Positions 1-64,000 of a DNA stretch of 64,000 bases are shown here, piece after piece (position 1 is the first letter of the stretch; the number at the start of each line of letters is the position of its first letter). The notes under the pieces are model-generated. The model searched no databases and was not told the DNA's origin. It saw only the letters and a list, made by a program, of their open reading frames with translations. The position numbers and the translations under genes were made by a program. The stretch lies in the UHGV virus genome UHGV-0289908. The stretch is one strand, 5' to 3'. This DNA is from a virus.

Positions 1-1306
1 AATCGCAGGCGATGAGAAGAGTCGTTTACAAACATTGTCAATCGGTGTTATTGTTCCCGACAAGTTTATTGAGCTTGCTCGTGAAGGAAAAGACATGTAT
101 GTTTTCGCCCCTCACACGGTGTACTGTGAGTATGGTGAACATTTAGATGACTTAGACATTGATAAAGTATATGATGATTTAGTCGCAAATCCTAATGTAC
201 GTAAGAAGAAGTTAGACCCACGTGCCTTATTAACAAATATTGCTCGTACTCAATTTGAATCGGGTTACCCATATATTATGTACAAGTCAAATGCAAACAA
301 TGCACACGCATTAAAAAACATTGGACAAATTAAGCAGTCAAACTTATGTCAAGAGATTATGCAGTTACAAGAGACTTCTACAATTAATGACTATGGAGTA
401 GAAGATGAAATCCGACGTGACATTAACTGTAACTTAGGGTCATTAAACATTACAAATGTTATGGATAACAATAGCATCGCTTCTGCAACTCGCTTAGGAA
501 TGCGTGCATTAACGTCAGTATCTGACTTAAGCAACATTGCGAATGCTCCATCAGTTGCAAAAGCAAACCGTGAATTACATGCTGTAGGATTAGGAGCTAT
601 GAACTTACACGGATACTTAGCAAAGAACAAGATTTCATATGAGAGCAAAGAAGCTAAAGACTTCGTTCGCACATTCTTCATGATGGTGAACTACTACTCA
701 ATTATGGAAAGTTGTCAAATTGCAATGGATAAAGATGAAGTGTTCAAAGGATTTGAAGAATCAGATTATGCAACTGGAGAATACTTCAAGAAATACATAA
801 CAACCGACTATGCTCCTCAGACTAAAAAGGTTCAAAAACTGTTTGAAGGCATTGAGATTCCATCTCCAAAAGACTGGGAAGAATTATCAGAGCGTGTTAA
901 AGCAGAAGGAATGTACCATGCGTATCGTATGGCAATCGCTCCAACACAGTCTATTGGTTATGTTCAGAATGCGACCCCTTCGATTGCTCCAATCGTAGAT
1001 ATTGTAGAGCGTCGTACTTATGGGGATTCGACAACTTACTACCCTATGCCATACTTAAGTAAACAAAACTTCTTCTTCTATAAATCAGCGTATGAAATGG
1101 ACATGATGAAGTTAATTGACTTAGTGGCAGAAGCTCAAGAGCATATCGACCAAGGAGTTAGTACAATACTATATGTCACGAGCGAGACAACTACAAGAGA
1201 ATTGGTTCGTTACTACCTATATGCTCATCATAAAGGTTTAAAATCACTGTACTACTCACGTACCAAAAACATTTCGATTTCAGAATGCAACTCATGTAGC
1301 GTTTAA
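1..1306 (+). CDS. nrdE: Class Ib ribonucleotide reductase alpha subunit (NrdE), C-terminal part; the frame is open to the window edge, so the gene is 5'-truncated
   Basis: Frame containing ORF 35..1306 stays open back to nt 2. C-terminal RNR-alpha-like sequence. Followed by a redoxin and nrdF. Confidence 0.8.
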   Translation, partial: IAGDEKSRLQTLSIGVIVPDKFIELAREGKDMYVFAPHTVYCEYGEHLDDLDIDKVYDDLVANPNVRKKKLDPRALLTNIARTQFESGYPYIMYKSNANNAHALKNIGQIKQSNLCQEIMQLQETSTINDYGVEDEIRRDINCNLGSLNITNVMDNNSIASATRLGMRALTSVSDLSNIANAPSVAKANRELHAVGLGAMNLHGYLAKNKISYESKEAKDFVRTFFMMVNYYSIMESCQIAMDKDEVFKGFEESDYATGEYFKKYITTDYAPQTKKVQKLFEGIEIPSPKDWEELSERVKAEGMYHAYRMAIAPTQSIGYVQNATPSIAPIVDIVERRTYGDSTTYYPMPYLSKQNFFFYKSAYEMDMMKLIDLVAEAQEHIDQGVSTILYVTSETTTRELVRYYLYAHHKGLKSLYYSRTKNISISECNSCSV

Positions 1307-1330
1307 TAAAAATAACTAGGAGGAAATGAT

Positions 1331-1651
1331 ATGATTAACATTGTAGATATGACAAACTATTTAGATAACGATTTAGAGGAAGTTTTAGCACACGGAGTGT
1401 CAGTGTTAAAGTTTTATAAAGATGGATGTGCTCCATGTAGCGACGTTTCAAATCAAGTAAATCAATTATTCTTTGATGACCGAGCAAACGCAACGATTTA
1501 CAACGTAAAGGTAAGCGACTGCCCCGAGGTTGCAGGAGAGTTCTCAATCTTCTCTGTGCCTACATTAGTGTTCTTAAAAGACGGAGAGGAATATCACCGT
1601 CATAATGGGCTAATTACTAAGGATAAGGTTTTAGAGCTAATCCAAAAATAG
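1331..1651 (+). CDS. Thioredoxin-fold redoxin (NrdH/glutaredoxin-like), CAPC active site
   Basis: 'KDGCAPCSDV' CxxC motif. 106 aa. RBS 'AGGAGGAAATGAT' just upstream of the ATG at 1331. Sits between nrdE and nrdF. Confidence 0.5.
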   Translation: MINIVDMTNYLDNDLEEVLAHGVSVLKFYKDGCAPCSDVSNQVNQLFFDDRANATIYNVKVSDCPEVAGEFSIFSVPTLVFLKDGEEYHRHNGLITKDKVLELIQK

Positions 1652-1766
1652 CGAAAACTTCGGCATAAATTTTTTTAAAAAAGACGATAAAACTGACATT
1701 TTACAGACATTTAGAGGTAGGGTTTAGCCCTATCTCTCACTATATTGACCAAACAGGAGGACTAAC

Positions 1767-2726
1767 ATGACAACAGAATTATTAAAAGCAGTAAATTGGA
1801 ACTCACCAGACCACAAGTTTTATGATGAATTATATAAGAAACAGACAGAGCAATTTTGGTTACCCGAAGAAATCCCAGTGTCAGAAGATAAGTCTTTATG
1901 GGATATATTAGACCCTAAAGTGAAAACGGCTTATGAGCGTATCTTGGCAGGATTGACTTTATTAGATACAAACCAAACAACAGGTATTGCAAAGATTGGT
2001 GATAAGACAGACAACTTATTCATTCAAAGTATCTTCGCTTTATTTGCAGGATTTGAAAGTATTCATGCTCGTTCATACTCAACAATCTTCCAAACATTAT
2101 GTACTACTGAACACATTGACGAGTTGTTTGCATGGGCAGAGACAACTAAAGAGCTTCAAGATAAAGTAAAACGTATCATGAAGGAATATAATCAAGATGA
2201 TTCATTATTCATGTCATATGTTGGGTCATTATGTTTAGAGGGAGTATGTTTCTATAGCGGATTCTATCTGCCATTATGGTTAGCAGGTCAAGGACAAATG
2301 GTCAACAGTGGAGAGGTAATCAACTTAATTTTACGTGATGAGAAGTTGCATACCGTTGGTGTAGGATTCTTTGCTCAAGAGGTATTCAATAAGATGACTC
2401 CAGAGCAACAAGAAGACGCACGCACTCAAGCGTATCAAATGATTGAAGAGATTTATCAATCAGAGTTAACATACTCTCATTTATTATATGACGAGTTAGG
2501 GATGTTTGAAGATGTAAAAACATACATTGAATTCAATGTCAACTATGCTTTAAAATGCTTAGGATTCGAACCTATGTTTGCTGTAACAGAGAATGATGTT
2601 AACCCTGTGGTAATGAACGGTTATTCAATCGAAACAAAGCAGCATGATTTCTTCTCAACCCGAGGGAATGGTTACATTATAAATACAAATGTAGAACCTC
2701 TACAAGATGAAGACTTTGTATTTTAA
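1767..2726 (+). CDS. nrdF: Class Ib ribonucleotide reductase beta subunit (NrdF)
   Basis: Two E..H iron-ligand motifs ('FESIHARSY', 'DEKLHTVG'). About 320 aa. RBS 'CAGGAGGACTAAC'. Adjacent to nrdE. Confidence 0.85.
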   Translation: MTTELLKAVNWNSPDHKFYDELYKKQTEQFWLPEEIPVSEDKSLWDILDPKVKTAYERILAGLTLLDTNQTTGIAKIGDKTDNLFIQSIFALFAGFESIHARSYSTIFQTLCTTEHIDELFAWAETTKELQDKVKRIMKEYNQDDSLFMSYVGSLCLEGVCFYSGFYLPLWLAGQGQMVNSGEVINLILRDEKLHTVGVGFFAQEVFNKMTPEQQEDARTQAYQMIEEIYQSELTYSHLLYDELGMFEDVKTYIEFNVNYALKCLGFEPMFAVTENDVNPVVMNGYSIETKQHDFFSTRGNGYIINTNVEPLQDEDFVF

Positions 2727-2741
2727 TAAGGGGATGAGAGA

Positions 2742-3479
2742 ATGACTAAAGTGGACAAAGACGAGCTCACCTCTCTCGTTGAAGAAGGATTGACTCAAAA
2801 AGAGATAGCGGAACGACTCGGAGTTTCCCCCATGACAGTTTTAAGGACATGCAAGAAATTGGGATTAAAAACACAAGGAAACAAGAAAAAGATAAAGGAT
2901 TATACTGGGATTCGTTCGGGACGATTGGTCTATCTGCAACCAAGTGGAGTGACACAAGATAGAAGAACATTATGGAAGTGCCAATGCGACTGCGGGAATA
3001 TTGTTTACAAAACAGGGGCAGGGATTGGCTACCATCAATCATGCGGTGAATGTGTTGTTCCTCGAAACAGTCAACCTCTTTATAAAATATGGAGAGGAAT
3101 GCACGCAAGATGTAAATATAGCGGAGTAAAAAGCTACCATAGATATGGAGGGAGAGGAATAAAGGTTTGTTCAGAATGGGAGGATTACGAGACTTTCAAA
3201 ACATGGGCTCTAACAAACGGATATGAAGAAGGGTTAAGCATAGACCGAATTGACAATGGCAAAGGATACCAAGCAGATAACTGTCGTTGGGTGTCACAAA
3301 AACAACAAATGCGGAACACAGATAGCAATAGAAACATTACATACAATGACCAAACAAAATGTTTGATAGAATGGGCAGAAGTGAAAGGAATATCGCCAGA
3401 CACTTTGGCTAAAAGGTTGGATAAATATAATTGGAGCATTGAAAAAGCTCTCAATACTCCAGTAAGAGGAAAGAGGTAG
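2742..3479 (+). CDS. Freestanding HNH-type homing endonuclease with an N-terminal HTH
   Basis: 'YKIWRGMHARC...GGRGIKVCSEWE...GLSIDRIDNGKGYQADNCRWVSQKQQ' resembles the phage HNH family. Lies between nrdF and gmk. Confidence 0.55.
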   Translation: MTKVDKDELTSLVEEGLTQKEIAERLGVSPMTVLRTCKKLGLKTQGNKKKIKDYTGIRSGRLVYLQPSGVTQDRRTLWKCQCDCGNIVYKTGAGIGYHQSCGECVVPRNSQPLYKIWRGMHARCKYSGVKSYHRYGGRGIKVCSEWEDYETFKTWALTNGYEEGLSIDRIDNGKGYQADNCRWVSQKQQMRNTDSNRNITYNDQTKCLIEWAEVKGISPDTLAKRLDKYNWSIEKALNTPVRGKR

Positions 3480-3484
3480 AGGGA

Positions 3485-3661
3485 ATGGTTAGATGTCATT
3501 TTTGTAATTCGAAACTTGTGTGGTCAAATGACTTTGATTTTGAAGACTATGGAATCTTTGATAAAGAGGGGATAGTTGCAGTCCTCTCTTGTTCCAATGA
3601 AGATTGTGGGACTCATGCTGAATTTTACCAAGGATTAAACAAAGAGGATGAGATGATATGA
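3485..3661 (+). CDS. Small zinc-ribbon protein (CxxC...CxxC), 58 aa
   Basis: Read by hand: 'MVRCHFCNSKLVW...SCSNEDCGTH'. RBS 'AGAGG' upstream. Not in the ORF track because it is under 60 aa. Confidence 0.3.
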   Translation: MVRCHFCNSKLVWSNDFDFEDYGIFDKEGIVAVLSCSNEDCGTHAEFYQGLNKEDEMI

Positions 3662-3824
3662 TGAACGTCTTAATAGAGACGGTTATACTAGCCCTCTTTG
3701 GGGGAGCAGTCCTAGTATTGGGGGCTGTGATTTGTCGGAACGATAAAAGTGCGGACATTGAGGACAAGCTAGAAGCAGGTTTTCAAGCAATGGGCATTGT
3801 CTTTTATTTAGTAGCCATCGCTTA
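3657..3824 (+). CDS. Small hydrophobic membrane protein, about 55 aa
   Basis: Hand-translated 'MMNVLIETVILALFGGAVLVLGAVICRND...'. Overlaps the previous stop in an ATGA arrangement. Confidence 0.25.
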
Positions 3825-3865
3825 GTTGTTTGGAACTATTGCCACCGCATTATTTTAATTATTCG

Positions 3866-3916
3866 CTAAAATATTATAAAATGAGTTGACAATGCTGTCG
3901 ATACATGATATTATAA
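3866..3916 (+). promoter_or_regulatory. Sigma-A-type promoter module (UP 'CTAAAATATTATAAAATG', TTGACA 3886-3891, 17-bp spacer, TGaTATTAT)
   Basis: Matches the reiterated consensus seen about 18 times in this window. Upstream of gmk. Confidence 0.6.
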
Positions 3917-3966
3917 AGGAGTGGTAAGCAACCACTCCTATTTTATTAGACAAGAGGAGAGATATT

Positions 3967-4512
3967 ATGACAAACAAATTCGTAGCTTTAGTAGGAGCAA
4001 GTGCAACAGGAAAGAGCACTGTAGAACGTATCTTACAGGAGGAGTTTGGTTATAAGCGTTGTATTAGTATGACAACTCGTCCGAAACGAGATTATGAGGT
4101 GGATGGGGTAGACTATTACTTTGTTACGATTGAAGACCTTGACCAACTAGCTCAAGAGGGGTTATTAGCTGAACGTACATGTTTTAACGGATGGCACTAT
4201 TCTTTAACTGTAGCAGAAGTTGAAGATGGAGGAGTTGTGGTTATCGAGCCCAATGGACTGCGACAAATCATTGAGCGTGTTGGACGTGAGAATGTTTTTG
4301 TGGTCTACTTAACATTGCCCGACAAAGTCCGTCTTGTTCGCTCATTAGTAGCCCGAGATGATAATGATGTTGATGAGGTAATTCGTCGATTTCTAGCGGA
4401 TAGAAAGGATATGCAGGGGATGGTAGATATTGCAGATATCACAATCCGCAACGAAGACTCACATAAAACAGCATGTATGATAAATGCTATTTTAAAATCG
4501 CAGTTAAACTAG
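3967..4512 (+). CDS. gmk: Guanylate kinase
   Basis: P-loop 'GASATGKST'. 'SMTTRPKRDYEVDGVDYYFVT' matches the Gmk TTR...E.DG.DY.FV signature. 181 aa. Confidence 0.75.
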   Translation: MTNKFVALVGASATGKSTVERILQEEFGYKRCISMTTRPKRDYEVDGVDYYFVTIEDLDQLAQEGLLAERTCFNGWHYSLTVAEVEDGGVVVIEPNGLRQIIERVGRENVFVVYLTLPDKVRLVRSLVARDDNDVDEVIRRFLADRKDMQGMVDIADITIRNEDSHKTACMINAILKSQLN

Positions 4513-4525
4513 GGGGGATGATGGG

Positions 4526-5137
4526 ATGAAGTGGTATGAAGCATACTATATTATTGAATGTGGAGGAATGGTTCGTCGTAAAGGATGGGAAGAAGGTGTG
4601 TTCATTCGAATGGCAGATGACCTAGACAATGATGATGACCAATACTTAATTAACGAAAAGCAAGAATACATAGAGCTCACGGAAGAGGAGTTACGGGCAA
4701 CAGATTGGGTCGAATACGACCCCTATGTTCGCTCAGATGAAGAGTTAAACGACAAGGAATATTTAAACCTTGTCAAAGAAAGATGTAGAGCCAAATTAAA
4801 CTATCAACAGAGAATCTTAAAGAATTGTCTTCAAATGTTCGCAGAGAAGCAGAAGGCTCTCCCTGTGTGGGAACTAGGTGCTCAGCAAAAGTACTTCATT
4901 GTTTATTCATACTTAAATGGGCAATATCGAGTAGAAGCAACATGCAAGGAGTATTATCCAAACATTGTTTATTTCTCAAATAAGCAGGCATGCGAGGTGG
5001 CAATTCGTACATATCGCCCCATGCTTGATATTGCTCGCATGTTGGATTGTCAGTTCAACTTACTATGTATACAAGAGTACGACCGAGAAACATTAGTTAA
5101 AATCAATAAAATGATAAGTCGTGTTAAAATATTATAA
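4526..5137 (+). CDS. Hypothetical protein
   Basis: ORF with RBS 'AGGGGGGATGATGGG'. No recognisable motif. Confidence 0.4.
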   Translation: MKWYEAYYIIECGGMVRRKGWEEGVFIRMADDLDNDDDQYLINEKQEYIELTEEELRATDWVEYDPYVRSDEELNDKEYLNLVKERCRAKLNYQQRILKNCLQMFAEKQKALPVWELGAQQKYFIVYSYLNGQYRVEATCKEYYPNIVYFSNKQACEVAIRTYRPMLDIARMLDCQFNLLCIQEYDRETLVKINKMISRVKIL

Positions 5138-5173
5138 AACATATTGACAAGATATGACGGAACATGATATAAT
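5126..5173 (+). promoter_or_regulatory. Promoter module (UP element, TTGACA 5144-5149, 18-bp spacer, TGaTATAAT 5165-5173). The UP element overlaps the 3' end of the upstream ORF.
   Basis: Consensus match. Confidence 0.55.
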
Positions 5174-5204
5174 TCTGTCATGCTAATAAGAGAGGAAGAT
5201 AGAA

Positions 5205-5423
5205 ATGAGAAAACAATACACAGACAAACCACACTTTGTGGCAAAATCATTATACTTATGTCGATTCTTACAGCAACGAGGATTTGAGTTGCAAAAGACA
5301 CGAGTCAACAAGTTCAATCCATTGCATAATGTATACTTATTTAAGGATACGAAAGGGTTGTGTAAAGCGGTTAGCGACTACCGAGCAATGAAGCGAACAA
5401 AACGTGAACAACAGGAGGGGTAA
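5205..5423 (+). CDS. Hypothetical small basic protein (72 aa)
   Basis: Follows the promoter. RBS 'AGAGGAAGATAGAAATG'. Confidence 0.35.
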   Translation: MRKQYTDKPHFVAKSLYLCRFLQQRGFELQKTRVNKFNPLHNVYLFKDTKGLCKAVSDYRAMKRTKREQQEG

Positions 5424-5424
5424 C

Positions 5425-6120
5425 ATGGCAGGGAAATTACGCTACTACTATGGTTGTATGAACAGTCTTAAAAGTGGAACATTACTCACCAAGGCTCATC
5501 AATTCAAAGAAGCAGGGTGTGAGGTAATTTGCCTAAAACCATCATTCGATACCCGAGAAAAAGGGGTTATACATAGTCGTGCTATTTCAAGTAGTCAACC
5601 ATGTTATGTATTCGACAAGAACAAAGACCTGTTCAAGTTTATATACTCAATCATGAGGCAACTATTGCGAGAAGGCAAAGACATCTATCGAGTCGTAGTG
5701 TTTGTGGATGAAGTGTCATTCATCACAAAAGAACAAGTTCAGCAGTTGTGGAAGCTGACAAGATGTCCATATAACGTTAACGTGTTTACTTATGGCTTGA
5801 AGAATACTTATCAGAACACTTTATTTGAATCAGCAGAAGAACTCTTAATAGTAGCGGATACTGTCGAGGAAATCAAAAGTATGTGCAGTGCTTGTACAAA
5901 CAAAGCAACAACTCATTTACGATATGTAAATGACAAGCCTGTGTTTACAGGAGAAGATTGTATCGTTGGAGATGTTGCAGGAGAAGAGCGTTATGTATCT
6001 GTATGTCAAGAATGTTGGCATAGAGTCCATAATGAGTCACATAATGTCGGAATTGATGTCAGTGATGTTGAGTCAAAAACAATAAATGAACCAATTAGTT
6101 CCGCACAAGGAGGAGAATAA
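5425..6120 (+). CDS. tdk: Thymidine kinase with a divergent P-loop and a C-terminal zinc ribbon
   Basis: N-terminal 'YYYGCMNSLKSGTLL' at the P-loop position. The TK fold runs through 'VVFVDEVSF'. C-terminal CxxC...CxxC ('MCSACTNK...VCQECWH'). Start moved to the ATG at 5425 behind 'AGGAGGGG'. Confidence 0.55.
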   Translation: MAGKLRYYYGCMNSLKSGTLLTKAHQFKEAGCEVICLKPSFDTREKGVIHSRAISSSQPCYVFDKNKDLFKFIYSIMRQLLREGKDIYRVVVFVDEVSFITKEQVQQLWKLTRCPYNVNVFTYGLKNTYQNTLFESAEELLIVADTVEEIKSMCSACTNKATTHLRYVNDKPVFTGEDCIVGDVAGEERYVSVCQECWHRVHNESHNVGIDVSDVESKTINEPISSAQGGE

Positions 6121-6121
6121 G

Positions 6122-6379
6122 ATGATATATTTTATTGTTGGATTCGCTTTAATCCTGTTGATTGCTGTTCTTGGTATAGGAGTCATGTGTTTTATTGATT
6201 ATATAGACTATTGTTTATGTTTTCTTCATTCCCACAAAGAGCGAAGTAAACAATGGTATAAAACCCCTACTATGATTAAGGTTTTTATTGTGATAGGAGG
6301 AGTGACCATTTCTGGTATTATTCTGTTGTTTATTCTTTTCTTTTCGTTTTTACTGGGATTTGTGGTATTAGGAGGGTAA
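6122..6379 (+). CDS. Small integral membrane protein (2 TM)
   Basis: Highly hydrophobic. RBS 'AAGGAGGAGAATAAGATG'. Confidence 0.4.
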   Translation: MIYFIVGFALILLIAVLGIGVMCFIDYIDYCLCFLHSHKERSKQWYKTPTMIKVFIVIGGVTISGIILLFILFFSFLLGFVVLGG

Positions 6380-6406
6380 CTAACATTAGCAAGATGTATA
6401 TTAAGT

Positions 6407-6436
6407 AGACTGGATTCGTCCAGTCTTTTCTTTTTC
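6407..6436 (+). terminator. Rho-independent terminator: AGACTGGA-ttcg-TCCAGTCT followed by TTTCTTTTT
   Basis: Perfect 8-bp stem with a tetraloop and a T-run. Confidence 0.75.
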
Positions 6437-6446
6437 CTACAAAATA

Positions 6447-6502
6447 TTCGCTAAAATATTATAAAATGTATTGACTATTGTGTCGAAGCATGATATCATT
6501 AG
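6447..6502 (+). promoter_or_regulatory. Promoter module, copy A of a perfect 56-bp direct repeat (TTGACT 6471-6476, TGaTATCAT 6491-6499)
   Basis: Identical to 8282..8337. Confidence 0.65.
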
Positions 6503-6531
6503 TATGTACTTAAGATAACGGAGGTAATCGA

Positions 6532-6645
6532 ATGAAAACATTAATTAAACTTGCAAAAGAATTACGTAAAGGATTAAAAGGATTAAAAGAGTTTAGCAAA
6601 CTTGACGTTACGGTTGGTTATGTTACAGGGTCTAAACATTTATAG
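6532..6645 (+). CDS. Small basic peptide (37 aa) leading the paralogue array
   Basis: 'MKTLIKLAKELRKGLKGLKEF...'. RBS 'GGAGGTAATCGAATG'. Confidence 0.3.
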   Translation: MKTLIKLAKELRKGLKGLKEFSKLDVTVGYVTGSKHL

Positions 6646-6656
6646 GAGGTGAAGTT

Positions 6657-6956
6657 ATGAGATATGAAACTGGAACGAGATTGAGACGAGTAGTAAGAGG
6701 ACAGGAATTTCATCTTGAAGGACTTGATACCTATGTTGTTGTAGGTCAATTAGACAATGGTTTTATTGTGCAAAGACCGCAAAGAGAAGAAGGGAGGGGT
6801 TGGATACTTCTGTCAAAAGAGCCCACAATAGCCGAAGAAGCAATCGCTATAGGGTTGATAACCAAGGAAGAAGCTCGTGAACGAAGATTTTGGTACTATC
6901 CAAACGACGCAGACGGATTTGAATTGGCAGGCAGTGTGATTCAGTGGATAAAATAG
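6657..6956 (+). CDS. Tandem paralogue 1 of 5 (about 100 aa, C-terminal IQWIK), function unknown
   Basis: Shares 'RFW(Y/W)YP' with paralogue 3 and a C-terminal (Q/E)WI(E/K/D) with all five. RBS 'TAGGAGGTGAAGTTATG'. Confidence 0.6.
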   Translation: MRYETGTRLRRVVRGQEFHLEGLDTYVVVGQLDNGFIVQRPQREEGRGWILLSKEPTIAEEAIAIGLITKEEARERRFWYYPNDADGFELAGSVIQWIK

Positions 6957-6969
6957 GAGGAGATAGAAG

Positions 6970-7281
6970 ATGTATTCGATTGGAACTAGAGTAGAAATTG
7001 TGGACGTAAATGACAACTATCGTATGAGAGGATTGGAGATAGGAGACCGAGGATGGGTAATACTCGAACCACGTGAACATGAAGTGGCGGTTATGTTTGA
7101 CAAAGAACTCTCATATGGATTAAGTTTTTCTCCTCATCGAAGCGACAATGCCCAAATTGCACAGATGATTGATAATGGAATTATGATGGATGGAGAACTT
7201 ATTCTGAACAGAAGCATTCATGTAGACTTTAATTGTATTAAGCCATGTAGGTTAGCACAGGCAATTCAATGGATAGAATAG
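6970..7281 (+). CDS. Tandem paralogue 2 of 5 (C-terminal IQWIE)
   Basis: Shares 'HEVAVMFDKE' with paralogue 4. The stop is embedded in 'TGGATAAAATAGGAGG'. Confidence 0.6.
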   Translation: MYSIGTRVEIVDVNDNYRMRGLEIGDRGWVILEPREHEVAVMFDKELSYGLSFSPHRSDNAQIAQMIDNGIMMDGELILNRSIHVDFNCIKPCRLAQAIQWIE

Positions 7282-7291
7282 GAGGAATAAT

Positions 7292-7606
7292 ATGAATGAA
7301 TCAATGGAGTTGAAAGTTGGAGACATTGTTGAATTCGTGAGTCGAGCAGATGATTCATGTGGAGAATGTGGAGGAGATAGAGGTAAGGTTGTCCGTGTTA
7401 GATATGATGGAATATGGGTATATCATCTAACAATGCCATGCGACACCGCATGGTCAATATATGACAGAGATGACTTTATAGCGGAGTGTCTTATCTCAGA
7501 AGGGGTCATTACAAATCACGAAGCACGTCAAAATCGTTTTTGGTGGTATCCTTTTAGTGCAGTAACAAAAGTGGCAAATGCTTCAAAAATTGAATGGATA
7601 GAATAG
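7292..7606 (+). CDS. Tandem paralogue 3 of 5 (C-terminal IEWIE), Cys-rich
   Basis: 'CGECGG', 'RFWWYP'. Confidence 0.6.
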   Translation: MNESMELKVGDIVEFVSRADDSCGECGGDRGKVVRVRYDGIWVYHLTMPCDTAWSIYDRDDFIAECLISEGVITNHEARQNRFWWYPFSAVTKVANASKIEWIE

Positions 7607-7616
7607 GAGGGGTAAC

Positions 7617-7928
7617 ATGTCATTTTCTAGCTTTAATCGAGGAGAACGAGTAAGAATAATCGCCCCCCAAAGAACGAAAGCCTTAGCCGTGGGGGATAAG
7701 GGATATATCATCAGAAATTCCAGTTTTGGACACTACGATGAAGTGGCGGTTATGTTTGACAAAGAATTCAGAGAGGGATTAAATTTCGTTGCGGGAGAAA
7801 ACAGTGATGAAGAGATAATCCGTCGTGGACTTGTGTATGCAGGTGAACATGTACAGAATCGTTCAGCATGGGTTCGAGTAGAAGACCTTGAACTCTGCTC
7901 AGACCACGAGATTCAGTGGATAGAATAG
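7617..7928 (+). CDS. Tandem paralogue 4 of 5 (C-terminal IQWIE)
   Basis: 'DEVAVMFDKEF'. Confidence 0.6.
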   Translation: MSFSSFNRGERVRIIAPQRTKALAVGDKGYIIRNSSFGHYDEVAVMFDKEFREGLNFVAGENSDEEIIRRGLVYAGEHVQNRSAWVRVEDLELCSDHEIQWIE

Positions 7929-7938
7929 GAGGTGCTAT

Positions 7939-8271
7939 ATGGTTGACAGTATGAATGGATTGTGCATAGGTGATAGAGTTATCATTTCTGGCAGTGGAGG
8001 AGATTTTGGAACTCCTTGTTCATGGATGGGGGAACGTGGAAGAATAATCTTTTTCGACACCGATGACGACTCTGCGGTGGTATTTTTTGACTCAAATATT
8101 GGACGCTGGGGATTGGTTGAATTAGATGAACCATACACCAGAGTCGAGCGTATTCAAGGTGGGCTAACAATGGGATGGTTTACTGAAAACGAACTAAAAA
8201 AAGAAAGATGTTCTTGGATAAGTGTTGAAAACCTATCACTGTTCTGCACACCAATTGAATGGATTGACTAA
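7939..8271 (+). CDS. Tandem paralogue 5 of 5 (C-terminal IEWID)
   Basis: N-terminal 'GDRVIISGSGG' beta-strand-like motif shared with the others. Confidence 0.55.
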   Translation: MVDSMNGLCIGDRVIISGSGGDFGTPCSWMGERGRIIFFDTDDDSAVVFFDSNIGRWGLVELDEPYTRVERIQGGLTMGWFTENELKKERCSWISVENLSLFCTPIEWID

Positions 8272-8281
8272 TTTTCACTCT

Positions 8282-8337
8282 TTCGCTAAAATATTATAAA
8301 ATGTATTGACTATTGTGTCGAAGCATGATATCATTAG
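8282..8337 (+). promoter_or_regulatory. Promoter module, copy B of the perfect 56-bp direct repeat
   Basis: Identical to 6447..6502. Confidence 0.65.
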
Positions 8338-8435
8338 GGTGTCAGAAAGAGGTGGAGAATGATTTCGAAGGTTGATTCAAAACAATGACAAAAGACCTAG
8401 CAAAATGAAATGATTTTAAAGAGGAGAGATGAATA

Positions 8436-8771
8436 ATGATTAAAATTTTATACGCTATTAACAATGCAAATGATGATGAACGAGCATTAATTAACTTGGA
8501 TACCAAGGAAATCATTTTTAAGGGAAGCAATCGACGAGACAACATGTTTCATCAAATCAAAACACATGTTGAGTCAATGCAATATTTTGGATTACCATTT
8601 GATTTACAACAAATGCGTATGAATCCAGACCATGAATTATATGAGGTAATTGGTTTTTGTCCTAAAAAGGAATTCAATAACGACGAATTAGTTTTTACAG
8701 CAGGTGCTTGGGGAGTTCCCGTAAATTCTTACACGAAAGTTCAAATGGGACAATTAGCAAGAGCTTGTTAA
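8436..8771 (+). CDS. Hypothetical protein
   Basis: ORF with RBS 'AGAGGAGAGATGAATAATG'. Confidence 0.45.
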   Translation: MIKILYAINNANDDERALINLDTKEIIFKGSNRRDNMFHQIKTHVESMQYFGLPFDLQQMRMNPDHELYEVIGFCPKKEFNNDELVFTAGAWGVPVNSYTKVQMGQLARAC

Positions 8772-8807
8772 AATACATAATGCTTTACTAATATACTTAC
8801 AACAAAA

Positions 8808-8830
8808 AGACACTGGGGTTGCCAGTGTCT
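8808..8830. other. Perfect 9-bp hairpin AGACACTGG-ggttg-CCAGTGTCT. The U-tract is only on the minus-strand side.
   Basis: Seen in sequence. Would terminate antisense transcription. Confidence 0.35.
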
Positions 8831-8974
8831 AATATATGAGATTAAAACTATGGAGCAAGGCGTAGGTAAAAGGAGCTTAAACCTACCAAGGGCTTACCCT
8901 GCTCTAGTATTATATACAGTTTTAAAATAAATATTCATTAAAAAGTAAACAAAAGTAAACAAAGGAGAATTAAC

Positions 8975-9172
8975 ATGAATAAACACACTTGCAAAGATTG
9001 CACAGAACGTAAGGTAGGGTGTCACTCAACCTGTGCAAAATACGTGGTCAAACGAGTTATTCAAACTTATAAGAATCAAAAGAAATGCAATGAATATCAA
9101 TACAGCTTTGACCCAAATGGATATGAAAGAAACTCTCGAAAGTTAAGAAAGCAGTTGAGTGGACATTGTTAA
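8975..9172 (+). CDS. Small Cys-rich protein (CxxC, HSTC)
   Basis: 'CKDCTERKVGCHSTCAKY'. RBS 'AAAGGAGAATTAACATG'. Confidence 0.4.
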   Translation: MNKHTCKDCTERKVGCHSTCAKYVVKRVIQTYKNQKKCNEYQYSFDPNGYERNSRKLRKQLSGHC

Positions 9173-9282
9173 GCCGATTTACAACCTAAAAGGTTAAAAC
9201 TTTTGGGGAGTACGGTGCTATGATGTGTCCTGCTCCCAACCAATGTGACGCAATATTATCATGAATCGACAATAACGTTTGT

Positions 9283-9318
9283 AAAGGACTAGCTTGAGTT
9301 AGTCCTTTTATTTTTTCG
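9283..9318 (+). terminator. Rho-independent terminator (AAGGACTA / TAGTCCTT stem followed by TTTATTTTTT)
   Basis: Stem and T-run. Confidence 0.65.
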
Positions 9319-9332
9319 ACGTTTTTTAGCAA

Positions 9333-9379
9333 AAAGATTATAAAATGTATTGACTATATATGTAAAAACATGCTATAAT
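9333..9379 (+). promoter_or_regulatory. Promoter module (TTGACT 9350-9355, 18-bp spacer, TGcTATAAT)
   Basis: Consensus. Confidence 0.6.
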
Positions 9380-9406
9380 TAGGTCAAGTTAAAGGAGGAT
9401 TGAAAA

Positions 9407-9670
9407 ATGAAATATCGAATCAAAACCATGAGTAAACGAAAGCCTATTGAAGCCGTTCAGTACAACATGGAGAACCTTAATGCCATTATAAAACTGATTG
9501 GTAGTTCAAAGGTGCAATGGCAACCACGGGCAGAGGAGCTGAGCGTCATCTCTTTAGGGAGAGTTATGAAAGTAGACCAAGGAAGCTATGTAGTTAGGCG
9601 ACACGATGGAGAGGTGTTCGTAATTGGCAAACAGGCTTTCGAGAAAGCCTACGAAAGAGTAGAACGATAG
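9407..9670 (+). CDS. Hypothetical protein (87 aa)
   Basis: RBS 'AAAGGAGGATTGAAAAATG'. Confidence 0.45.
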   Translation: MKYRIKTMSKRKPIEAVQYNMENLNAIIKLIGSSKVQWQPRAEELSVISLGRVMKVDQGSYVVRRHDGEVFVIGKQAFEKAYERVER

Positions 9671-9756
9671 GAGAGGTTAATAACGAGTGCAACTTTGTTG
9701 GTATCGACCGTCGACACACCCATTGTTTTAATCATTAGGAATTGGAGGAGCTGAAT

Positions 9757-10188
9757 ATGGGAATTGTAATACCGTTGATAGGGTTGTTGTTTATCTTGTG
9801 TTTCTCGTGTGCTTATGTGGGATATGACGTAGCAGATAAGAGAGCAAAACAAGCAGAACAACGAGCCTTGGAGTACAGCTACAAGCTAGTAGAGTATCAG
9901 AGTAAACTTGCAACAGAAAGAATGCGTTACGAAGCGGAACGAAAGCAACGAACACAAGATATCGAAGACTATAATAAGCTAGTGAACGAATACAATAAGC
10001 TAACTCGTTTATATCGCAATATGAACAATAAACAAGGAGGAGACGCAAATGTGCAATCCCCTGTTATTAAGGAAATGTTGCGTTTTGCAATGACACAGGC
10101 TCATCCAGACGCAGGAAAGGAGAAGACTCCAGACCGCTTTATTAAGTACCGAGAAGAGTATGAAAGACTTTACAAAGGGAGACGATAA
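9757..10188 (+). CDS. Membrane-anchored J-domain-like protein (N-terminal TM, coiled coil, C-terminal HPD motif)
   Basis: 'GIVIPLIGLLFILCF' TM segment. Central KR/E-rich coiled coil. 'AMTQAHPDAGKEKTPDRFIKYREEYERLY' resembles DnaJ helix II-III including HPD. Confidence 0.4.
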   Translation: MGIVIPLIGLLFILCFSCAYVGYDVADKRAKQAEQRALEYSYKLVEYQSKLATERMRYEAERKQRTQDIEDYNKLVNEYNKLTRLYRNMNNKQGGDANVQSPVIKEMLRFAMTQAHPDAGKEKTPDRFIKYREEYERLYKGRR

Positions 10189-10349
10189 CATGAGAAAGAA
10201 TACGGTTTTACAATGCAATGATTGCAAGTTTGGTAAGTAGAATGAATTCCGACGAATTAATTTATGCACCAAATCCTCTGCATTTGTGCTAAGAATATTT
10301 GATAAAGATGGCAACTGTACAATGAAAGTGTCAAGAGAGGAGAAATAAA

Positions 10350-10556
10350 ATGGGAGTATTTTCATTAATACATAAAGACACAAGAGAATGTCTTATCACG
10401 TCTACTCGTTTAGAAGACATAGACGCATACTTAACGAAACAACAAAAAGAACAAGGGAAGTATTATATTGAGGTTCGAGACACCCGAGGGCACTTATGTA
10501 ATGCAACCTACAAAAGCAGCAAAGGAACTTGGATTCTTGTTCCTTTATCTGAATAG
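10350..10556 (+). CDS. Hypothetical protein (68 aa)
   Basis: RBS 'AGAGAGGAGAAATAAAATG'. Confidence 0.4.
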   Translation: MGVFSLIHKDTRECLITSTRLEDIDAYLTKQQKEQGKYYIEVRDTRGHLCNATYKSSKGTWILVPLSE

Positions 10557-10560
10557 TCGT

Positions 10561-10609
10561 CTAAATATTATAAAATGTGTTGACAAAAGGTGACAAACTA
10601 TGATATAAT
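10561..10609 (+). promoter_or_regulatory. Promoter module (TTGACA 10580-10585, TGaTATAAT 10601-10609)
   Basis: Consensus. Confidence 0.6.
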
Positions 10610-10639
10610 TAGCGTATGTTAAAGAGAGGGAGGTAAAAC

Positions 10640-11248
10640 ATGACAAACGAAGAATTGGTAGCAAGATTTCAAAATGGAGAAGATGTATTCGAAGAGTTAT
10701 ATCAAAATAATAAAGGTTTTATTCACAAAAAGGCATTTGAATATAGTCGGAAGTCTTTTCTGGAGAAAGAGGACTTGATAAACTGTTTCATGTTTGTTCT
10801 GTATAAGTGTGCTCATGCTTATGACATTAATGCTGATAACAAGTTTGTCACATTTTTTGGGACATCAATGCTACGTTACTACATGAAGGCGAAAGATAGA
10901 AGTGAATACAAAAACGTATTTATTAAAACTGACTCGTTAAACAAGCAGGTTCAGTCATCTAACATGGGGTCTTACATGGAAAGGATTGATATAATTCCAT
11001 CTCATCACGAGGAGTTTTCATATCTCCGTGAGGTGGAGAATGCTTGTGTGAAAACTTTATCCAACATCATGGGGAAGAATCAAGTTAACATGGTCATGCA
11101 CTATCTTTGTGGGAATTATTCTCAAAGAGAATTAAGTAAAATGTATAATGTTTCTCCACAAGCTGTATCGGGGAATGTTAACCGTGCAAGAGTTATTTTG
11201 AAACGAGAATTGCCCAAACAGGGATTTGAATTAGATTTTAGGAGGTAA
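10640..11248 (+). CDS. Phage sigma-70-family sigma factor (regions 2 and 4)
   Basis: Region 4 HTH 'YSQRELSKMYNVSPQAVSGNVNRARVILKREL'. Region-2-like N-terminus. 202 aa. Confidence 0.6.
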   Translation: MTNEELVARFQNGEDVFEELYQNNKGFIHKKAFEYSRKSFLEKEDLINCFMFVLYKCAHAYDINADNKFVTFFGTSMLRYYMKAKDRSEYKNVFIKTDSLNKQVQSSNMGSYMERIDIIPSHHEEFSYLREVENACVKTLSNIMGKNQVNMVMHYLCGNYSQRELSKMYNVSPQAVSGNVNRARVILKRELPKQGFELDFRR

Positions 11249-11252
11249 TGAT

Positions 11253-11723
11253 ATGATTAAAGTAGTATATGGAGATTTAATGCAAGCAACAGAGGATATT
11301 ATTGTTCATCAAGTAAACTGTAAAGGGGTTATGGGCTCTGGAGTAGCGAAACAAATCAAGGCTAATTTCCCCGAAGTTTTTAATGAGTACCGAGGACATG
11401 CTCAATCTCATGATAGTGATGAGCTATTGGGGACTGCCCAGTTCGTGTTCTCACCAAGTAAGAACAAGATTGTTGCTAACGTATTTGGACAAGACTCTTT
11501 TGGAGCAAGTCGTCGTCGCACATTTGAATCTGCTCTAATTTGGGGATTAATCAAGGTAAAAGAGTTTGCAGAGGACAATAATATGTCGGTTGCCATGCCG
11601 TACAATATTGGCTGTGCATTAGGTGGAGGAGATTGGGATACTGTATACGAAGGTATTCAAGCGGTATTCAGCGACTTTGACCGAGATGTTGTACTTTATC
11701 AATTTGAAGAACCTTCTTGCTAA
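11253..11723 (+). CDS. Macro-domain (ADP-ribose-binding / ADP-ribosyl-hydrolase-like) protein
   Basis: 'IIVHQVNCKGVMGSGVAKQI' matches the macro-domain N..N....G.G(V/I)A motif. 'GCALGGGDW' is the distal glycine loop. Start overlaps the sigma-factor stop. Confidence 0.65.
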   Translation: MIKVVYGDLMQATEDIIVHQVNCKGVMGSGVAKQIKANFPEVFNEYRGHAQSHDSDELLGTAQFVFSPSKNKIVANVFGQDSFGASRRRTFESALIWGLIKVKEFAEDNNMSVAMPYNIGCALGGGDWDTVYEGIQAVFSDFDRDVVLYQFEEPSC

Positions 11724-11768
11724 AATATTATAAAATATGTTGACAAATATTGTCGATAATGGTATAAT
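11720..11768 (+). promoter_or_regulatory. Promoter module (TTGACA 11740-11745, 17-bp spacer, TGgTATAAT). Overlaps the macro-gene stop.
   Basis: First 31 bp identical to the module at 27281. Confidence 0.6.
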
Positions 11769-11804
11769 AAAGGAGTACTGGAAATACGAGAGGAGAAATG
11801 AAGA

Positions 11805-12146
11805 ATGACAAAAGTAGTACAATTACCAATTATTGTAACACATAATGTTAAAGTAGTAGAATACGAGAACATTTCTTATGTTCGTACACGAGACATTGCA
11901 GACGCATTGGGAATTAAACAACCGTTTGAGTTCACAAGCGACATTCGTAAGGTATTAGGAGGACATACGGTACTGAGTGGAGAAGACACAAAAGAGTTTC
12001 GAGGAGGAGCTGACAATTCACGCACCCCATATGTAAAAGTGTCGGATATGATTGAGTTCTTAGAACGAGGTGTCCTAAACCATAAGACCAATGGAACTCG
12101 CAAAAACGTTATTACTGTATTACAGGCTTACATGAATACATATTAG
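11805..12146 (+). CDS. Hypothetical protein
   Basis: RBS 'GAGGAGAAATGAAGAATG'. Confidence 0.4.
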   Translation: MTKVVQLPIIVTHNVKVVEYENISYVRTRDIADALGIKQPFEFTSDIRKVLGGHTVLSGEDTKEFRGGADNSRTPYVKVSDMIEFLERGVLNHKTNGTRKNVITVLQAYMNTY

Positions 12147-12154
12147 TTAGGATT

Positions 12155-12367
12155 TTGATACTTATGAAACAACTTTACGCATTGACTGTAAATGGTCATA
12201 GATATGGTCGAGGGAATATGTCCTACATGTTGGAGCTGATTCAAGAATGGACAGAGACAAGAGACATGTATGGAGCAGAAGAGGTTGTGTTTAAAATTGA
12301 AAAGACCCATCCAAAAGAACCTGCTCCTTTGGAATGTTCTTATCGAGGATTTTTAAATAATAGATAA
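12155..12367 (+). CDS. Hypothetical protein (70 aa)
   Basis: ORF only. Confidence 0.3.
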   Translation: MILMKQLYALTVNGHRYGRGNMSYMLELIQEWTETRDMYGAEEVVFKIEKTHPKEPAPLECSYRGFLNNR

Positions 12368-12737
12368 GGAGGTTGATTATTTTGATATGGGGACTGATTG
12401 ATGGATTGATTAGTGCCTTTATCCTCTCGCTATTTGGATTCGATGATATTGTTGTCGGATGTCTATATGAGTGGTTTGGAGTAACGGTGTCGTCCAATAG
12501 TTACTATATGCTGTTTGCTATTTTAGGAGCATTATCAACATTGGACTAGGAAGAGACTTAATATATGAAGAGCGAGCAATTAAACGCATTGAGATTTTTA
12601 AATATCGACAAGGCTAAGATTGATATATTAGGAGGGCAGGATATGGACTTAAAAAACGTGAGGTATCAATCGAAAAACTGTTTGTATTTAAACAATAAAA
12701 TTAATATTTTATAGTGCTATTTAAAAGGAGGAATTAC

Positions 12738-14036
12738 ATGAAACAAGTTGCAACAATTATTAAACAATTACAAAATACAAGTGGGACAAACGACAAGATT
12801 GCCATTGTCAAAGCTAATGCAGACAATGAAATACTTAAGAAGGTTCTATATTATACATACAACCCACTTATGACTTATAAGATTACAGAGTCGGTATTTA
12901 AAGAATACAAAGCAGGTAAGCACAGAGATGGTGACGTATTTGCAATGTTAGACGAATTAGCCAATAGCAACATCAATGACCAACTACGTGAACAGGTTGT
13001 AGCCTTTGTTGAGGCACAGGATGAGGATATCCAATGGTTAATCAAAGGAATGTTATTCAAGGACTTGCGTATCAATATGGGAGTTAAGAATATCAATAAA
13101 GCTATTCCTAAGTTAATTCCTGCTTGGGAGGTTCAGCAAGGTCACCCTGTGGATAAGGTTAAGAAGTTCAAACCTAATGAATGGTATTGCCTTGCATTAA
13201 AGTTAAACGGTATCCGAAGCACGTTCTATGATGGAGGATTCCGTAGTCGTCAGAATCAACCAATGACAGGGTATCAACATATCGTTGATGATTTAACAGC
13301 TATGTGTAATCACTTTGGTCAAGACGTATTAAACTGGGTATTTGATGGAGAGCTAGTTCACAAGAACCGAGACTATGCAATCCTAGACAACGAGAACTTC
13401 CGCTTAACATGTTCGATTGTTAACTCAGACGCTTTAGAGAAGCCACAAATTGAGCTTGTTTTATTCGATATGCTACCCATTGCTGAATTCAATAAAGGAG
13501 AGAGTAAGTTGGGATACAAAATGCGTTTAGAACGTCTTAAACGTATCCAGAATGCCATCGACTCTTTAGGGTTAGAACACATTCGTATTGCCCCAGTATT
13601 CTATGAAGGTAATGGGGTAGACCAAGCCGTCATTGACCATTACTTGGACTGGACTACTGAAATGAAGCTAGAAGGATTAATGTTAATCCGAGACTTTAAA
13701 TATCAGCGTAAGCGACATAATGGCATCTTGAAGGTTAAGCGATTCCTATTTTCAGATGTTCGTATCATTGGATACGAAGAAGGAGAAGGGAAACATGCAG
13801 GCAAATTAGGGTCTTTCATTATCGACTTCAAAGGAACACCAGTAGGTGTCGGTAGCGGCTATACAGACGCAGAACGTGAAGAATTCTGGGCTAATAGAGA
13901 CTTCTATATTGGCAAGATTTTAGAGGTTAAATATAAAGAAGAGACAAAGAATAAAAAGGATGATAGCATTAGCTTACAATTCCCTACTTTTAGTCGCATG
14001 CGATTAGATAAGGATGAAGTAAGCTACGAATCATAG
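12738..14036 (+). CDS. ATP-dependent DNA ligase (or nucleotidyltransferase-family RNA ligase)
   Basis: Motif I 'LKLNGIR' (KxDG-like). OB-fold-like C-terminus. RBS 'AAAAGGAGGAATTACATG'. Replication neighbourhood. Confidence 0.55.
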   Translation: MKQVATIIKQLQNTSGTNDKIAIVKANADNEILKKVLYYTYNPLMTYKITESVFKEYKAGKHRDGDVFAMLDELANSNINDQLREQVVAFVEAQDEDIQWLIKGMLFKDLRINMGVKNINKAIPKLIPAWEVQQGHPVDKVKKFKPNEWYCLALKLNGIRSTFYDGGFRSRQNQPMTGYQHIVDDLTAMCNHFGQDVLNWVFDGELVHKNRDYAILDNENFRLTCSIVNSDALEKPQIELVLFDMLPIAEFNKGESKLGYKMRLERLKRIQNAIDSLGLEHIRIAPVFYEGNGVDQAVIDHYLDWTTEMKLEGLMLIRDFKYQRKRHNGILKVKRFLFSDVRIIGYEEGEGKHAGKLGSFIIDFKGTPVGVGSGYTDAEREEFWANRDFYIGKILEVKYKEETKNKKDDSISLQFPTFSRMRLDKDEVSYES

Positions 14037-14047
14037 GAGGAAACCGC

Positions 14048-14194
14048 ATGTTGGAGTTGATTAACTTTATTTCCATGATGGCAGTTCTTGTAGGGCTAGG
14101 GATGATTGCGTCCACAGACCGCATTGACGGGAGACATAGAGCAGGAATTGTTGTGTACTTTGTTGGTATGGCACTATTTTTACTAACAGCTTAA
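14048..14194 (+). CDS. Small membrane protein (about 48 aa)
   Basis: Hand-translated hydrophobic peptide. RBS 'GGAGGAAACCGCATG'. Confidence 0.3.
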   Translation: MLELINFISMMAVLVGLGMIASTDRIDGRHRAGIVVYFVGMALFLLTA

Positions 14195-14202
14195 ATATTC
14201 GT

Positions 14203-14251
14203 CAAAATATTATAAAATGTGTTGACAAGCAATTACAAAGTTTGATATAAT
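14203..14251 (+). promoter_or_regulatory. Promoter module (TTGACA 14222-14227, TGaTATAAT 14243-14251)
   Basis: Consensus. Confidence 0.6.
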
Positions 14252-14326
14252 CAAGATGTCGAAAACGACAATGAATACATAGGGAGACGGTAGGTCTCCT
14301 ACCTCTCCCATAGGGAGGACATACTT

Positions 14327-14941
14327 ATGAACATTAAAACATTAGCAGTTGCAGGGATTGAGCAGTCCATGAAAGGGATGCGTAATCCGATGGATTCTTG
14401 GCACTTGCAGGATACCACAGGAGACATAATTGGAGAAAAGGATTTGAACCTCGCTCAACGTTTATTAAAAGCAGGAGCAGAGCACGCAAAATTCATGAGA
14501 CAAATTCATGTGTGGGTTGACATGGACATGCCACGTTATTGGTGGAGTGAGTTTGATACATACCACTATAATACGAAAAACAGTTGTTCAACAATGCACA
14601 AACTGTTAAACAAGAAAACACCAATTCGTTTAGAGCAGTTTTATTATGAACCACAAGATGAAGAATTCATGATGATTATTGTTGATAAGTTAAATGAAAT
14701 TCGAGAAGAATGGAATAACGCTCAAGGAACAAGCGATAAAAACTTGTGTCTTAAAAGAGCAAAACAGTTGTTACCAGAAGGGTTTTTACAGTTGCGAACG
14801 GTATCAACCAATTATGCTGAAATTCGCAATATTTACTTCCAACGTAAAAACCACCGTTTAAAAGAAGAATGGCAAGATACTTTTGTGGAATGGGTTAAGA
14901 CCTTACCATATGCGGAAGAGTTGATTATGTATGAAGGATAA
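14327..14941 (+). CDS. Hypothetical protein, possibly nucleotide-metabolism related given its position beside folD. Not assignable by eye.
   Basis: 204 aa. Preceded by a GGAGA/TCTCC-type hairpin in the leader. Confidence 0.4.
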   Translation: MNIKTLAVAGIEQSMKGMRNPMDSWHLQDTTGDIIGEKDLNLAQRLLKAGAEHAKFMRQIHVWVDMDMPRYWWSEFDTYHYNTKNSCSTMHKLLNKKTPIRLEQFYYEPQDEEFMMIIVDKLNEIREEWNNAQGTSDKNLCLKRAKQLLPEGFLQLRTVSTNYAEIRNIYFQRKNHRLKEEWQDTFVEWVKTLPYAEELIMYEG

Positions 14942-15572
14942 TCCGAGAAAGTGTTCTGTAGAAGGATGTGAAACACAGGCAAAACATAATTGCTTTGATG
15001 GCAAGCCATACTGTGGAAAACACCTTCATCACATGTATAGACATGGAGAAATAAGAACAATACATCGAAGAAGTCCAAATAACTATACAACTAATGGCAA
15101 CATTACTACAGTTGATTTATATGGGAATCGTGGGGAATTAAAAGGGCAAGCCATCATCGACACAGAAGACAAAGAAATTGTATCAAAACATAAATGGGGC
15201 TACACTCCCGATGGATATGTGAAAAGTTCAGCACAAAGACTACTATTGCACCGATTAGTGATGAATTGCACGGACAAGTATTTACAGGTAGACCATATTA
15301 ACGGAAATCCATTAGACAATCGCAAGGCGAATTTGCGATTAGTCACAAATCAACAAAATCAGTTTAATTCAAAAAACACTGGTTCGGGAGACAACTCTCG
15401 AAAAGGAGTTTCATTTCGCAAAGACCGAAACAAATGGAGAGCTTATATCACGCTAAACGGAAAACAAATAGCCCTCGGTTCGTTTGACACAGAAGCGGAA
15501 GCAATAGAGGCTAGAATCCAAGCAGAAGAAAAGTACTATCGAGAATACAGGAGAGGGGAATATTATGAGTAA
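14931..15572 (+). CDS. HNH homing endonuclease with a C-terminal AP2-like DNA-binding domain
   Basis: N-terminal Zn knuckle 'CSVEGCETQAKHNCFDGKPYCGKH'. 'VDHINGNPLDNRKANLRLVTNQQN' HNH core. 'GVSFRKDRNKWRAYITLNGKQIALGSFDTEAEAIEAR' AP2. Confidence 0.7.
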   Translation: MKDNPRKCSVEGCETQAKHNCFDGKPYCGKHLHHMYRHGEIRTIHRRSPNNYTTNGNITTVDLYGNRGELKGQAIIDTEDKEIVSKHKWGYTPDGYVKSSAQRLLLHRLVMNCTDKYLQVDHINGNPLDNRKANLRLVTNQQNQFNSKNTGSGDNSRKGVSFRKDRNKWRAYITLNGKQIALGSFDTEAEAIEARIQAEEKYYREYRRGEYYE

Positions 15573-16413
15573 GATTATTGATTGTGTGTCTATTGCACAG
15601 AAAGTAAAAGAAGAGGTAAAACAAGAAGTTTCAACAATGGAGCATGCACCTTGTTTAACAGTTGTGATTGTGGGGGACGACCCTGCGTCACAGGTGTATG
15701 TGCGAAACAAAGAGAAAGTATGCGAAGAGGTTGGAATTAAATCTGTAGTGCATAGACTTCCTAGTGATTCAACGCAAACGATGGTAGAAGGGGTCGTAAA
15801 GGCATTAAATCATGACCATAATATTCATGGCATTTTGGTTCAGTTGCCATTGCCAAAGCACTTGGATGAACAGCGTATAATTGACTGTATTGACCCACGT
15901 AAGGACGTAGACGGTTTGACAGTCCACAACCAAGGATTATTAGCTTTAGGACGACTTAGCGAAGCAGTATTACCATGTACTCCAAGCGGAGTCATCCGTA
16001 TCTTTGATGAAATCGGGTATGACCTTGCAGGGAAAGATGTGGTCATTGTAGGACGCTCTAACCTGTTTGGAAAGCCAATGGCTCAATTATGTTTAAATCG
16101 TAATGCTACGGTTACCATGTGTCATAGCAAGACACAAGCGTTAAAACATGTCACAGCCTTATCAGATGTAGCAATTTGTGCAATCGGAGCACCTAAATTC
16201 TTTGATGAGAACTTCTTCCGTAACAATGATGTAGTTATTGATGTAGGAATTAACCGAGACGAGAACGGGAAGTTATGTGGAGACGTAGACCTTCACGCAG
16301 TATTAGAAGAGGTAGGAGCTATCACCCCTGTTCCACGTGGAGTTGGTGTGCTCACTACCGCTATGTTATTAAAGAATGTATTAAAGTGCTCAAAACTATT
16401 GGGCAATAAATAG
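15565..16413 (+). CDS. folD: Bifunctional methylene-THF dehydrogenase / methenyl-THF cyclohydrolase (FolD)
   Basis: 'VGDDPASQVYVRNKEK', 'VQLPLPKHLDE', 'DVDGL', 'PCTPSGV', 'VVIVGRSNLFGKPMAQL' all match FolD signatures. Confidence 0.8.
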   Translation: MSKIIDCVSIAQKVKEEVKQEVSTMEHAPCLTVVIVGDDPASQVYVRNKEKVCEEVGIKSVVHRLPSDSTQTMVEGVVKALNHDHNIHGILVQLPLPKHLDEQRIIDCIDPRKDVDGLTVHNQGLLALGRLSEAVLPCTPSGVIRIFDEIGYDLAGKDVVIVGRSNLFGKPMAQLCLNRNATVTMCHSKTQALKHVTALSDVAICAIGAPKFFDENFFRNNDVVIDVGINRDENGKLCGDVDLHAVLEEVGAITPVPRGVGVLTTAMLLKNVLKCSKLLGNK

Positions 16414-16426
16414 GAGGATATTATAG

Positions 16427-16690
16427 ATGGAAAGACCAAGTTACCCACAAGACTTCTTCTCTTTCGAGCACGGAGTCGATATTAACGATGAAAAGATTAA
16501 CGGATTTATTGATGAAGCACTAACATACCTTGCACAAAACCCTCATGAGTCGTTCTATGAAATTGCATTTGGACGAGTCTTAATTGTCGCTACACGCACA
16601 GAGGATGGAATGGTAGATATTACCGTTACGAAACGATACACACAGGCTTCAATCATTGATGGAGAGGTTGTGCGCTTTGACCCGCAATAA
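16427..16690 (+). CDS. Hypothetical protein (87 aa)
   Basis: RBS 'AATAGGAGGATATTATAGATG'. Confidence 0.4.
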   Translation: MERPSYPQDFFSFEHGVDINDEKINGFIDEALTYLAQNPHESFYEIAFGRVLIVATRTEDGMVDITVTKRYTQASIIDGEVVRFDPQ

Positions 16691-16741
16691 TGTAAAAAAA
16701 TGTTAAAAAGGATTGACATGTCGAAATAGACATGATATAAT
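16690..16741 (+). promoter_or_regulatory. Promoter (A-rich upstream, TTGACA 16713-16718, 17-bp spacer, TGaTATAAT)
   Basis: Consensus hexamers. Lacks the exact ATATTATAAAAT element. Confidence 0.5.
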
Positions 16742-16892
16742 CTAAACATATCGCAAATGAACAAAATATGTCGAGGAGGTATTAACCTCCTTGTCAAAGA
16801 ATATCAAAACATGGTGTTCTTTGACAAGGACTGAACAGAAGAGTTGAAGTTCTTGGTTAATACATACTATATTAAATACTAGGAGAGATAAT

Positions 16893-17492
16893 ATGAAAAC
16901 ATTACTTACTAACTTAACATTACAAGAAGCAACAGAAGCGATTCAAGGAACTACAAATACTATGTACCGTGGGGCTTGGACAGCAGAGTATTCACCTGCG
17001 GAAGTAGCAATCGGGTTCGATGAATATGGGGAACTATACGACGTAGCAGATGATGTGGAAGCAACATTATCATTAGAAGACATCATGGCTAAAGATTGGT
17101 GTGTATTAGCTGACACAGACGCAGATATCGAGAAATGGGAGGAAGGCATGCGTCATGTATTAGAAGGTTTCCGATTAATGGATGGGACACAGGTAGATGA
17201 ATTCCGATTCATGTTCTGGAAGCAGTTGACAATGTTATTGTCGACCTATTTCGGAGAAGCTACATCAGCACACTACATTAAGACAGGGGAACTTGTTCAC
17301 AATAGAAAATGTGATTGTCCAGATTGTCGTATTGGGCGATTCCAAAAGAATCCAGAGGAAGAATTAAAGAAAACATTAGACCGTTTAGCTAACATGGTTG
17401 GAACGGTGAATCCAGAAGACAACTTTATTGAGTTTCCAGACGGTGGGAAAGAAATGAATGATTTCTTAAAGTTCTTATTCGGAGACAAGTAA
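16893..17492 (+). CDS. Hypothetical acidic protein
   Basis: ORF. RBS 'TAGGAGAGATAATATG'. Confidence 0.4.
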   Translation: MKTLLTNLTLQEATEAIQGTTNTMYRGAWTAEYSPAEVAIGFDEYGELYDVADDVEATLSLEDIMAKDWCVLADTDADIEKWEEGMRHVLEGFRLMDGTQVDEFRFMFWKQLTMLLSTYFGEATSAHYIKTGELVHNRKCDCPDCRIGRFQKNPEEELKKTLDRLANMVGTVNPEDNFIEFPDGGKEMNDFLKFLFGDK

Positions 17493-17500
17493 TTGAGTAT

Positions 17501-17522
17501 GCACGAGCCTTCGGGTTCGTGC
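17501..17522 (+). other. Stable hairpin GCACGAGCC-ttcg-GGTTCGTGC with no U-tract
   Basis: UUCG-type tetraloop. Possible terminator or RNA stability element. Confidence 0.3.
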
Positions 17523-17537
17523 TAAAAATAAAAACTG

Positions 17538-17587
17538 CTAAAATATTATAAAATGCTATTGACAATATCTTACAGATATGTTAATAT
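17538..17587 (+). promoter_or_regulatory. Promoter module (TTGACA 17559-17564, 17-bp spacer, TGtTAATAT)
   Basis: Consensus with a slightly degenerate -10. Confidence 0.5.
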
Positions 17588-17631
17588 ACAGGAGTCGAAT
17601 ACGACAGAAATTTGTCAAAGGAGAGATGAAC

Positions 17632-18321
17632 ATGGCAACACAAAAGAACAAACGCAAGTCTTGGACTGCAACAATCAAACGTTGGTTTGGGATGAAAGCA
17701 GAAGCAGCTAATGACGCAATGGACGGAATGGTGGATTTAGAAGTCCAATTAAAACGCAAGAAACGTGAATTATTAGAACGACGAGATGAAATCCGCAACG
17801 GAGATAACATGAGTCAAATCTTAGGTTTAAAAGCTCAGTTAGAGAACGACCTAATCGCAGAGCGTCGCAAGTTCGAACAGTCGAAGTACATTGAAACAAT
17901 TCGTCGCTTACGTGACACTGGTCAAACAGAACAGGCTAAACGATTATTAATCGAGAAGAACCAAAAAGAGCAAAAGATTGAAACTCTTGTTCAACAGTTG
18001 GCAGAAGCAACAAATGCAGAAACTGAAATCTTACGTCAGTTAGACATCTTAGACCGCAACATTGCTCAAGCTACGGCAGAGTTAGACGAGTTCCAACGAC
18101 GCAATCAAATGGCACAACAAACAGAAGCTATCTACGACGTATTAAACAGTGTTACTGACATCAACACAGGATATGACGCAGACGGAATTCATGAAGCTAT
18201 TGCAGAGCGTGAAAGAGCAGCGGCAGGACGACGCACGTTATATAATAATGCTAATGTTGCAAACAATGCTCGCTATGACGCAGAGATGTCTTCTCTTGAT
18301 GACGAATTAGCAAACTTATAA
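17632..18321 (+). CDS. Coiled-coil protein, function unknown
   Basis: Long heptad-like charged helices. RBS 'CAAAGGAGAGATGAACATG'. Confidence 0.4.
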   Translation: MATQKNKRKSWTATIKRWFGMKAEAANDAMDGMVDLEVQLKRKKRELLERRDEIRNGDNMSQILGLKAQLENDLIAERRKFEQSKYIETIRRLRDTGQTEQAKRLLIEKNQKEQKIETLVQQLAEATNAETEILRQLDILDRNIAQATAELDEFQRRNQMAQQTEAIYDVLNSVTDINTGYDADGIHEAIAERERAAAGRRTLYNNANVANNARYDAEMSSLDDELANL

Positions 18322-18366
18322 TACTTAACATACTATTAAGAATACATACTCAAGGAGAGATTAACT

Positions 18367-18909
18367 ATGGCAATTAACTTAGAAAAAGGAAATGGAATTT
18401 GTTTAGATAAAGGATTATCACGTGTAGCATTCACAGTAAGTTGGGATACAAATGAAGATGTGGACATCTCAGCCATGTTATTAGAAAATGGTCGTGGAAA
18501 ACGAGATACAGACTTTGTATTCTTCAACAACTTACAACATGAAAGTGGAGCAGTAAAGCACAGTGGAGACATTCGTAACGGAGCTCATGCACTTGGTGTA
18601 GATGATGAAGTAATTGACATCGACTTAAACAAAGTGCCTGCAAACTTCACCGAGATTGTCTTAGTAGCAGATATCTACAATGGAGCTTCTAAAGGATTGC
18701 ACTTCGGTAAGATTGCAAACTCAACAGCTAAGATTGTTGACTTAGACACTAATCGAGTATTGGCTTCATTTAAGTTGGACAAAGACTTAATCGGTCAAAC
18801 AACTTGTGAGTTAGCCCGTGTGGTTCGTGACAATGGAGCATGGAAGTTTGAGAACTTATCTCATCCAGTAATGTCTCTAACAGGAGCATTGACTTCAAGA
18901 GGTTTTTAG
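18367..18909 (+). CDS. TerD-domain protein (tellurium-resistance / Ca2+-binding stress protein family)
   Basis: 'MAINLEKG...ISLDKGL...' start, 'DVDISAMLL', 'GDIRNGA..GVDDEVIDIDL', 'GASKGLHFGKI'. About 180 aa is typical for TerD. Confidence 0.7.
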   Translation: MAINLEKGNGICLDKGLSRVAFTVSWDTNEDVDISAMLLENGRGKRDTDFVFFNNLQHESGAVKHSGDIRNGAHALGVDDEVIDIDLNKVPANFTEIVLVADIYNGASKGLHFGKIANSTAKIVDLDTNRVLASFKLDKDLIGQTTCELARVVRDNGAWKFENLSHPVMSLTGALTSRGF

Positions 18910-19002
18910 TTGAGTAAAGGGCACTAATGCCACAGCACTTTACTGAGACAGAGTGGCAGTAAGGGGTCGTAATTGACCCCCTCTCTTAAAAGGAGGATGG
19001 AT

Positions 19003-19266
19003 ATGTTCTTTAAGAAGAAAAGCTACATTGACAAGGTTCGAGAGAAAACCCGACAAGGAAAGTTAAGAAGTGCAAGAACCGCAATATATGAGGTGCAGTG
19101 TTCAATAGAAAGAGCTTGTGAAGAAGGTAAAAGCAGTACAAAGGTGACCTATTACGGGGGCGACCAAGAGAGGGTTGAGTTTATCTCGCAATATCTAAGC
19201 GAACAAGGGTTTAAAACCTCCATTGACAAGGGAAGTACTTATGCAACCCTAAAAATTAGTTGGTAA
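19003..19266 (+). CDS. Hypothetical protein
   Basis: RBS 'AAAAGGAGGATGGATATG'. Confidence 0.35.
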   Translation: MFFKKKSYIDKVREKTRQGKLRSARTAIYEVQCSIERACEEGKSSTKVTYYGGDQERVEFISQYLSEQGFKTSIDKGSTYATLKISW

Positions 19267-19278
19267 ACTTATACTTTT

Positions 19279-19806
19279 ATGCACATTGAAAGGAAGATGA
19301 AGATGAAAGAAACAACAATTATTAGCGGATTCCCTGGGGTTGGGAAAACAGAATTTTTTAAAGACCAAAAGTATCATGGGAGAGTATGTTTGGATAGTGA
19401 TAGTAGTGAGTTTAGTTGGGTAAAAGATGAAAATGGAAATAATACAAAAGAAAGAAACCCAGAGTTTCCAAATAATTATATAAAACATATTAAAGAGAAC
19501 ATCGGTAAAGTTGATATTATATTTGTGAGTAGTCATGACGTTGTTAGAAAAGCGTTAGAAGAAGCTGATGTTAGATATGTATTGGTTTACCCAGAATTAA
19601 CAGCAAAAGATGAATATGTTAGAAGATACCGACAACGAGGTAACAATGATGGTTTTATTAAATTTATTAGTGATAATTGGGATAGTTTTATAAACGATAT
19701 GAAGAATGAAACTTTTCCATACAAAAAGGAATTGAAAGAATGGCAATATCTATCATCAATGGGAGTTGTTTTTAGTTGTGAGGTTGCAGGGTATTGTGAA
19801 TGTTAA
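19279..19806 (+). CDS. P-loop NTPase / putative nucleotide or polynucleotide kinase
   Basis: Walker A 'GFPGVGKT'. About 170 aa. Noticeably AT-rich, with AGA/AGG arginine codons. Confidence 0.45.
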   Translation: MHIERKMKMKETTIISGFPGVGKTEFFKDQKYHGRVCLDSDSSEFSWVKDENGNNTKERNPEFPNNYIKHIKENIGKVDIIFVSSHDVVRKALEEADVRYVLVYPELTAKDEYVRRYRQRGNNDGFIKFISDNWDSFINDMKNETFPYKKELKEWQYLSSMGVVFSCEVAGYCEC

Positions 19807-19852
19807 AAGTGAATAAAATTTAATTTTTAAATACATTTTGAGGAGATGATTT

Positions 19853-19996
19853 ATGAGATACTTGAAAAACTTCTTGGTTAATTTGTTTACGATAATCGGT
19901 GTTTGGATAATTCTAATCAACTGGTTTGGTTTTAAAGTCCTATTAACCATCCCAGAGTTTTGGTGGGATAAGTTTAAAAATAAATTTATGAGGTGA
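19853..19996 (+). CDS. Small membrane protein
   Basis: Hand-translated 'MRYLKNFLVNLFTIIGVWIILINWFGF...'. Confidence 0.25.
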   Translation: MRYLKNFLVNLFTIIGVWIILINWFGFKVLLTIPEFWWDKFKNKFMR

Positions 19997-20001
19997 TAAA
20001 A

Positions 20002-20151
20002 GTGGAAGAATTTGATTTAGTTACTTGCGAACTTTGTTTTTGGAATGATGTTGACTCTGACGTTCAGTGCGAGAAGTGTGGAAGATATTTTTGTGAGGAC
20101 TGCGGTTCTTATGGTGAGTGCATTTGCAACAATTGTAAAGATGGTAAATAA
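20002..20151 (+). CDS. Small double-CxxC zinc-ribbon protein (paralogue a)
   Basis: 'CELCFW...CEKCGRYFCEDCGSYGECICNNC'. Confidence 0.3.
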   Translation: MEEFDLVTCELCFWNDVDSDVQCEKCGRYFCEDCGSYGECICNNCKDGK

Positions 20152-20184
20152 AATTAAATTTTTATACAGAAATGAGGTTAAAGA

Positions 20185-20364
20185 ATGAACGAACGTATAT
20201 ATAGTGGTGAAGTTTGTGACTTTTGTGCGAATTGTTTAACAATACTTAATGAGGGTGATGAGTATATAAGATGTGAAGTTTGTGGGGACTTATATTGTGC
20301 AGACTGTATTAGAAAAAACGAGATTGGCGAGTATGTTTGTATTCGCTGTGTTGAAGAAGAATAA
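20185..20364 (+). CDS. Small double-CxxC zinc-ribbon protein (paralogue b)
   Basis: 'CDFCANC...CEVCGDLYCADC...CIRC', same arrangement as the previous ORF. Confidence 0.3.
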   Translation: MNERIYSGEVCDFCANCLTILNEGDEYIRCEVCGDLYCADCIRKNEIGEYVCIRCVEEE

Positions 20365-20585
20365 GTAAATAAAATCAGAAGTTAACAGACATTTAAGGAG
20401 TGGTAAAATGGATTTTAATAAGTGTCATATTGAACTACTTGTAAGAGCATTAGACCATTATAAGTGGTATCAAGTGATTTCAGATGAAGAAAAAGAAGAG
20501 TGTGTCAGAATAAAACGCATTCTTCAAAAGTTATATAAACAAATTGATGGCAAACAAAATTAGAATTTTAAAGGAGACGATATTA

Positions 20586-21287
20586 ATGGCTATTAACTTA
20601 ACTAAAAATCAAGGAATTAACTTAACAAAAGATGTTGAAGGGGTTGAAGAAGCATTAAAGACTATTAAATTAGGATGTGGATGGCAAGCGTCTGATTCGG
20701 GCTATGTAACTATTACACGAACAGTAACGAAAACTCGTCGCACTGGAGGATTCCTTGGATTTGGTGGAACGATTGAAACTTACGAAGAGCCAGCAACTGA
20801 GGAAGTGTATGTAGGAAACATTGATGTAGACGCTTCGGTATTTGCCTTCAAGAATGGAACATTAGTTGGAGAGTGTACATTCCGCAATCAAACAATGAAG
20901 AATCGAGTAGGTAAAACTGTTGCTAAATCAAGCGGAGATGACACAGTGGGGTCTCGTGGTAAGAACAAGAGCGACAATGAAACAGTTACCATTAACCTTG
21001 AGAATGCTGTTGGATTTGCAGATACATTATACTTAGCATTAAACATCTTCCAAGCGAAGAGCAAGGGTCAGCACTTCAACATGATTAATAATTCTTATGT
21101 GCGAGTGTATGATGACAAAGGTATTGAGTTGGCATACTTCAACTTAGCAGAAGACTATGACAAGAAAACAGGAATTGTGGTCGGTAAATTAGTTGAACGA
21201 AATGGGAAGTTTGAGTTTGTTGCATTAGGTGACGGAGTGATTGTTAGCGACTTACGTGACTTAGCTTCAAAATCAAAACGATACTAA
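20586..21287 (+). CDS. TerD-domain protein, second copy
   Basis: Starts 'MAINLTKNQGINLTK' like the first TerD. RBS 'AAAGGAGACGATATTAATG'. The ORF-track start at 20544 is probably too far upstream. Confidence 0.6.
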   Translation: MAINLTKNQGINLTKDVEGVEEALKTIKLGCGWQASDSGYVTITRTVTKTRRTGGFLGFGGTIETYEEPATEEVYVGNIDVDASVFAFKNGTLVGECTFRNQTMKNRVGKTVAKSSGDDTVGSRGKNKSDNETVTINLENAVGFADTLYLALNIFQAKSKGQHFNMINNSYVRVYDDKGIELAYFNLAEDYDKKTGIVVGKLVERNGKFEFVALGDGVIVSDLRDLASKSKRY

Positions 21288-21373
21288 TACATATGAGGGG
21301 ATGACCCCCTCAACCTACTAAATGAGATACTTAGAATAAATACTATACTTAGAACAAAGGAGCAACTATACTT

Positions 21374-23944
21374 ATGAAGAATATTAATGGATTAACAAAC
21401 GCAGAAGTGGAATCGCAACGCATGCTATTTGGAGATAATAAGATTGCAGAAGCAGAACCAAAGAAGTTTTGGACAGAATGGTTGGCAAACTTTGAAGACC
21501 CAATGTTAAAATTATTAGTGGGAATTACAGTGTTAATGGCGGTAATCGCTGCCTTTGGATTCACAGAATGGTTTGAAGTCATTGGTATCTTAATCTCTGT
21601 GACAATCGTAACACTTATTTCAACAAAGACTGCAATGGTTTCAGATGGAGAATACCGCAAGTTAAAAGAAGAGAACTCTCATGAGACTTGTAAGGTATGC
21701 CGTAATGGACAAATTGAAATCATTGACACTAACGACTTGGTGGTTGGAGACTTTGTTTTAGTTCAATCGGGAGAGAAGATTCATGCAGATGGATTCTTAT
21801 ATGATGGGAACATTAAGGTAGACAACTCAGCGTTAAACGGTGAGTCAGATGAAGTTAAAAAGATTCCAACAGACTTCTATGACTTTGCAAATGGTGAAAT
21901 GACAGACTCTCACATGATGTTACGTGGAGCTTTAGTTGCTGACGGGGAAGGTGTTATGAAAGTAGCCAAGGTTGGAGCAAACACTATGATGGGACGTATG
22001 GCAGAAGAGATGACAGAAGAAGAGGTTGACTCTCCATTAAAAGTTAAGTTAACACACTTAGCAGAGCAAATCTCTAAATTCGGTTATATCGGAGCAGTAG
22101 TTATTGGATTAGCTATCTTAGGTAACTCAATCTTAAGTAACGGGCTACAGTCTTGGTTGGCACAACCATTCGCATTAATGGCTAAAGACGTGTTAAATGC
22201 CTTATTAGTATCAGTAACAATCGTAGTTATGGCAGTACCAGAGGGATTACCTTTAATGATTGCAATTGTATTAATGCAAAACACTTCAAAGATGTTGCAA
22301 CACAATGTATTAGTGCGTAAGGCAGTAGGTATTGAAACAGCGGGGTCATTAAACATCTTATTCTCAGATAAAACAGGAACTATCACTAAAGGTCAGTTAG
22401 AAGTAGTAAACTTCATTGACAAGGACGGAAACCAGTTTGATTCAATCACTGGATTAGACGAAGGTATGCAGAAGTTAGTTGCCACATCATTAAAGATTAA
22501 CAACTCGGCTATGATTGTAGACGGTGAAATCACAGGTGGGAACATGACAGACCGCGCTTTATTACAATATGTTAAAGATATTGAGCATGAAGATTTAAAG
22601 GTAGTAAAAGTGGAAACATTCAACTCTGCTAAGAAGTTCATGGCAACTCAATGTGAGACAGCAATGGGTCGTACATTAACGCTATACAAAGGTGCAGTTG
22701 AACGAGTATTAGACAAATGTATCAATATTACAGATGAAGAACGCAACAAAATCAACACTATTGTTGACGAAATGGCTAACAATGCAATCCGTGTACTTGC
22801 TATCAGTTATGCTCATGGAGAGTTAGTAGCAGGTGAATTATCACCAGAGATGAGCTTATTAGGGGTAATTGGTATCCGTGACGATGTTCGTCCAGAAGCT
22901 AAAACAGCCATTGCAGAAGTACAAAATGCAGGTGTTCAAGTAGTCATGATTACTGGAGACCGCAAAGAAACAGCAGTAGCAATCGCAAAAGACGCAGGAT
23001 TAATTACCAAAGACACAGATGTGGTATTAACATCAAGTGAATTACAGGACTTATCAGATGAAGAAGTAAAAGCAATCATTCCAAACTTAAAGGTAGTTGC
23101 TCGTGCATTGCCAACAGACAAGTCACGTATGGTTCGTTTATCACAGGAGCTAGGACTTGTAGCAGGGATGACAGGTGACGGAACTAACGACAGTCCTGCC
23201 TTAAAACGAGCAGACGTAGGGTTTGCCATGGGGTCTGGAACAGATGTAGCGAAAGAAGCAGGAGACATCATCATCTTAGATGACAACTTCAAGTCAATCG
23301 CAGACTCGGTGTTATATGGTCGTACTATCTATAACAATATCTTAAAGTTTATCAAGTTCCAATTAACAATCAACGTAGTAGCAGTATTTATTTGTGCAGT
23401 GTGCCCATTCTTCGGTATCCAAGAGCCATTAAACATTATCCAGTTGCTAATCCTCAATTTAGTAATGGACAGCTTAGGGGCTATGGCATTAGGTGGAGAA
23501 CCTGCATTAAAAGAGTACATGAATGAGAAGCCAAAGTCTCGTACACAATCAATCGTAGATAAAGCTATGATGATTCAAGTAGGTGCTATGGGAGCATTCA
23601 TGGCAGTATTAAGTTTATTATTCTTATTTGTTCCTATGTTCAAAGACATGTTTGGTCAAGCACATTTAACAGGATACTTCGCACTATTCATGTTGATGTC
23701 TGTATTCAATGGATTCAATGTGCGTAGCATGGATTCAAATGTATTCAAGGGATTAGATGAAAACAAAACATTCGCTAAGGTTATGGTTGCTATCGTTGCC
23801 ATCTTAGTAGTGTTAACACTCATTGGAGGAGAATTCTTATCAGTAACCCCAATGAACTTAGTGCAATGGGTTGTGGTGTCAGTAATGGCAGTAACAGTAA
23901 TTCCATTCGGAAGTTTCTTAAAAGGATTAATTTCGTCAAAATAA
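21374..23944 (+). CDS. P-type cation-transporting ATPase (type IIA, Ca2+-ATPase-like)
   Basis: 'DKTGTIT' phosphorylation site, 'MITGDRKETA', 'GDGTNDSPALKRADVGFAMG', an N-terminal cation-ATPase-N segment and about 8-10 TM helices. Confidence 0.85.
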   Translation: MKNINGLTNAEVESQRMLFGDNKIAEAEPKKFWTEWLANFEDPMLKLLVGITVLMAVIAAFGFTEWFEVIGILISVTIVTLISTKTAMVSDGEYRKLKEENSHETCKVCRNGQIEIIDTNDLVVGDFVLVQSGEKIHADGFLYDGNIKVDNSALNGESDEVKKIPTDFYDFANGEMTDSHMMLRGALVADGEGVMKVAKVGANTMMGRMAEEMTEEEVDSPLKVKLTHLAEQISKFGYIGAVVIGLAILGNSILSNGLQSWLAQPFALMAKDVLNALLVSVTIVVMAVPEGLPLMIAIVLMQNTSKMLQHNVLVRKAVGIETAGSLNILFSDKTGTITKGQLEVVNFIDKDGNQFDSITGLDEGMQKLVATSLKINNSAMIVDGEITGGNMTDRALLQYVKDIEHEDLKVVKVETFNSAKKFMATQCETAMGRTLTLYKGAVERVLDKCINITDEERNKINTIVDEMANNAIRVLAISYAHGELVAGELSPEMSLLGVIGIRDDVRPEAKTAIAEVQNAGVQVVMITGDRKETAVAIAKDAGLITKDTDVVLTSSELQDLSDEEVKAIIPNLKVVARALPTDKSRMVRLSQELGLVAGMTGDGTNDSPALKRADVGFAMGSGTDVAKEAGDIIILDDNFKSIADSVLYGRTIYNNILKFIKFQLTINVVAVFICAVCPFFGIQEPLNIIQLLILNLVMDSLGAMALGGEPALKEYMNEKPKSRTQSIVDKAMMIQVGAMGAFMAVLSLLFLFVPMFKDMFGQAHLTGYFALFMLMSVFNGFNVRSMDSNVFKGLDENKTFAKVMVAIVAILVVLTLIGGEFLSVTPMNLVQWVVVSVMAVTVIPFGSFLKGLISSK

Positions 23945-23985
23945 TATAAAATAGATTGACAACATATGACAATCTATGATATAGT
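23941..23985 (+). promoter_or_regulatory. Promoter module (TTGACA 23956-23961, 18-bp spacer, TGaTATAGT)
   Basis: Consensus. Confidence 0.55.
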
Positions 23986-24097
23986 TTAAATGCACCTAGG
24001 AAATAGTTTTTGACAGTCAGTACCTACCATGGTAGGTATTGGCAATCAAGAACTGATTCAAAAAGAGAGAGTGAGTTCTTAATACTTGTTAGGAGAG

Positions 24098-25543
24098 ATG
24101 AACATGAATTATAACCACAGAAGTTTTATTTGGGATTGTGACGCTTACAAGCTAGGACATATGTGCCAGTACCCAAGCGACACAGAATATGTTTACTCAG
24201 TATTACAATTACGCAGTGACCGATACTTCACTGAGACACCGATTGTTGGGTTACAATACCTAATTAAAGAGTACTTAATGCAACCAATTTTAAAAGGTGA
24301 TGTCGAAGGGCTAATTGCAGAAGCAAAAGCAATGGGAATCTATCACCCAGATACTGAAACAAAGTTGATGGCTTTAGTAGACTTAGGATACTTACCATTA
24401 GAGATTAAGGCATTACCAGAGGGTAGTGTTGTGGGAATGCCAAATGCAGTGTGTACAATTCAAAATACCGTTGCAGGATTCCACTGGGTAGTAGGGTTCG
24501 TAGAAACATTATTGTTAAAATGGTGGTCAGCCTTAGCAACAGGAGCTTGTAGCTTAAAGTATCGTCGCATTGTTGATAAGTACTTTGCAGAAACATCAGA
24601 CAACGACTTCTTACGACCATTCGCTGTTCATGATTTTGGTTCACGTGGGGCAATGACTCCAGAGGGAGCAGCTTTTACAGGAATGGCTCACGCATTAAAC
24701 TTCGATGGTTCTGACACAATCGTATCAGCTCCATTAATTCGCAAGTTCTACAATGCAGAAGGAATGGTAATCTGCTCAGTGCCTGCTAGCGAACACTCTG
24801 TAATGTGTTCATTTGGACGAGAAGATGAAATTAAAGCATTTGAGAACATGTTAGATATTTACCCTACAGGGATTGTTTCAATCGTTTCAGATACATATAA
24901 TTGGTACAATGTTATGGATAACATGACGCTACAACTAAAAGACCGCATTATGGCTCGTGATGGTAAAGTGGTATTTCGACCAGACAGTGGTAATCCATAT
25001 CACATCATTTGTGGCGAGTACACTGATAAGACATTGAGAAAGTATTGTGAAGAAAGCTGTCAAACTCATGGCGGAATCCATATGTTAGATAAAATATTTG
25101 GTCACACAGTCAACTCAAAAGGATACAAAGTATTGGATTCACATGTAGGACTAATCTACGGGGATGGAATGTATTTAGAACGTTTCGAGAAGACGTTAGA
25201 AACATTAAAAGACCTAGGATATAGTGCGGAAAACTTAGTAATTGGGGTAGGTGGAATCTTACGCAATCACACTCGAGATACTTTAGGAGCGGCATTCAAA
25301 GCGACTTGCGTGTGTCGTGATGGCAAATGGATTCCTATTATGAAAGACCCTATCACTGACCAAGGGAAGAAATCATATCAAGGCTTTGTATCCGTCATCA
25401 AAGAAGATGGACAATATAAAACGGTCGAAGGTGGACATCCACAAGACTTATTACAAACAGTGTTTAAGGATGGACAATTAGTAAAAGACTTCACTTGGCA
25501 GGAAGTTAAAGACCGATACAATTCAGAGTTAGGAGACCGATAA
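24098..25543 (+). CDS. nadV: Nicotinamide phosphoribosyltransferase family protein (NAMPT/NadV-like; candidate Namat of the phage NAD+ reconstitution pathway 1)
   Basis: Blocks 'LPLEIKALPEG', 'HDFGSRG', 'NFDGSDT', 'PASEHSV', 'VSDTYN', 'RPDSGNP', 'NSKGYKVL', 'IYGDG', 'DLLQTVFKDGQL' align one-for-one with NAMPT signature blocks. Confidence 0.85.
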   Translation: MNMNYNHRSFIWDCDAYKLGHMCQYPSDTEYVYSVLQLRSDRYFTETPIVGLQYLIKEYLMQPILKGDVEGLIAEAKAMGIYHPDTETKLMALVDLGYLPLEIKALPEGSVVGMPNAVCTIQNTVAGFHWVVGFVETLLLKWWSALATGACSLKYRRIVDKYFAETSDNDFLRPFAVHDFGSRGAMTPEGAAFTGMAHALNFDGSDTIVSAPLIRKFYNAEGMVICSVPASEHSVMCSFGREDEIKAFENMLDIYPTGIVSIVSDTYNWYNVMDNMTLQLKDRIMARDGKVVFRPDSGNPYHIICGEYTDKTLRKYCEESCQTHGGIHMLDKIFGHTVNSKGYKVLDSHVGLIYGDGMYLERFEKTLETLKDLGYSAENLVIGVGGILRNHTRDTLGAAFKATCVCRDGKWIPIMKDPITDQGKKSYQGFVSVIKEDGQYKTVEGGHPQDLLQTVFKDGQLVKDFTWQEVKDRYNSELGDR

Positions 25544-25544
25544 G

Positions 25545-26390
25545 ATGAACCGACAGGATGTAAAACGATTAACAGATGATTTTCGTAGTAATATTTATGT
25601 CAAAACTGTCCATGGCATGACAGTGGTTGATTTAGACCAGTGGGGAGCAGGAGAGTATCGAGTGACCTATGATATTTGTGAAAAGTATGGGAAATACATT
25701 CATTTGTATATTCCATACGCTACAATGAGCACCCTAGAGAAAGCCATTGTGTTTACACGCTTTGCTTATAAGCAAGGGGCAAAACTGCGTACAACAATAG
25801 GGTATGTGGCATATGGACGACAAGAGCGAGAAACTGGATTAGAACCAGAGCTATTCTCTGTAGTCAAAGACATGATTGCACACCTTCACAACGTGCACAT
25901 CATTGACCCTCATAACATTCCTTCTGCCCTTGAGTATAACACAGAGTGGTTTTCTCCTAAAATCAACGATATGTTGCCAAGGGGGTTCTTAATTGTAGCC
26001 CCAGACAAGGGAGCTGACACTCGCAACAAGAAATTAAATCTGCACTCTGACTATGTAATTGAAAAGGTTCGTACAGTAGACGGAGTAAAATCTCGCATTA
26101 TAGAAGATGACACATTCACTGGAGAAGTGGTTAACGACCCTATAGATTTTATTATCTATGACGACATTTGTGATGGAGGTCGCACTTTTGTGAACGTAGC
26201 AGACATTATGAGAGCCAAGTATCCAAACTGCACCATCACGCTATGTGTTGCACATGCTATCCTGCCTTTTGGGACAGACCATTTAAAAGGTAAGATTAAT
26301 AAGATTATCACGTCAAACACATGTTTCCCTGCGGGAACCTATGATGATGGATTCTTAGATGTTTTAAATGCGTTAAATATCTTCTATTAA
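25545..26390 (+). CDS. Ribose-phosphate pyrophosphokinase (PRPP synthetase) homologue; candidate Adps (ADP-ribose pyrophosphate synthetase)
   Basis: 'LIVAPDKGADTR', 'IIYDDICDGGRT' (PRTase-type nucleotide loop), 'CVAHAILPFG'. Starts 1 nt after the NAMPT-like stop, so likely an operon. Confidence 0.75.
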   Translation: MNRQDVKRLTDDFRSNIYVKTVHGMTVVDLDQWGAGEYRVTYDICEKYGKYIHLYIPYATMSTLEKAIVFTRFAYKQGAKLRTTIGYVAYGRQERETGLEPELFSVVKDMIAHLHNVHIIDPHNIPSALEYNTEWFSPKINDMLPRGFLIVAPDKGADTRNKKLNLHSDYVIEKVRTVDGVKSRIIEDDTFTGEVVNDPIDFIIYDDICDGGRTFVNVADIMRAKYPNCTITLCVAHAILPFGTDHLKGKINKIITSNTCFPAGTYDDGFLDVLNALNIFY

Positions 26391-26397
26391 AAATAGT

Positions 26398-26447
26398 TAA
26401 AATATTATAAAATAATGCTTGACGAATCAAGTCGAGTAATGTAAAAT
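26398..26447 (+). promoter_or_regulatory. Promoter module (TTGACG 26419-26424, 17-bp spacer, TGtAAAAT)
   Basis: Consensus. Drives the structured leader that follows. Confidence 0.5.
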
Positions 26448-26455
26448 AAAAGAGT

Positions 26456-26719
26456 ACCAAGGCGGTTCACTTCGAACCAGTCTTGGGGAAGAGTATCACT
26501 CTCCTCCAATTACCCAATACAAAAACCCTCGTGATACTCTTCCCCAAGACTCTAACCCCCTACTAAGGGTCTTGGCGAACAACATTGATAGTTGTAAATA
26601 AAAATCTAAAAATGAATCTTTCCCCTCTATCAGTGTTGTTCTCCAAGAGTCTTAATAAGATTCTTGATGAGAGATTGAAAAATGAAAGGAGCGATACAAT
26701 GTATACACGGAGTGATTAA
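26456..26719 (+). ncRNA. Roughly 260-nt highly structured leader / candidate ncRNA with nested alternative hairpins built on GTCTTGG / CCAAGAC
   Basis: Perfect 20-bp inverted repeat 26480-26499 / 26531-26550. Overlapping 7-bp pair 26545-26551 / 26569-26575. Further 'CCAAGAGTCTT...GATTCTTG' at about 26643. No ORF over 30 aa. Confidence 0.4.
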
Positions 26720-27283
26720 ATGAGCACTGAGCTAATGAATGAGTATCGAAACAGTCATAAGACTGTAATTACACTGAATGCGGAAACACTTGAATTGTAT
26801 GACAAATATCATGCAAAGCAACATCCATTCAGAAAGAATCAAAGCCTATCATGGCTAGGGAAGACACGAACTGGAGTGTTACCGATGTTAAACAACTTCC
26901 TTAATGTTCGCACTGCAATTCAACGCAGTCAACGTAAGGCAGATGTTGGTGATTATGTTAAATACACACTACAGTCACAGGGTGTTAAACAAACAATGAT
27001 TGAACATTGTATGGTAGTTGTCAAACACTATAATCCAACTAAACGAGAGTTCGACTTAGATGGTGTGAGCGTAAAAAGTTGTTTTGATGCAATGACTGCT
27101 CACGGATTTTGGGTGGATGACAATTACAAAGTAGTAAAACCACTAATCTTCACTGGAGGTTACGACAAAACCAATCCACGAAGTGAGATATGTGTTTACG
27201 AGATTACTGACGAATATCCATACGAATTTGTATTGCAAGTGGTTATGGATGAGTTACAGCAAGAAAGCGACAAAACTTGCTAA
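26720..27283 (+). CDS. Hypothetical protein
   Basis: ORF, 187 aa. Confidence 0.45.
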   Translation: MSTELMNEYRNSHKTVITLNAETLELYDKYHAKQHPFRKNQSLSWLGKTRTGVLPMLNNFLNVRTAIQRSQRKADVGDYVKYTLQSQGVKQTMIEHCMVVVKHYNPTKREFDLDGVSVKSCFDAMTAHGFWVDDNYKVVKPLIFTGGYDKTNPRSEICVYEITDEYPYEFVLQVVMDELQQESDKTC

Positions 27284-27328
27284 AATATTATAAAATATGT
27301 TGACAAAGTTCAACAAAAATGGTATAAT
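27281..27328 (+). promoter_or_regulatory. Promoter module (TTGACA 27300-27305, 17-bp spacer, TGgTATAAT). Overlaps the upstream stop codon.
   Basis: 31 bp identical to the module at 11720. Confidence 0.6.
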
Positions 27329-27400
27329 AAAGAAGGGCATTGATGATAACTCATGTAAGACCACAAATATTAAAATTCATATTAAGAGGAGACGATTTAC

Positions 27401-28474
27401 ATGACAACAGAATTACGACAAGCAATTAACAAAATTTCAGTAGCAGGTGCAGTTAAAGAAGCAGATTTCAAAGTGAACTCTGGAGCAAACGAAAATGGAG
27501 AATATACATACATTAGTGGTAAATTAGTAGTAAAAGCAGGGGAAACTCGTGAAATCACAGTTAAAGCTCGTGCTAACCAATTAACTAAAAAAGGTGAACC
27601 AAACCACATGTTCGAAACATTAAGCAAATTCATGGATGGAACTTACCCAACTATGGCAACACCAGATGTAACAGAAGAGTTAGCAACTAAAGTATCTATT
27701 TGGGGTAGCAAAGACTTCCAACCTCGTTTATCGGATAACATTTACTGCCAAGATGGACAATTACGTGAAAACATCTCATTCGAATTAGGATTCGGTAAGT
27801 TAACAATTAAGGACAACTTAACTCCAGACCAATACAAAGCTGAGTTTGAAGTTGAAATGTTCGTAAATGACGTTGTTCAAGAAATCAAAAATGATATGCC
27901 AACTGGTCGTACTGTAATTGAAGGATATGTGCCTGTATACGGTGGGTCAGCAATGCCAATCAAGATGATTGCAGAAGATATTGTGACAGAAGATGGAACA
28001 GTAATCCCATTCGCAGATGATGTATTAGGTGGAGTATATCCAGAACAAACATATGTATTCTGGGGAGATATCCGCTACGAATTCATTGAAACACAAATTT
28101 CAAAAGGTGGTACATTAGGAATTGCTAAGATTGAAACTAAGAAAGAATCAGTTCGTGAGTTTGTAACAACTGGAGGAGACATCGTAACTGACCCAGACAA
28201 AATGTACACTCGTGAGCAAATCCAAGCCGCTTTAGTTGAACGTGAAAACCGCAAACAGCAAGAAATTGAAAAAGACGAACAACGTTCTCAAACTAACTCT
28301 CGTGGAGTAGGATTAGGAGGAGGAACTAAACCAAGCCCAGTTGCACGTCCAACAGCACCTGCAATGACCAAGCCTGTTGCACCGACTGCTCCAGTTGCAG
28401 GACGACCTGTAGCTCCTGCAAAACCAACAATGCCAACTGCACCTAAACGTCCAGAAGGAGTGCCAGCGTTCTAA
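27401..28474 (+). CDS. Abundant-looking protein with a C-terminal Pro/Ala-rich repeat tail. Possibly a DNA-binding protein (for example SSB-like) given the replication context. Unassigned.
   Basis: C-terminus 'PVARPTAPAMTKPVAPTAPVAGRPVAPAKPTMPTAPKRP'. Strong RBS 'AAGAGGAGACGATTTACATG'. Confidence 0.4.
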   Translation: MTTELRQAINKISVAGAVKEADFKVNSGANENGEYTYISGKLVVKAGETREITVKARANQLTKKGEPNHMFETLSKFMDGTYPTMATPDVTEELATKVSIWGSKDFQPRLSDNIYCQDGQLRENISFELGFGKLTIKDNLTPDQYKAEFEVEMFVNDVVQEIKNDMPTGRTVIEGYVPVYGGSAMPIKMIAEDIVTEDGTVIPFADDVLGGVYPEQTYVFWGDIRYEFIETQISKGGTLGIAKIETKKESVREFVTTGGDIVTDPDKMYTREQIQAALVERENRKQQEIEKDEQRSQTNSRGVGLGGGTKPSPVARPTAPAMTKPVAPTAPVAGRPVAPAKPTMPTAPKRPEGVPAF

Positions 28475-28518
28475 TCTAAATCATACTTAGGGCAGTGCCA
28501 ATATACATAACATGGTGG

Positions 28519-28541
28519 AGAGAGATTTCTTCTCTCTCCCA
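28519..28541 (+). other. Perfect 9-bp polypurine/polypyrimidine hairpin GGAGAGAGA-tttct-TCTCTCTCC in the 5' UTR of the HNH gene
   Basis: Seen in sequence. Confidence 0.4.
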
Positions 28542-28557
28542 ATAATGGAGGACGACA

Positions 28558-29196
28558 ATGAGCAAAACAGGAAAGACCTGTTGTGTGTCAGAATGTGACA
28601 AAAAGCACTATGCAAACGGCTATTGTGAAAAACATTATTGGCAAGTCAGAAGACATGGAAAAGTGGTCTTATGTACACGTAGCAAATTTGACAATAATGA
28701 AATCATCTTAAATGGAGATGAAACAGCAACCATTATAACCTATGATAATCATGGGGTTGCCAATGGTAAAACAATAATTTCTGATTCCTGTGTAGAACAG
28801 GTCAGAGACAAAAAGATTGGGAAACATACTTCGAAAGATTATTATTACATCCTAATTGACGGCAACCGCTATGCACTTCACCGCTATCTAATGAATGCTC
28901 ACCTTTCTAGGCATAAAGTGGTGGTTGACCACATTAACCGAAACCCGAGTGATAACCGACTATCAAATTTAAGAATAACAAACCATTCTGGCAACAACTG
29001 TAACAGAGGTTTAATGTCAAATAATTCACTAGGTATTAAAAATATTGGATTAACCAAGTACGGAACATATCGAGTGCAGATTTCTTTGAAAGAGAAGAAG
29101 CACAGTAAAACATTTAAGACACTTGAAGAAGCAATTAAATGGAGAAATGAAACTTTGGTTGCTCTACAAGGAGATTTTGCAAACATACAAGATTAA
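28558..29196 (+). CDS. HNH homing endonuclease with an AP2-like domain (paralogue of 14931..15572)
   Basis: 'CCVSECDKKHYANGYCEKH' Zn knuckle, 'VVDHINRNPSDNRLSNLRITNHSGN', 'GTYRVQISLKEKKHSKTFKTLEEAIKWR'. Confidence 0.7.
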   Translation: MSKTGKTCCVSECDKKHYANGYCEKHYWQVRRHGKVVLCTRSKFDNNEIILNGDETATIITYDNHGVANGKTIISDSCVEQVRDKKIGKHTSKDYYYILIDGNRYALHRYLMNAHLSRHKVVVDHINRNPSDNRLSNLRITNHSGNNCNRGLMSNNSLGIKNIGLTKYGTYRVQISLKEKKHSKTFKTLEEAIKWRNETLVALQGDFANIQD

Positions 29197-29217
29197 ATAT
29201 TAAGGAGAGATATACTT

Positions 29218-30243
29218 ATGGCTATTAGTTCATTATTAGCAGGATTAGCAGAAACAACAATGAAAGGACGTGCAACAGTGTCTAAATTAGACCCTTCTAT
29301 CCGTGGTAAAATTGTGTTCACTTACGGAGGAAATAATCTTGGTAAGACTAAGAATGCAGTTAAGTTCCCCAACCCAGTTGTAATTCCTTTAGAAAAAGGT
29401 ATGAACGGGACACAAGGAGCATTAGTATTAAAAACTGCAACTTACACAGATGTTAAAATGCACGTGCGAACATTAACTACTAACCCACAATGGTTAAAAG
29501 CATTGGAACAAGAACCAATTACAATCGTAATCGACGGAGCTGAGAAGTTAGGACTTATGTGCCAACGTTGGTTATGTCAAAAGTATGACGTAGCTGATAT
29601 CTCAGAAGGTAAAGGTGGATATGGTTTATGGGGTTACTACGAGAAAGAAATCGCAGGATTAGTAATGGACTTAACTTCTCAAGGATACACTATCTTATTC
29701 ATCGGACACCGTCAAGTAGACCATAAGACAGGATTCATTACTCCTAAAGGAGATAAACGTAATATCGACCCAATCATTGACGTATGCGACGTTGTTGCTT
29801 ACTTAACACCAAACGGAGTAGACGAAAACAACCAAGTAATCCCTTCATCGGCTTGGTTAGCAGAAACAGACCAATTCTTCGCTCGCTCTCGTTTCGACTA
29901 CATGGACACATACCTAGAAACATTCTCGGCAGGGAACTTAATCGAAGCAATTCGTGAAGGTATTCAACGTGAGATTGACGCAACAAGCGGAGAGGTAACA
30001 GACTTCGCAGGACAACAAGAAATGTATCAATCTTCTATTCAAATGAACCATGAAGAAACAATCAGTGCTTTAGCAGGACAGTATGACCAGTTAGCAAACA
30101 TTGACCGCTTAGATGTGTGGGAAGATGTGGTAGCTCGTCACTTAGATGGTATCCCAGTATCAGAAGCCAAGCCATCTCAATTAGAGAACTTACATGCTAT
30201 TTACAACGATTTAGCTGAGTTCTTAGAAACAGCAGGTGCATAA
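29218..30243 (+). CDS. P-loop ATPase (RecA/Sak4-like or helicase-loader-like)
   Basis: Walker A 'GGNNLGKT'. 341 aa. Immediately upstream of the helicase/primase block. Confidence 0.4.
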   Translation: MAISSLLAGLAETTMKGRATVSKLDPSIRGKIVFTYGGNNLGKTKNAVKFPNPVVIPLEKGMNGTQGALVLKTATYTDVKMHVRTLTTNPQWLKALEQEPITIVIDGAEKLGLMCQRWLCQKYDVADISEGKGGYGLWGYYEKEIAGLVMDLTSQGYTILFIGHRQVDHKTGFITPKGDKRNIDPIIDVCDVVAYLTPNGVDENNQVIPSSAWLAETDQFFARSRFDYMDTYLETFSAGNLIEAIREGIQREIDATSGEVTDFAGQQEMYQSSIQMNHEETISALAGQYDQLANIDRLDVWEDVVARHLDGIPVSEAKPSQLENLHAIYNDLAEFLETAGA

Positions 30244-30300
30244 AATTCCCGAATAATTCGGACATAAATTTTCGTAAAAAGACGATAAAATCCGTATTTT

Positions 30301-30330
30301 ATAGCAATTAGAGGGGGAACTTCCCCCTCT
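30301..30330 (+). terminator. Rho-independent terminator AGAGGGGGAA-ct-TTCCCCCTCT followed by CTTTTTTT
   Basis: 10-bp GC-rich stem and a T-run. Confidence 0.8.
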
Positions 30331-30358
30331 CTTTTTTTAAAGAAAATGAGGTGAACAT

Positions 30359-30856
30359 ATGGCTCGGAAAGTTAAATGTCCAGTTTGTGACAAGATGAAC
30401 CCAAAAGACGAAACCGTCAAATTGGGGAATCGCTACTACTGCCCTGCATGTGCAGAGGAGCGAAATCACCAACAACTATCAGATTGGGACATACTGTTCC
30501 AATACATCTGTTGGCTGTATCGTATCCCCAACTTAACTGGGCAAATGTATAAACAGTTAAAGGATTATCGAGACAACTGGGAATATACAGACATTGGAAT
30601 GTATCACACCCTAAGATATTACCATGAGATTCTTGGGAAGCCTGTCAAAGATGACGCAGGATTGGGGATTATCCCATATTACTACGATAGAGCAAAGGCA
30701 TTTATATACAAACAGTATTCACTTAAACAACAGTATGACCAATATAACCAAGAAGAGAAAGAGGTTTATGTGCAACGCACTCAGCCAGAACGATGGAAGA
30801 AACGAGAACCGTTAAATTTTGACACAGTAGATTGGGGAGATACTAATGAAGATTAA
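30359..30856 (+). CDS. Zinc-ribbon protein (N-terminal CPVC...CPAC)
   Basis: 'CPVCDKMNPKDETVKLGNRYYCPACAEE'. Confidence 0.45.
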   Translation: MARKVKCPVCDKMNPKDETVKLGNRYYCPACAEERNHQQLSDWDILFQYICWLYRIPNLTGQMYKQLKDYRDNWEYTDIGMYHTLRYYHEILGKPVKDDAGLGIIPYYYDRAKAFIYKQYSLKQQYDQYNQEEKEVYVQRTQPERWKKREPLNFDTVDWGDTNED

Positions 30857-32879
30857 AAAGGAAACCATTGAGAAATACTATGACACCAGAGCTTGTTGCC
30901 AAGTCCTAGGATGTCTAATGCTTGAACCACAACGTCTAAGCTCACGAGAAATGCAGGTAGCAGAGTTTGACTTTGTCTCACCAATTCACAAGACATTGTT
31001 TATTTCTATCTACAACTTAGGTTTACAAGGTCTTAAGGCTATCAGCTTGGGAGATGTAGAAACATACTTGGCGAACAACAATCCAGTTGGACATAAGAAG
31101 ATGTTTGAAGAGTGGAACGGAGCTGAATGGATTACAAGTATCCTAGAAGACGCTAATGTACACAACTACGACTATTACTATTGGATTGTTCGTAAGTTCT
31201 CGTTCCTACGTATTAAAATGCAGAATGGTCAAGATGTATCAGCTCTATTAGATATGACTGAGCTAGACTGTGAAGCGTTACGTATTCAACGTGAGAACTT
31301 CGATTTGCTAACTATTGATGATATTATTCGATACTTCGATTCAGTCAACCTATCTGCTAAACGACCATTCGTAACACGAGCAGAAGAAGCTCGTCGTAAA
31401 GCAGGAGACAACGCATTTGAGTTATTAAAGCAATTAGCCTTAGCTCCTTCATTTGGATTTGCTACTGAGTCTGCATATCTAAACACTATCATGCGTGGAC
31501 TACGACGAGGAACATTCATGCTCGAAACCCGTGATTCTGGTTGCGGAAAAACGAGGGTGGCGATTAAACGCCTATTATTAACTTCTGCTCCTTATCTATG
31601 GGACTTTAAGAAGAGAGCATTTGTTCGCAACCCACACACTCCTGTGGCAAGTTTATACATAGGTACAGAGATGGATTTATACACTGAGTTAGAGCCAATG
31701 ATGTGGGCTTTCTTATCGGGTGTGGACGAAGATAAAATCCATGCAAATACTCTGACACCAGATGAGCGTCAACGTGTAGAACGAGCGATTAAGATTCTAC
31801 AAGACACTCCATTATACTTAGAAGATGAAGAGAACTATGACATCTCTTTCTTATCTCACACTATTGAACACTACAAGACAGAATACAATATCGGAGTAGT
31901 TGCTATTGACTACTTAGAGTTAACATCTGCATTAACAACTGAGTTCACTCATACAACACGTGGAATGGGTGTACGTGAAGACCAAGTGTTATTAAACTTA
32001 TCTACTAATGTTAAGAACATGGCTAAACGCTTTGACATTGCCATGATTGGATTTACTCAAACTACTGACTTAGCACGTGCAGAGGGGGTTCGTGACCAAC
32101 GTGCCGTAAAAGGTGCTCGTTCACTTCCTAATAAATGTGACTTAGGGATGACTTCGTTTGCTCCTACCAAACAAGAGATTGAGTTATTAGAGCCATTAAT
32201 TGAGAAGTGTGGATTGAACAATGGTCGTTGTGTTCCTAACATTGGATACAACATCTACAAGAATCGTGGCGGTAAATTCAAGAACATTAAGATTTGGGGA
32301 TATCAAGATTTAGGAACAATGGAATATGTAGATTTATTCTGTACAGATGAATCATATGCTCCTATCAATGTTGATAAAACATACTTAATGCCTAATATCG
32401 TAGCCTTAACAGAAGAAGAGTATGACGAGAAGTATGGTAGCTTAGAAGAACAAGAAGCTCCAGAAGGGTATTCATTAGACGCTGAAACAGGAGAACTTGT
32501 TGAGATTGTTGAAGATGAGGACATTGACGCACCGTTAACAGATGAAGACATTAGTGGTTTCCATAAAGAAGAGGAAGAAGATGAATTAACAGAAGAAGAA
32601 ATTGCCCTAAAAGAATACGAGGAGCAAGTAAAAGCCTACAATGACGCTATGATGGCTCAATATGAAGGCGATGAAAGCCATGTATTGCAATACGATGAAA
32701 ATGGATTGCTACAAGCTATTCCAGTTGAATTTGAACCACAAGAAGAAGTAGAAGAAGCAATAGAAGAGTTAGAAGACCCATTTGCTGAACTTCCTATAAT
32801 TGATGATACGGAGTTAGACTTCTTAAATGAAGAAGAACCTGCTCCAACTTTAGGTACAAGAAAACGTATTGGATTCTAG
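30846..32879 (+). CDS. dnaB: DnaB-like replicative DNA helicase with a long acidic C-terminal tail
   Basis: Walker A 'RDSGCGKTR'. RecA-like core. About 150-aa Glu/Asp-rich C-terminus. Confidence 0.55.
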   Translation: MKIKKETIEKYYDTRACCQVLGCLMLEPQRLSSREMQVAEFDFVSPIHKTLFISIYNLGLQGLKAISLGDVETYLANNNPVGHKKMFEEWNGAEWITSILEDANVHNYDYYYWIVRKFSFLRIKMQNGQDVSALLDMTELDCEALRIQRENFDLLTIDDIIRYFDSVNLSAKRPFVTRAEEARRKAGDNAFELLKQLALAPSFGFATESAYLNTIMRGLRRGTFMLETRDSGCGKTRVAIKRLLLTSAPYLWDFKKRAFVRNPHTPVASLYIGTEMDLYTELEPMMWAFLSGVDEDKIHANTLTPDERQRVERAIKILQDTPLYLEDEENYDISFLSHTIEHYKTEYNIGVVAIDYLELTSALTTEFTHTTRGMGVREDQVLLNLSTNVKNMAKRFDIAMIGFTQTTDLARAEGVRDQRAVKGARSLPNKCDLGMTSFAPTKQEIELLEPLIEKCGLNNGRCVPNIGYNIYKNRGGKFKNIKIWGYQDLGTMEYVDLFCTDESYAPINVDKTYLMPNIVALTEEEYDEKYGSLEEQEAPEGYSLDAETGELVEIVEDEDIDAPLTDEDISGFHKEEEEDELTEEEIALKEYEEQVKAYNDAMMAQYEGDESHVLQYDENGLLQAIPVEFEPQEEVEEAIEELEDPFAELPIIDDTELDFLNEEEPAPTLGTRKRIGF

Positions 32880-32888
32880 GAGGGGCAT

Positions 32889-33662
32889 ATGACAAATAGA
32901 AGTAAAAAACATGAATACATGAACCAGACCTTCACTACAAATGAGGGGTACAATATCAAGATTGTAGATTATGTTAATAGTCGCAATGTGACAGTTGAAT
33001 TTGACAATGGATATAGAACCAATGCTCAACTTGGCTCAATTTTAAAGGGGAGAGTCTCATTCCCCTTTCACCCCTCTGTATATGGGGTAGGTTGCTTGGG
33101 GGTTGGAGAGTATCTGGCAAGTCATAAAAGAAAACACACAAAGACCTACAAAGTATGGCATAGCATGATGGCACGCTGTTATAGCAACTCTTGCTTGGCG
33201 AGCAGGAGCACTTATATGGATTGCTCTGTATACGAGGGATGGCACAATTTCCAAAACTTTGCCAAATGGTATGAAGACAACTATTATGAGATAGAGGGGG
33301 AGCAAATGCACTTGGACAAGGATATTCTTGTAAAGGGCAATAAGGTTTATTCCCCCGACACCTGTGTATTTGTTCCAGAAACCATTAACGGACTGTTTGT
33401 CAAAAGCAATGCCATTAGAGGGGCATTGCCAATAGGTGTCAGCTATCATAAAAAAGACAGGATGTATTACTCTCGATGTAATAATCAGCTATTGGGGAAG
33501 ACTATCACCATTGGGACTTTTACCACCCCCGAGGGTGCGTTCGAAGCCTATAAAGAATACAAAGAGAAGTATATTAAAGAAGTGGCAGAGAAATATAGGG
33601 GCAATATTCCTTCTCATCTGTATGACGCACTAATCCAGTATGAAGTCGAAGTTACTGATTAA
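32889..33662 (+). CDS. Freestanding HNH-family homing endonuclease (paralogue of 2742..3479)
   Basis: 'YKVWHSMMARC...YEGWHNFQNF..W' conserved with the 2742 protein. Lies between the helicase and the primase. Confidence 0.5.
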   Translation: MTNRSKKHEYMNQTFTTNEGYNIKIVDYVNSRNVTVEFDNGYRTNAQLGSILKGRVSFPFHPSVYGVGCLGVGEYLASHKRKHTKTYKVWHSMMARCYSNSCLASRSTYMDCSVYEGWHNFQNFAKWYEDNYYEIEGEQMHLDKDILVKGNKVYSPDTCVFVPETINGLFVKSNAIRGALPIGVSYHKKDRMYYSRCNNQLLGKTITIGTFTTPEGAFEAYKEYKEKYIKEVAEKYRGNIPSHLYDALIQYEVEVTD

Positions 33663-33677
33663 GAGAGGAGGAAGGAC

Positions 33678-33827
33678 ATGGATAGAGATGAATTATTAGA
33701 GTTGTATTCAACGGAAGATGTGATTAACTTAATGATGGACTTAGGGTCAACTTACCCAACTCCAGACCATCAAGGGAACTTATACTTTAACACAGTCTGC
33801 CATGGCAGGAGACTCTAAGAAGTTGCT
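33678..33827 (+). CDS. Primase N-terminal fragment (in the 0 frame), ends '...YFNTVCHGRRL*'
   Basis: Hand-translated. Supplies the C/H part of a C-H...C-x2-C zinc-finger motif that continues in the +1 frame of the 33802 ORF. Confidence 0.35.
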
Positions 33828-34803
33828 ATATTATCCCGAATCACGATTAATGATGTGTTTCAGTTGCTGTGGCTCTCTGAGTCTTTTTGACGTAGTTAGT
33901 GGAGCATTAAATATGGACTTTGGAGAATCCTTCAAATATCTTGCCAAACGCAAAGGTGTTGCACTTGGCAAGAGAAAGTTGGGTCTCCAAACCCTAAAAA
34001 TTGAAAATGAAGATTTAGAATTCTTAAGTATACATTTATACAAACCTAAGAAACAAAGCATTGAACTTCCTGCTTTTTCAGAAACAATTCTTAATGTATT
34101 CATGCCTGTATATCCATTAGATTGGTATAAAGAGGGGATTGGAGAAGAAGCCGCTAAATTATTTGAAATCGGGTACTACCCGTCTCAGAATCGAGCAACT
34201 ATCCCTCATAGAGACATCAATGGTAATCTGGTTGGAATTCGAGCTAGAAGTTATAATGATTATGAAGTTAACAACGGAAGAAAGTACATGCCCATTACTG
34301 TGCAAGGATTAACGTATCGGTATCCTATGTCTCACAATTTATATGGGATATATCAGAATCAAGACAACATCAGAAGACATAAGCGAGCTATTATCTTTGA
34401 ATCAGAGAAGAGTTGTTTACTTTATGAAACATTGTACGGCAGAGACAAAAACATCACTGTTGCACTATGTAGCATGAACATGTCTTTGTATCAAAGAGAC
34501 CTCTTGCTTAACCTTGGGGTCAATGAGGTCATCTTTTGCCTTGATAAACAATACACCCTAGAATGCTTAGAGACCAAAAAAGGTAAGGAATATCTTGGCT
34601 TCGTGTCATATGTTAAAAAGCTCAAAAGATTATCGGCAATGTTTATGAATTACTGTCAAGTATCTGTCGTATTGTGTTGGGATGATAGAATCGGTTATAA
34701 AGATGCACCTATCGACAGAGGGATTGCCACTTTTGAAGAACTACTGAATGAGAAATACTTAATTAGTGATACGTCACAATTTGATGAACTAATTGACGAA
34801 TAA
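33802..34803 (+). CDS. dnaG: DnaG-like DNA primase (zinc-binding plus TOPRIM region); N-terminus apparently frameshifted
   Basis: 'MMCFSCCGSL' Zn-motif half. Downstream acidic TOPRIM-like 'IFESEKS...LDKQ'. Position between the helicase and RecJ. Confidence 0.55.
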   Translation: MAGDSKKLLYYPESRLMMCFSCCGSLSLFDVVSGALNMDFGESFKYLAKRKGVALGKRKLGLQTLKIENEDLEFLSIHLYKPKKQSIELPAFSETILNVFMPVYPLDWYKEGIGEEAAKLFEIGYYPSQNRATIPHRDINGNLVGIRARSYNDYEVNNGRKYMPITVQGLTYRYPMSHNLYGIYQNQDNIRRHKRAIIFESEKSCLLYETLYGRDKNITVALCSMNMSLYQRDLLLNLGVNEVIFCLDKQYTLECLETKKGKEYLGFVSYVKKLKRLSAMFMNYCQVSVVLCWDDRIGYKDAPIDRGIATFEELLNEKYLISDTSQFDELIDE

Positions 34804-34812
34804 CGGGAGGAT

Positions 34813-36600
34813 TTGAATATGAAGTATATTGTTAAGAATAAAGATTATAGTTATGTAGCAGACACGGAATTATTAGAGCTGTTATTACAACAGCGTGGGG
34901 TAGCAAATCCTCAAGGATTATTAAACTTAGACCCGTCATGTATTCATGATGGGATGTTATTTAACAACATGAAGTGGGGGCTTGAGTTGCTAGCATGGCA
35001 CATTAACAATGGTAGCCGTATCCACATTATTATTGACTCAGACGTTGATGGCTTTACCTCTGCCGCCTTTATGTTCCAATACTTAACCGACTTAGGAGTA
35101 GAAGCAACTTACTCTACACACGTTGGTAAGGAACACGGTATTACCGAGAAGGCTATTGCGGGCTTTGATTTTGATTTATTAATTGTGCCAGACGCAGGAA
35201 CTAATGATGTTGAAATGAGCAAATACTTAGCAGACCAAGGTAAGGATATTATTATCCTTGACCACCATAAATTTGAAGGAGAATACAACACTCATGCCTG
35301 TGTTATCAACTGCCACGACGGACACTATCCCAACAACACCTTATCGGGGGTAGGAGTGGTTTACAAATTCTGTCGTGAATTTGACAAGATGTATGGTTTT
35401 GATTTTGCAAATTATTATTTAGACTTGGTTGCAGTAGGTCTTGTTGCAGATAGTATGGACTTACGCAACTTTGAAACTCGATTCCTTGCATTAGAAGGAA
35501 TTAAGCTGATTGGACAATGTAATGAGTTCTTAAAAGAGATTGCCATTGAACAAGAGTTCAGCTTAGGAGACGAAATCACCTTACACGGTATCAGTTGGTA
35601 TATTGCCCCATTAATCAACGGTGCTATTCGTGGTGGGTCTCAAGAAGAGAAGATTCGTGTGTGGGAAGCTCTTGCGGGATTCCGAGCAGAAGTTGAGTAT
35701 AAGCCACGCAAGTCAGCCAAGAATCCTAATCCACAGATTGAGATTCAAACCTTACAGAAAGCAATGGTGCGAGTATGTAAGAGTATTAAAGGGAAGCAAG
35801 ACCGTGAAATCAAAAAATCTGTTGCCACCATGCTAGACCACATTGAAGCAGAGGGGTTAGCAGAAGAGAAAATCATTATGATGGACGTGACAGATGTACT
35901 GGCTCAGTCTCATACAGGACTTGTTGCCAACAAACTTGCTTCTCAATTCAAACGTCCAGTTATCTTGTTGCGAGACAAAAAGAATGATGATTCGTCGTAT
36001 GGTGGCTCTGGTCGTAACTATTCACGATTTGCCGTTGACAATCTACGATTATTCCTATTGGAAACTGGACAATTTGAATCGGTGTCGGGACATGATTCTG
36101 CATTTGGATTTTCACTGCCTAAAGCCAATGTAGAAACACTACGCACACAGGTCAATGAACAGTTAAAAGACGTGGTAATTGAAGACGTGTATCATGTTGA
36201 TTATGAAATTGCTGTGGGTCGCTTAAAAGAGAAACATGTGAAGCAGGTTGGACAATGGAAGAACATGTGGGCAAATACGCTACCAGAACCAACGTTTGCC
36301 ATCACAGATGTTTATATTTCATCTGAGGAAATCAAGCTCTTGGGTGAGAAGAAGAATATCATTAGGTTTGACATTGTTCGTGGAGACGAAAAGATTGCCT
36401 TCATCAAACGATTTGCGTCAGAATCGTTGTATAATGAAATCATTCACCGTTCTGCTCATGGGTTGTCAAGTGGGAATAAACGACTCAAACTGACAGTTAT
36501 TGGGAAGTTCTCCATTAATAAGTTTAATGGAAATGAATACCCACAAGTGGAAATCGTTGATGTACTGAGTGAGGTACAAGCTCGCAAAGTAATGTTCTAA
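34813..36600 (+). CDS. RecJ-like DHH-family single-strand exonuclease
   Basis: 'IHIIIDSDVDGFTSAA' (DxD motif I), 'VPDAG', 'IILDHHK' (DHH), DHHA1-like 'GGSGRN...GHDSAFGF'. Confidence 0.7.
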   Translation: MNMKYIVKNKDYSYVADTELLELLLQQRGVANPQGLLNLDPSCIHDGMLFNNMKWGLELLAWHINNGSRIHIIIDSDVDGFTSAAFMFQYLTDLGVEATYSTHVGKEHGITEKAIAGFDFDLLIVPDAGTNDVEMSKYLADQGKDIIILDHHKFEGEYNTHACVINCHDGHYPNNTLSGVGVVYKFCREFDKMYGFDFANYYLDLVAVGLVADSMDLRNFETRFLALEGIKLIGQCNEFLKEIAIEQEFSLGDEITLHGISWYIAPLINGAIRGGSQEEKIRVWEALAGFRAEVEYKPRKSAKNPNPQIEIQTLQKAMVRVCKSIKGKQDREIKKSVATMLDHIEAEGLAEEKIIMMDVTDVLAQSHTGLVANKLASQFKRPVILLRDKKNDDSSYGGSGRNYSRFAVDNLRLFLLETGQFESVSGHDSAFGFSLPKANVETLRTQVNEQLKDVVIEDVYHVDYEIAVGRLKEKHVKQVGQWKNMWANTLPEPTFAITDVYISSEEIKLLGEKKNIIRFDIVRGDEKIAFIKRFASESLYNEIIHRSAHGLSSGNKRLKLTVIGKFSINKFNGNEYPQVEIVDVLSEVQARKVMF

Positions 36601-36611
36601 AAATATTTCCG

Positions 36612-36661
36612 CTAAAATATTATAAAACACCCTTGACTCGGGGTGTTTTTTGTTATATAAT
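36612..36661 (+). promoter_or_regulatory. Promoter module (TTGACT 36633-36638, 17-bp spacer, TGtTATATAAT) with an embedded hairpin
   Basis: Consensus. The ACACCC/GGGTGT hairpin sits between the -35 and the -10. Confidence 0.5.
36627..36652 (+). terminator. Hairpin ACACCC-ttgactcg-GGGTGT followed by TTTTTT, embedded in the promoter
   Basis: Stem and T-run immediately after the RecJ-like gene. Confidence 0.5.
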
Positions 36662-36693
36662 GTCGTTGTAAACAAAAGAAGGGAGGAGTCGAA

Positions 36694-37317
36694 ATGACAC
36701 CACAGGAAGAATACGAAAAGATATTAAAGATACGTAACAAGGAAATAAGTTTTGACGAAGCAGTCAAGAGTTACAAAGGAATGCTAGTTAAAAAGTCAAA
36801 ATCCTACCATATAGCAGGGCAAGATAAAGACGACCTTTATTCTTGCTCAATGTACTCCTTATACAAGGCGGTCAACACCTTTGATGGTAGCGGTAGTTTT
36901 ATAAAATACTTGGGATATATTATCGACAACGATTTTAAAAGCATGATTCGAAAGTCTTGGGGAGAAAGAAATGGTGATATTCACTATACTAATTGTGCTC
37001 GTCTAAACAAGCCTGTTGCAGCACATGTTGATGGGAACTTTGTTGAAATGGGGGAGCTGCTCCCAACCAATCTTTCATTAGATTGTTTGGATTACAACCT
37101 GCTAATTCCAATTGTTAAAGAAGCGATGATTGCCCTACCCCCAGAGGTTCAGAAATTACTCCAACTACATCTTTTTGAAGAATGCAATCAACAAGAAATT
37201 GCTAAAGAGTTTGGAGTGTTGCAGAGTACAATTTCAAGACGCATTCAACGGTCTCTTCTCTTACTACAAAAAGAGCTAGAGAAGCTAGACATCACCAACC
37301 CATATCCAAAACAATAA
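36694..37317 (+). CDS. Second phage sigma-70-family sigma factor
   Basis: Region-4 HTH 'NQQEIAKEFGVLQSTISRRIQRSLLLLQKEL'. Region-2-like 'DDLYSCSMYSLYKAVNTFD'. Confidence 0.6.
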   Translation: MTPQEEYEKILKIRNKEISFDEAVKSYKGMLVKKSKSYHIAGQDKDDLYSCSMYSLYKAVNTFDGSGSFIKYLGYIIDNDFKSMIRKSWGERNGDIHYTNCARLNKPVAAHVDGNFVEMGELLPTNLSLDCLDYNLLIPIVKEAMIALPPEVQKLLQLHLFEECNQQEIAKEFGVLQSTISRRIQRSLLLLQKELEKLDITNPYPKQ

Positions 37318-37331
37318 AATGGAGGTTTTAT

Positions 37332-40300
37332 ATGGATAAATTTATTAACTTACACACGCATGACGAATATTCAAACATTCGATTAAAAGACTCTACAAAT
37401 AGAATTCCAGTTATGGTGGACTATGTTGCCAATCAACTAGGACAGAAAGGATTCGCCATTACAAACCACGACTGTTTAAGCAACCATGTTAAATATATCA
37501 ATACAGTCAAAGACATGAAGAAAGAGGGTAAAATCCCACAAGACTTTAAATACATACTCGGTAACGAGATTTACTTATTGAGTGAAGAAGAAATGAACCA
37601 TCAATTAGAAAACAAATTGTACGTTCCTTTCTACCACTTTATACTTATTGCAAAAGACGAGATTGGACATTCGCAATTAAGAGAGTTAAGCTCTAGGGCA
37701 TGGAAACGAGGATTTAGCTATCGTGGTATGGATAGAGTTCCAACCTTTTACTCAGATATTGAGGAGGTTGTTGGTGGCAACCGAGGACATTTAGTTGCTT
37801 CAACAGCCTGCCTTGGGAGTAGATTTGCTCGTCTAGCATTGCAGTTCGCTCGTATGGAATTGTGCTTGGAGCAAGGGTACTACAATGACTCGTTTAAAAA
37901 AGAGCAGGTTCATGTAGGAGAGCAAGAAGCAAAACAAGCCATTGACGAGTTAAGAGGTCAAATTCATGATTTCCTTACTTGGTGTACATGGGCTTTTGAG
38001 GGCGATTTCTACATTGAAATGCAACCAAGTGAACAGGAAGACCAACTTTTATACAATAAAGTCGCTCAAAGGATAGCCATGGCATATAACATCCCAGTTA
38101 TCATTACAACAGACGCACATTACCTCAATGTAGAGGATAAGGCTATTCACAAGGCATTCCTTAAATCAGACGAAGATGACGAAACATTTGCTTCTGGAGG
38201 ACGTGAAACTGACGACTTCTATGACTCTACTTATTTCATGAGTAGTGAAGAGATACATACAAGACTTTCATATCTTGACCCCGAGTTTGTTGAAGAATGT
38301 ATTAGTAACACATATGCTATTTATAAATCGGTGGAGCAATACGACCTTCACATTAATCAAGAAGTTCCAGAGATACCTTTACCACCTGTTGTTTCATGGT
38401 TCTACAACGAAGAAATTGTTTCTTTAATCACAAAAGAGTTATTCCCTAATATTATAGCCATGAGAGAGTCGGACAATGAATACGATAGATATTTATATAC
38501 ACTTATCATAAAGGGGATGAAGGAACGAATTGCTCCAGAAGAATACTTAATGACATTGGTAAGGGTAGACCTAGAATGTAAAGAGGTAATAGGGATTTCT
38601 AAGGCGAAACAAACAACCATGAGTAGTTATTTCATCACCTTACAGAAGTTCGTAGACATTATTTGGGATGAAGCTGAATCTTTTGTCGGTGTTTCTCGTG
38701 GTTCGGCAGCAGGGTTTGAGATTAACTATCTGTTACAGATTGTTCAAATCAACCCGTTAAAACAACCAGTCGAAATGCCACATTGGAGGTTCATTAGTGC
38801 AGAGCGTCCAGACTTCCCCGATGTGGATTTAGATATTAGCTCCCATAAGCGAGACATTGCCTTCCGTAAGGTGCAAGAATACTACCAATCATTTGGTGGA
38901 GAAGTTGTCCGAGTTGGAACATTTAAAACAGAATCTTCTAAGAGTGCTATTCAAACAGCTTGTCGAGGAATTGGAGTATCGAGCGATATTGGAACTTATT
39001 TATCGTCACTCATCCCTATCACTCGTGGGTCTGTACACAGTTTGAAAGATACATACTATGGCAATCCAGACAAAGACTTAAAGCCAGTAACGGAATTTGT
39101 TAACCAAGTAAATCAATATGAAGGATTACTTGAATTAGCCATTGGTATTGAAGATATTATCTCTGGTCGAGGGGTTCACCCATGTGGAGTATGCTGTTTC
39201 ACAGACATTAACAAACATACTGCAATCATGAAAGCTCCTAATGGGGAATTAATCACCCAATACGACTTAGGAGATAACGAATATACAGGAAGTATCAAGA
39301 TGGACTTCTTAAACACTAAAACCATGAGTATGTTGCAAATTGCGTCAGAATTACTTATTGAAGCAGGGCACATGGAGTGGCAGGGTACTTTACGAGAAAC
39401 ATATAATAAGTATCTTCATCCAGACGTTCGTGATTATGACAACCCACACTATTATGAAGCATTAAATAAGGGAGAGTTAATAAGTGCGTTCCAATTCGAT
39501 TCGCAGGTTGGTAGTGTTGCATTGTCTTCTATTCGACCAACATCTCTATTAGAGGTTGCCAATGCCAACTCGTTAATGCGACTTATGAGCGACCATGAGG
39601 AACAACCTATGGATAAATATATCCGCTATAAAAACGACATTAACGAATGGTACAAAGACATGGAAGACTATGGATTAACAGAAGATGAGATTATGTTAGT
39701 TCGTAAACACCTTGACAAAGACAACGGAGTATGCTCTTCACAAGAGGGTATGATGCTTTTAACTATGGATGAGAAGGTAGCAAACTTTGACGTAGTTCAG
39801 TCAAATAAACTTCGAAAAGGTTGTGCGAAGAAAGTTCCTAAGTTAATTCAACAAGCCAAAGAGATGGTATTTGAACAAGGCATTGCCAACGGAGCGAGCG
39901 ACAAACTTTTACACTACATTTGGGACGAACAGATTAGCATGCAGTTAGGGTACAGTTTCTCGATTCTGCATACCATTGGATACTCACACATCTTATTACA
40001 ACAGTTAGAGTTAATTACTAACTACCCTCCTATCTATTGGAATACCGCAGTGCTACTCCTTGAATCTGGAGCTATCACTCAAGATACTGAGTCAGAGGAA
40101 GATAACAAGAAAGAGAAGACGACAAACTATGGGGTTGTAGCTTCTGCGATTTCAGATTTACAATTCCACGGGGTAACTATTGACCTACCTCACATTAATA
40201 AAGCAGAGGTGGGGTTCACGCCTCACGAAGAATCGAACTCAATCATGTTTGGTTTCAAAGGAGTCTCTACAATCAACAATGACGTAGCGGCTACTATTAT

Positions 40301-41447
40301 TGCAAACCGTCCATATGCGAGCTTACAAGACTTCCATGAGCGAATGGTAGAGGTTAAGCGAGAAGTAACATTATCAACAGGTAAGAAACAGATGAAGTCT
40401 TTAGTGTCATCTACGCAGACCATCAACTTAATCAAAGCAGGGGCATTCGATGACCTAGAGCAACGACCTCGTGCTGAGATTTTAGAAGATTACCTACGTC
40501 TGTTAAACCCACCTAAGAAGACCATGACGACAGCCAACATTAATGCTGTCATGGAAATGGGAATCATCCCTTCTGAATACCAACCTATGTTGTCAATGTT
40601 CAACTTCAAGAAATACATTCAAACACTTCCAAAGTATCAAGATGAATCATCTAAGTCAATCGTATGGCATGTCATTAACTGTGGTGACCATGAAATGACT
40701 GAATACTCAAACAATTTCTTCTTCAATAACTTTGGTGAATTACAAGAAGGTCGTGACTACTTCTATGATGAAGAGGGATATGTAAACGTAGCCTTAAAAA
40801 CAACTCGTAAAGGGTCGTTTGAGGATGTATTAAAACAGAAGACTAAGCCATTTACACAGTGGTTAAACAGTCCTGCTTGTATTGATACATACAATTACAT
40901 TGTCTTTGAGGATATCAAGCGTAACCTCATGGACGGCAATCAATCAAGATGGGAAATGGAATCAATGAACTACTACTATTCTGAGCATGAATTAGCAGGC
41001 ATTGATAAAGAACGCTATGGAATTGTGGACTTCAATGAACTTCCAGAAGAGCCAGTTATTACAGGATTCTCTCAATGGAGAGGTCAAGAGATTCCTCGTT
41101 TCGAATTGTCTCGTATCTGTGGTACAGTGCTCGACCGTGACAAAAACAAACACACGGTGTCTCTATTAACAGAATATGGGGTAGTTACACTTAAATTCCA
41201 TAGTGGACAATTCAGTTTCTATGATAAGACATTGTCTATGAATGACGCTGAAACAGGTAAGAAAGTAACCGTGGAGGAGTCTTGGTTCAAACGAGGACAG
41301 CTTTTGGTGTGTGTGGGCTATCGCAGAGGAAACCAATTCAGACCGAAACGCTACTCTAACTCAATCTATCAACACGCATTATGCAAGATTACACAATTAC
41401 ATGAAGATGGAACAGTATCTTACCAAGACGAACGTGCACAAATTTAA
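37332..41447 (+). CDS. dnaE: DnaE-type (Pol III alpha-like) replicative DNA polymerase with an N-terminal PHP domain
   Basis: 'INLHTHDEYSN' PHP motif. 1371 aa. 'GVHPCGV' and finger/palm-like regions. Single uninterrupted ORF. Confidence 0.7.
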   Translation: MDKFINLHTHDEYSNIRLKDSTNRIPVMVDYVANQLGQKGFAITNHDCLSNHVKYINTVKDMKKEGKIPQDFKYILGNEIYLLSEEEMNHQLENKLYVPFYHFILIAKDEIGHSQLRELSSRAWKRGFSYRGMDRVPTFYSDIEEVVGGNRGHLVASTACLGSRFARLALQFARMELCLEQGYYNDSFKKEQVHVGEQEAKQAIDELRGQIHDFLTWCTWAFEGDFYIEMQPSEQEDQLLYNKVAQRIAMAYNIPVIITTDAHYLNVEDKAIHKAFLKSDEDDETFASGGRETDDFYDSTYFMSSEEIHTRLSYLDPEFVEECISNTYAIYKSVEQYDLHINQEVPEIPLPPVVSWFYNEEIVSLITKELFPNIIAMRESDNEYDRYLYTLIIKGMKERIAPEEYLMTLVRVDLECKEVIGISKAKQTTMSSYFITLQKFVDIIWDEAESFVGVSRGSAAGFEINYLLQIVQINPLKQPVEMPHWRFISAERPDFPDVDLDISSHKRDIAFRKVQEYYQSFGGEVVRVGTFKTESSKSAIQTACRGIGVSSDIGTYLSSLIPITRGSVHSLKDTYYGNPDKDLKPVTEFVNQVNQYEGLLELAIGIEDIISGRGVHPCGVCCFTDINKHTAIMKAPNGELITQYDLGDNEYTGSIKMDFLNTKTMSMLQIASELLIEAGHMEWQGTLRETYNKYLHPDVRDYDNPHYYEALNKGELISAFQFDSQVGSVALSSIRPTSLLEVANANSLMRLMSDHEEQPMDKYIRYKNDINEWYKDMEDYGLTEDEIMLVRKHLDKDNGVCSSQEGMMLLTMDEKVANFDVVQSNKLRKGCAKKVPKLIQQAKEMVFEQGIANGASDKLLHYIWDEQISMQLGYSFSILHTIGYSHILLQQLELITNYPPIYWNTAVLLLESGAITQDTESEEDNKKEKTTNYGVVASAISDLQFHGVTIDLPHINKAEVGFTPHEESNSIMFGFKGVSTINNDVAATIIANRPYASLQDFHERMVEVKREVTLSTGKKQMKSLVSSTQTINLIKAGAFDDLEQRPRAEILEDYLRLLNPPKKTMTTANINAVMEMGIIPSEYQPMLSMFNFKKYIQTLPKYQDESSKSIVWHVINCGDHEMTEYSNNFFFNNFGELQEGRDYFYDEEGYVNVALKTTRKGSFEDVLKQKTKPFTQWLNSPACIDTYNYIVFEDIKRNLMDGNQSRWEMESMNYYYSEHELAGIDKERYGIVDFNELPEEPVITGFSQWRGQEIPRFELSRICGTVLDRDKNKHTVSLLTEYGVVTLKFHSGQFSFYDKTLSMNDAETGKKVTVEESWFKRGQLLVCVGYRRGNQFRPKRYSNSIYQHALCKITQLHEDGTVSYQDERAQI

Positions 41448-41450
41448 TGC

Positions 41451-41500
41451 TAAAATATTATAAAACCTATTGACAGTGTTCGACACTGCATGATATAATT
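41451..41500 (+). promoter_or_regulatory. Promoter module (TTGACA 41471-41476, 18-bp spacer, TGaTATAAT)
   Basis: Consensus. Confidence 0.6.
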
Positions 41501-41501
41501 A

Positions 41502-41535
41502 CCCTGTGATTAAACGTCACAGGGTTTTTATTTTA
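41502..41535 (+). terminator. Hairpin CCCTGTGA-ttaaacg-TCACAGGG followed by TTTTTATTTT, immediately downstream of the promoter -10
   Basis: Perfect 8-bp stem and a T-run. Likely terminates the polymerase transcript; it sits at about +1 of the next transcript. Confidence 0.6.
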
Positions 41536-41552
41536 CTACAAGGAGCGATTGT

Positions 41553-41972
41553 ATGTTAAGAGATGTAGCTTATGAAGAACATTCAATACTGAAGCACATT
41601 CGTGCAGACAAGATTGTTACAGACAATGTTAGAGTGCGTGGAACAGTCGAGCTAATAAAGACAGAGTATGACGGATATTCTAAAAAGAAAATGGTCTACG
41701 TTACAGACTTGAGTCTATGTAGTTGGGACAATACTCCAAAGTGCGATTTACCAGACATTAAGCTAAGAGTGAGTTATTCCGACAACTTTAAAAAGAATCG
41801 TGTAGAAAGCGGAGACCATATCGCTTTCACATGTAGAATTCAAATTGAACATCCTCAACAAACGTGTTACGATGGGCTAAGACCTAATCATTGCAACAAT
41901 ATTACAAAACTTATTGTTGCATATTATGAGCAATATCAGAATCTAAAGGAGGATGTAGATAATGAACAATAG
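41553..41972 (+). CDS. Hypothetical protein
   Basis: ORF. RBS 'CAAGGAGCGATTGTATG'. Confidence 0.45.
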   Translation: MLRDVAYEEHSILKHIRADKIVTDNVRVRGTVELIKTEYDGYSKKKMVYVTDLSLCSWDNTPKCDLPDIKLRVSYSDNFKKNRVESGDHIAFTCRIQIEHPQQTCYDGLRPNHCNNITKLIVAYYEQYQNLKEDVDNEQ

Positions 41973-44349
41973 AGAGTTTACCTGCATGGTGGAATTCAAT
42001 CGACAATTCTATCCTAAAGACAACAAAAAGATTATGGATGGAGATTGGGGGATTGTTACTGTAAAAGTTCACGAGATTGAGGTTGATGGTGAAATGCTCG
42101 ACTATAATAAACTGGACTTTAACAACAAGCATAAAGATTATGCTTTGCATATTGACTCTCGATTTGGCACTATCACTATCAAGGGAAACATGTGCGAAAT
42201 GCACAAGGATACGAGATACAAGGTTTGTCTTAAAGAGGTCTACGACAGTAAAAACGAGCGTTGGGGATATGACATCAAGTTTATTCAAGAGCGATATTCA
42301 TTTGATACAGTAGAGAAACAAAGAAAGTTCCTATTGCGTATCCTAACCGAGCGTCAAGTGGACAACATCTTCGCCACATTCGAGAGCCCTATGGAGATTC
42401 TTGAGAATAACGACGTAGAAGCATTAACGAATGTCAAAGGAATTGGTGGAAAGACGGCTCAAGACATCCTGTCTAAATTCATGGCTACCAAAGATTTTGG
42501 AAAAGCGTTCGTAGAGCTTAGTGGGTATGGATTAACAAATGCTATGATTTACAAACTTGTTGACCGCTACGGTAGTCCAGACATTGTGGTAAGTAAGGTG
42601 AAGAACAATCCATACATTCTCGCACACGAGGTTGATGGTATCGGATTCTTAAAAGCCGACGCTATTGCGTTGTCAGTGGGATATGACCCAAATTCGCCTA
42701 AACGTTGTTCGGCATATTTACAGTACTTCTTCGATAATATGGTTCAAGAGGGTCATTCATATGTAACAGGAGAGCATATGATGGATGCCATCTACGACGC
42801 TCTAGGGAACACATTTAATCATGGAAGTATTGGTTTGGCACTACGTTGGCTAACTGATAAAGGCAAGCTATGGTTCAATGAAGACCGCACCGTATTTGCT
42901 TCACGCAAGCATTACGAAACCGAGCGTCTTGTTGCCTTAAATATCATTCGACTGGTCAATGCCGAAAACAACTTCTACTTTGATAATTGGGAGGAGAAGA
43001 TAGCACAGGTTGAAGCAGAACAGGGATGGCAGTTCACAGACGAACAATATACTTCTATCCAATCAACCCTTGAGCACAATGTAGTAGTTACCGCAGGATA
43101 TGGAGGAACAGGGAAATCAAGTTCTGTTTCTGGAATGTTGAGAGTCCTTGAGGGATATACTTTTGCTCAGTGTGCTCTTTCGGGGAAAGCGTCTGTAAAC
43201 ATGATGCACATTACGGGAGCAGATGGGTACACAATCCACCGATTGCTTGGATACAATCCTCAGACTGGGTGGAAGCACAGTGAGAGCAATCCATTAGAGT
43301 ATGACATCATTATCCTAGACGAGTTCTCAATGGTTGACGCTGAACTGTTTGCTCGATTGCTATGTGCCATCAAAGACGGGGCAAAGTTAATTATGTTAGG
43401 CGATACAGGACAGTTAACCAACATTGGAATTGGAAATGTCATGCACGACCTAATTGAGTCTGGATATGTTTGGACTAACCAACTTACACAGATTCACCGA
43501 CAGGCAGCCAAGTCCGCTATCATCACAGAGTCAATCAAACTTCGTAATTCAGAACATATTGTTAAGGCAGGATTTGAAGGACGAGTGATACTTGGTGAAT
43601 TGCAAGACCTTGAGATTATTGGATATAAGGAACATGAGAACCGCAAGACTGGCGAGAATGGCAAGGGTGTTCAACTCATTATGGACGAATACTTACGCAT
43701 TCGACCTAATGTAAGCAACATCATGGACATCTCAGTAATTCTCCCAACAAACTATCGAGGGACATGCACTTACAAGTTGAACCTGCTGATTCAAGCTGTG
43801 GAGATTAATCACAAGAAAGGCTTAAACGTTCGAGGTCTTGAGATTGGTGGAGACCACCCATACACATTATACATAGGTGACAAGGTCATCAATACAAAGA
43901 ACAACTATCAGTCGTTCTACAGAGAATACTTAGGGGAAGACGAATTTGGTAACCCAATGTATGACAAAGTTAAACGTGAGATTTATAATGGAAACATGGG
44001 AATTGTAACAGCGATTGACCATCAAAACCGAGAAATCGAAGTTGACTTTGAGCGTATAGGAAAGGTTACAATTACAGCGGACGATTTGAGCAATATCCAC
44101 CTTGGGTATGCGATTAGTGTCCATAAGTCGCAGGGGGCAACAATTCCTTATGTTATTGTAGGGGTGGATTACACTCACTTTAAAATGCTGTCTCGTGAGT
44201 TAGTATACACAGCAATTACCCGAGCCAAAAAACATTGTGTCTTGGTAGCAGAAACACGAGCATTGCGTCGAGCAACCACTACAACAAACATTATCTCAAA
44301 ACAGACTTTCCTTCCATTCTTCTTGGATGGGTCATTGCCAATTTTGTGA
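41962..44349 (+). CDS. RecD-like (RecD2-type) ATP-dependent DNA helicase with an N-terminal HhH
   Basis: 'KGIGGKTAQDIL' HhH. Walker A 'TAGYGGTGKSS'. 'IILDEFSMVD' Walker B. C-terminal 'AISVHKSQG...VTRAK' motifs. Confidence 0.75.
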   Translation: MNNREFTCMVEFNRQFYPKDNKKIMDGDWGIVTVKVHEIEVDGEMLDYNKLDFNNKHKDYALHIDSRFGTITIKGNMCEMHKDTRYKVCLKEVYDSKNERWGYDIKFIQERYSFDTVEKQRKFLLRILTERQVDNIFATFESPMEILENNDVEALTNVKGIGGKTAQDILSKFMATKDFGKAFVELSGYGLTNAMIYKLVDRYGSPDIVVSKVKNNPYILAHEVDGIGFLKADAIALSVGYDPNSPKRCSAYLQYFFDNMVQEGHSYVTGEHMMDAIYDALGNTFNHGSIGLALRWLTDKGKLWFNEDRTVFASRKHYETERLVALNIIRLVNAENNFYFDNWEEKIAQVEAEQGWQFTDEQYTSIQSTLEHNVVVTAGYGGTGKSSSVSGMLRVLEGYTFAQCALSGKASVNMMHITGADGYTIHRLLGYNPQTGWKHSESNPLEYDIIILDEFSMVDAELFARLLCAIKDGAKLIMLGDTGQLTNIGIGNVMHDLIESGYVWTNQLTQIHRQAAKSAIITESIKLRNSEHIVKAGFEGRVILGELQDLEIIGYKEHENRKTGENGKGVQLIMDEYLRIRPNVSNIMDISVILPTNYRGTCTYKLNLLIQAVEINHKKGLNVRGLEIGGDHPYTLYIGDKVINTKNNYQSFYREYLGEDEFGNPMYDKVKREIYNGNMGIVTAIDHQNREIEVDFERIGKVTITADDLSNIHLGYAISVHKSQGATIPYVIVGVDYTHFKMLSRELVYTAITRAKKHCVLVAETRALRRATTTTNIISKQTFLPFFLDGSLPIL

Positions 44350-44397
44350 TAAAATATTATAAAATGGATTGACATTTTGCGACATTTTTGATATAAT
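44350..44397 (+). promoter_or_regulatory. Promoter module (TTGACA 44369-44374, 17-bp spacer, TGaTATAAT)
   Basis: Consensus. Confidence 0.6.
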
Positions 44398-44424
44398 ATA
44401 GGTATGTTGAAAGGAGGTGACAAC

Positions 44425-44604
44425 ATGTCACAGAAGAGAGAGAAAAAGAAACATGAATATGACTTTCTATGCTTTTGTGGAGAGGTGTCAACACACCAAC
44501 TCCCTATAGAGCATGGGCTTAGCGGGACAAAGGCAAAGGGATTCGTTAGGTGTCCGCATTGCGACCGTGAGACATACTTGAAGATATACTTAGACTTAAA
44601 ATAG
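44425..44604 (+). CDS. Small zinc-ribbon protein
   Basis: 'CFCGE...CPHCDRETY'. RBS 'AAAGGAGGTGACAACATG'. Confidence 0.35.
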   Translation: MSQKREKKKHEYDFLCFCGEVSTHQLPIEHGLSGTKAKGFVRCPHCDRETYLKIYLDLK

Positions 44605-44615
44605 GGGGAAACAAT

Positions 44616-44798
44616 ATGGTAAAATTTATTACATATGCACTACAACTGGTTATCATTCTTATTTTACTTAAGGTGTGTTTCAATCTTGTGGTGATGGTAA
44701 TGGTGGGATTTATTAAAGCCATACCTGCTCTTGTTCTTGCGGTGCTTGCCTTGGTACTTTTAGATAAGATTTTTGACAACGAAGAAGAAGAAGAATAG
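44616..44798 (+). CDS. Small membrane protein with an acidic tail
   Basis: Two hydrophobic helices followed by 'DNEEEEE'. Confidence 0.35.
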   Translation: MVKFITYALQLVIILILLKVCFNLVVMVMVGFIKAIPALVLAVLALVLLDKIFDNEEEEE

Positions 44799-44810
44799 GA
44801 GACGATTTAC

Positions 44811-45980
44811 ATGGCATTAGTTATTAAACGAGATGGAAATTTAACAGGGTTTAACAAGAATAAGATTAAGGTGGCAATTTTAAAAGCAATGGAGTATGGT
44901 AGCGGCATTGTCAATAAAGAGATTGCCGAAACTGTTGCTCAAGAAGCTGAAAATACATACAATGTTGATGGAAAGATGACAGTAAGCATTGCAGAGATTG
45001 AAGCATTCGTGTTTCAACAATTAGTCCAACACGGACATGAATTAACCGCACGTGCCTATGAAGGATACCGTTCTGTTCAAGCCTTCAAACGTGAGACAAA
45101 CACAACGGATGAATCAATCTTGGGGCTAATTCGTGGAACAAATGAAGAAGCTATCAATGAGAACTCAAACAAAAATGCTTACATTGCTTCTACTCAACGA
45201 GACCTTGTAGCAGGAGAGGTTTCAAAAGACCTTGCACGTAGACACTTAATTCCTGCTCATATTGTGCAAGCTCATGATGAAGGTGTCATTCACTATCACG
45301 ACCTTGATTATGCGTTACAACAAATTCCAAACTGTAACTTAGTTAACTTAAAAGATATGTTGGATAATGGCACTGTGATTAATGGAAAACGTGTTGACTC
45401 TCCAAATTCATTCTTAACTGCTTGTACTATTGCTACTCAAATTATGGCACAGGTTGCAAGTGGACAATTCGGAGGACAAACAAGCTCATTATCGCACTTA
45501 GCTCCTTACGTTCGTAAATCAAGAGAGCGTTACTATGACTTATTAAAGGACACAATCAACTCTATTGACGAGTTAAATAACACAGTTGATAAGTTAGTTA
45601 AGAAGGAGATTGCTTCTGGAGTACAGACAATCCAATATCAAATACAGACGCTCGCAACATCTAATGGTCAGTCACCTTTCGTTTCTTTATTCATGTATTT
45701 AAACGAAGATGAAGAGTATATCGAAGAGATGGCTTTAATCATTGAAGAAGTATTAAAGCAACGCATCTTAGGGGTGAAGAATGAGCAAGGAGTATACATT
45801 AGTCCTGCATTCCCTAAATTGCTTTACGTTCTTGATGAGAACAATACATACGAAGGTAGCGAATACTACTACTTAACTAAATTAGCAGTTGAATGTGTGT
45901 CTAAACGCATTGTTCCAGACTTCATCAGTGCTAAAAAGATGAAAGAACATTATGAAGGACAAGTGTTCCCTTGTATGGGT
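44811..45980 (+). CDS. nrdD: Anaerobic ribonucleotide reductase NrdD, exon 1 (ATP-cone plus N-terminal catalytic region)
   Basis: 'MALVIKRDGNLTGFNKNKIKVAILKA' ATP-cone. The ORF runs into intron sequence after '...VFPCMG'. Confidence 0.8.
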
Positions 45981-46948
45981 AAGTAAAACTGCCCATGTAA
46001 AACTCGGTGAACCTAGAAATCTAGGGTGTATAATCAGCGATTAGTAGCATTAGGAAATGAGTGCTAATGATTATGCTAACAGGGGAAGTCGCATAGATTA
46101 TCCTGTGCTAAGTCTCAACATGCAGTATAGGAGGAGATGTCATGTATACTGTATATAAAGCCACCAATGTAAATAATCATAAAATCTATATTGGGGCAAC
46201 TAACAATTTAAAACGAAGAATAAATGAACACAAAAACCACGCACGCAAAGATAAGAGTAGATTCCACGGTGCAATTTTAAGGTATGGAATTGAAAGTTTT
46301 GTTTTTGAAATACTTTTACAATGTGAAAACAAAGAAGAAATGTTTGAAAAAGAAAAAGAGATGATTGCCCTTTTTGACTCTACGAACCCAGAGATTGGCT
46401 ATAACGAGACCGAGGGAGGTAGAGGAGGTCAAACTCACGACATACACGGAGAGAGAAATCCTATGCACGGCAAACTTTACACCGAAGAGGAGAGGAAAGC
46501 TCTATCGGACAAATTAAAAGGTCGAAAGATAACTGCCGAACATAGGCACAAAATAAGCTCAAGTCTCAAAGGAAAAGAAAAGAGTGAGCAACACAGGTTG
46601 AATTTATCAAAGGCTCTTAAAGGGAATCTTCCATCCAACTCCCGCAAAATCTCTGTGATACATACGATAACTGGAGAAATATTAACCTTTAACTCAGAAG
46701 CGGAAATGGAACGAGCGTTAAAATGTGGTCGTGCAACGGTTAAAAGTGGGCGAATTACCAAGAATGGATATAAATTGTATGTTGAGAAAAGTCAAGAGAC
46801 TATCGAAAGCATAGCATAAGAGAAAAACTTATGTGAAGAAGCGAGTAGAGTACATTTGAGGTGGAATTCCTCATTTGGAAGTGCCGAGGTCTTGTGTGTT
46901 GGTAATAGACATGCAAGACATGATATAGTCCAACCTCGCAAGAGGTTG
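45981..46948 (+). mobile_element. Group I self-splicing intron in nrdD carrying a GIY-YIG homing endonuclease
   Basis: The exon-1 end 'ATGGGT' pairs with intron 'GCCCAT' at 45991-45996 (P1 helix with the U.G wobble at the splice site). CAACCTC-GCAA-GAGGTTG GNRA hairpin ends at G46948 directly before exon 2. Joining gives '...PCMG|CRSFLSPW...'. Confidence 0.75.
46142..46819 (+). CDS. GIY-YIG homing endonuclease (intron-encoded)
   Basis: 'MYTVYKATNVNNHKIYIGATNNLKRRINEHKN' GIY-YIG motif. C-terminal repeated 'KLKG / SLKG / ALKG' NUMOD-like DNA-binding repeats. Confidence 0.8.
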   Translation: MYTVYKATNVNNHKIYIGATNNLKRRINEHKNHARKDKSRFHGAILRYGIESFVFEILLQCENKEEMFEKEKEMIALFDSTNPEIGYNETEGGRGGQTHDIHGERNPMHGKLYTEEERKALSDKLKGRKITAEHRHKISSSLKGKEKSEQHRLNLSKALKGNLPSNSRKISVIHTITGEILTFNSEAEMERALKCGRATVKSGRITKNGYKLYVEKSQETIESIA

Positions 46949-47908
46949 TGTAGAAGTTTTTTATCTCCATGGAAAGATGAGAACGGAAACTACAAGTGGT
47001 ATGGTCGTCAGAATTTAGGAGTGGTCACTTTAAACCTACCAGATGTAGCATTAACTGCAAAAGGTGACTTAGACATGTTCTGGAACATTCTTGACCGCAG
47101 ATTAGAATTATGTAAAGAAGCATTAATGGTGCGAGTAGACTTATTGCGTGGAACACCATCTGATATTAGTCCAATCCACTGGCAATATGGAGCTGTAGCA
47201 CGACTTAAAAAAGGTGAAACTATTGACTCTATTATTGATAGTGGAGCTTGTTCTATTAGTTTAGGATACATTGGTCTTTGCGAAACTGTACGTGCTTTAA
47301 TTGGACAGTCACATACTACTCCAGAGGGTGAGAAGTTGGCAGTTGCAATTATGAAACGATTACGAGAATCAACAGACCGATGGAAACAAGAAACTGGCTT
47401 AGGATTTGGGCTTTACGGGACACCATCTGAATCTTTAACTTACCGTTTTGCTACTAAACTTCAACAACGTCATGGTATCATTGATGGAATCACTGACAAG
47501 TTATACTTAACAAACAGCTACCATGTTCACGTTTGCGAAGAGATTGACGCTTTCTCTAAAATGGCATTCGAGTCACAATTCCAAAAGATTTCATCTGGTG
47601 GAACTATTTCATATATTGAAGTGCCTAACATGAAGCACAATTTAGAAGCTCTACACCGAACAGTAGAATTCATGTATGAGAACATGCAATACTGTGAAAT
47701 CAATACTAAATCAGACTATTGCCAAGAGTGTGGATACGATGGAGAGATTTTAATTGATGACGAACTTGAATGGTATTGTCCAAACTGCGGTAACAGAGAC
47801 AAGAGCAAGATGAACGTTGTCCGCAGGACTTGTGGCTATTTAGGGGAGAACTTCTTCAACAAAGGTCGCACTCAAGAAATCAAAGAGCGAGTGTTACACT
47901 TAAACTAA
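46949..47908 (+). CDS. nrdD: NrdD exon 2 (glycyl-radical domain and C-terminal Zn ribbon)
   Basis: 'RRTCGYLGE' glycyl-radical motif. 'CQECGYDGE...CPNCGN' Zn ribbon. The in-frame upstream part of ORF 46856 is intron. Confidence 0.8.
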   Translation, partial: CRSFLSPWKDENGNYKWYGRQNLGVVTLNLPDVALTAKGDLDMFWNILDRRLELCKEALMVRVDLLRGTPSDISPIHWQYGAVARLKKGETIDSIIDSGACSISLGYIGLCETVRALIGQSHTTPEGEKLAVAIMKRLRESTDRWKQETGLGFGLYGTPSESLTYRFATKLQQRHGIIDGITDKLYLTNSYHVHVCEEIDAFSKMAFESQFQKISSGGTISYIEVPNMKHNLEALHRTVEFMYENMQYCEINTKSDYCQECGYDGEILIDDELEWYCPNCGNRDKSKMNVVRRTCGYLGENFFNKGRTQEIKERVLHLN

Positions 47909-47927
47909 TAATAAAGGGAGATATGAA

Positions 47928-48290
47928 ATGGCAGTTTACGAGTTAAAAGATTTTAAATATGAGGTGAAGGGGTCTGGCAATAGCTTTAAGCCCCATGCCC
48001 CTGTGCTAAATTGGTTTTTTATTCATGGTAATAAAGGGATAGAAACTTTTAATGGAATACCATCTGGGGTTTATAGCAAACTTGTTGACTTCATGAATAA
48101 TTGCGAACAATTCTCTCTGTCGCTTCATCAATGCGAGGGGACAACCACAGACTTTATTATTGTCAAAGGACGTGCATTCAATGGCATTCGTGAAATGAAG
48201 CAATGGATTAAAACTTGTGAGAACAAGTATCCTACTTACAAATATCTAATTGCGGATTACGAAACAGGACAGATTGAGCGTTTTATGTAA
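47928..48290 (+). CDS. Hypothetical protein
   Basis: ORF between nrdD and nrdG. Confidence 0.4.
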   Translation: MAVYELKDFKYEVKGSGNSFKPHAPVLNWFFIHGNKGIETFNGIPSGVYSKLVDFMNNCEQFSLSLHQCEGTTTDFIIVKGRAFNGIREMKQWIKTCENKYPTYKYLIADYETGQIERFM

Positions 48291-48341
48291 TTTACAACTG
48301 GGGCTATGTGCCCCTTTTGCCATATCTATAGGAGGAATACT

Positions 48342-48845
48342 ATGAATTATCAGTTAGTGAAGTACAACAATATCGGCAATGGAATCGGCATCAGAACAAG
48401 TTTGTTCGTGACAGGATGTTCACATGGTTGTAAAGGATGTTTCAATCAGTCTATTGCTAACAAAAACGCAGGAGAGCCATTCACAGATGACGTTAAAACA
48501 GCAATTTTACAGTCATTAGAGCCTTCTTATATTGCAGGGTTATCTTTATTAGGAGGTGAGCCCATGGTGTCATACAACGCTCCAGAGTTAGCCAAACTAT
48601 GCCGTGAAGTGCGAGAGCTACATCCCACAAAGAATATATGGGTATATAGTGGCTTTACCTATGAGCAGATTATTGCAGACCCAATCAAACTAGAGTTACT
48701 GGAACAGTGCGATGTTCTAGTTGATGGGAAGTTTGAACAAAACCTATACTCTCCTCTGCTACGATTTAGAGGGAGTAGCAATCAGAGAATCATTGACATA
48801 AAGAAATCCCTAGAATCTGGTGCTGTGACACTATTCTTGGAATAA
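48342..48845 (+). CDS. nrdG: Anaerobic RNR activating enzyme NrdG (radical SAM)
   Basis: 'TGCSHGCKGCFN' C-x3-C-x2-C cluster. About 165 aa. RBS 'TATAGGAGGAATACTATG'. Confidence 0.8.
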   Translation: MNYQLVKYNNIGNGIGIRTSLFVTGCSHGCKGCFNQSIANKNAGEPFTDDVKTAILQSLEPSYIAGLSLLGGEPMVSYNAPELAKLCREVRELHPTKNIWVYSGFTYEQIIADPIKLELLEQCDVLVDGKFEQNLYSPLLRFRGSSNQRIIDIKKSLESGAVTLFLE

Positions 48846-48849
48846 TTGT

Positions 48850-48898
48850 TAAAATATTATAAAACACTGTTGACTTTATTGTCGAACGGTGATATAAT
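48850..48898 (+). promoter_or_regulatory. Promoter module (TTGACT 48870-48875, 17-bp spacer, TGaTATAAT)
   Basis: Consensus. Confidence 0.6.
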
Positions 48899-48951
48899 TC
48901 AAATGTACCAGACGAGAGGTACAATACTTAATGATAGAGAGGTAGATACAT

Positions 48952-49425
48952 ATGACAACTAAATTATACTTACGTGGATTTGAGGAAGTTCCAACTCAAT
49001 TTAAACAAGTAGAGAATGAAACAACCATCCTCCCAGTTCGAGGAGACGCACGCAGTGCAGGATACGATTTCTATTCCAAAGAGACCGTAACAATTCCTCC
49101 ACATCAATCTCATTTATTCTGGACAGATGTGTGTGCATACATGCAAGACAATGAGGTATTGTTAATTCATGTACGCTCATCCATTGGTGTAAAGAAAGGG
49201 TTAATGCTTAAAAACACAACAGGGGTGATTGACTCTTCATACTATGCAAATCCAAGCAACTATGGAAACATTGGAATCTGCTTATACAACAATTCTGACA
49301 AACCAGTTGTGATTGAAGCACAAGAACGCATTGCTCAAGGGGTATTCCAAAACTATTTAGTGACAGACGAAGACTCTACATTACACATGGAACGTTCTGG
49401 AGGATTCGGTTCATCTAACCGATAA
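48952..49425 (+). CDS. dut: dUTPase (dUTPase / dCTP-deaminase fold)
   Basis: 'RGDARSAGYDFYS' (motif I/II) and 'NTTGVIDSSYYAN' (motif III) resemble trimeric dUTPase motifs. Confidence 0.65.
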   Translation: MTTKLYLRGFEEVPTQFKQVENETTILPVRGDARSAGYDFYSKETVTIPPHQSHLFWTDVCAYMQDNEVLLIHVRSSIGVKKGLMLKNTTGVIDSSYYANPSNYGNIGICLYNNSDKPVVIEAQERIAQGVFQNYLVTDEDSTLHMERSGGFGSSNR

Positions 49426-49470
49426 GCAATATTGACAACTAAATAATTTTCCAAACAATCGAAAGGAGAT

Positions 49471-50211
49471 ATGGAAATGGTTAGCGTAACGACATTATGT
49501 GGCACACTACTTACTGTGTGTGCTACCATGAATAGTGTGCCTACAGAAGAAGTGGTTGCACAAAGTACATATGATACTGTAGATTCCCAACAGATTACCG
49601 AGTGGTTGGAGCAGGAGACTAATAAGTCTGTTTACTCCGACACTCGAAGTGTACTAAAGCCAGAGGTGGTAGAATACCTTGTTGGCTATCAAGCTCATGT
49701 TGAAGAAAAGGAGCGTCTTCGATTAGAAGAAATTGAACGTCAACAACAAGAGGAACTAGAGAGACAACGACTGGCAGAAGAAGCCCGACAACGAGAATTA
49801 GCGTCTTATACCAATACAGGGTATCGTCAGACGTATTACTCAGTTGCCGAGGGAGAAACAAACTTAGGAGCAGGCTATAATTATCAAAGTAAAGAAATCA
49901 CTGTTATTGACAATGTAATGAATTTTTACGACAAAGATTTCGGTTATCTCCCAATTTATGCCATTAATATTAATGAAGTGATGGAAAGCGGATTAAACGC
50001 AAAAGGAACACCCAATCTTTATGGAAGCGTTATTCAAATCAAGGACGAGAATGGGAATATTAGTCAAGGTATCGTCCTAGACGCATGTGGAGCTTGCTCC
50101 CGAGCCAATAAGATTGACCTCTGGGTTTATAATAACAATCAAGTCCATGACGTGTCAAATCTGGATTTTAAATATGTCCGTAAGGGATGGGATGATTATG
50201 TCGTTTATTAA
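49471..50211 (+). CDS. Secreted 3D-domain (MltA / YuiC-like) cell-wall-binding protein with a coiled-coil linker
   Basis: N-terminal hydrophobic signal. ELERQ-rich coil. C-terminal 'GYLPIYAINI...IVLDACGAC...IDLWV' matches the 3D-domain D..D..D pattern. Confidence 0.5.
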   Translation: MEMVSVTTLCGTLLTVCATMNSVPTEEVVAQSTYDTVDSQQITEWLEQETNKSVYSDTRSVLKPEVVEYLVGYQAHVEEKERLRLEEIERQQQEELERQRLAEEARQRELASYTNTGYRQTYYSVAEGETNLGAGYNYQSKEITVIDNVMNFYDKDFGYLPIYAININEVMESGLNAKGTPNLYGSVIQIKDENGNISQGIVLDACGACSRANKIDLWVYNNNQVHDVSNLDFKYVRKGWDDYVVY

Positions 50212-50224
50212 AATTTATAGTAAA

Positions 50225-50270
50225 TAATTGTCAAATAGAGATTGTACTATCATACGTAATGTGATATAAT
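50225..50270 (+). promoter_or_regulatory. Promoter (TTGTAC 50242-50247, 17-bp spacer, TGaTATAAT)
   Basis: Good extended -10, weaker -35. Confidence 0.4.
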
Positions 50271-50315
50271 GAGCAAGAAACAGAGGATTTATATGAAAAG
50301 GAAGGGACAAAATTC

Positions 50316-50708
50316 ATGGTTACAAATATGGCACTTACACAACATTACAAACACAAGCATAGGGAATGTTTATGTTTTCACTGCAATGAGCTTAAAGACG
50401 TTGGGGAGTTAATCAAGCGAACAATTAGTGGACGAGATTATCCGTCTGAATTCGATTCAATGACATTCGAGGTGCAATTATGCAAAGAATGTTACGAAGC
50501 ATTAGAGGTAGAAGACAAATGGTTTGACAATCAAATGTCACACGATAACACAACAGGGCAGTGGAAATATGAATCATATTTACACAACTTATTCGAGCTG
50601 TTCCCAATATGCAATCAAGAATATGTTTATAATTGTAAGAATAGCCTTTGCCCCCCAGACCAAGAGATGTCTAGGGAGGCGTGGATACGCTTGCAAGAAG
50701 AAGCGTAA
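50316..50708 (+). CDS. Cys-rich hypothetical protein
   Basis: 'CLCFHCNEL', 'CKECYE', 'CNQEYVYNCKNSLC'. Confidence 0.4.
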   Translation: MVTNMALTQHYKHKHRECLCFHCNELKDVGELIKRTISGRDYPSEFDSMTFEVQLCKECYEALEVEDKWFDNQMSHDNTTGQWKYESYLHNLFELFPICNQEYVYNCKNSLCPPDQEMSREAWIRLQEEA

Positions 50709-50752
50709 AAAAAAGAGTAGACGAGGGTTTTATCCCTTATCTACTCTTTTTC
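50704..50752. terminator. Bidirectional rho-independent terminator between convergent + and - gene blocks
   Basis: A-run, then AAAGAGTAGA...TCTACTCTTT hairpin with an inner AGGG/CCCT, then a T-run. Confidence 0.75.
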
Positions 50753-51063
50753 TATTGCTTTAAATCACGAATGTCATTGCGAATTTCTTTGACATCATGT
50801 TCTAGGTTCGTCATCTTATGAGACAGTGAACTAAATTCTCTAACAGAATTTTCAAATGAAGCTACCGCAGAAGCAAACATAGCCTTGTCCTGTTTGTTTT
50901 CTTCTCGCAGTTCTTTAATTTCATCCTTCATCTCTTGATGTCTCTCGTTTTGATATGCGTCCCTTTTGTCAAGTTCTATATTGAGCTTCCATATTGCCCC
51001 AATTAAAATTGCCCCTAATAAACCAACTTGACCTACTACCTCTAACATTGCTGTTACGTCCAA
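50752..51063 (-). CDS. Lysis-associated membrane protein (holin-like: one N-terminal TM plus a coiled coil)
   Basis: 'VVGQVGLLGAILIGAIW' TM segment. Charged coiled-coil tail. Immediately downstream of the endolysin. Confidence 0.35.
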   Translation of the reverse strand: MDVTAMLEVVGQVGLLGAILIGAIWKLNIELDKRDAYQNERHQEMKDEIKELREENKQDKAMFASAVASFENSVREFSSLSHKMTNLEHDVKEIRNDIRDLKQ

Positions 51064-51105
51064 CCCCGTTCACCTCCAACCATTACAAATTACTTACGTT
51101 GAAGG

Positions 51106-52107
51106 CTAAACTTTTTGAACGTATTTACTGTTCATTGAAATCCACCCTGCACCAGACTTTAATTGTCCCAGTCCATTAGATTCCTTAACGATTGTATATA
51201 CATCGTTTTTATAAACAGTTCCCACAGCTTTAGAATCGAAGCTGTCTGATTGACGAATTGTTAAAGCGTCTGTTGTGATTTTGACCTTAAATGAGGTTGG
51301 TGTTGCTTCCACTTTTTCAAGGTCAAAATCCCATAACCATGAAACAATATCAGACACTAAAATCTTGTTTCCATTGATTTTAGCTACTTCATAAGTTGAC
51401 CCATTCACCCAAGATGGGATAGCCTTACCTTGTGTACTTCCGTCTGTTGGAGCGTAGTGAGTTGCTTGAGCCTTAACTTTCACCTTATCTCCCACCTTGA
51501 AGCTAGATGTGTTCGGTTGGCTTGGGGCAGGTTGTGATACCACAACTTTTGTTAACCCTAAGTATTCGATGATTGACTCTGCAACAGCTTCTGCATATTG
51601 TTGTTGCCCTTTGTCAGAAGTGATGATTTCATAGTCCGATACAGTATCCATGAATCCACCCTCTACTAAGATTGCAGTTGCGTTACATCCTAATACTGCG
51701 AACTGTGCTTGCTTAACCCCACGATTTCGCAGACCTGTTTTTGATGCTAATTTTGGTGCTACAATGCTTGCTATCTTTTTATCTTCAGCAGTGCCATATG
51801 TATGCCAGTAAACCTCTGTACCTGTACCGCCACCCGCATTTTCATGGATGCTGACAAATAAATCTGGTTTATAGCTATTGCAACGTCGTACTCGTTCTGC
51901 TAATGAAATGTCTGTTTTCCCACTTGGGTCATCAGTACGATGGATAGTTACATTGTATGCAGAAAGAATTGAAGTAATTTTGCGTACAACAGAGTCATTC
52001 ATAGTCCACTCTTTCACAATCCCTCTTGAACCGTTCATTGTTTGTTTCCCCGCAGTATTGAATCCATGCCCTGCATCTAACACTAAAATTTTGTTTGCCA
52101 TGAACAT
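51106..52107 (-). CDS. Endolysin: N-acetylmuramoyl-L-alanine amidase (Amidase_3-like) with a C-terminal SH3-like cell-wall-binding domain
   Basis: 'KILVLDAGHGFNTAGK', 'SIHENAGGG' Zn-amidase motifs. C-terminal 'GxW' SH3b-like repeats. Confidence 0.7.
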   Translation of the reverse strand: MFMANKILVLDAGHGFNTAGKQTMNGSRGIVKEWTMNDSVVRKITSILSAYNVTIHRTDDPSGKTDISLAERVRRCNSYKPDLFVSIHENAGGGTGTEVYWHTYGTAEDKKIASIVAPKLASKTGLRNRGVKQAQFAVLGCNATAILVEGGFMDTVSDYEIITSDKGQQQYAEAVAESIIEYLGLTKVVVSQPAPSQPNTSSFKVGDKVKVKAQATHYAPTDGSTQGKAIPSWVNGSTYEVAKINGNKILVSDIVSWLWDFDLEKVEATPTSFKVKITTDALTIRQSDSFDSKAVGTVYKNDVYTIVKESNGLGQLKSGAGWISMNSKYVQKV

Positions 52108-52166
52108 TTCCCCTTTGTGATATTATTTTTATTTATGTCATGGTGCTAGTTCTTGATGTCGTTATT

Positions 52167-53207
52167 TTACAGGTCTTTTAGACCTTTTTGTTCTACCTGT
52201 TTTATTCCCTCGTCAGAGAAGAATTGTCCTAATACTTCGTCTTTAGGACGGTCGTCATAGGTGCTGACTAAATCTATTGAAGCCCAACCGACAATCTCTT
52301 TAACCACTTCCGCAGGAATCCCCGCTCGCAATAGTTCGGTAGTAAAGTTATGTCTCAGACAGTGGAAATAAAAATCAACGTTAAGCATTTTCCCAAATGT
52401 CTTTGCGTATGAATCTAATGTTGTTTCTTGCATAGGAACGAACTCTCCGTTTCTACGAACCACAAACATCTCATCCACGTCTTCTGGAATACCTAACGCT
52501 TTACGCTCTTCTGCCCATAAGTCAAAATACTTTTTAAACTTATTTGCTAAGACATAACGCTCCAATAACTTCCCTTGTTGTCCTCTTCCTTTAGTTTTCA
52601 TTTTCTCGGGAGTCATATATAAAGCCCCACCAAAGCGTAAGTTTTCATCTTTGATGTAAGACATTTTAAATCTTAACAACTCCGCCTTGCGTGCCCCACT
52701 AGCCCAAGCAAGAGCCAATACACAGGCTTTCTGATACTGCTGTTTAGACACTAAAAAGTCTAGTAGTTTTTCAACCTGCTCGTCCTCTAGCACTGTCTTC
52801 TCTCGCACTGGTGCTAAAACAGGATTCGGAACTTTATTCACAATATTCTTGAAGTTCTCCCACTTCTCTTCTTCATCCAACATATCCTCGATATATTTAG
52901 ACAGACTACTTAACGAAGATTTTAATGCTCGAATGCGAGCAGGAGATAAACCTTCCTTCATTAAGTGTCCTTGAAATCCCAAAATGTCTTTTTTCTTAAT
53001 GTCACAAAAGTCTTTATTCTTACGATGGTTCATTAACCATACAAAAAAGATGTTAAGGTTTGAGCGAGTAACCTTTGCAGATTTCTCACTATGGTCTACT
53101 GTTAGGTAGTAATCCATAAACTCATCAATTAACTCTAGGTTGTCTGGATTGATTTTCGCAATATCCTCTGCTGTGGTAGAAAATGTTTTCTTTGTCTTTC
53201 GTGCCAC
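52167..53207 (-). CDS. Tyrosine recombinase / phage integrase family protein
   Basis: C-terminal 'HCLRHNFTTELLRAGI...VGWASIDLVSTYDD' (HxxR...Y). SAM-like N-terminal core-binding domain. Probable GTG start at 53207 behind 'GAAAGGGGAAACAAAGTG'. Confidence 0.7.
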   Translation of the reverse strand: MARKTKKTFSTTAEDIAKINPDNLELIDEFMDYYLTVDHSEKSAKVTRSNLNIFFVWLMNHRKNKDFCDIKKKDILGFQGHLMKEGLSPARIRALKSSLSSLSKYIEDMLDEEEKWENFKNIVNKVPNPVLAPVREKTVLEDEQVEKLLDFLVSKQQYQKACVLALAWASGARKAELLRFKMSYIKDENLRFGGALYMTPEKMKTKGRGQQGKLLERYVLANKFKKYFDLWAEERKALGIPEDVDEMFVVRRNGEFVPMQETTLDSYAKTFGKMLNVDFYFHCLRHNFTTELLRAGIPAEVVKEIVGWASIDLVSTYDDRPKDEVLGQFFSDEGIKQVEQKGLKDL

Positions 53208-53228
53208 TTTGTTTCCCCTTTCAAATTG

Positions 53229-53247
53229 GCAAGAGGTGTATAACACC
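53229..53247. other. Perfect inverted repeat AGAGGTGT-ata-ACACCTCT immediately upstream of the recombinase start
   Basis: Seen in sequence. No adjacent U-tract. Confidence 0.4.
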
Positions 53248-53248
53248 T

Positions 53249-53566
53249 CTATGCTTCAATAAATTTAACTGTTGTTGTATCATACTCGGTTAGACGGTTA
53301 TCAAATTCTTGAACTAGAACACTGTTTTGTTCTGTTTGCTGTTTTAATTTTTCAACATTTGTTAACATAGTTTCAGTCCTTTGAATAACAGCATTTACTT
53401 GGTCTACTATCTCATCTATACCTTCAGTATTTTCAACTACCGTAGTTTTCAAGTCTGTTATACGCTCTTCTAAACCTGTAATGGATTGTTTTAAGGCATT
53501 TAAGTCTCCCTTAGAAACACCTCCACCTTTTCTACAAAGTGCATATGTTACTACATCAAAACCCAT
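53249..53566 (-). CDS. Coiled-coil protein
   Basis: ORF. Heptad-like pattern. Confidence 0.4.
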   Translation of the reverse strand: MGFDVVTYALCRKGGGVSKGDLNALKQSITGLEERITDLKTTVVENTEGIDEIVDQVNAVIQRTETMLTNVEKLKQQTEQNSVLVQEFDNRLTEYDTTTVKFIEA

Positions 53567-53593
53567 AAGACACCTCCTGTTTTATTGTTTATA

Positions 53594-55105
53594 TTAATCC
53601 CAATCTGCACAATCAAATGTAATAGTATTTTCACCTTGTTCCAAATCAACCACATAGTAAACTGCTCCCCATTCCCCTGTATATTTAGTAGCAATTTTTA
53701 GCACACCATCTAAATAACTGTGCGATTCAATTTTGTCACTGTCTACACTAGGAATAACGTTGGTTAAATCTAAAGGTTGACCATTTAACTGAATATTACT
53801 ATATTGCTTTTTATAAAATCCTTCTGTAGAAGAGTTCCCAAAAAATGCCATACTCACCTTACTAGCCGTTTCTAGGTTGAAGGTACAATCTCCACTTCCT
53901 TCTGCATAAGTAGTTACCCAATCTTCGCTTGCTATCGTCAAGTAACCATCAAAAGCAACAGTTTCTTCAACTGTGATTGTGGTAGTTAATGTTGTAGTAG
54001 TTGTAACCAAATCGCTTTCTTCAACCTTTTTGGCTTTCACTGTTGAAACTCCACTTCCACTAAAGATAATTTCATTGGTTTGAAGGACTCTACTACCAAC
54101 GCCATTCACTGATACAAAGTTATATCCCACTGGAATAGTGTACTTTTGGTTGGCTTTAACTGTTGCAGTTTGGTTTTCTTCTTTGGTGATTTGTTGTTTA
54201 TCAACCGTGATAGTTACAGTTTTTGTGATGATACCTTTTTGGTTTTCTTCTTCGTAAGGTTTAGTAACTTTTACAACACATTGCCCAACTGCATTGAACA
54301 CTACTTGCCCATTTTGGTGCGTACCCACACCACTAACACTAGAGAATGTCCATCCTTGCGGAATAGTGTAGGTTTGATTTGCAGTTTTGGTTAATGATTC
54401 ACTCTCTTCTTTATTGACTGTTTTTTTACCAACCGTAAATGTTAAAGTGGCAGCTTCTGACCATAGGTTGCGATTATCCTTAACTTTTAATTGTATAGAT
54501 TGTTCCCCTGCTAAATCATATTGAGTTTTCTTATTGCTTGAAAACCATTCATCACGTTTTGTAATACGTTCATTTTCAAACTCAACGTCATATAGATATG
54601 AGATAGTTTGGTCTACCACTGGTTCAGCAGGTTCAATACGGAAATTGGAAATTACAGGTTTCTTAGGTTCGGCAATCTTAAACTCAATATATTTAATATC
54701 CGACCATTTACCTCTTTGGTCTTTAACTTGGACACCCACTTTGTTTTTACCAACAGGATAGCTATTACGCTTGTTGTACCATTTTTCCTCTGCCTTGCTT
54801 GAGCTATCATAGGTAGCTTCATAATTGAATGTCACTGCCTCCCCCCAAGCTAGGTCAATAGGGGTCATGGTTAAACTTGTGATTTCTGGCTTATTGTATG
54901 CACCATCTGGTTTAACCACTATGCTGTTATCTACTAACGAGTGCCAACTTGAATTTTCTTCATTGAACATATAGACATTTCCCGTAGCAACTACAATACA
55001 GGTACTTCCTTGTCCAACTAAATGGGGTAATTGAGTGACTTCTTCCTCAGTTGAAATGGCATATTCAACTACCCCATATGAATTTGCACCAATTTTCTTA
55101 ATCAT
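53594..55105 (-). CDS. Tail / adhesin-like structural protein with tandem Ig-like (BIG-type) repeats
   Basis: Internal repeats 'QTYTIPQGWTFSSVSGVG' and 'QKYTIPVGYNFVSVNGVG'. Repeated 'KDNRNLWSE' and 'KDQRGKWSD' beta-sandwich-like modules. Confidence 0.5.
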   Translation of the reverse strand: MIKKIGANSYGVVEYAISTEEEVTQLPHLVGQGSTCIVVATGNVYMFNEENSSWHSLVDNSIVVKPDGAYNKPEITSLTMTPIDLAWGEAVTFNYEATYDSSSKAEEKWYNKRNSYPVGKNKVGVQVKDQRGKWSDIKYIEFKIAEPKKPVISNFRIEPAEPVVDQTISYLYDVEFENERITKRDEWFSSNKKTQYDLAGEQSIQLKVKDNRNLWSEAATLTFTVGKKTVNKEESESLTKTANQTYTIPQGWTFSSVSGVGTHQNGQVVFNAVGQCVVKVTKPYEEENQKGIITKTVTITVDKQQITKEENQTATVKANQKYTIPVGYNFVSVNGVGSRVLQTNEIIFSGSGVSTVKAKKVEESDLVTTTTTLTTTITVEETVAFDGYLTIASEDWVTTYAEGSGDCTFNLETASKVSMAFFGNSSTEGFYKKQYSNIQLNGQPLDLTNVIPSVDSDKIESHSYLDGVLKIATKYTGEWGAVYYVVDLEQGENTITFDCADWD

Positions 55106-55710
55106 AACTTCACCTCGTCTTGTTTATAATTCATGAATGCATGAAAGTTTGAATGTGATTTTATCCCATTCCATTTATCATCTTCTACTGTGATAACTTC
55201 CCCCACATGCTTAAAATAGCTTAATGGCATTCTCACCATAATTCTATTTAAAATGTCTCTTTTAGTAATGTAGTGGTATACATTCTCTGGATATTTAGGA
55301 GTGCAAATGTGTTTAATTCCTGCCCCATTGAATGTTATGGCAATAAAATTTACATTACTAATACTAGATACACAATACTCTGTTATTGCCCCACCCAACG
55401 AATGTCCACACACTATTGTTTTCTTTTGAGGGTTGTATACTTCTAAGCAAAATTCTAAAGCGTCTGTAAATTGACGTGGTTTTATACCAAACGCCATTTG
55501 AATATTTGTAAACCAATCACGTAAAGAGGTAAAATCTGTTCCACTAAATACAATGTAATCTACATTGTCGTAGCTAAAGACCTCTGCCTTCATACCACTT
55601 AACTTTCTAACAGATTTCTTAATCTTCATGTTGTCTGGATAGGCTAGTCCTTTGTAAACACAATTACAAAGAAATACTGCCATTTGATACTCTTCTTTAG
55701 TTAGATTCAT
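55102..55710 (-). CDS. Alpha/beta-hydrolase, class-3 lipase-like (GHSLGG nucleophile elbow)
   Basis: 'IVCGHSLGGAIT' with the upstream 'DYIVFSGT' strand. Sits in the tail-fibre module. Confidence 0.55.
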   Translation of the reverse strand: MNLTKEEYQMAVFLCNCVYKGLAYPDNMKIKKSVRKLSGMKAEVFSYDNVDYIVFSGTDFTSLRDWFTNIQMAFGIKPRQFTDALEFCLEVYNPQKKTIVCGHSLGGAITEYCVSSISNVNFIAITFNGAGIKHICTPKYPENVYHYITKRDILNRIMVRMPLSYFKHVGEVITVEDDKWNGIKSHSNFHAFMNYKQDEVKL

Positions 55711-55731
55711 ATAACCCCTCCTAATTGAGAA

Positions 55732-55881
55732 TTATTCTGCTCCTAATACCATTTCTAATAGTTCCATATATTGAGCTTGTGTAATACGACCATTTGCGAA
55801 GAATGTGTCCAACTTGGTTAACATATCATCTTTGTCATATCCACCTTTATTGATTAACTTGTATAACATTGTAAATGTCAT
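55732..55881 (-). CDS. XkdX-like small protein (49 aa), paralogue 1
   Basis: Hand-translated 'MTFTMLYKLINKGGYDKDDMLTKLDTFFANGRITQAQYMELLEM'. The Y..G.Y..DDM..KLD.F...GRIT..EY pattern resembles the XkdX family found next to fibre genes. Confidence 0.45.
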   Translation of the reverse strand: MTFTMLYKLINKGGYDKDDMLTKLDTFFANGRITQAQYMELLEMVLGAE

Positions 55882-55884
55882 TGA

Positions 55885-56217
55885 CTATTCCCCCTTAATA
55901 ATTGGTTCTTGCCCCACTTCTGGAGCTACTGGAGTTTCCTCTGGTAGAACATCTTCAACCACTTCGTCTTCCACTGGTGTGTCCACTTCTGGAATTTCCA
56001 CCTCTGGATGTTCTACTCCCATGTCTGGGTCAATCTCTTCGATTTCTTCCTCCACTACTTCATCTTGTACTGGTGGACAAATCATGTCATAAAGAGTGTT
56101 ATACTCTTGGTCTGTTAATGTTCCCACCAGATAAAAGACATCCAGTTTTTGTAACATATCATCTTGTGTGTATAATCCACGCTCAATGATTTTGTGTAGC
56201 ATGTAATATAATTGCAT
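55885..56217 (-). CDS. XkdX-like N-terminus fused to an acidic Pro/Glu/Val repeat tail
   Basis: 'MQLYYMLHKIIERGLYTQDDMLQKLDVFYLVGTLTDQEYNTLYDMI' followed by 'PEVEIPEVDTPVEDEVVEDVLPEETPVAPEV'. Confidence 0.45.
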   Translation of the reverse strand: MQLYYMLHKIIERGLYTQDDMLQKLDVFYLVGTLTDQEYNTLYDMICPPVQDEVVEEEIEEIDPDMGVEHPEVEIPEVDTPVEDEVVEDVLPEETPVAPEVGQEPIIKGE

Positions 56218-56255
56218 AGAATACCTCCTTGCATAATAAAAAGGCTAGAAGATTT

Positions 56256-58019
56256 CTAGCCTAACATCATCATTTGTAATTCATAATCAAATTGTAATAA
56301 AGTACGTTCATACTCCATTTGTACAACTTGTGTTAATAATAGTTCTTCAAGACCAATGATTTGTTGCTCTTGTTTGCGAAGAACTTTAGTGTTTTGTGTT
56401 ACCTGTCCTGTACGACCTGTGACCACACTGTATTTTAAGTGTGGGGATAATGATTGTCCGCTTGACCCACTTTCTAAAACCATATGTCCATTAGCGTATG
56501 CAAACGGAATAGTTGATGGTTTAATAATGGCAGTGGTTGGCTCAGCAACTGCATATTGAATTGTGATTGGATTTGCTTGAAGATAACGTCTCAATTCACC
56601 CACATTGTTGGAAGCCAAGGTCGAAGGAGACAGTGCTATTCTCAACTCAAAATGTGAATCATGATTATATGTTGTAATTTGCTCCTGTTTTGGTTCTTGT
56701 GCTACATCTCCCACCTTCAATCTGTCGCAAATTAAAGCGGTTTTATCTGCACTTTTATTACCAAAAATTGGGAGGTTTATACCAAACCTGTAATTATCGC
56801 CCTTCATCTCTGCAAAATTCCACGCTTCGCTCTCACTACCATTGAACACATATTCCACAATACGTTGCACATATTCGCCAGTTAAGGCATTATAAGAATC
56901 CTTAGTATCTCCAACACTTCTTAAAATAACCTCTTCTGACGTGCGTAAAATATTTGTTTTATGGTCTTCGTAGGTTGTTGCAGTTGGGGATTCTTCAACT
57001 TGGATATTGGAGAACTCCGCTTCCCCTACTTCTCCTGCCCCAGAATAGAACAAAATAGAAATATCGTTGAAATCTTTAGGTGTCGTAAATGTGATTGCAT
57101 CACCGCCACCACCTGTTACCCATTGACTAGTTCTATTATAGTATATGTTCCACTTAACCGTTGTTCCCGATATTCCTTTGACATTCATCTTCACTGTATA
57201 TTCGGTATTGGGCTTTAAGGGTAGTATTTGCCTTACATACCATTCTCCTTTAACTCTTAAAGTGCCATTGCTTATATTATAAGTGTTGGTAGTATAAGGA
57301 ATTATCTCACCATTAATATCAAATAGGTTCTTCCCCACATTGCGTAAAATGGGCATTTTACAACTTCCCAGTCCTTCAAAGTAGGGAGGTAATTCTGCAT
57401 TAGTCCAATCTCCTTCTAAAACCATTAAGTTTGAAAGGGTGACTCTATCGCTATTGGACGTAACCGCCCTGTGAGCAGTTAAGGCATTAGACGTAGATTC
57501 AGCAGAGGTAGAGATTAATACTGCAAATCGACCTCTTGAACCAATGCTTCGATTGACCTCCCAAGACTTGTCGCCTTCTCGGAAACCAATTACAATCCCA
57601 TCTACATCAAAATCCAATTCTCCAACAACTGTATATGTTGTGTTTGGTTTGAGCAGTGCAGCGTAATTTAAAAAAAGTACTCCACTGGCATTAAGTGTAA
57701 ACGAACTTCCGTTTCTCACCCAAGCGGAATCTGTGTCGGGGCGAAGACTGGTAAGAAGATTAACCAAGCTCTTCCCCTTAAACACAAGACTCTCATATGC
57801 TCCATCTTTAACGTTAGCACTGTAATCTACATCAACTCCAGTACCAACTTTGAACATACTCTTATCCTGTGCAATAGTCGGAGTAAACATCTGACTCTTT
57901 GACATCAAAGTGTCAAGGTTCTCTCCATTGCTCATAGTAACACACTCACCTAAAGTTAATGGGTGAAGCACATTACCATTTGCATCTTGTAATTGAATCT
58001 TTTTAGCCATCTTACTCAC
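56256..58019 (-). CDS. Tail fibre / receptor-binding protein (587 aa), paralogous family member
   Basis: Shares 'PYFEG..SCKMPILR..GKNLFD', the 'LTGEYVQRI' module and the C-terminal '...LQFDYELQMMMLG' with the other fibres. Confidence 0.6.
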   Translation of the reverse strand: MSKMAKKIQLQDANGNVLHPLTLGECVTMSNGENLDTLMSKSQMFTPTIAQDKSMFKVGTGVDVDYSANVKDGAYESLVFKGKSLVNLLTSLRPDTDSAWVRNGSSFTLNASGVLFLNYAALLKPNTTYTVVGELDFDVDGIVIGFREGDKSWEVNRSIGSRGRFAVLISTSAESTSNALTAHRAVTSNSDRVTLSNLMVLEGDWTNAELPPYFEGLGSCKMPILRNVGKNLFDINGEIIPYTTNTYNISNGTLRVKGEWYVRQILPLKPNTEYTVKMNVKGISGTTVKWNIYYNRTSQWVTGGGGDAITFTTPKDFNDISILFYSGAGEVGEAEFSNIQVEESPTATTYEDHKTNILRTSEEVILRSVGDTKDSYNALTGEYVQRIVEYVFNGSESEAWNFAEMKGDNYRFGINLPIFGNKSADKTALICDRLKVGDVAQEPKQEQITTYNHDSHFELRIALSPSTLASNNVGELRRYLQANPITIQYAVAEPTTAIIKPSTIPFAYANGHMVLESGSSGQSLSPHLKYSVVTGRTGQVTQNTKVLRKQEQQIIGLEELLLTQVVQMEYERTLLQFDYELQMMMLG

Positions 58020-61000
58020 CTCCTAATGACATCATTTGCATTTCATAATCGAATTGTAAAATAGCTTTATCATAAGCAGACTGAACCATGCTTGTTAACA
58101 TCATAGCTTCAAAATCATCTAACTGTTTTTGATGTGCAGACACACGTTTTGTGTTCGAGTTGATTTGACCCGATTTATTAGCAACCAATGAGTATTCAAC
58201 CTTAGGTGTTAATGATTGTTCAATAGAACCAGATGATAATTGCACATGACCGTCTTTATAGGCATATGGGAATCCTTGTACGTCAATAGTTGATACGATT
58301 GGTGTCTCTAGTTCGTATTGAACTGTAATTGGATTTTGTGAAACCCATTGTCTAAATCCAGTTACGTTCAATTCTGTTAGTTTTGTTTTCTTAATAGAAA
58401 TGTACATAACACTTGAACCTGCTTCTCCCCAAATTCCTTCTCTTGTTACGATTCCCCCAGTATTAACAATAGAAGACGTTACAGTAGGGAAGCTATCACA
58501 AACCATGTTTTGTGCTCCTGTCTTTTTGTTTGGTAGACCCATAGCATTTACATTCCAATAACAAGCTACATAATCACCATTTGCCCAATTACTGTTGTAC
58601 CACATTTCCTCATCACTTGAACCATCAAAAACAACCTCACCAATTCTCTGTACATACTCACCAGTCTCCACATTCAAAGTATCACATACTCCATTTTGCA
58701 ATGAACGTAAAACAATCGTTTTATCAACTTCTGAAAGTGTTATAATATTACTGTTTAACACACCTACTGAAATTGATGAGTTATTAGTGTAACGGATTGA
58801 AATAACTGCATATTGTTCACTACTTGTTGTAGTAAACATTATATCATTACTCCATACAAGTCTATTAGATGTGCTAAGTTTTTCTTTATTGTAAGTTTGC
58901 ACATATCCTTGATAGTTGTCTGATAATTTTAAACGGTATGTGGTATTAGGCTTCACTTTGACAATATCTTTTAATCGTAAACGAGCATTATTTGACTCTT
59001 TATTGTTTTGATATAAAACACCAACAGTTGTGATTGTTCCACCTTGTTCAAACATATCTTCCGTTAATTCAATCTTGTCACCATTTGCCGATAAAATGTT
59101 GGATTTATATGATTCATAGGGGGAAGGATACGAGCCTTGTTCAATTATGGCAAATCTCTCTTTGTCAACTTTACTATTAAACCACTTTACATAATGGCAA
59201 TTAGTCTTTGTTGTAAATGGTTTATTTCCAATCCAATTACGCTCGATTATGTTTTTATTGAAGTCATATTCTATTATGTTAAATCCATCAATAGCTGACG
59301 CATCACTAATTTTATATGTTGTATTCGGTGAGACACGAGTGAAGTTCATACTTCTTTGTAGTATGTCACTATCATAAGGTATCCCATTACTTCCAATTCC
59401 ACCCAATTCAATTTTTCCATCAAATAAATTCTTCCCACAATTCGATAAAATAGGAGATTTAACGTCACAGATACCCTCAAAGTAAGGTTCATCACCTGCC
59501 ACATCTCCCTCAATAACCATCACGTTGTTTAACTTATTACCTCGTCCACTCATAGTTAATAACTCATTGCTTAGTGTAGATGGAGTTGTAATGGTGGTTA
59601 CACGATTACCTACCGTTGTTGAAGCAGTAGCTCCACCTAAGTTAAAGTTGATAGCAGAGTTCGTATGGTCATTGCTATATGAGTTTGTAACAATCGAATA
59701 TTTAGTTGATGGTTTTAAGATGACTGGATAAGTTGGGTTTGAATGTGATAAGATTGGATATAATGAATTTTCTGGAATTTCAGAATAGATGTGAGTTGTT
59801 GTATTCCATGATTTAAGAGTTGGAATTACATTACCATTTTGGTCTACTACTTTTAAGTCAACTGTTTTATGGACTGGTTCGGCACATATTGTTTGGAATG
59901 TAATGGGATTGTCAGTGATGTATGTTTTGAATGAATTAGCAGTACCTTGAAGTTTGTTTTTTGAGATAAAGAAATAAAATTTTGCCCCCCAATAATAAGA
60001 ATGTTCATAATCACCAGTGTAATTTGTGTCTACACTGAATTTATCACACATAGATTTCATAACATAGTCATTACTTAAATTATTACTAATATGGTCTGCA
60101 TTAACACCAAAACGATATACGTTTTCAAATTCGTCTACTGTTACATTTCTGTCTTTAAAAGATTCATCGAATACAATCTTATAGACACGTTTAGTCAAGT
60201 CACCAGTTAGCAAATCAAACGTATCTTGTACATCACCAACGCTACCTAATTCAACAGGCTCTAAAGTAGATAAAATACTTGATTTATAGGGTTCGTAAGG
60301 TGTAGGTGCTGTGCCTTGTTCAAGTTGAATGTGAGATATATTATCAATATCCATTTGAAAGACGGTTCTCAAAAAAGTTGATTTTTCATTTGGTGAAGTT
60401 CCGATAAATTTTTTTTCACTATCATAGTATCTTATTAAGTCTGATGATGTAGTTCCATCAACTCCATATGAGGTGGCAATATACTTAGTATTTTGAACGA
60501 TAGGAATATAATCCTTACTTCTTGTTTGAGTTGTGTATTGATTTAAATTGTCCCCACTTAAATGATTAATACTTCCACGCTCTAGTGTATAATTATTCCA
60601 TAAGTTCTTACCAATAGTTCGTAAAATAGGCATTTTACATGAAGCCATACCTTCAAAGTAAGGAATGTCCCACTCTTCCATACCTTCTTGGTATTCAATA
60701 ATCATAATATCTCTGATTTTAATTGCTCCTCTTGCAAACGCATTTTGACAACGTAGAGCCATAAATATTTCATCAGTTAATTCACTTTTTGTTGTTGAAA
60801 GCCATTGATAACGTCCAACACCATTGACTATCATAGAATCTCCAAAAATAGATTCCACACTTGGGTTATTAAGACGATAACCTTCATTATTAACAACTTC
60901 AAAAGTTTCAACATAACAACTTATATAATATTTCGTGTTTGGTTTTAAATCTTGTAATGCTCTCCATTGGTCGAATGATTGTTTTGAATTTTGGACTAAT

Positions 61001-61464
61001 TGATGATAACCATCCCAATCACTAGAAGCGGTATAATCAATAATTTTTTTCGGCACTAAATTAACCAACGTCTGTCCTTTAAGTTCAACCCCTAAAGCAC
61101 CACTCTCTTTAGTGTCATTAATCGTCACATATTGTCCATCTTCGAACTCGTAAGGTAAAACAACGTCTTGTGAACTAGGTTCTTGGATACAGTTAACCAT
61201 TGTCTTTCCTTTTAAAACACATGAGTTGTAAGCCCCATCAATAGCACTCTCGCTTAAATCAACACTGTCTCCTTCTCCGACTTTAAACATCGCTTTTGAG
61301 CTTTCAATAACAGGGGAATATTTACTACTGTCGCTATTTGTTAACGCTTCTTCAATAGTTGTACCATCGTCCATAGTGACATACTTGGCTTCTGTTAACG
61401 GATACAGAGTAGTCTCACTGCCATCTAAGTTTGTACGATACATTTGAATAGTTTTTGTTGTCAC
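58012..61464 (-). CDS. Large tail fibre / receptor-binding protein (1150 aa) with repeated modules
   Basis: Two copies of the 'EPYKS...(V/L)..G(D/E)...R' module. C-terminal 'ILQFDYEMQMMSLGGE' conserved with the paralogues. Confidence 0.6.
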   Translation of the reverse strand: MTTKTIQMYRTNLDGSETTLYPLTEAKYVTMDDGTTIEEALTNSDSSKYSPVIESSKAMFKVGEGDSVDLSESAIDGAYNSCVLKGKTMVNCIQEPSSQDVVLPYEFEDGQYVTINDTKESGALGVELKGQTLVNLVPKKIIDYTASSDWDGYHQLVQNSKQSFDQWRALQDLKPNTKYYISCYVETFEVVNNEGYRLNNPSVESIFGDSMIVNGVGRYQWLSTTKSELTDEIFMALRCQNAFARGAIKIRDIMIIEYQEGMEEWDIPYFEGMASCKMPILRTIGKNLWNNYTLERGSINHLSGDNLNQYTTQTRSKDYIPIVQNTKYIATSYGVDGTTSSDLIRYYDSEKKFIGTSPNEKSTFLRTVFQMDIDNISHIQLEQGTAPTPYEPYKSSILSTLEPVELGSVGDVQDTFDLLTGDLTKRVYKIVFDESFKDRNVTVDEFENVYRFGVNADHISNNLSNDYVMKSMCDKFSVDTNYTGDYEHSYYWGAKFYFFISKNKLQGTANSFKTYITDNPITFQTICAEPVHKTVDLKVVDQNGNVIPTLKSWNTTTHIYSEIPENSLYPILSHSNPTYPVILKPSTKYSIVTNSYSNDHTNSAINFNLGGATASTTVGNRVTTITTPSTLSNELLTMSGRGNKLNNVMVIEGDVAGDEPYFEGICDVKSPILSNCGKNLFDGKIELGGIGSNGIPYDSDILQRSMNFTRVSPNTTYKISDASAIDGFNIIEYDFNKNIIERNWIGNKPFTTKTNCHYVKWFNSKVDKERFAIIEQGSYPSPYESYKSNILSANGDKIELTEDMFEQGGTITTVGVLYQNNKESNNARLRLKDIVKVKPNTTYRLKLSDNYQGYVQTYNKEKLSTSNRLVWSNDIMFTTTSSEQYAVISIRYTNNSSISVGVLNSNIITLSEVDKTIVLRSLQNGVCDTLNVETGEYVQRIGEVVFDGSSDEEMWYNSNWANGDYVACYWNVNAMGLPNKKTGAQNMVCDSFPTVTSSIVNTGGIVTREGIWGEAGSSVMYISIKKTKLTELNVTGFRQWVSQNPITVQYELETPIVSTIDVQGFPYAYKDGHVQLSSGSIEQSLTPKVEYSLVANKSGQINSNTKRVSAHQKQLDDFEAMMLTSMVQSAYDKAILQFDYEMQMMSLGGE

Positions 61465-61538
61465 TGTATCACTTCCTTTTTAGCATAATATAAAAGAGGG
61501 TAATTACACCCTCTTGCAATAAAACTTTGATTTTACTG

Positions 61539-61718
61539 TTAGTCTAATTCTGGAATCACAACAGGTTGATAGTGTCGTAAATCTAATAACGACAATAATT
61601 CTTCAACCTCTGCTTCCGTTAAACGACCATTGTTTTTGAATGTCTCAATCTTATGACGAATTTCATCATAGTTGTAAGAGTCTGCATTAATCATTTTTAG
61701 AATCATATTATAAATCAT
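61539..61718 (-). CDS. XkdX-like small protein (59 aa), paralogue 3
   Basis: Hand-translated 'MIYNMILKMINADSYNYDEIRHKIETFKNNGRLTEAEVEELLSL...'. Confidence 0.45.
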   Translation of the reverse strand: MIYNMILKMINADSYNYDEIRHKIETFKNNGRLTEAEVEELLSLLDLRHYQPVVIPELD

Positions 61719-61728
61719 GATATTCCTC

Positions 61729-64000
61729 CTATTCGGCTAATGCCATCATTGATAGTTCCATATCAAATTTTAATAAACGTAGATTGTATTCTGCGTTTAC
61801 AAATGATACGATTAGGTTATCTAAATCTAAGATGTCTAATTCGTGACGTTGAAGTGTTTCATTGTTAGCTTGAATCTGTTGCGTTTGGTTCACGTTGTAA
61901 GCAATTTCAACCACTGGAGCAATCTCGCTATTTAAGAAGATGTGTCCGTCTTTATAGATATATGGGAATCCTTCTAGGTCTACTTCTGTGACTACTGGGG
62001 TTTCGAGTTGATAATAAACAGTGGTTGGATTTTTAGATAGCCAACTTCTAAAAGAACTTTCGTCTTTAGTACATCTTAATTGTATGTTTTTATTTTCGTT
62101 CAATGCTATTCCAGATTCGTATTTGTTGTTCCAGTTGCTGTTTGCAGTGCGAACCAAGATATTCTTACAAAGCAGGTGTTCAGAAGCGTCATTGCTATTT
62201 GCTTTTGCATCACGTACATAACATTGGTACAAATATGAGGTAGTGTCGGACGGTGAATCCATGAAGCCCCATATTTCGTTATCAGAGCCATCAAACATAG
62301 CTTTTCCAACCCTTTGAATTAAAGTGGCTTTCTTCTTCATTCGGTCAATGATTAACTCATCACACGCTCCATTAGGAAGACTTCTTAATGGCGATAAAAG
62401 TGGGATTTTAGTGCTATTTGACTTGTAAGGTTCGTAGGTAGTTACTGTGCCACCTTCTTCTAATTGAACATTGTAAATCTTAAATGTTTCATTTAAGATA
62501 GTTCCGTTAGAGAATCTAATTGTAATTTTGTTGGATAATGTGACAAATGAAATGTTGTTTTTGTTAGCCCCCATATTACTTATGCTATTCATATTGGAAG
62601 TGACAAATCCATCGTAGATGGTTGTACAATTCCTCTGCATTATATTTCTTTCTAGTGATAAGGTGTAACTGGTGTTTGGTTTCACATAAAAATGATAATA
62701 CGCTGCTCCCTTATATGTGCTTGAAGCATTCCATTCAATGAAGTTATCTCCAATAATCACTTCGTTTTTGTCATAATTTCCTAAGTAGTCGTATTCCGAT
62801 AGTTTTCTGTCAAACAAGTTCTTCCCAGTCGATAAAACTTCAATTTTACTTTCATCTTCAAACGCAGACTTAATACCTTTGAAATAAGGTAGTGCTTTTG
62901 AAGTTAAATCTCCTTCAAGAATCATTAAATCATTAACCCAACCTGTTGTATAAAATAAATTATTTACTGGAAGTTGTCCACTATTAAACGGTCTACTTAT
63001 CATATATCCAATTTCTTGACCATTATGTGCAACAAAAGCACCGTTCCCTGCACTTAATTTCATAGTGTATACGCTATTGGCTTTCATCAAGTCCATATGA
63101 TATGAGTTGCTTGTAGGAACTTCATAATTAAGACTAGGAATTAATGAACCTTCTTCACTTGAAAGTTGAATATGACCATTAGAGAATGATAACACCTCAG
63201 TGATTGAGTTTTCTTTTGAAGTAGTAGTTTGATACCATACTGTAATAGGGTTTTGAGATAAGTATTGTTTTAAGCCATTCACATCTTGAGTCGGTAGATT
63301 GTTATTTAGCACCCTAACATGGATTGAATTTAATGTACTATTGATTATGATACCCTGTACATTATCAATGTTCCACACACTCTTGTTCTCCATACCATTT
63401 ACAATGCAATTTTGAGTTGAAGCAATTGGGGATAAAGGTATTGTAAAATACTTTGAATTTTGTTGTGTTTGACTATCTACAATAGTCCAACCAGTTTCAC
63501 TTCCATCTAATACAACTTTTTCCCAATTGCCATAACTAGATAAATCAACTGTTTTATGAACTGGTTCTGCTAGTCGATAGTATATTTTAGTCCCTATAAC
63601 TTTAGCCTTAAATGCTTCTAAATCATCACCTGTCTCATATATAACAAAGTTTCCTAGGTTTTGATAGATACCAAAATCAGTATTAGCAGGAGCACCATGT
63701 GAAACTTTATCAGCTAGGAAGTTATCTGAAGAGTAACTTGATATTTTATCTGTTAGATTTCCCACAATACAAGTACATTTTCCATCAAGTAAAGTTGTTG
63801 AAAATGAATCTTCTTCAGTTACAATACGTTCTCCATAATAGTTAGTCAATTCACCAGTTAGTAAGTTCAATTCATCTTGTACGTCACCAACTCCACGTAA
63901 TTCTAAATCACTTGGAGTAGATAAAATGTTTGATTTATAGGGTTCATAGGTTGTAGCAACAGCACCTTCTTCTACCTGTAATTCTTTGAAGTATACAACA
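61729..64000 (-). CDS. Tail fibre / receptor-binding protein; the 5' end lies beyond the window (the frame stays open to nt 64000)
   Basis: The ORF-track start at 63870 is a TTG inside a repeated 'LTGEL' module. The upstream in-frame translation ('...TTYEPYKSNILSTPSDLELRGVGDVQDELNLLTGEL') has no stop and matches modules of the 1150-aa fibre. C-terminal 'LLKFDMELSMMALAE'. Confidence 0.6.
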   Translation of the reverse strand, partial: VVYFKELQVEEGAVATTYEPYKSNILSTPSDLELRGVGDVQDELNLLTGELTNYYGERIVTEEDSFSTTLLDGKCTCIVGNLTDKISSYSSDNFLADKVSHGAPANTDFGIYQNLGNFVIYETGDDLEAFKAKVIGTKIYYRLAEPVHKTVDLSSYGNWEKVVLDGSETGWTIVDSQTQQNSKYFTIPLSPIASTQNCIVNGMENKSVWNIDNVQGIIINSTLNSIHVRVLNNNLPTQDVNGLKQYLSQNPITVWYQTTTSKENSITEVLSFSNGHIQLSSEEGSLIPSLNYEVPTSNSYHMDLMKANSVYTMKLSAGNGAFVAHNGQEIGYMISRPFNSGQLPVNNLFYTTGWVNDLMILEGDLTSKALPYFKGIKSAFEDESKIEVLSTGKNLFDRKLSEYDYLGNYDKNEVIIGDNFIEWNASSTYKGAAYYHFYVKPNTSYTLSLERNIMQRNCTTIYDGFVTSNMNSISNMGANKNNISFVTLSNKITIRFSNGTILNETFKIYNVQLEEGGTVTTYEPYKSNSTKIPLLSPLRSLPNGACDELIIDRMKKKATLIQRVGKAMFDGSDNEIWGFMDSPSDTTSYLYQCYVRDAKANSNDASEHLLCKNILVRTANSNWNNKYESGIALNENKNIQLRCTKDESSFRSWLSKNPTTVYYQLETPVVTEVDLEGFPYIYKDGHIFLNSEIAPVVEIAYNVNQTQQIQANNETLQRHELDILDLDNLIVSFVNAEYNLRLLKFDMELSMMALAE

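What the first reader, a model, noticed from the sequence alone, without database searches (positions are those of the whole stretch)
45981..46948. Group I intron with a GIY-YIG homing endonuclease splitting nrdD; the P1 helix and a GNRA hairpin at the 3' splice site are readable by eye
NrdD is encoded in two pieces, 44811..45980 and 46949..47908, separated by 968 nt. The exon-1 end 'AUGGGU' is complementary to intron 'GCCCAU' 10 nt downstream. This gives the canonical U.G wobble at the 5' splice site. The intron ends with a CAACCUC-GCAA-GAGGUUG hairpin and a terminal G directly before exon 2. Splicing gives the contiguous motif '...PCMG|CRSFLSPW...'. The intron carries a GIY-YIG endonuclease ORF. 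nrdD introns are known in T4 and in Bacillus phages. This one is a clean example and marks an active homing-endonuclease landscape in this phage.
Basis: partly seen in the sequence, partly recalled or inferred. Interest (0 to 1): 0.55.

Follow-up and report, generated by a model that had tools for sequence, protein, structure and literature searches.

The report
Self-splicing intron in phage nrdD
A gut phage's anaerobic ribonucleotide reductase gene is interrupted, right before the codon of its catalytic cysteine, by a 968-base self-splicing group I intron carrying its own homing endonuclease gene; it is a clean example of a well-known kind of selfish element.

Summary
nrdD is split into 44811-45980 and 46949-47908 by a 968-nt insert.

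- **Junction.** A 94%-identical intronless allele from another metagenome has exactly the length and junction (PCMG|CRSF) predicted for the spliced gene.
- **Ribozyme.** The insert has a complete group I core of the IA2 type. It consists of P1 with the U.G wobble, P3-P9, the P7 pseudoknot, P7.1/P7.2 and a terminal G. Covariation in 10 related phage introns supports it: 90% of cells pair, against 34-42% in the slid controls. A thermodynamic fold gives z = -7.
- **Endonuclease.** A 225-aa GIY-YIG/NUMOD3 endonuclease ORF with its own Shine-Dalgarno sequence sits in the P6a loop. Its last codons overlap P6a', P6' and P7, and its stop codon lies in P7.1.
- **Rfam.** RF00028 scores only 18 bits. This is a sensitivity problem: an ORF-less relative also stays below the gathering score.
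- **Site.** The insertion lies immediately 5' of the Cys391 codon, which aligns with T4 NrdD Cys290. This differs from the T4 nrdD intron site and from two other phage nrdD intron sites.
- **Relatives.** Endonucleases 50-66% identical occupy the same nrdD site in other gut-phage contigs.

Verdict: a real intron, very probably able to splice and to home. It is a new member of a known kind and of modest interest.

The parts
44811..45980 (+). nrdD exon 1 (390 codons: ATP-cone plus the N-terminal half of the NRDD domain). Its last 6 nt, AUGGGU (45975-45980), form the 5' strand of P1.
45981..46948 (+). Group I intron, 968 nt, IA2-like (no P2; P7.1 and P7.2 present)
45991..45996 (+). Internal guide sequence GCCCAU (P1 3' strand). 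G45991 pairs with U45980 (U.G). It is followed by J1/3, GUAAAA (45997-46002), the same motif as in the T4 nrdD intron.
   Evidence: P1 covaries between Clostridium phages CS01 and CS19 (UUUGGU/GCCAAA against UUCGGU/GCCGAA).
46003..46008 (+). P3 5' strand CUCGGU; pairs with GCCGAG at 46883-46888
   Evidence: helix 1: 100% paired, 4 of 6 pairs with changes on both sides; recovered in the MFE fold.
46012..46073 (+). Two extra hairpins between P3 and J3/4. Hairpin c is 46012-16/46021-25. Hairpin e is 46031-35/46069-73 plus 46046-50/46061-65, with the conserved loop UAGGAAAUGA. They are specific to this intron family and absent from the T4 nrdD intron.
   Evidence: (helices 2-4)
46080..46109 (+). 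P4 (46080-84/46101-05), P5 (46088-90/46096-98) and the P6 5' strand CU (46108-09). These carry the P and Q consensus elements (CUAACAGGGGAAG, AUCCUGUGCUAAG).
46113..46121 (+). P6a 5' arm UCUCAACAU. It pairs perfectly (9 bp) with AUGUUGAGA at 46779-46787 and closes the 657-nt loop that holds most of the endonuclease ORF.
   Evidence: (helix 8)
46129..46134 (+). Shine-Dalgarno sequence AGGAGG, 7 nt upstream of the endonuclease AUG
46142..46819 (+). GIY-YIG / NUMOD3 homing endonuclease ORF (225 aa). Codons from 46779 onward overlap P6a', P6' and P7, and the stop codon (46817-46819) lies in the P7.1 5' arm.
46779..46791 (+). P6a 3' arm (46779-87) and P6 3' strand AG (46790-91)
46796..46803 (+). 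P7 5' strand. G46796 pairs with C46931, A46797 is bulged, and GACUAU (46798-803) pairs with AUAGUC (46925-930). By homology, G46798-C46930 is the guanosine-binding pair.
   Evidence: helix 10 (100% paired, 3 pairs with changes on both sides)
46804..46847 (+). P7.1, an extended bipartite hairpin: outer GC/GC 46809-10/46841-42, inner CAUAAG/CUUAUG 46815-20/46828-33
   Evidence: helices 11-12
46858..46872 (+). P7.2: GAGG-UGGAAUU-CCUC
   Evidence: helix 13 (100% paired)
46883..46888 (+). P3 3' strand GCCGAG
46889..46919 (+). P8 (10 bp, 46889-98/46910-19)
   Evidence: helix 14
46920..46931 (+). J8/7 AUGAU plus the P7 3' strand AUAGUC(C); this is the S consensus element GAUAUAGUC
46932..46948 (+). 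P9 AACCUC-GCAA-GAGGUU with a GNRA loop, followed by the terminal G46948 (omega G)
46949..47908 (+). nrdD exon 2 (319 codons plus stop). It starts with the codon of Cys391, which aligns with T4 NrdD Cys290, and holds the Zn-ribbon cysteines and the glycyl-radical motif RRTCGY.
48306..48845 (+). nrdG activase (Fer4_12 / Radical_SAM), the functional partner of NrdD
   Evidence: Pfam marks on the same gene in L013 and L015

Best explanation
The 968-nt insert is a mobile group I intron of the IA2 type.

**Splicing (inferred from the structure).** In the nrdD pre-mRNA the exon end AUGGUU... more exactly AUGGGU pairs with the guide GCCCAU to form P1. The core folds as follows:
- P3/P8;
- P4-P6, with a long P6a;
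- the P7 pseudoknot with its bulged A and a G-C guanosine site;
- P7.1 and P7.2;
- P9.

A free guanosine attacks after U45980. The terminal G46948 then enters the same site and the exons are ligated. The product is a 2130-nt ORF for a 709-aa NrdD in which Gly390 and the catalytic Cys391 become adjacent.

**Endonuclease and homing.** The P6a loop carries a GIY-YIG/NUMOD3 endonuclease gene with its own ribosome-binding site. Its product is expected to cut intronless nrdD alleles near this site in mixed infections. Repair then copies the intron, plus a few flanking exon bases, into the cut allele. This is homing.

**What is shown and what is inferred.**
- Shown in silico: the exact junction, the intact core, the intact ORF, and the presence/absence polymorphism.
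- Inferred: catalysis, cleavage and homing.
For: 1. **Empty-site allele.** L018 has the same length as the predicted spliced CDS, no gaps and identical amino acids across the junction. It sits in the same gene neighbourhood (60-aa ORF, nrdD, 120-aa ORF, nrdG, dUTPase).
2. **Profile continuity.** The NRDD Pfam profile runs 1-262 on exon 1 and 264-562 on exon 2.
3. **Core helices.** All are formed in the window. On 10 family members 90.4% of cells pair, against 34-42% with partners slid. 52 of 68 pairs show changes on both sides, and 0 of 500 shuffles reach the observed values. P3, hairpin c, P6, P7, outer P7.1 and P7.2 are 100% paired.
4. **Thermodynamic fold.** The MFE fold of the ORF-deleted intron recovers P1, P3, c, e, P4/5, P6a, P7.1, P7.2, P8 and P9 at -109.5 kcal/mol, z = -7.0.
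5. **Homology of the core.** It is 75-83% identical to introns of SPO1/SP82-type, SPbeta-type, Clostridium CS, Enterococcus EFP01, Perkons and Enterocloster phages. The ORF-less Perkons member scores RF00028 at 38 bits, E = 2e-8.
6. **Endonuclease.** GIY-YIG and NUMOD3 hits lie above the Pfam cut-offs and PHROG 'homing endonuclease' scores 4.5e-34. The motifs TVY...IYIG...RR...E...GYN are readable in the translation. AGGAGG lies 7 nt upstream of the AUG.
7. **Same site elsewhere.** Endonucleases 50-66% identical occupy the same site in divergent nrdD genes: L025, L028-L030, L031 and L032.
8. **Precedent.** nrdD is the RNR gene most often split in phages (PMC3653736). Splicing of nrdD introns in gut phages has metatranscriptome support (PMC12880540).
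Against: - Rfam RF00028 does not reach its gathering score in the window (18.1 bits, E = 0.075, 3' part only).
- P10 is weak: 2 bp (C45989-G46950, A45988-U46951) behind a U/U mismatch at +1.
- There are no expression or splicing data for this phage.
- The endonuclease's last codons lie in P6a', P6' and P7. Translation to its stop would therefore compete with ribozyme folding.
Confidence: 0.9

Rival explanations
1. The gene is in pieces and is never spliced. The endonuclease insertion split nrdD, and the two halves are translated separately and assemble, as in Aeromonas phage Aeh1 nrdA split by mobE.
For: The case is real and documented for a phage RNR (cited in PMC3653736). Exon 1 ends with a stop two codons into the insert.
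Against: - Exon 2 has no start codon or ribosome-binding site at its true beginning. The only in-frame start is a TTG at 46856 inside the ribozyme core.
- About 290 nt of non-coding flanks form a complete, covariation-supported ribozyme.
- The split falls between Gly390 and the catalytic Cys391, a poor place for a protein break.
Confidence: 0.03
2. The intron is a decayed relic. It once spliced but no longer does, so nrdD is a pseudogene in this phage.
For: There is no direct splicing evidence. P10 is weak. Some relatives look degenerate: L028 has a split nrdG, L032 has nrdD in several pieces, and both have A instead of G at the last intron position.
Against: - Every core helix, the bulged-A/G-C guanosine site, J8/7 and the terminal G are intact in the window.
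- Both exons and nrdG are intact ORFs.
- The exact endonuclease protein is on record in 11 contigs; all 5 shown, from 5 different samples, have the same arrangement.
Confidence: 0.06
3. The element is an intein or a group II intron rather than a group I intron.
For: Inteins are reported in some phage nrdD genes (PMC3653736).
Against: - The insert is not in frame with the exons; there is a stop after 2 codons.
- No intein or reverse-transcriptase domains were found; the ORF is GIY-YIG.
- The RNA has group I hallmarks.
Confidence: 0.005

Closest known systems
Phage T4 nrdD (sunY) group IA2 intron with I-TevII
   Same: - Same host gene.
- Same type of ribozyme: no P2; P1 followed by J1/3 GUAAAA, then P3; P7.1 and P7.2 present.
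- The endonuclease belongs to the same GIY-YIG superfamily.
   Different: - The T4 site corresponds to aa 275/276 of this NrdD, not 390/391.
- I-TevII lies 3' of the core, at intron positions 236-1012. Here the ORF is in the P6a loop.
- The two proteins share only a weak 28% match in the linker.
- T4 lacks hairpins c and e between P3 and P4.
Intron family of Firmicute-infecting phages (SPO1/SP82-type DNA polymerase introns, SPbeta-type phage introns, Clostridium CS01-CS37 nrdD, Enterococcus EFP01 nrdD, Psychrobacillus Perkons, Enterocloster CB457P1)
   Same: The ribozyme is homologous: 72-83% nt identity over the 5' core. It shares the c and e hairpins, the conserved GGUGAACCUAGAAAUCUAGGGUGUA block, and the P7.1/P7.2 layout.
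   Different: - Other host genes, or other nrdD sites (about aa 163-187 and about aa 221-230).
- The annotated ORFs are HNH endonucleases, and they sit in P5, P6a or P8 loops, or are absent.
Phage T4 td intron with I-TevI
   Same: A GIY-YIG endonuclease ORF looped out of P6a in an IA2 intron (my recollection of the literature; not tested here).
   Different: Different host gene. There is no detectable close sequence relation: no PDB chain, which would include I-TevI structures, matched the endonuclease at E <= 0.01.
Aeromonas phage Aeh1 nrdA split by the free-standing endonuclease mobE
   Same: A phage RNR gene interrupted by a homing endonuclease gene.
   Different: That case has no intron, and the halves assemble as proteins (PMC3653736). 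Here a full ribozyme surrounds the ORF.

Membership tests
Group I intron | P1 helix between the 5' exon end and an internal guide sequence, with a U.G wobble at the 5' splice site | tested here: met
   AUGGGU 45975-80 pairs with GCCCAU 45991-96, giving U45980.G45991. P1 is recovered by the MFE fold. The analogous P1 covaries in CS01 and CS19.
Group I intron | Terminal guanosine (omega G) at the 3' splice site | tested here: met
   G46948 directly precedes exon 2. The junction is fixed by the intronless allele.
Group I intron | Conserved core P3-P8 with the P3/P7 pseudoknot and a guanosine-binding G-C pair next to a bulged nucleotide in P7 | tested here: met
   All helices are present in the window and covariation is strong. 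G46796-C46931, bulged A46797 and G46798-C46930 are in place.
Group I intron | Score at or above the Rfam RF00028 gathering threshold | tested here: not met
   The score is 18.1 bits against 50. The 657-nt ORF loop and the family-specific helices explain it. The ORF-less relatives L005 and L006 also fail the gathering score, although L006 reaches 38.2 bits, E = 2e-8.
Group I intron | Removal restores an uninterrupted, conserved reading frame | tested here: met
   The spliced CDS is 2130 nt and 709 aa. It is collinear with the intronless allele L018 and with the Pfam NRDD profile.
Group I intron | GTP-dependent self-splicing | not testable with these tools
   Needs in vitro transcription and splicing, or RNA reads.
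Subgroup IA2 | P7.1 and P7.2 hairpins between P7 and the 3' strand of P3 | tested here: met
   P7.1 spans 46804-46847 and P7.2 spans 46858-46872. The order of elements is the same as in the T4 nrdD intron. No formal subgroup model was run.
GIY-YIG homing endonuclease | GIY-YIG catalytic domain with its conserved Tyr/Arg/Glu/Asn residues, plus a DNA-binding module | tested here: met
   PF01541 scores 50.3 bits (cut-off 22.6) and NUMOD3 scores 25.7 bits (cut-off 20.4). PHROG 314 'homing endonuclease' scores 4.5e-34. The motifs are visible in the translation.
GIY-YIG homing endonuclease | Site-specific cleavage of the intronless allele and intron homing | not testable with these tools
   Only indirect support. 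Intron-plus and intron-minus alleles coexist in closely related phages. The same site is occupied in divergent nrdD genes.
Class III ribonucleotide reductase NrdD (host gene) | ATP-cone, NRDD domain, catalytic Cys, C-terminal Zn ribbon, glycyl-radical motif, and a partner activase NrdG | tested here: met
   The Pfam domains are found. C391 aligns with T4 C290. CQECG...CPNCG and RRTCGY are in the translation. nrdG lies at 48306-48845.

The most novel reading that the evidence does not exclude
This intron may represent an undescribed and widespread lineage of nrdD introns in gut phages.

- It homes to the codon boundary just before the catalytic cysteine. This site differs from the T4, Clostridium and Enterococcus phage nrdD sites.
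- In W, L025, L028 and L032 the last seven codons of the endonuclease (E-T-I-E-S-I-A-stop) are the P7/P7.1 ribozyme core itself, kept across 50% protein divergence.
- Two members (L028, L032) carry A instead of G at the last intron position. They would either splice with a non-G terminal nucleotide or be dead.
Probability: 0.2. Interest if true: 0.4.

Novelty: new member of a known kind. Interest (0 to 1): 0.25.

Why it matters
- **Annotation.** It corrects the annotation: one 709-aa NrdD rather than two fragments plus an orphan ORF.
- **Insertion sites.** It adds a fourth documented intron site in phage nrdD, at the most conserved spot of the enzyme. This fits the rule that homing elements target catalytic-site codons.
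- **Experimental material.** It supplies a natural intron-plus / intron-minus allele pair (window and L018) for testing homing, co-conversion and the target of a new GIY-YIG enzyme.
- **Concept.** Nothing in it challenges current understanding.

Tried and rejected
- **Megablast of the locus against isolate phages:** no match.
- **Rfam at gathering score on the whole window:** nothing. tRNA scan: none.
- **Viral-contig scan with the endonuclease:** no relatives.
- **PDB sequence search with the endonuclease:** no hit at E <= 0.01.
- **Promoter/terminator scan of 44500-48400:** fewer promoter-like sites than the shuffled mean, and no plus-strand promoter-like site inside the intron.
- **First P7 assignment.** I first took CGAGUA (46842-47) as the P7 5' strand, which would have left a G/G mismatch in the guanosine site. 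I rejected it when GACUAU at 46798-803, inside the ORF's 3' end, proved to be the strand homologous to that of ORF-less relatives.
- **Alternative P3 half-helix.** I considered UGCU 46074-77 pairing with AGUG. All the columns are nearly invariant and one relative breaks the pairing. Left open.
- **A canonical P10:** only 2 bp.
- **Aerobic RNR gene at the window start.** I checked whether it is also split. It simply runs off the window edge.
- **Literature.** Goodrich-Blair & Shub 1994 (PMC308352), which I wanted for helix naming, is not held.

Full report
**1. Observation**

- The nrdD frame opens at 44811 and reads ...CCT TGT ATG GGT. It then runs into AAG TAA at 45981-45986.
- A second NrdD-like frame is readable from TGT AGA AGT at 46949 to the stop at 47908.
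- Pfam places the first piece on ATP-cone plus NRDD profile positions 1-262, and the second piece on NRDD 264-562 plus Gly_radical. The two pieces therefore abut with no loss or duplication.
- GCCCAT at 45991-45996 is complementary to the exon end ATGGGT, with U45980.G45991 as the terminal wobble pair.
- The insert ends with CAACCTC-GCAA-GAGGTTG, and G46948 is its last base.
- The ORF 46142-46819 (225 aa) hits GIY-YIG and NUMOD3 above the Pfam cut-offs and PHROG 'homing endonuclease' families.

**2. The junction is fixed by an empty-site allele**

A search with the predicted spliced protein returned P0001: 709 aa, 94% identical and full length.
- Its contig L018 carries the same neighbourhood (60-aa ORF, nrdD, 120-aa ORF, nrdG, dUTPase) with an uninterrupted nrdD.
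- Its CDS is 2130 nt, exactly the length of exon 1 plus exon 2. It aligns without gaps at 88% nt identity and encodes the same KMKEHYEGQVFPCMG|CRSFLSPWKDENGNY.
- A second intronless allele, L019 (83% aa identity), agrees.
- Shifting the junction by one base would give the same protein but would break both group I rules: a U before the 5' site and a G before the 3' site.

**3. The RNA is a complete group I ribozyme**

Rfam alone is inconclusive. RF00028 matches only the 3' part, at 18.1 bits and E = 0.075, and nothing reaches the gathering score in the window.

BLAST shows that the non-coding flanks belong to a known family of introns of Firmicute-infecting phages:
- 5' core, 72-83% identity: Clostridium CS01-CS37 nrdD, Enterococcus EFP01 nrdD, SPbeta-type phages, SPO1/SP82-type DNA polymerase genes, Staphylococcus Silviavirus, Enterocloster phages, Psychrobacillus Perkons.
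- 3' core: Bacillus thuringiensis and B. subtilis myophages.

Two relatives without an ORF, Perkons (L006) and Enterocloster CB457P1 (L005), let me read the core by homology. The resulting map, in window coordinates, is:

| Element | Coordinates | Note |
|---|---|---|
| P1 | 45975-80 / 45991-96 | exon end with guide sequence |
| J1/3 | 45997-46002 | GUAAAA |
| P3 | 46003-08 / 46883-88 | |
| Hairpin c | 46012-16 / 46021-25 | family-specific |
| Hairpin e | 46031-35 / 46069-73 and 46046-50 / 46061-65 | family-specific |
| P4 | 46080-84 / 46101-05 | |
| P5 | 46088-90 / 46096-98 | |
| P6 | 46108-09 / 46790-91 | |
| P6a | 46113-21 / 46779-87 | 9 perfect bp closing the ORF loop |
| P7 | 46798-803 / 46925-30, plus G46796-C46931 | A46797 bulged |
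| P7.1 | 46804-47 | |
| P7.2 | 46858-72 | |
| P8 | 46889-98 / 46910-19 | |
| J8/7 | 46920-24 | |
| P9 | 46932-37 / 46942-47 | GCAA loop |
| omega G | 46948 | |

Every pair in this map is a standard pair in the window sequence.

On an alignment of ten family members with the ORF loops trimmed (A1), the structure performs as follows:
- 90.4% of cells are paired, against 34-42% when partners are slid by 1-3 columns.
- 52 of 68 pairs show changes on both sides.
- 0 of 500 shuffles reach the observed values.
- P3, c, P6, P7, outer P7.1 and P7.2 are 100% paired. P3 alone shows eight different sequence combinations in the ten sequences, for example CUCGGU/GCCGAG, CCACGU/GCGUGG and GAUGGU/GCCAUC.

An unconstrained MFE fold of the ORF-deleted intron recovers P1, P3, c, e, P4/5, P6a, P7.1, P7.2, P8 and P9 at -109.5 kcal/mol, z = -7.0. 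P7 is a pseudoknot, so that method cannot predict it.

The ORF-less Perkons intron scores RF00028 at 38.2 bits, E = 2e-8, which is still under the gathering score of 50. The weak Rfam result in the window therefore reflects model sensitivity plus the 657-nt loop. It does not indicate a defective core.

The layout matches the T4 nrdD intron, which starts ...GCUCAU GUAAAA UCUGCC UAAAA CGGG. The shared features are no P2, J1/3 GUAAAA, and P7.1/P7.2 between P7 and P3'. The difference is that two hairpins (c, e) are inserted here between P3 and J3/4. I call it IA2-like. I could not run a formal subgroup model.

**4. The endonuclease**

- The ORF has a strong Shine-Dalgarno sequence (AGGAGG, 7 nt from the AUG) and lies in the P6a loop.
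- Its last 13 codons are also P6a', P6' and P7, and its stop codon lies in the P7.1 5' arm (46779-46819).
- It has no paralogue in the window and no close relative among isolate phages; the best tblastn identities are 34-40%. It shows only a weak linker match to I-TevII.
- In metagenomes the exact protein is on record in 11 contigs of up to 155 kb, and all 5 places shown have the same arrangement. Relatives at 50-66% identity (P0124, P0126-P0128) also sit inside nrdD with exon 1 ending ...ATGGGT just before the Cys codon. These are L031, L025-27, L028-30 and L032. Their nrdD genes and neighbourhoods differ, for example Thy1 and an integrase in L028.
- The C-terminal E-T-I-E-S-I-A-stop, encoded by GAGACUAUCGAAAGCAUAGCAUAA, is kept in W, L025, L028 and L032. 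Protein and ribozyme thus share these bases.

**5. Insertion site**

- Aligned with T4 NrdD, Gly390 and Cys391 correspond to T4 Gly289 and Cys290. From the literature as I recall it, T4 Cys290 is the thiyl-radical cysteine.
- The T4 intron lies at our aa 275/276.
- The Clostridium CS phage introns lie at about aa 221-230. The Enterococcus EFP01 and two human-faecal phage insertions lie at about aa 163-187.
- The window's site is therefore a separate homing site in the same gene.

**6. Mechanism and rivals**

The best explanation is ordinary group I self-splicing plus endonuclease-mediated homing (confidence 0.9).
- Shown in silico: the exact junction, the intact core and the presence/absence polymorphism.
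- Inferred: catalysis, cleavage and homing.

The rivals are weaker.
- **Split-protein model (Aeh1 nrdA type).** It is unlikely. Exon 2 has no translational start at its beginning, a full ribozyme surrounds the ORF, and the break would separate Gly390 from the catalytic Cys.
- **Dead relic.** This cannot be excluded without RNA data, but nothing in the core is damaged. The one soft point is P10, with only two pairs.

**7. Context**

- The window is from a temperate phage of the human gut. It carries an endolysin, an integrase, tail fibres, a ligase, DNA polymerase III alpha, DnaB, RecJ and a RecD-like helicase. GC content is 37.8%.
- The nearest cellular NrdD proteins are from Firmicutes MAGs (Turicibacter, Thomasclavelia, Anaerostipes) at about 61-62% identity.
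- Three further HNH/AP2-type ORFs lie in the window.
- The literature states that nrdD is the RNR gene most often split in phage genomes (PMC3653736). It also reports that nrdD of gut jumbo phages is commonly interrupted by group I introns, with metatranscriptome evidence of splicing (PMC12880540).

**8. Verdict**

This is a real, clean and probably active intron-endonuclease pair. It is a new member of a known kind and is useful mainly for annotation and as experimental material. Interest 0.25.

Noticed in passing
window 45974-46957, compared with L018 1840-1858 and L019: Synonymous differences from the 88%-identical intronless allele pile up at the insertion site: 8 differences within -9..+9, 6 of them in the first 9 nt of exon 2 (TGT AGA AGT against TGC CGC TCA). 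These include Arg and Ser codon-family switches that need several steps. Position -1 is T here, as the U.G pair requires, but C in L018. This looks like a short co-conversion tract, or like target-site divergence or immunity.
   Followed up: partly
window 46779-46819: The last 13 codons of the endonuclease are also P6a', P6' and P7, and its stop codon lies in P7.1. The C-terminal ETIESIA-stop and its RNA are conserved in relatives whose endonucleases are only about 50% identical (L025, L028, L032). Ribosomes reading to the stop would unfold the catalytic core, which implies some control over the timing of translation.
   Followed up: partly
window 46012-46073: Two hairpins (c and e, the latter with the conserved loop UAGGAAAUGA) lie between the P3 5' strand and J3/4. 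The T4 nrdD intron has nothing at this position. They are shared by the whole Firmicute-phage intron family and supported by covariation. I could not find what they are called in the literature.
   Followed up: partly
L028 about 3310-3335; L032 about 2215-2245: Two same-site relatives have A, not G, as the last intron nucleotide (..GCACAA|TGCCGG and ..CAACACAA|TGCCGG). The protein frame and a 4-bp P10 (GGUA/UGCC) fix this junction. Either they splice unusually or they are dead. L028 also has nrdG in two ORFs.
   Followed up: partly
L032 2285-4047: In this relative, nrdD exon 2 is interrupted again by an insertion carrying an HNH_3 ORF (2917-3438), which leaves nrdD in at least three pieces.
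   Followed up: no
window 45985-45990 and 46955-46960: AAAACU in the P1 loop is perfectly complementary to AGUUUU at exon 2 positions +7 to +12. The canonical P10 at +1 to +4 has only 2 pairs. The intronless alleles read UCAUUU/UCAUUC there, so the pairing is specific to the intron-bearing allele. It may be chance.
   Followed up: no
window 47928-48290: A 120-aa ORF with no Pfam mark on record or PHROG hit lies between nrdD and nrdG. It is present in W, L013, L015 and L018 but absent in the otherwise collinear contig L014. This is a small presence/absence polymorphism.
   Followed up: no
window 14931-15572, 28558-29196, 32889-33662: Three further endonuclease-like ORFs (HNH_3+AP2, HNH_3, and AP2 only) lie in the window. 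The last sits directly after the DnaB-like helicase gene. They look free-standing. No ribozyme was found around them at Rfam gathering score.
   Followed up: partly
window 30846-32879: The DnaB-like helicase is 677 aa long. The DnaB_C profile matches only positions 1-178 of 255 (residues 204-406), which leaves about 270 C-terminal residues unexplained. This may be an insertion or an extra domain.
   Followed up: no
window 18367-18909, 20544-21287, 21374-23944, 24086-25543: The phage carries two TerD-domain proteins, a P-type cation ATPase (856 aa) and a nicotinate/nicotinamide phosphoribosyltransferase. This is an unusual block of auxiliary genes upstream of the replication module.
   Followed up: no
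L033 2501-2539 (Vibrio phage vB_VpaM_sm033 nrdA): A 320-kb Vibrio phage has nrdA split by an insert with an HNH ORF. That insert shares 38 of 39 nt with the window's P7.1 region (46815-46853). Pieces of this ribozyme family therefore cross the boundary between phages of Gram-positive and Gram-negative hosts.
   Followed up: partly
L008 389-746: Bacillus phage SBSphiJ4 has a second, unrelated group I intron (RF00028 at 61.8 bits) a few hundred bases upstream of the family member used in the alignment.
   Followed up: no
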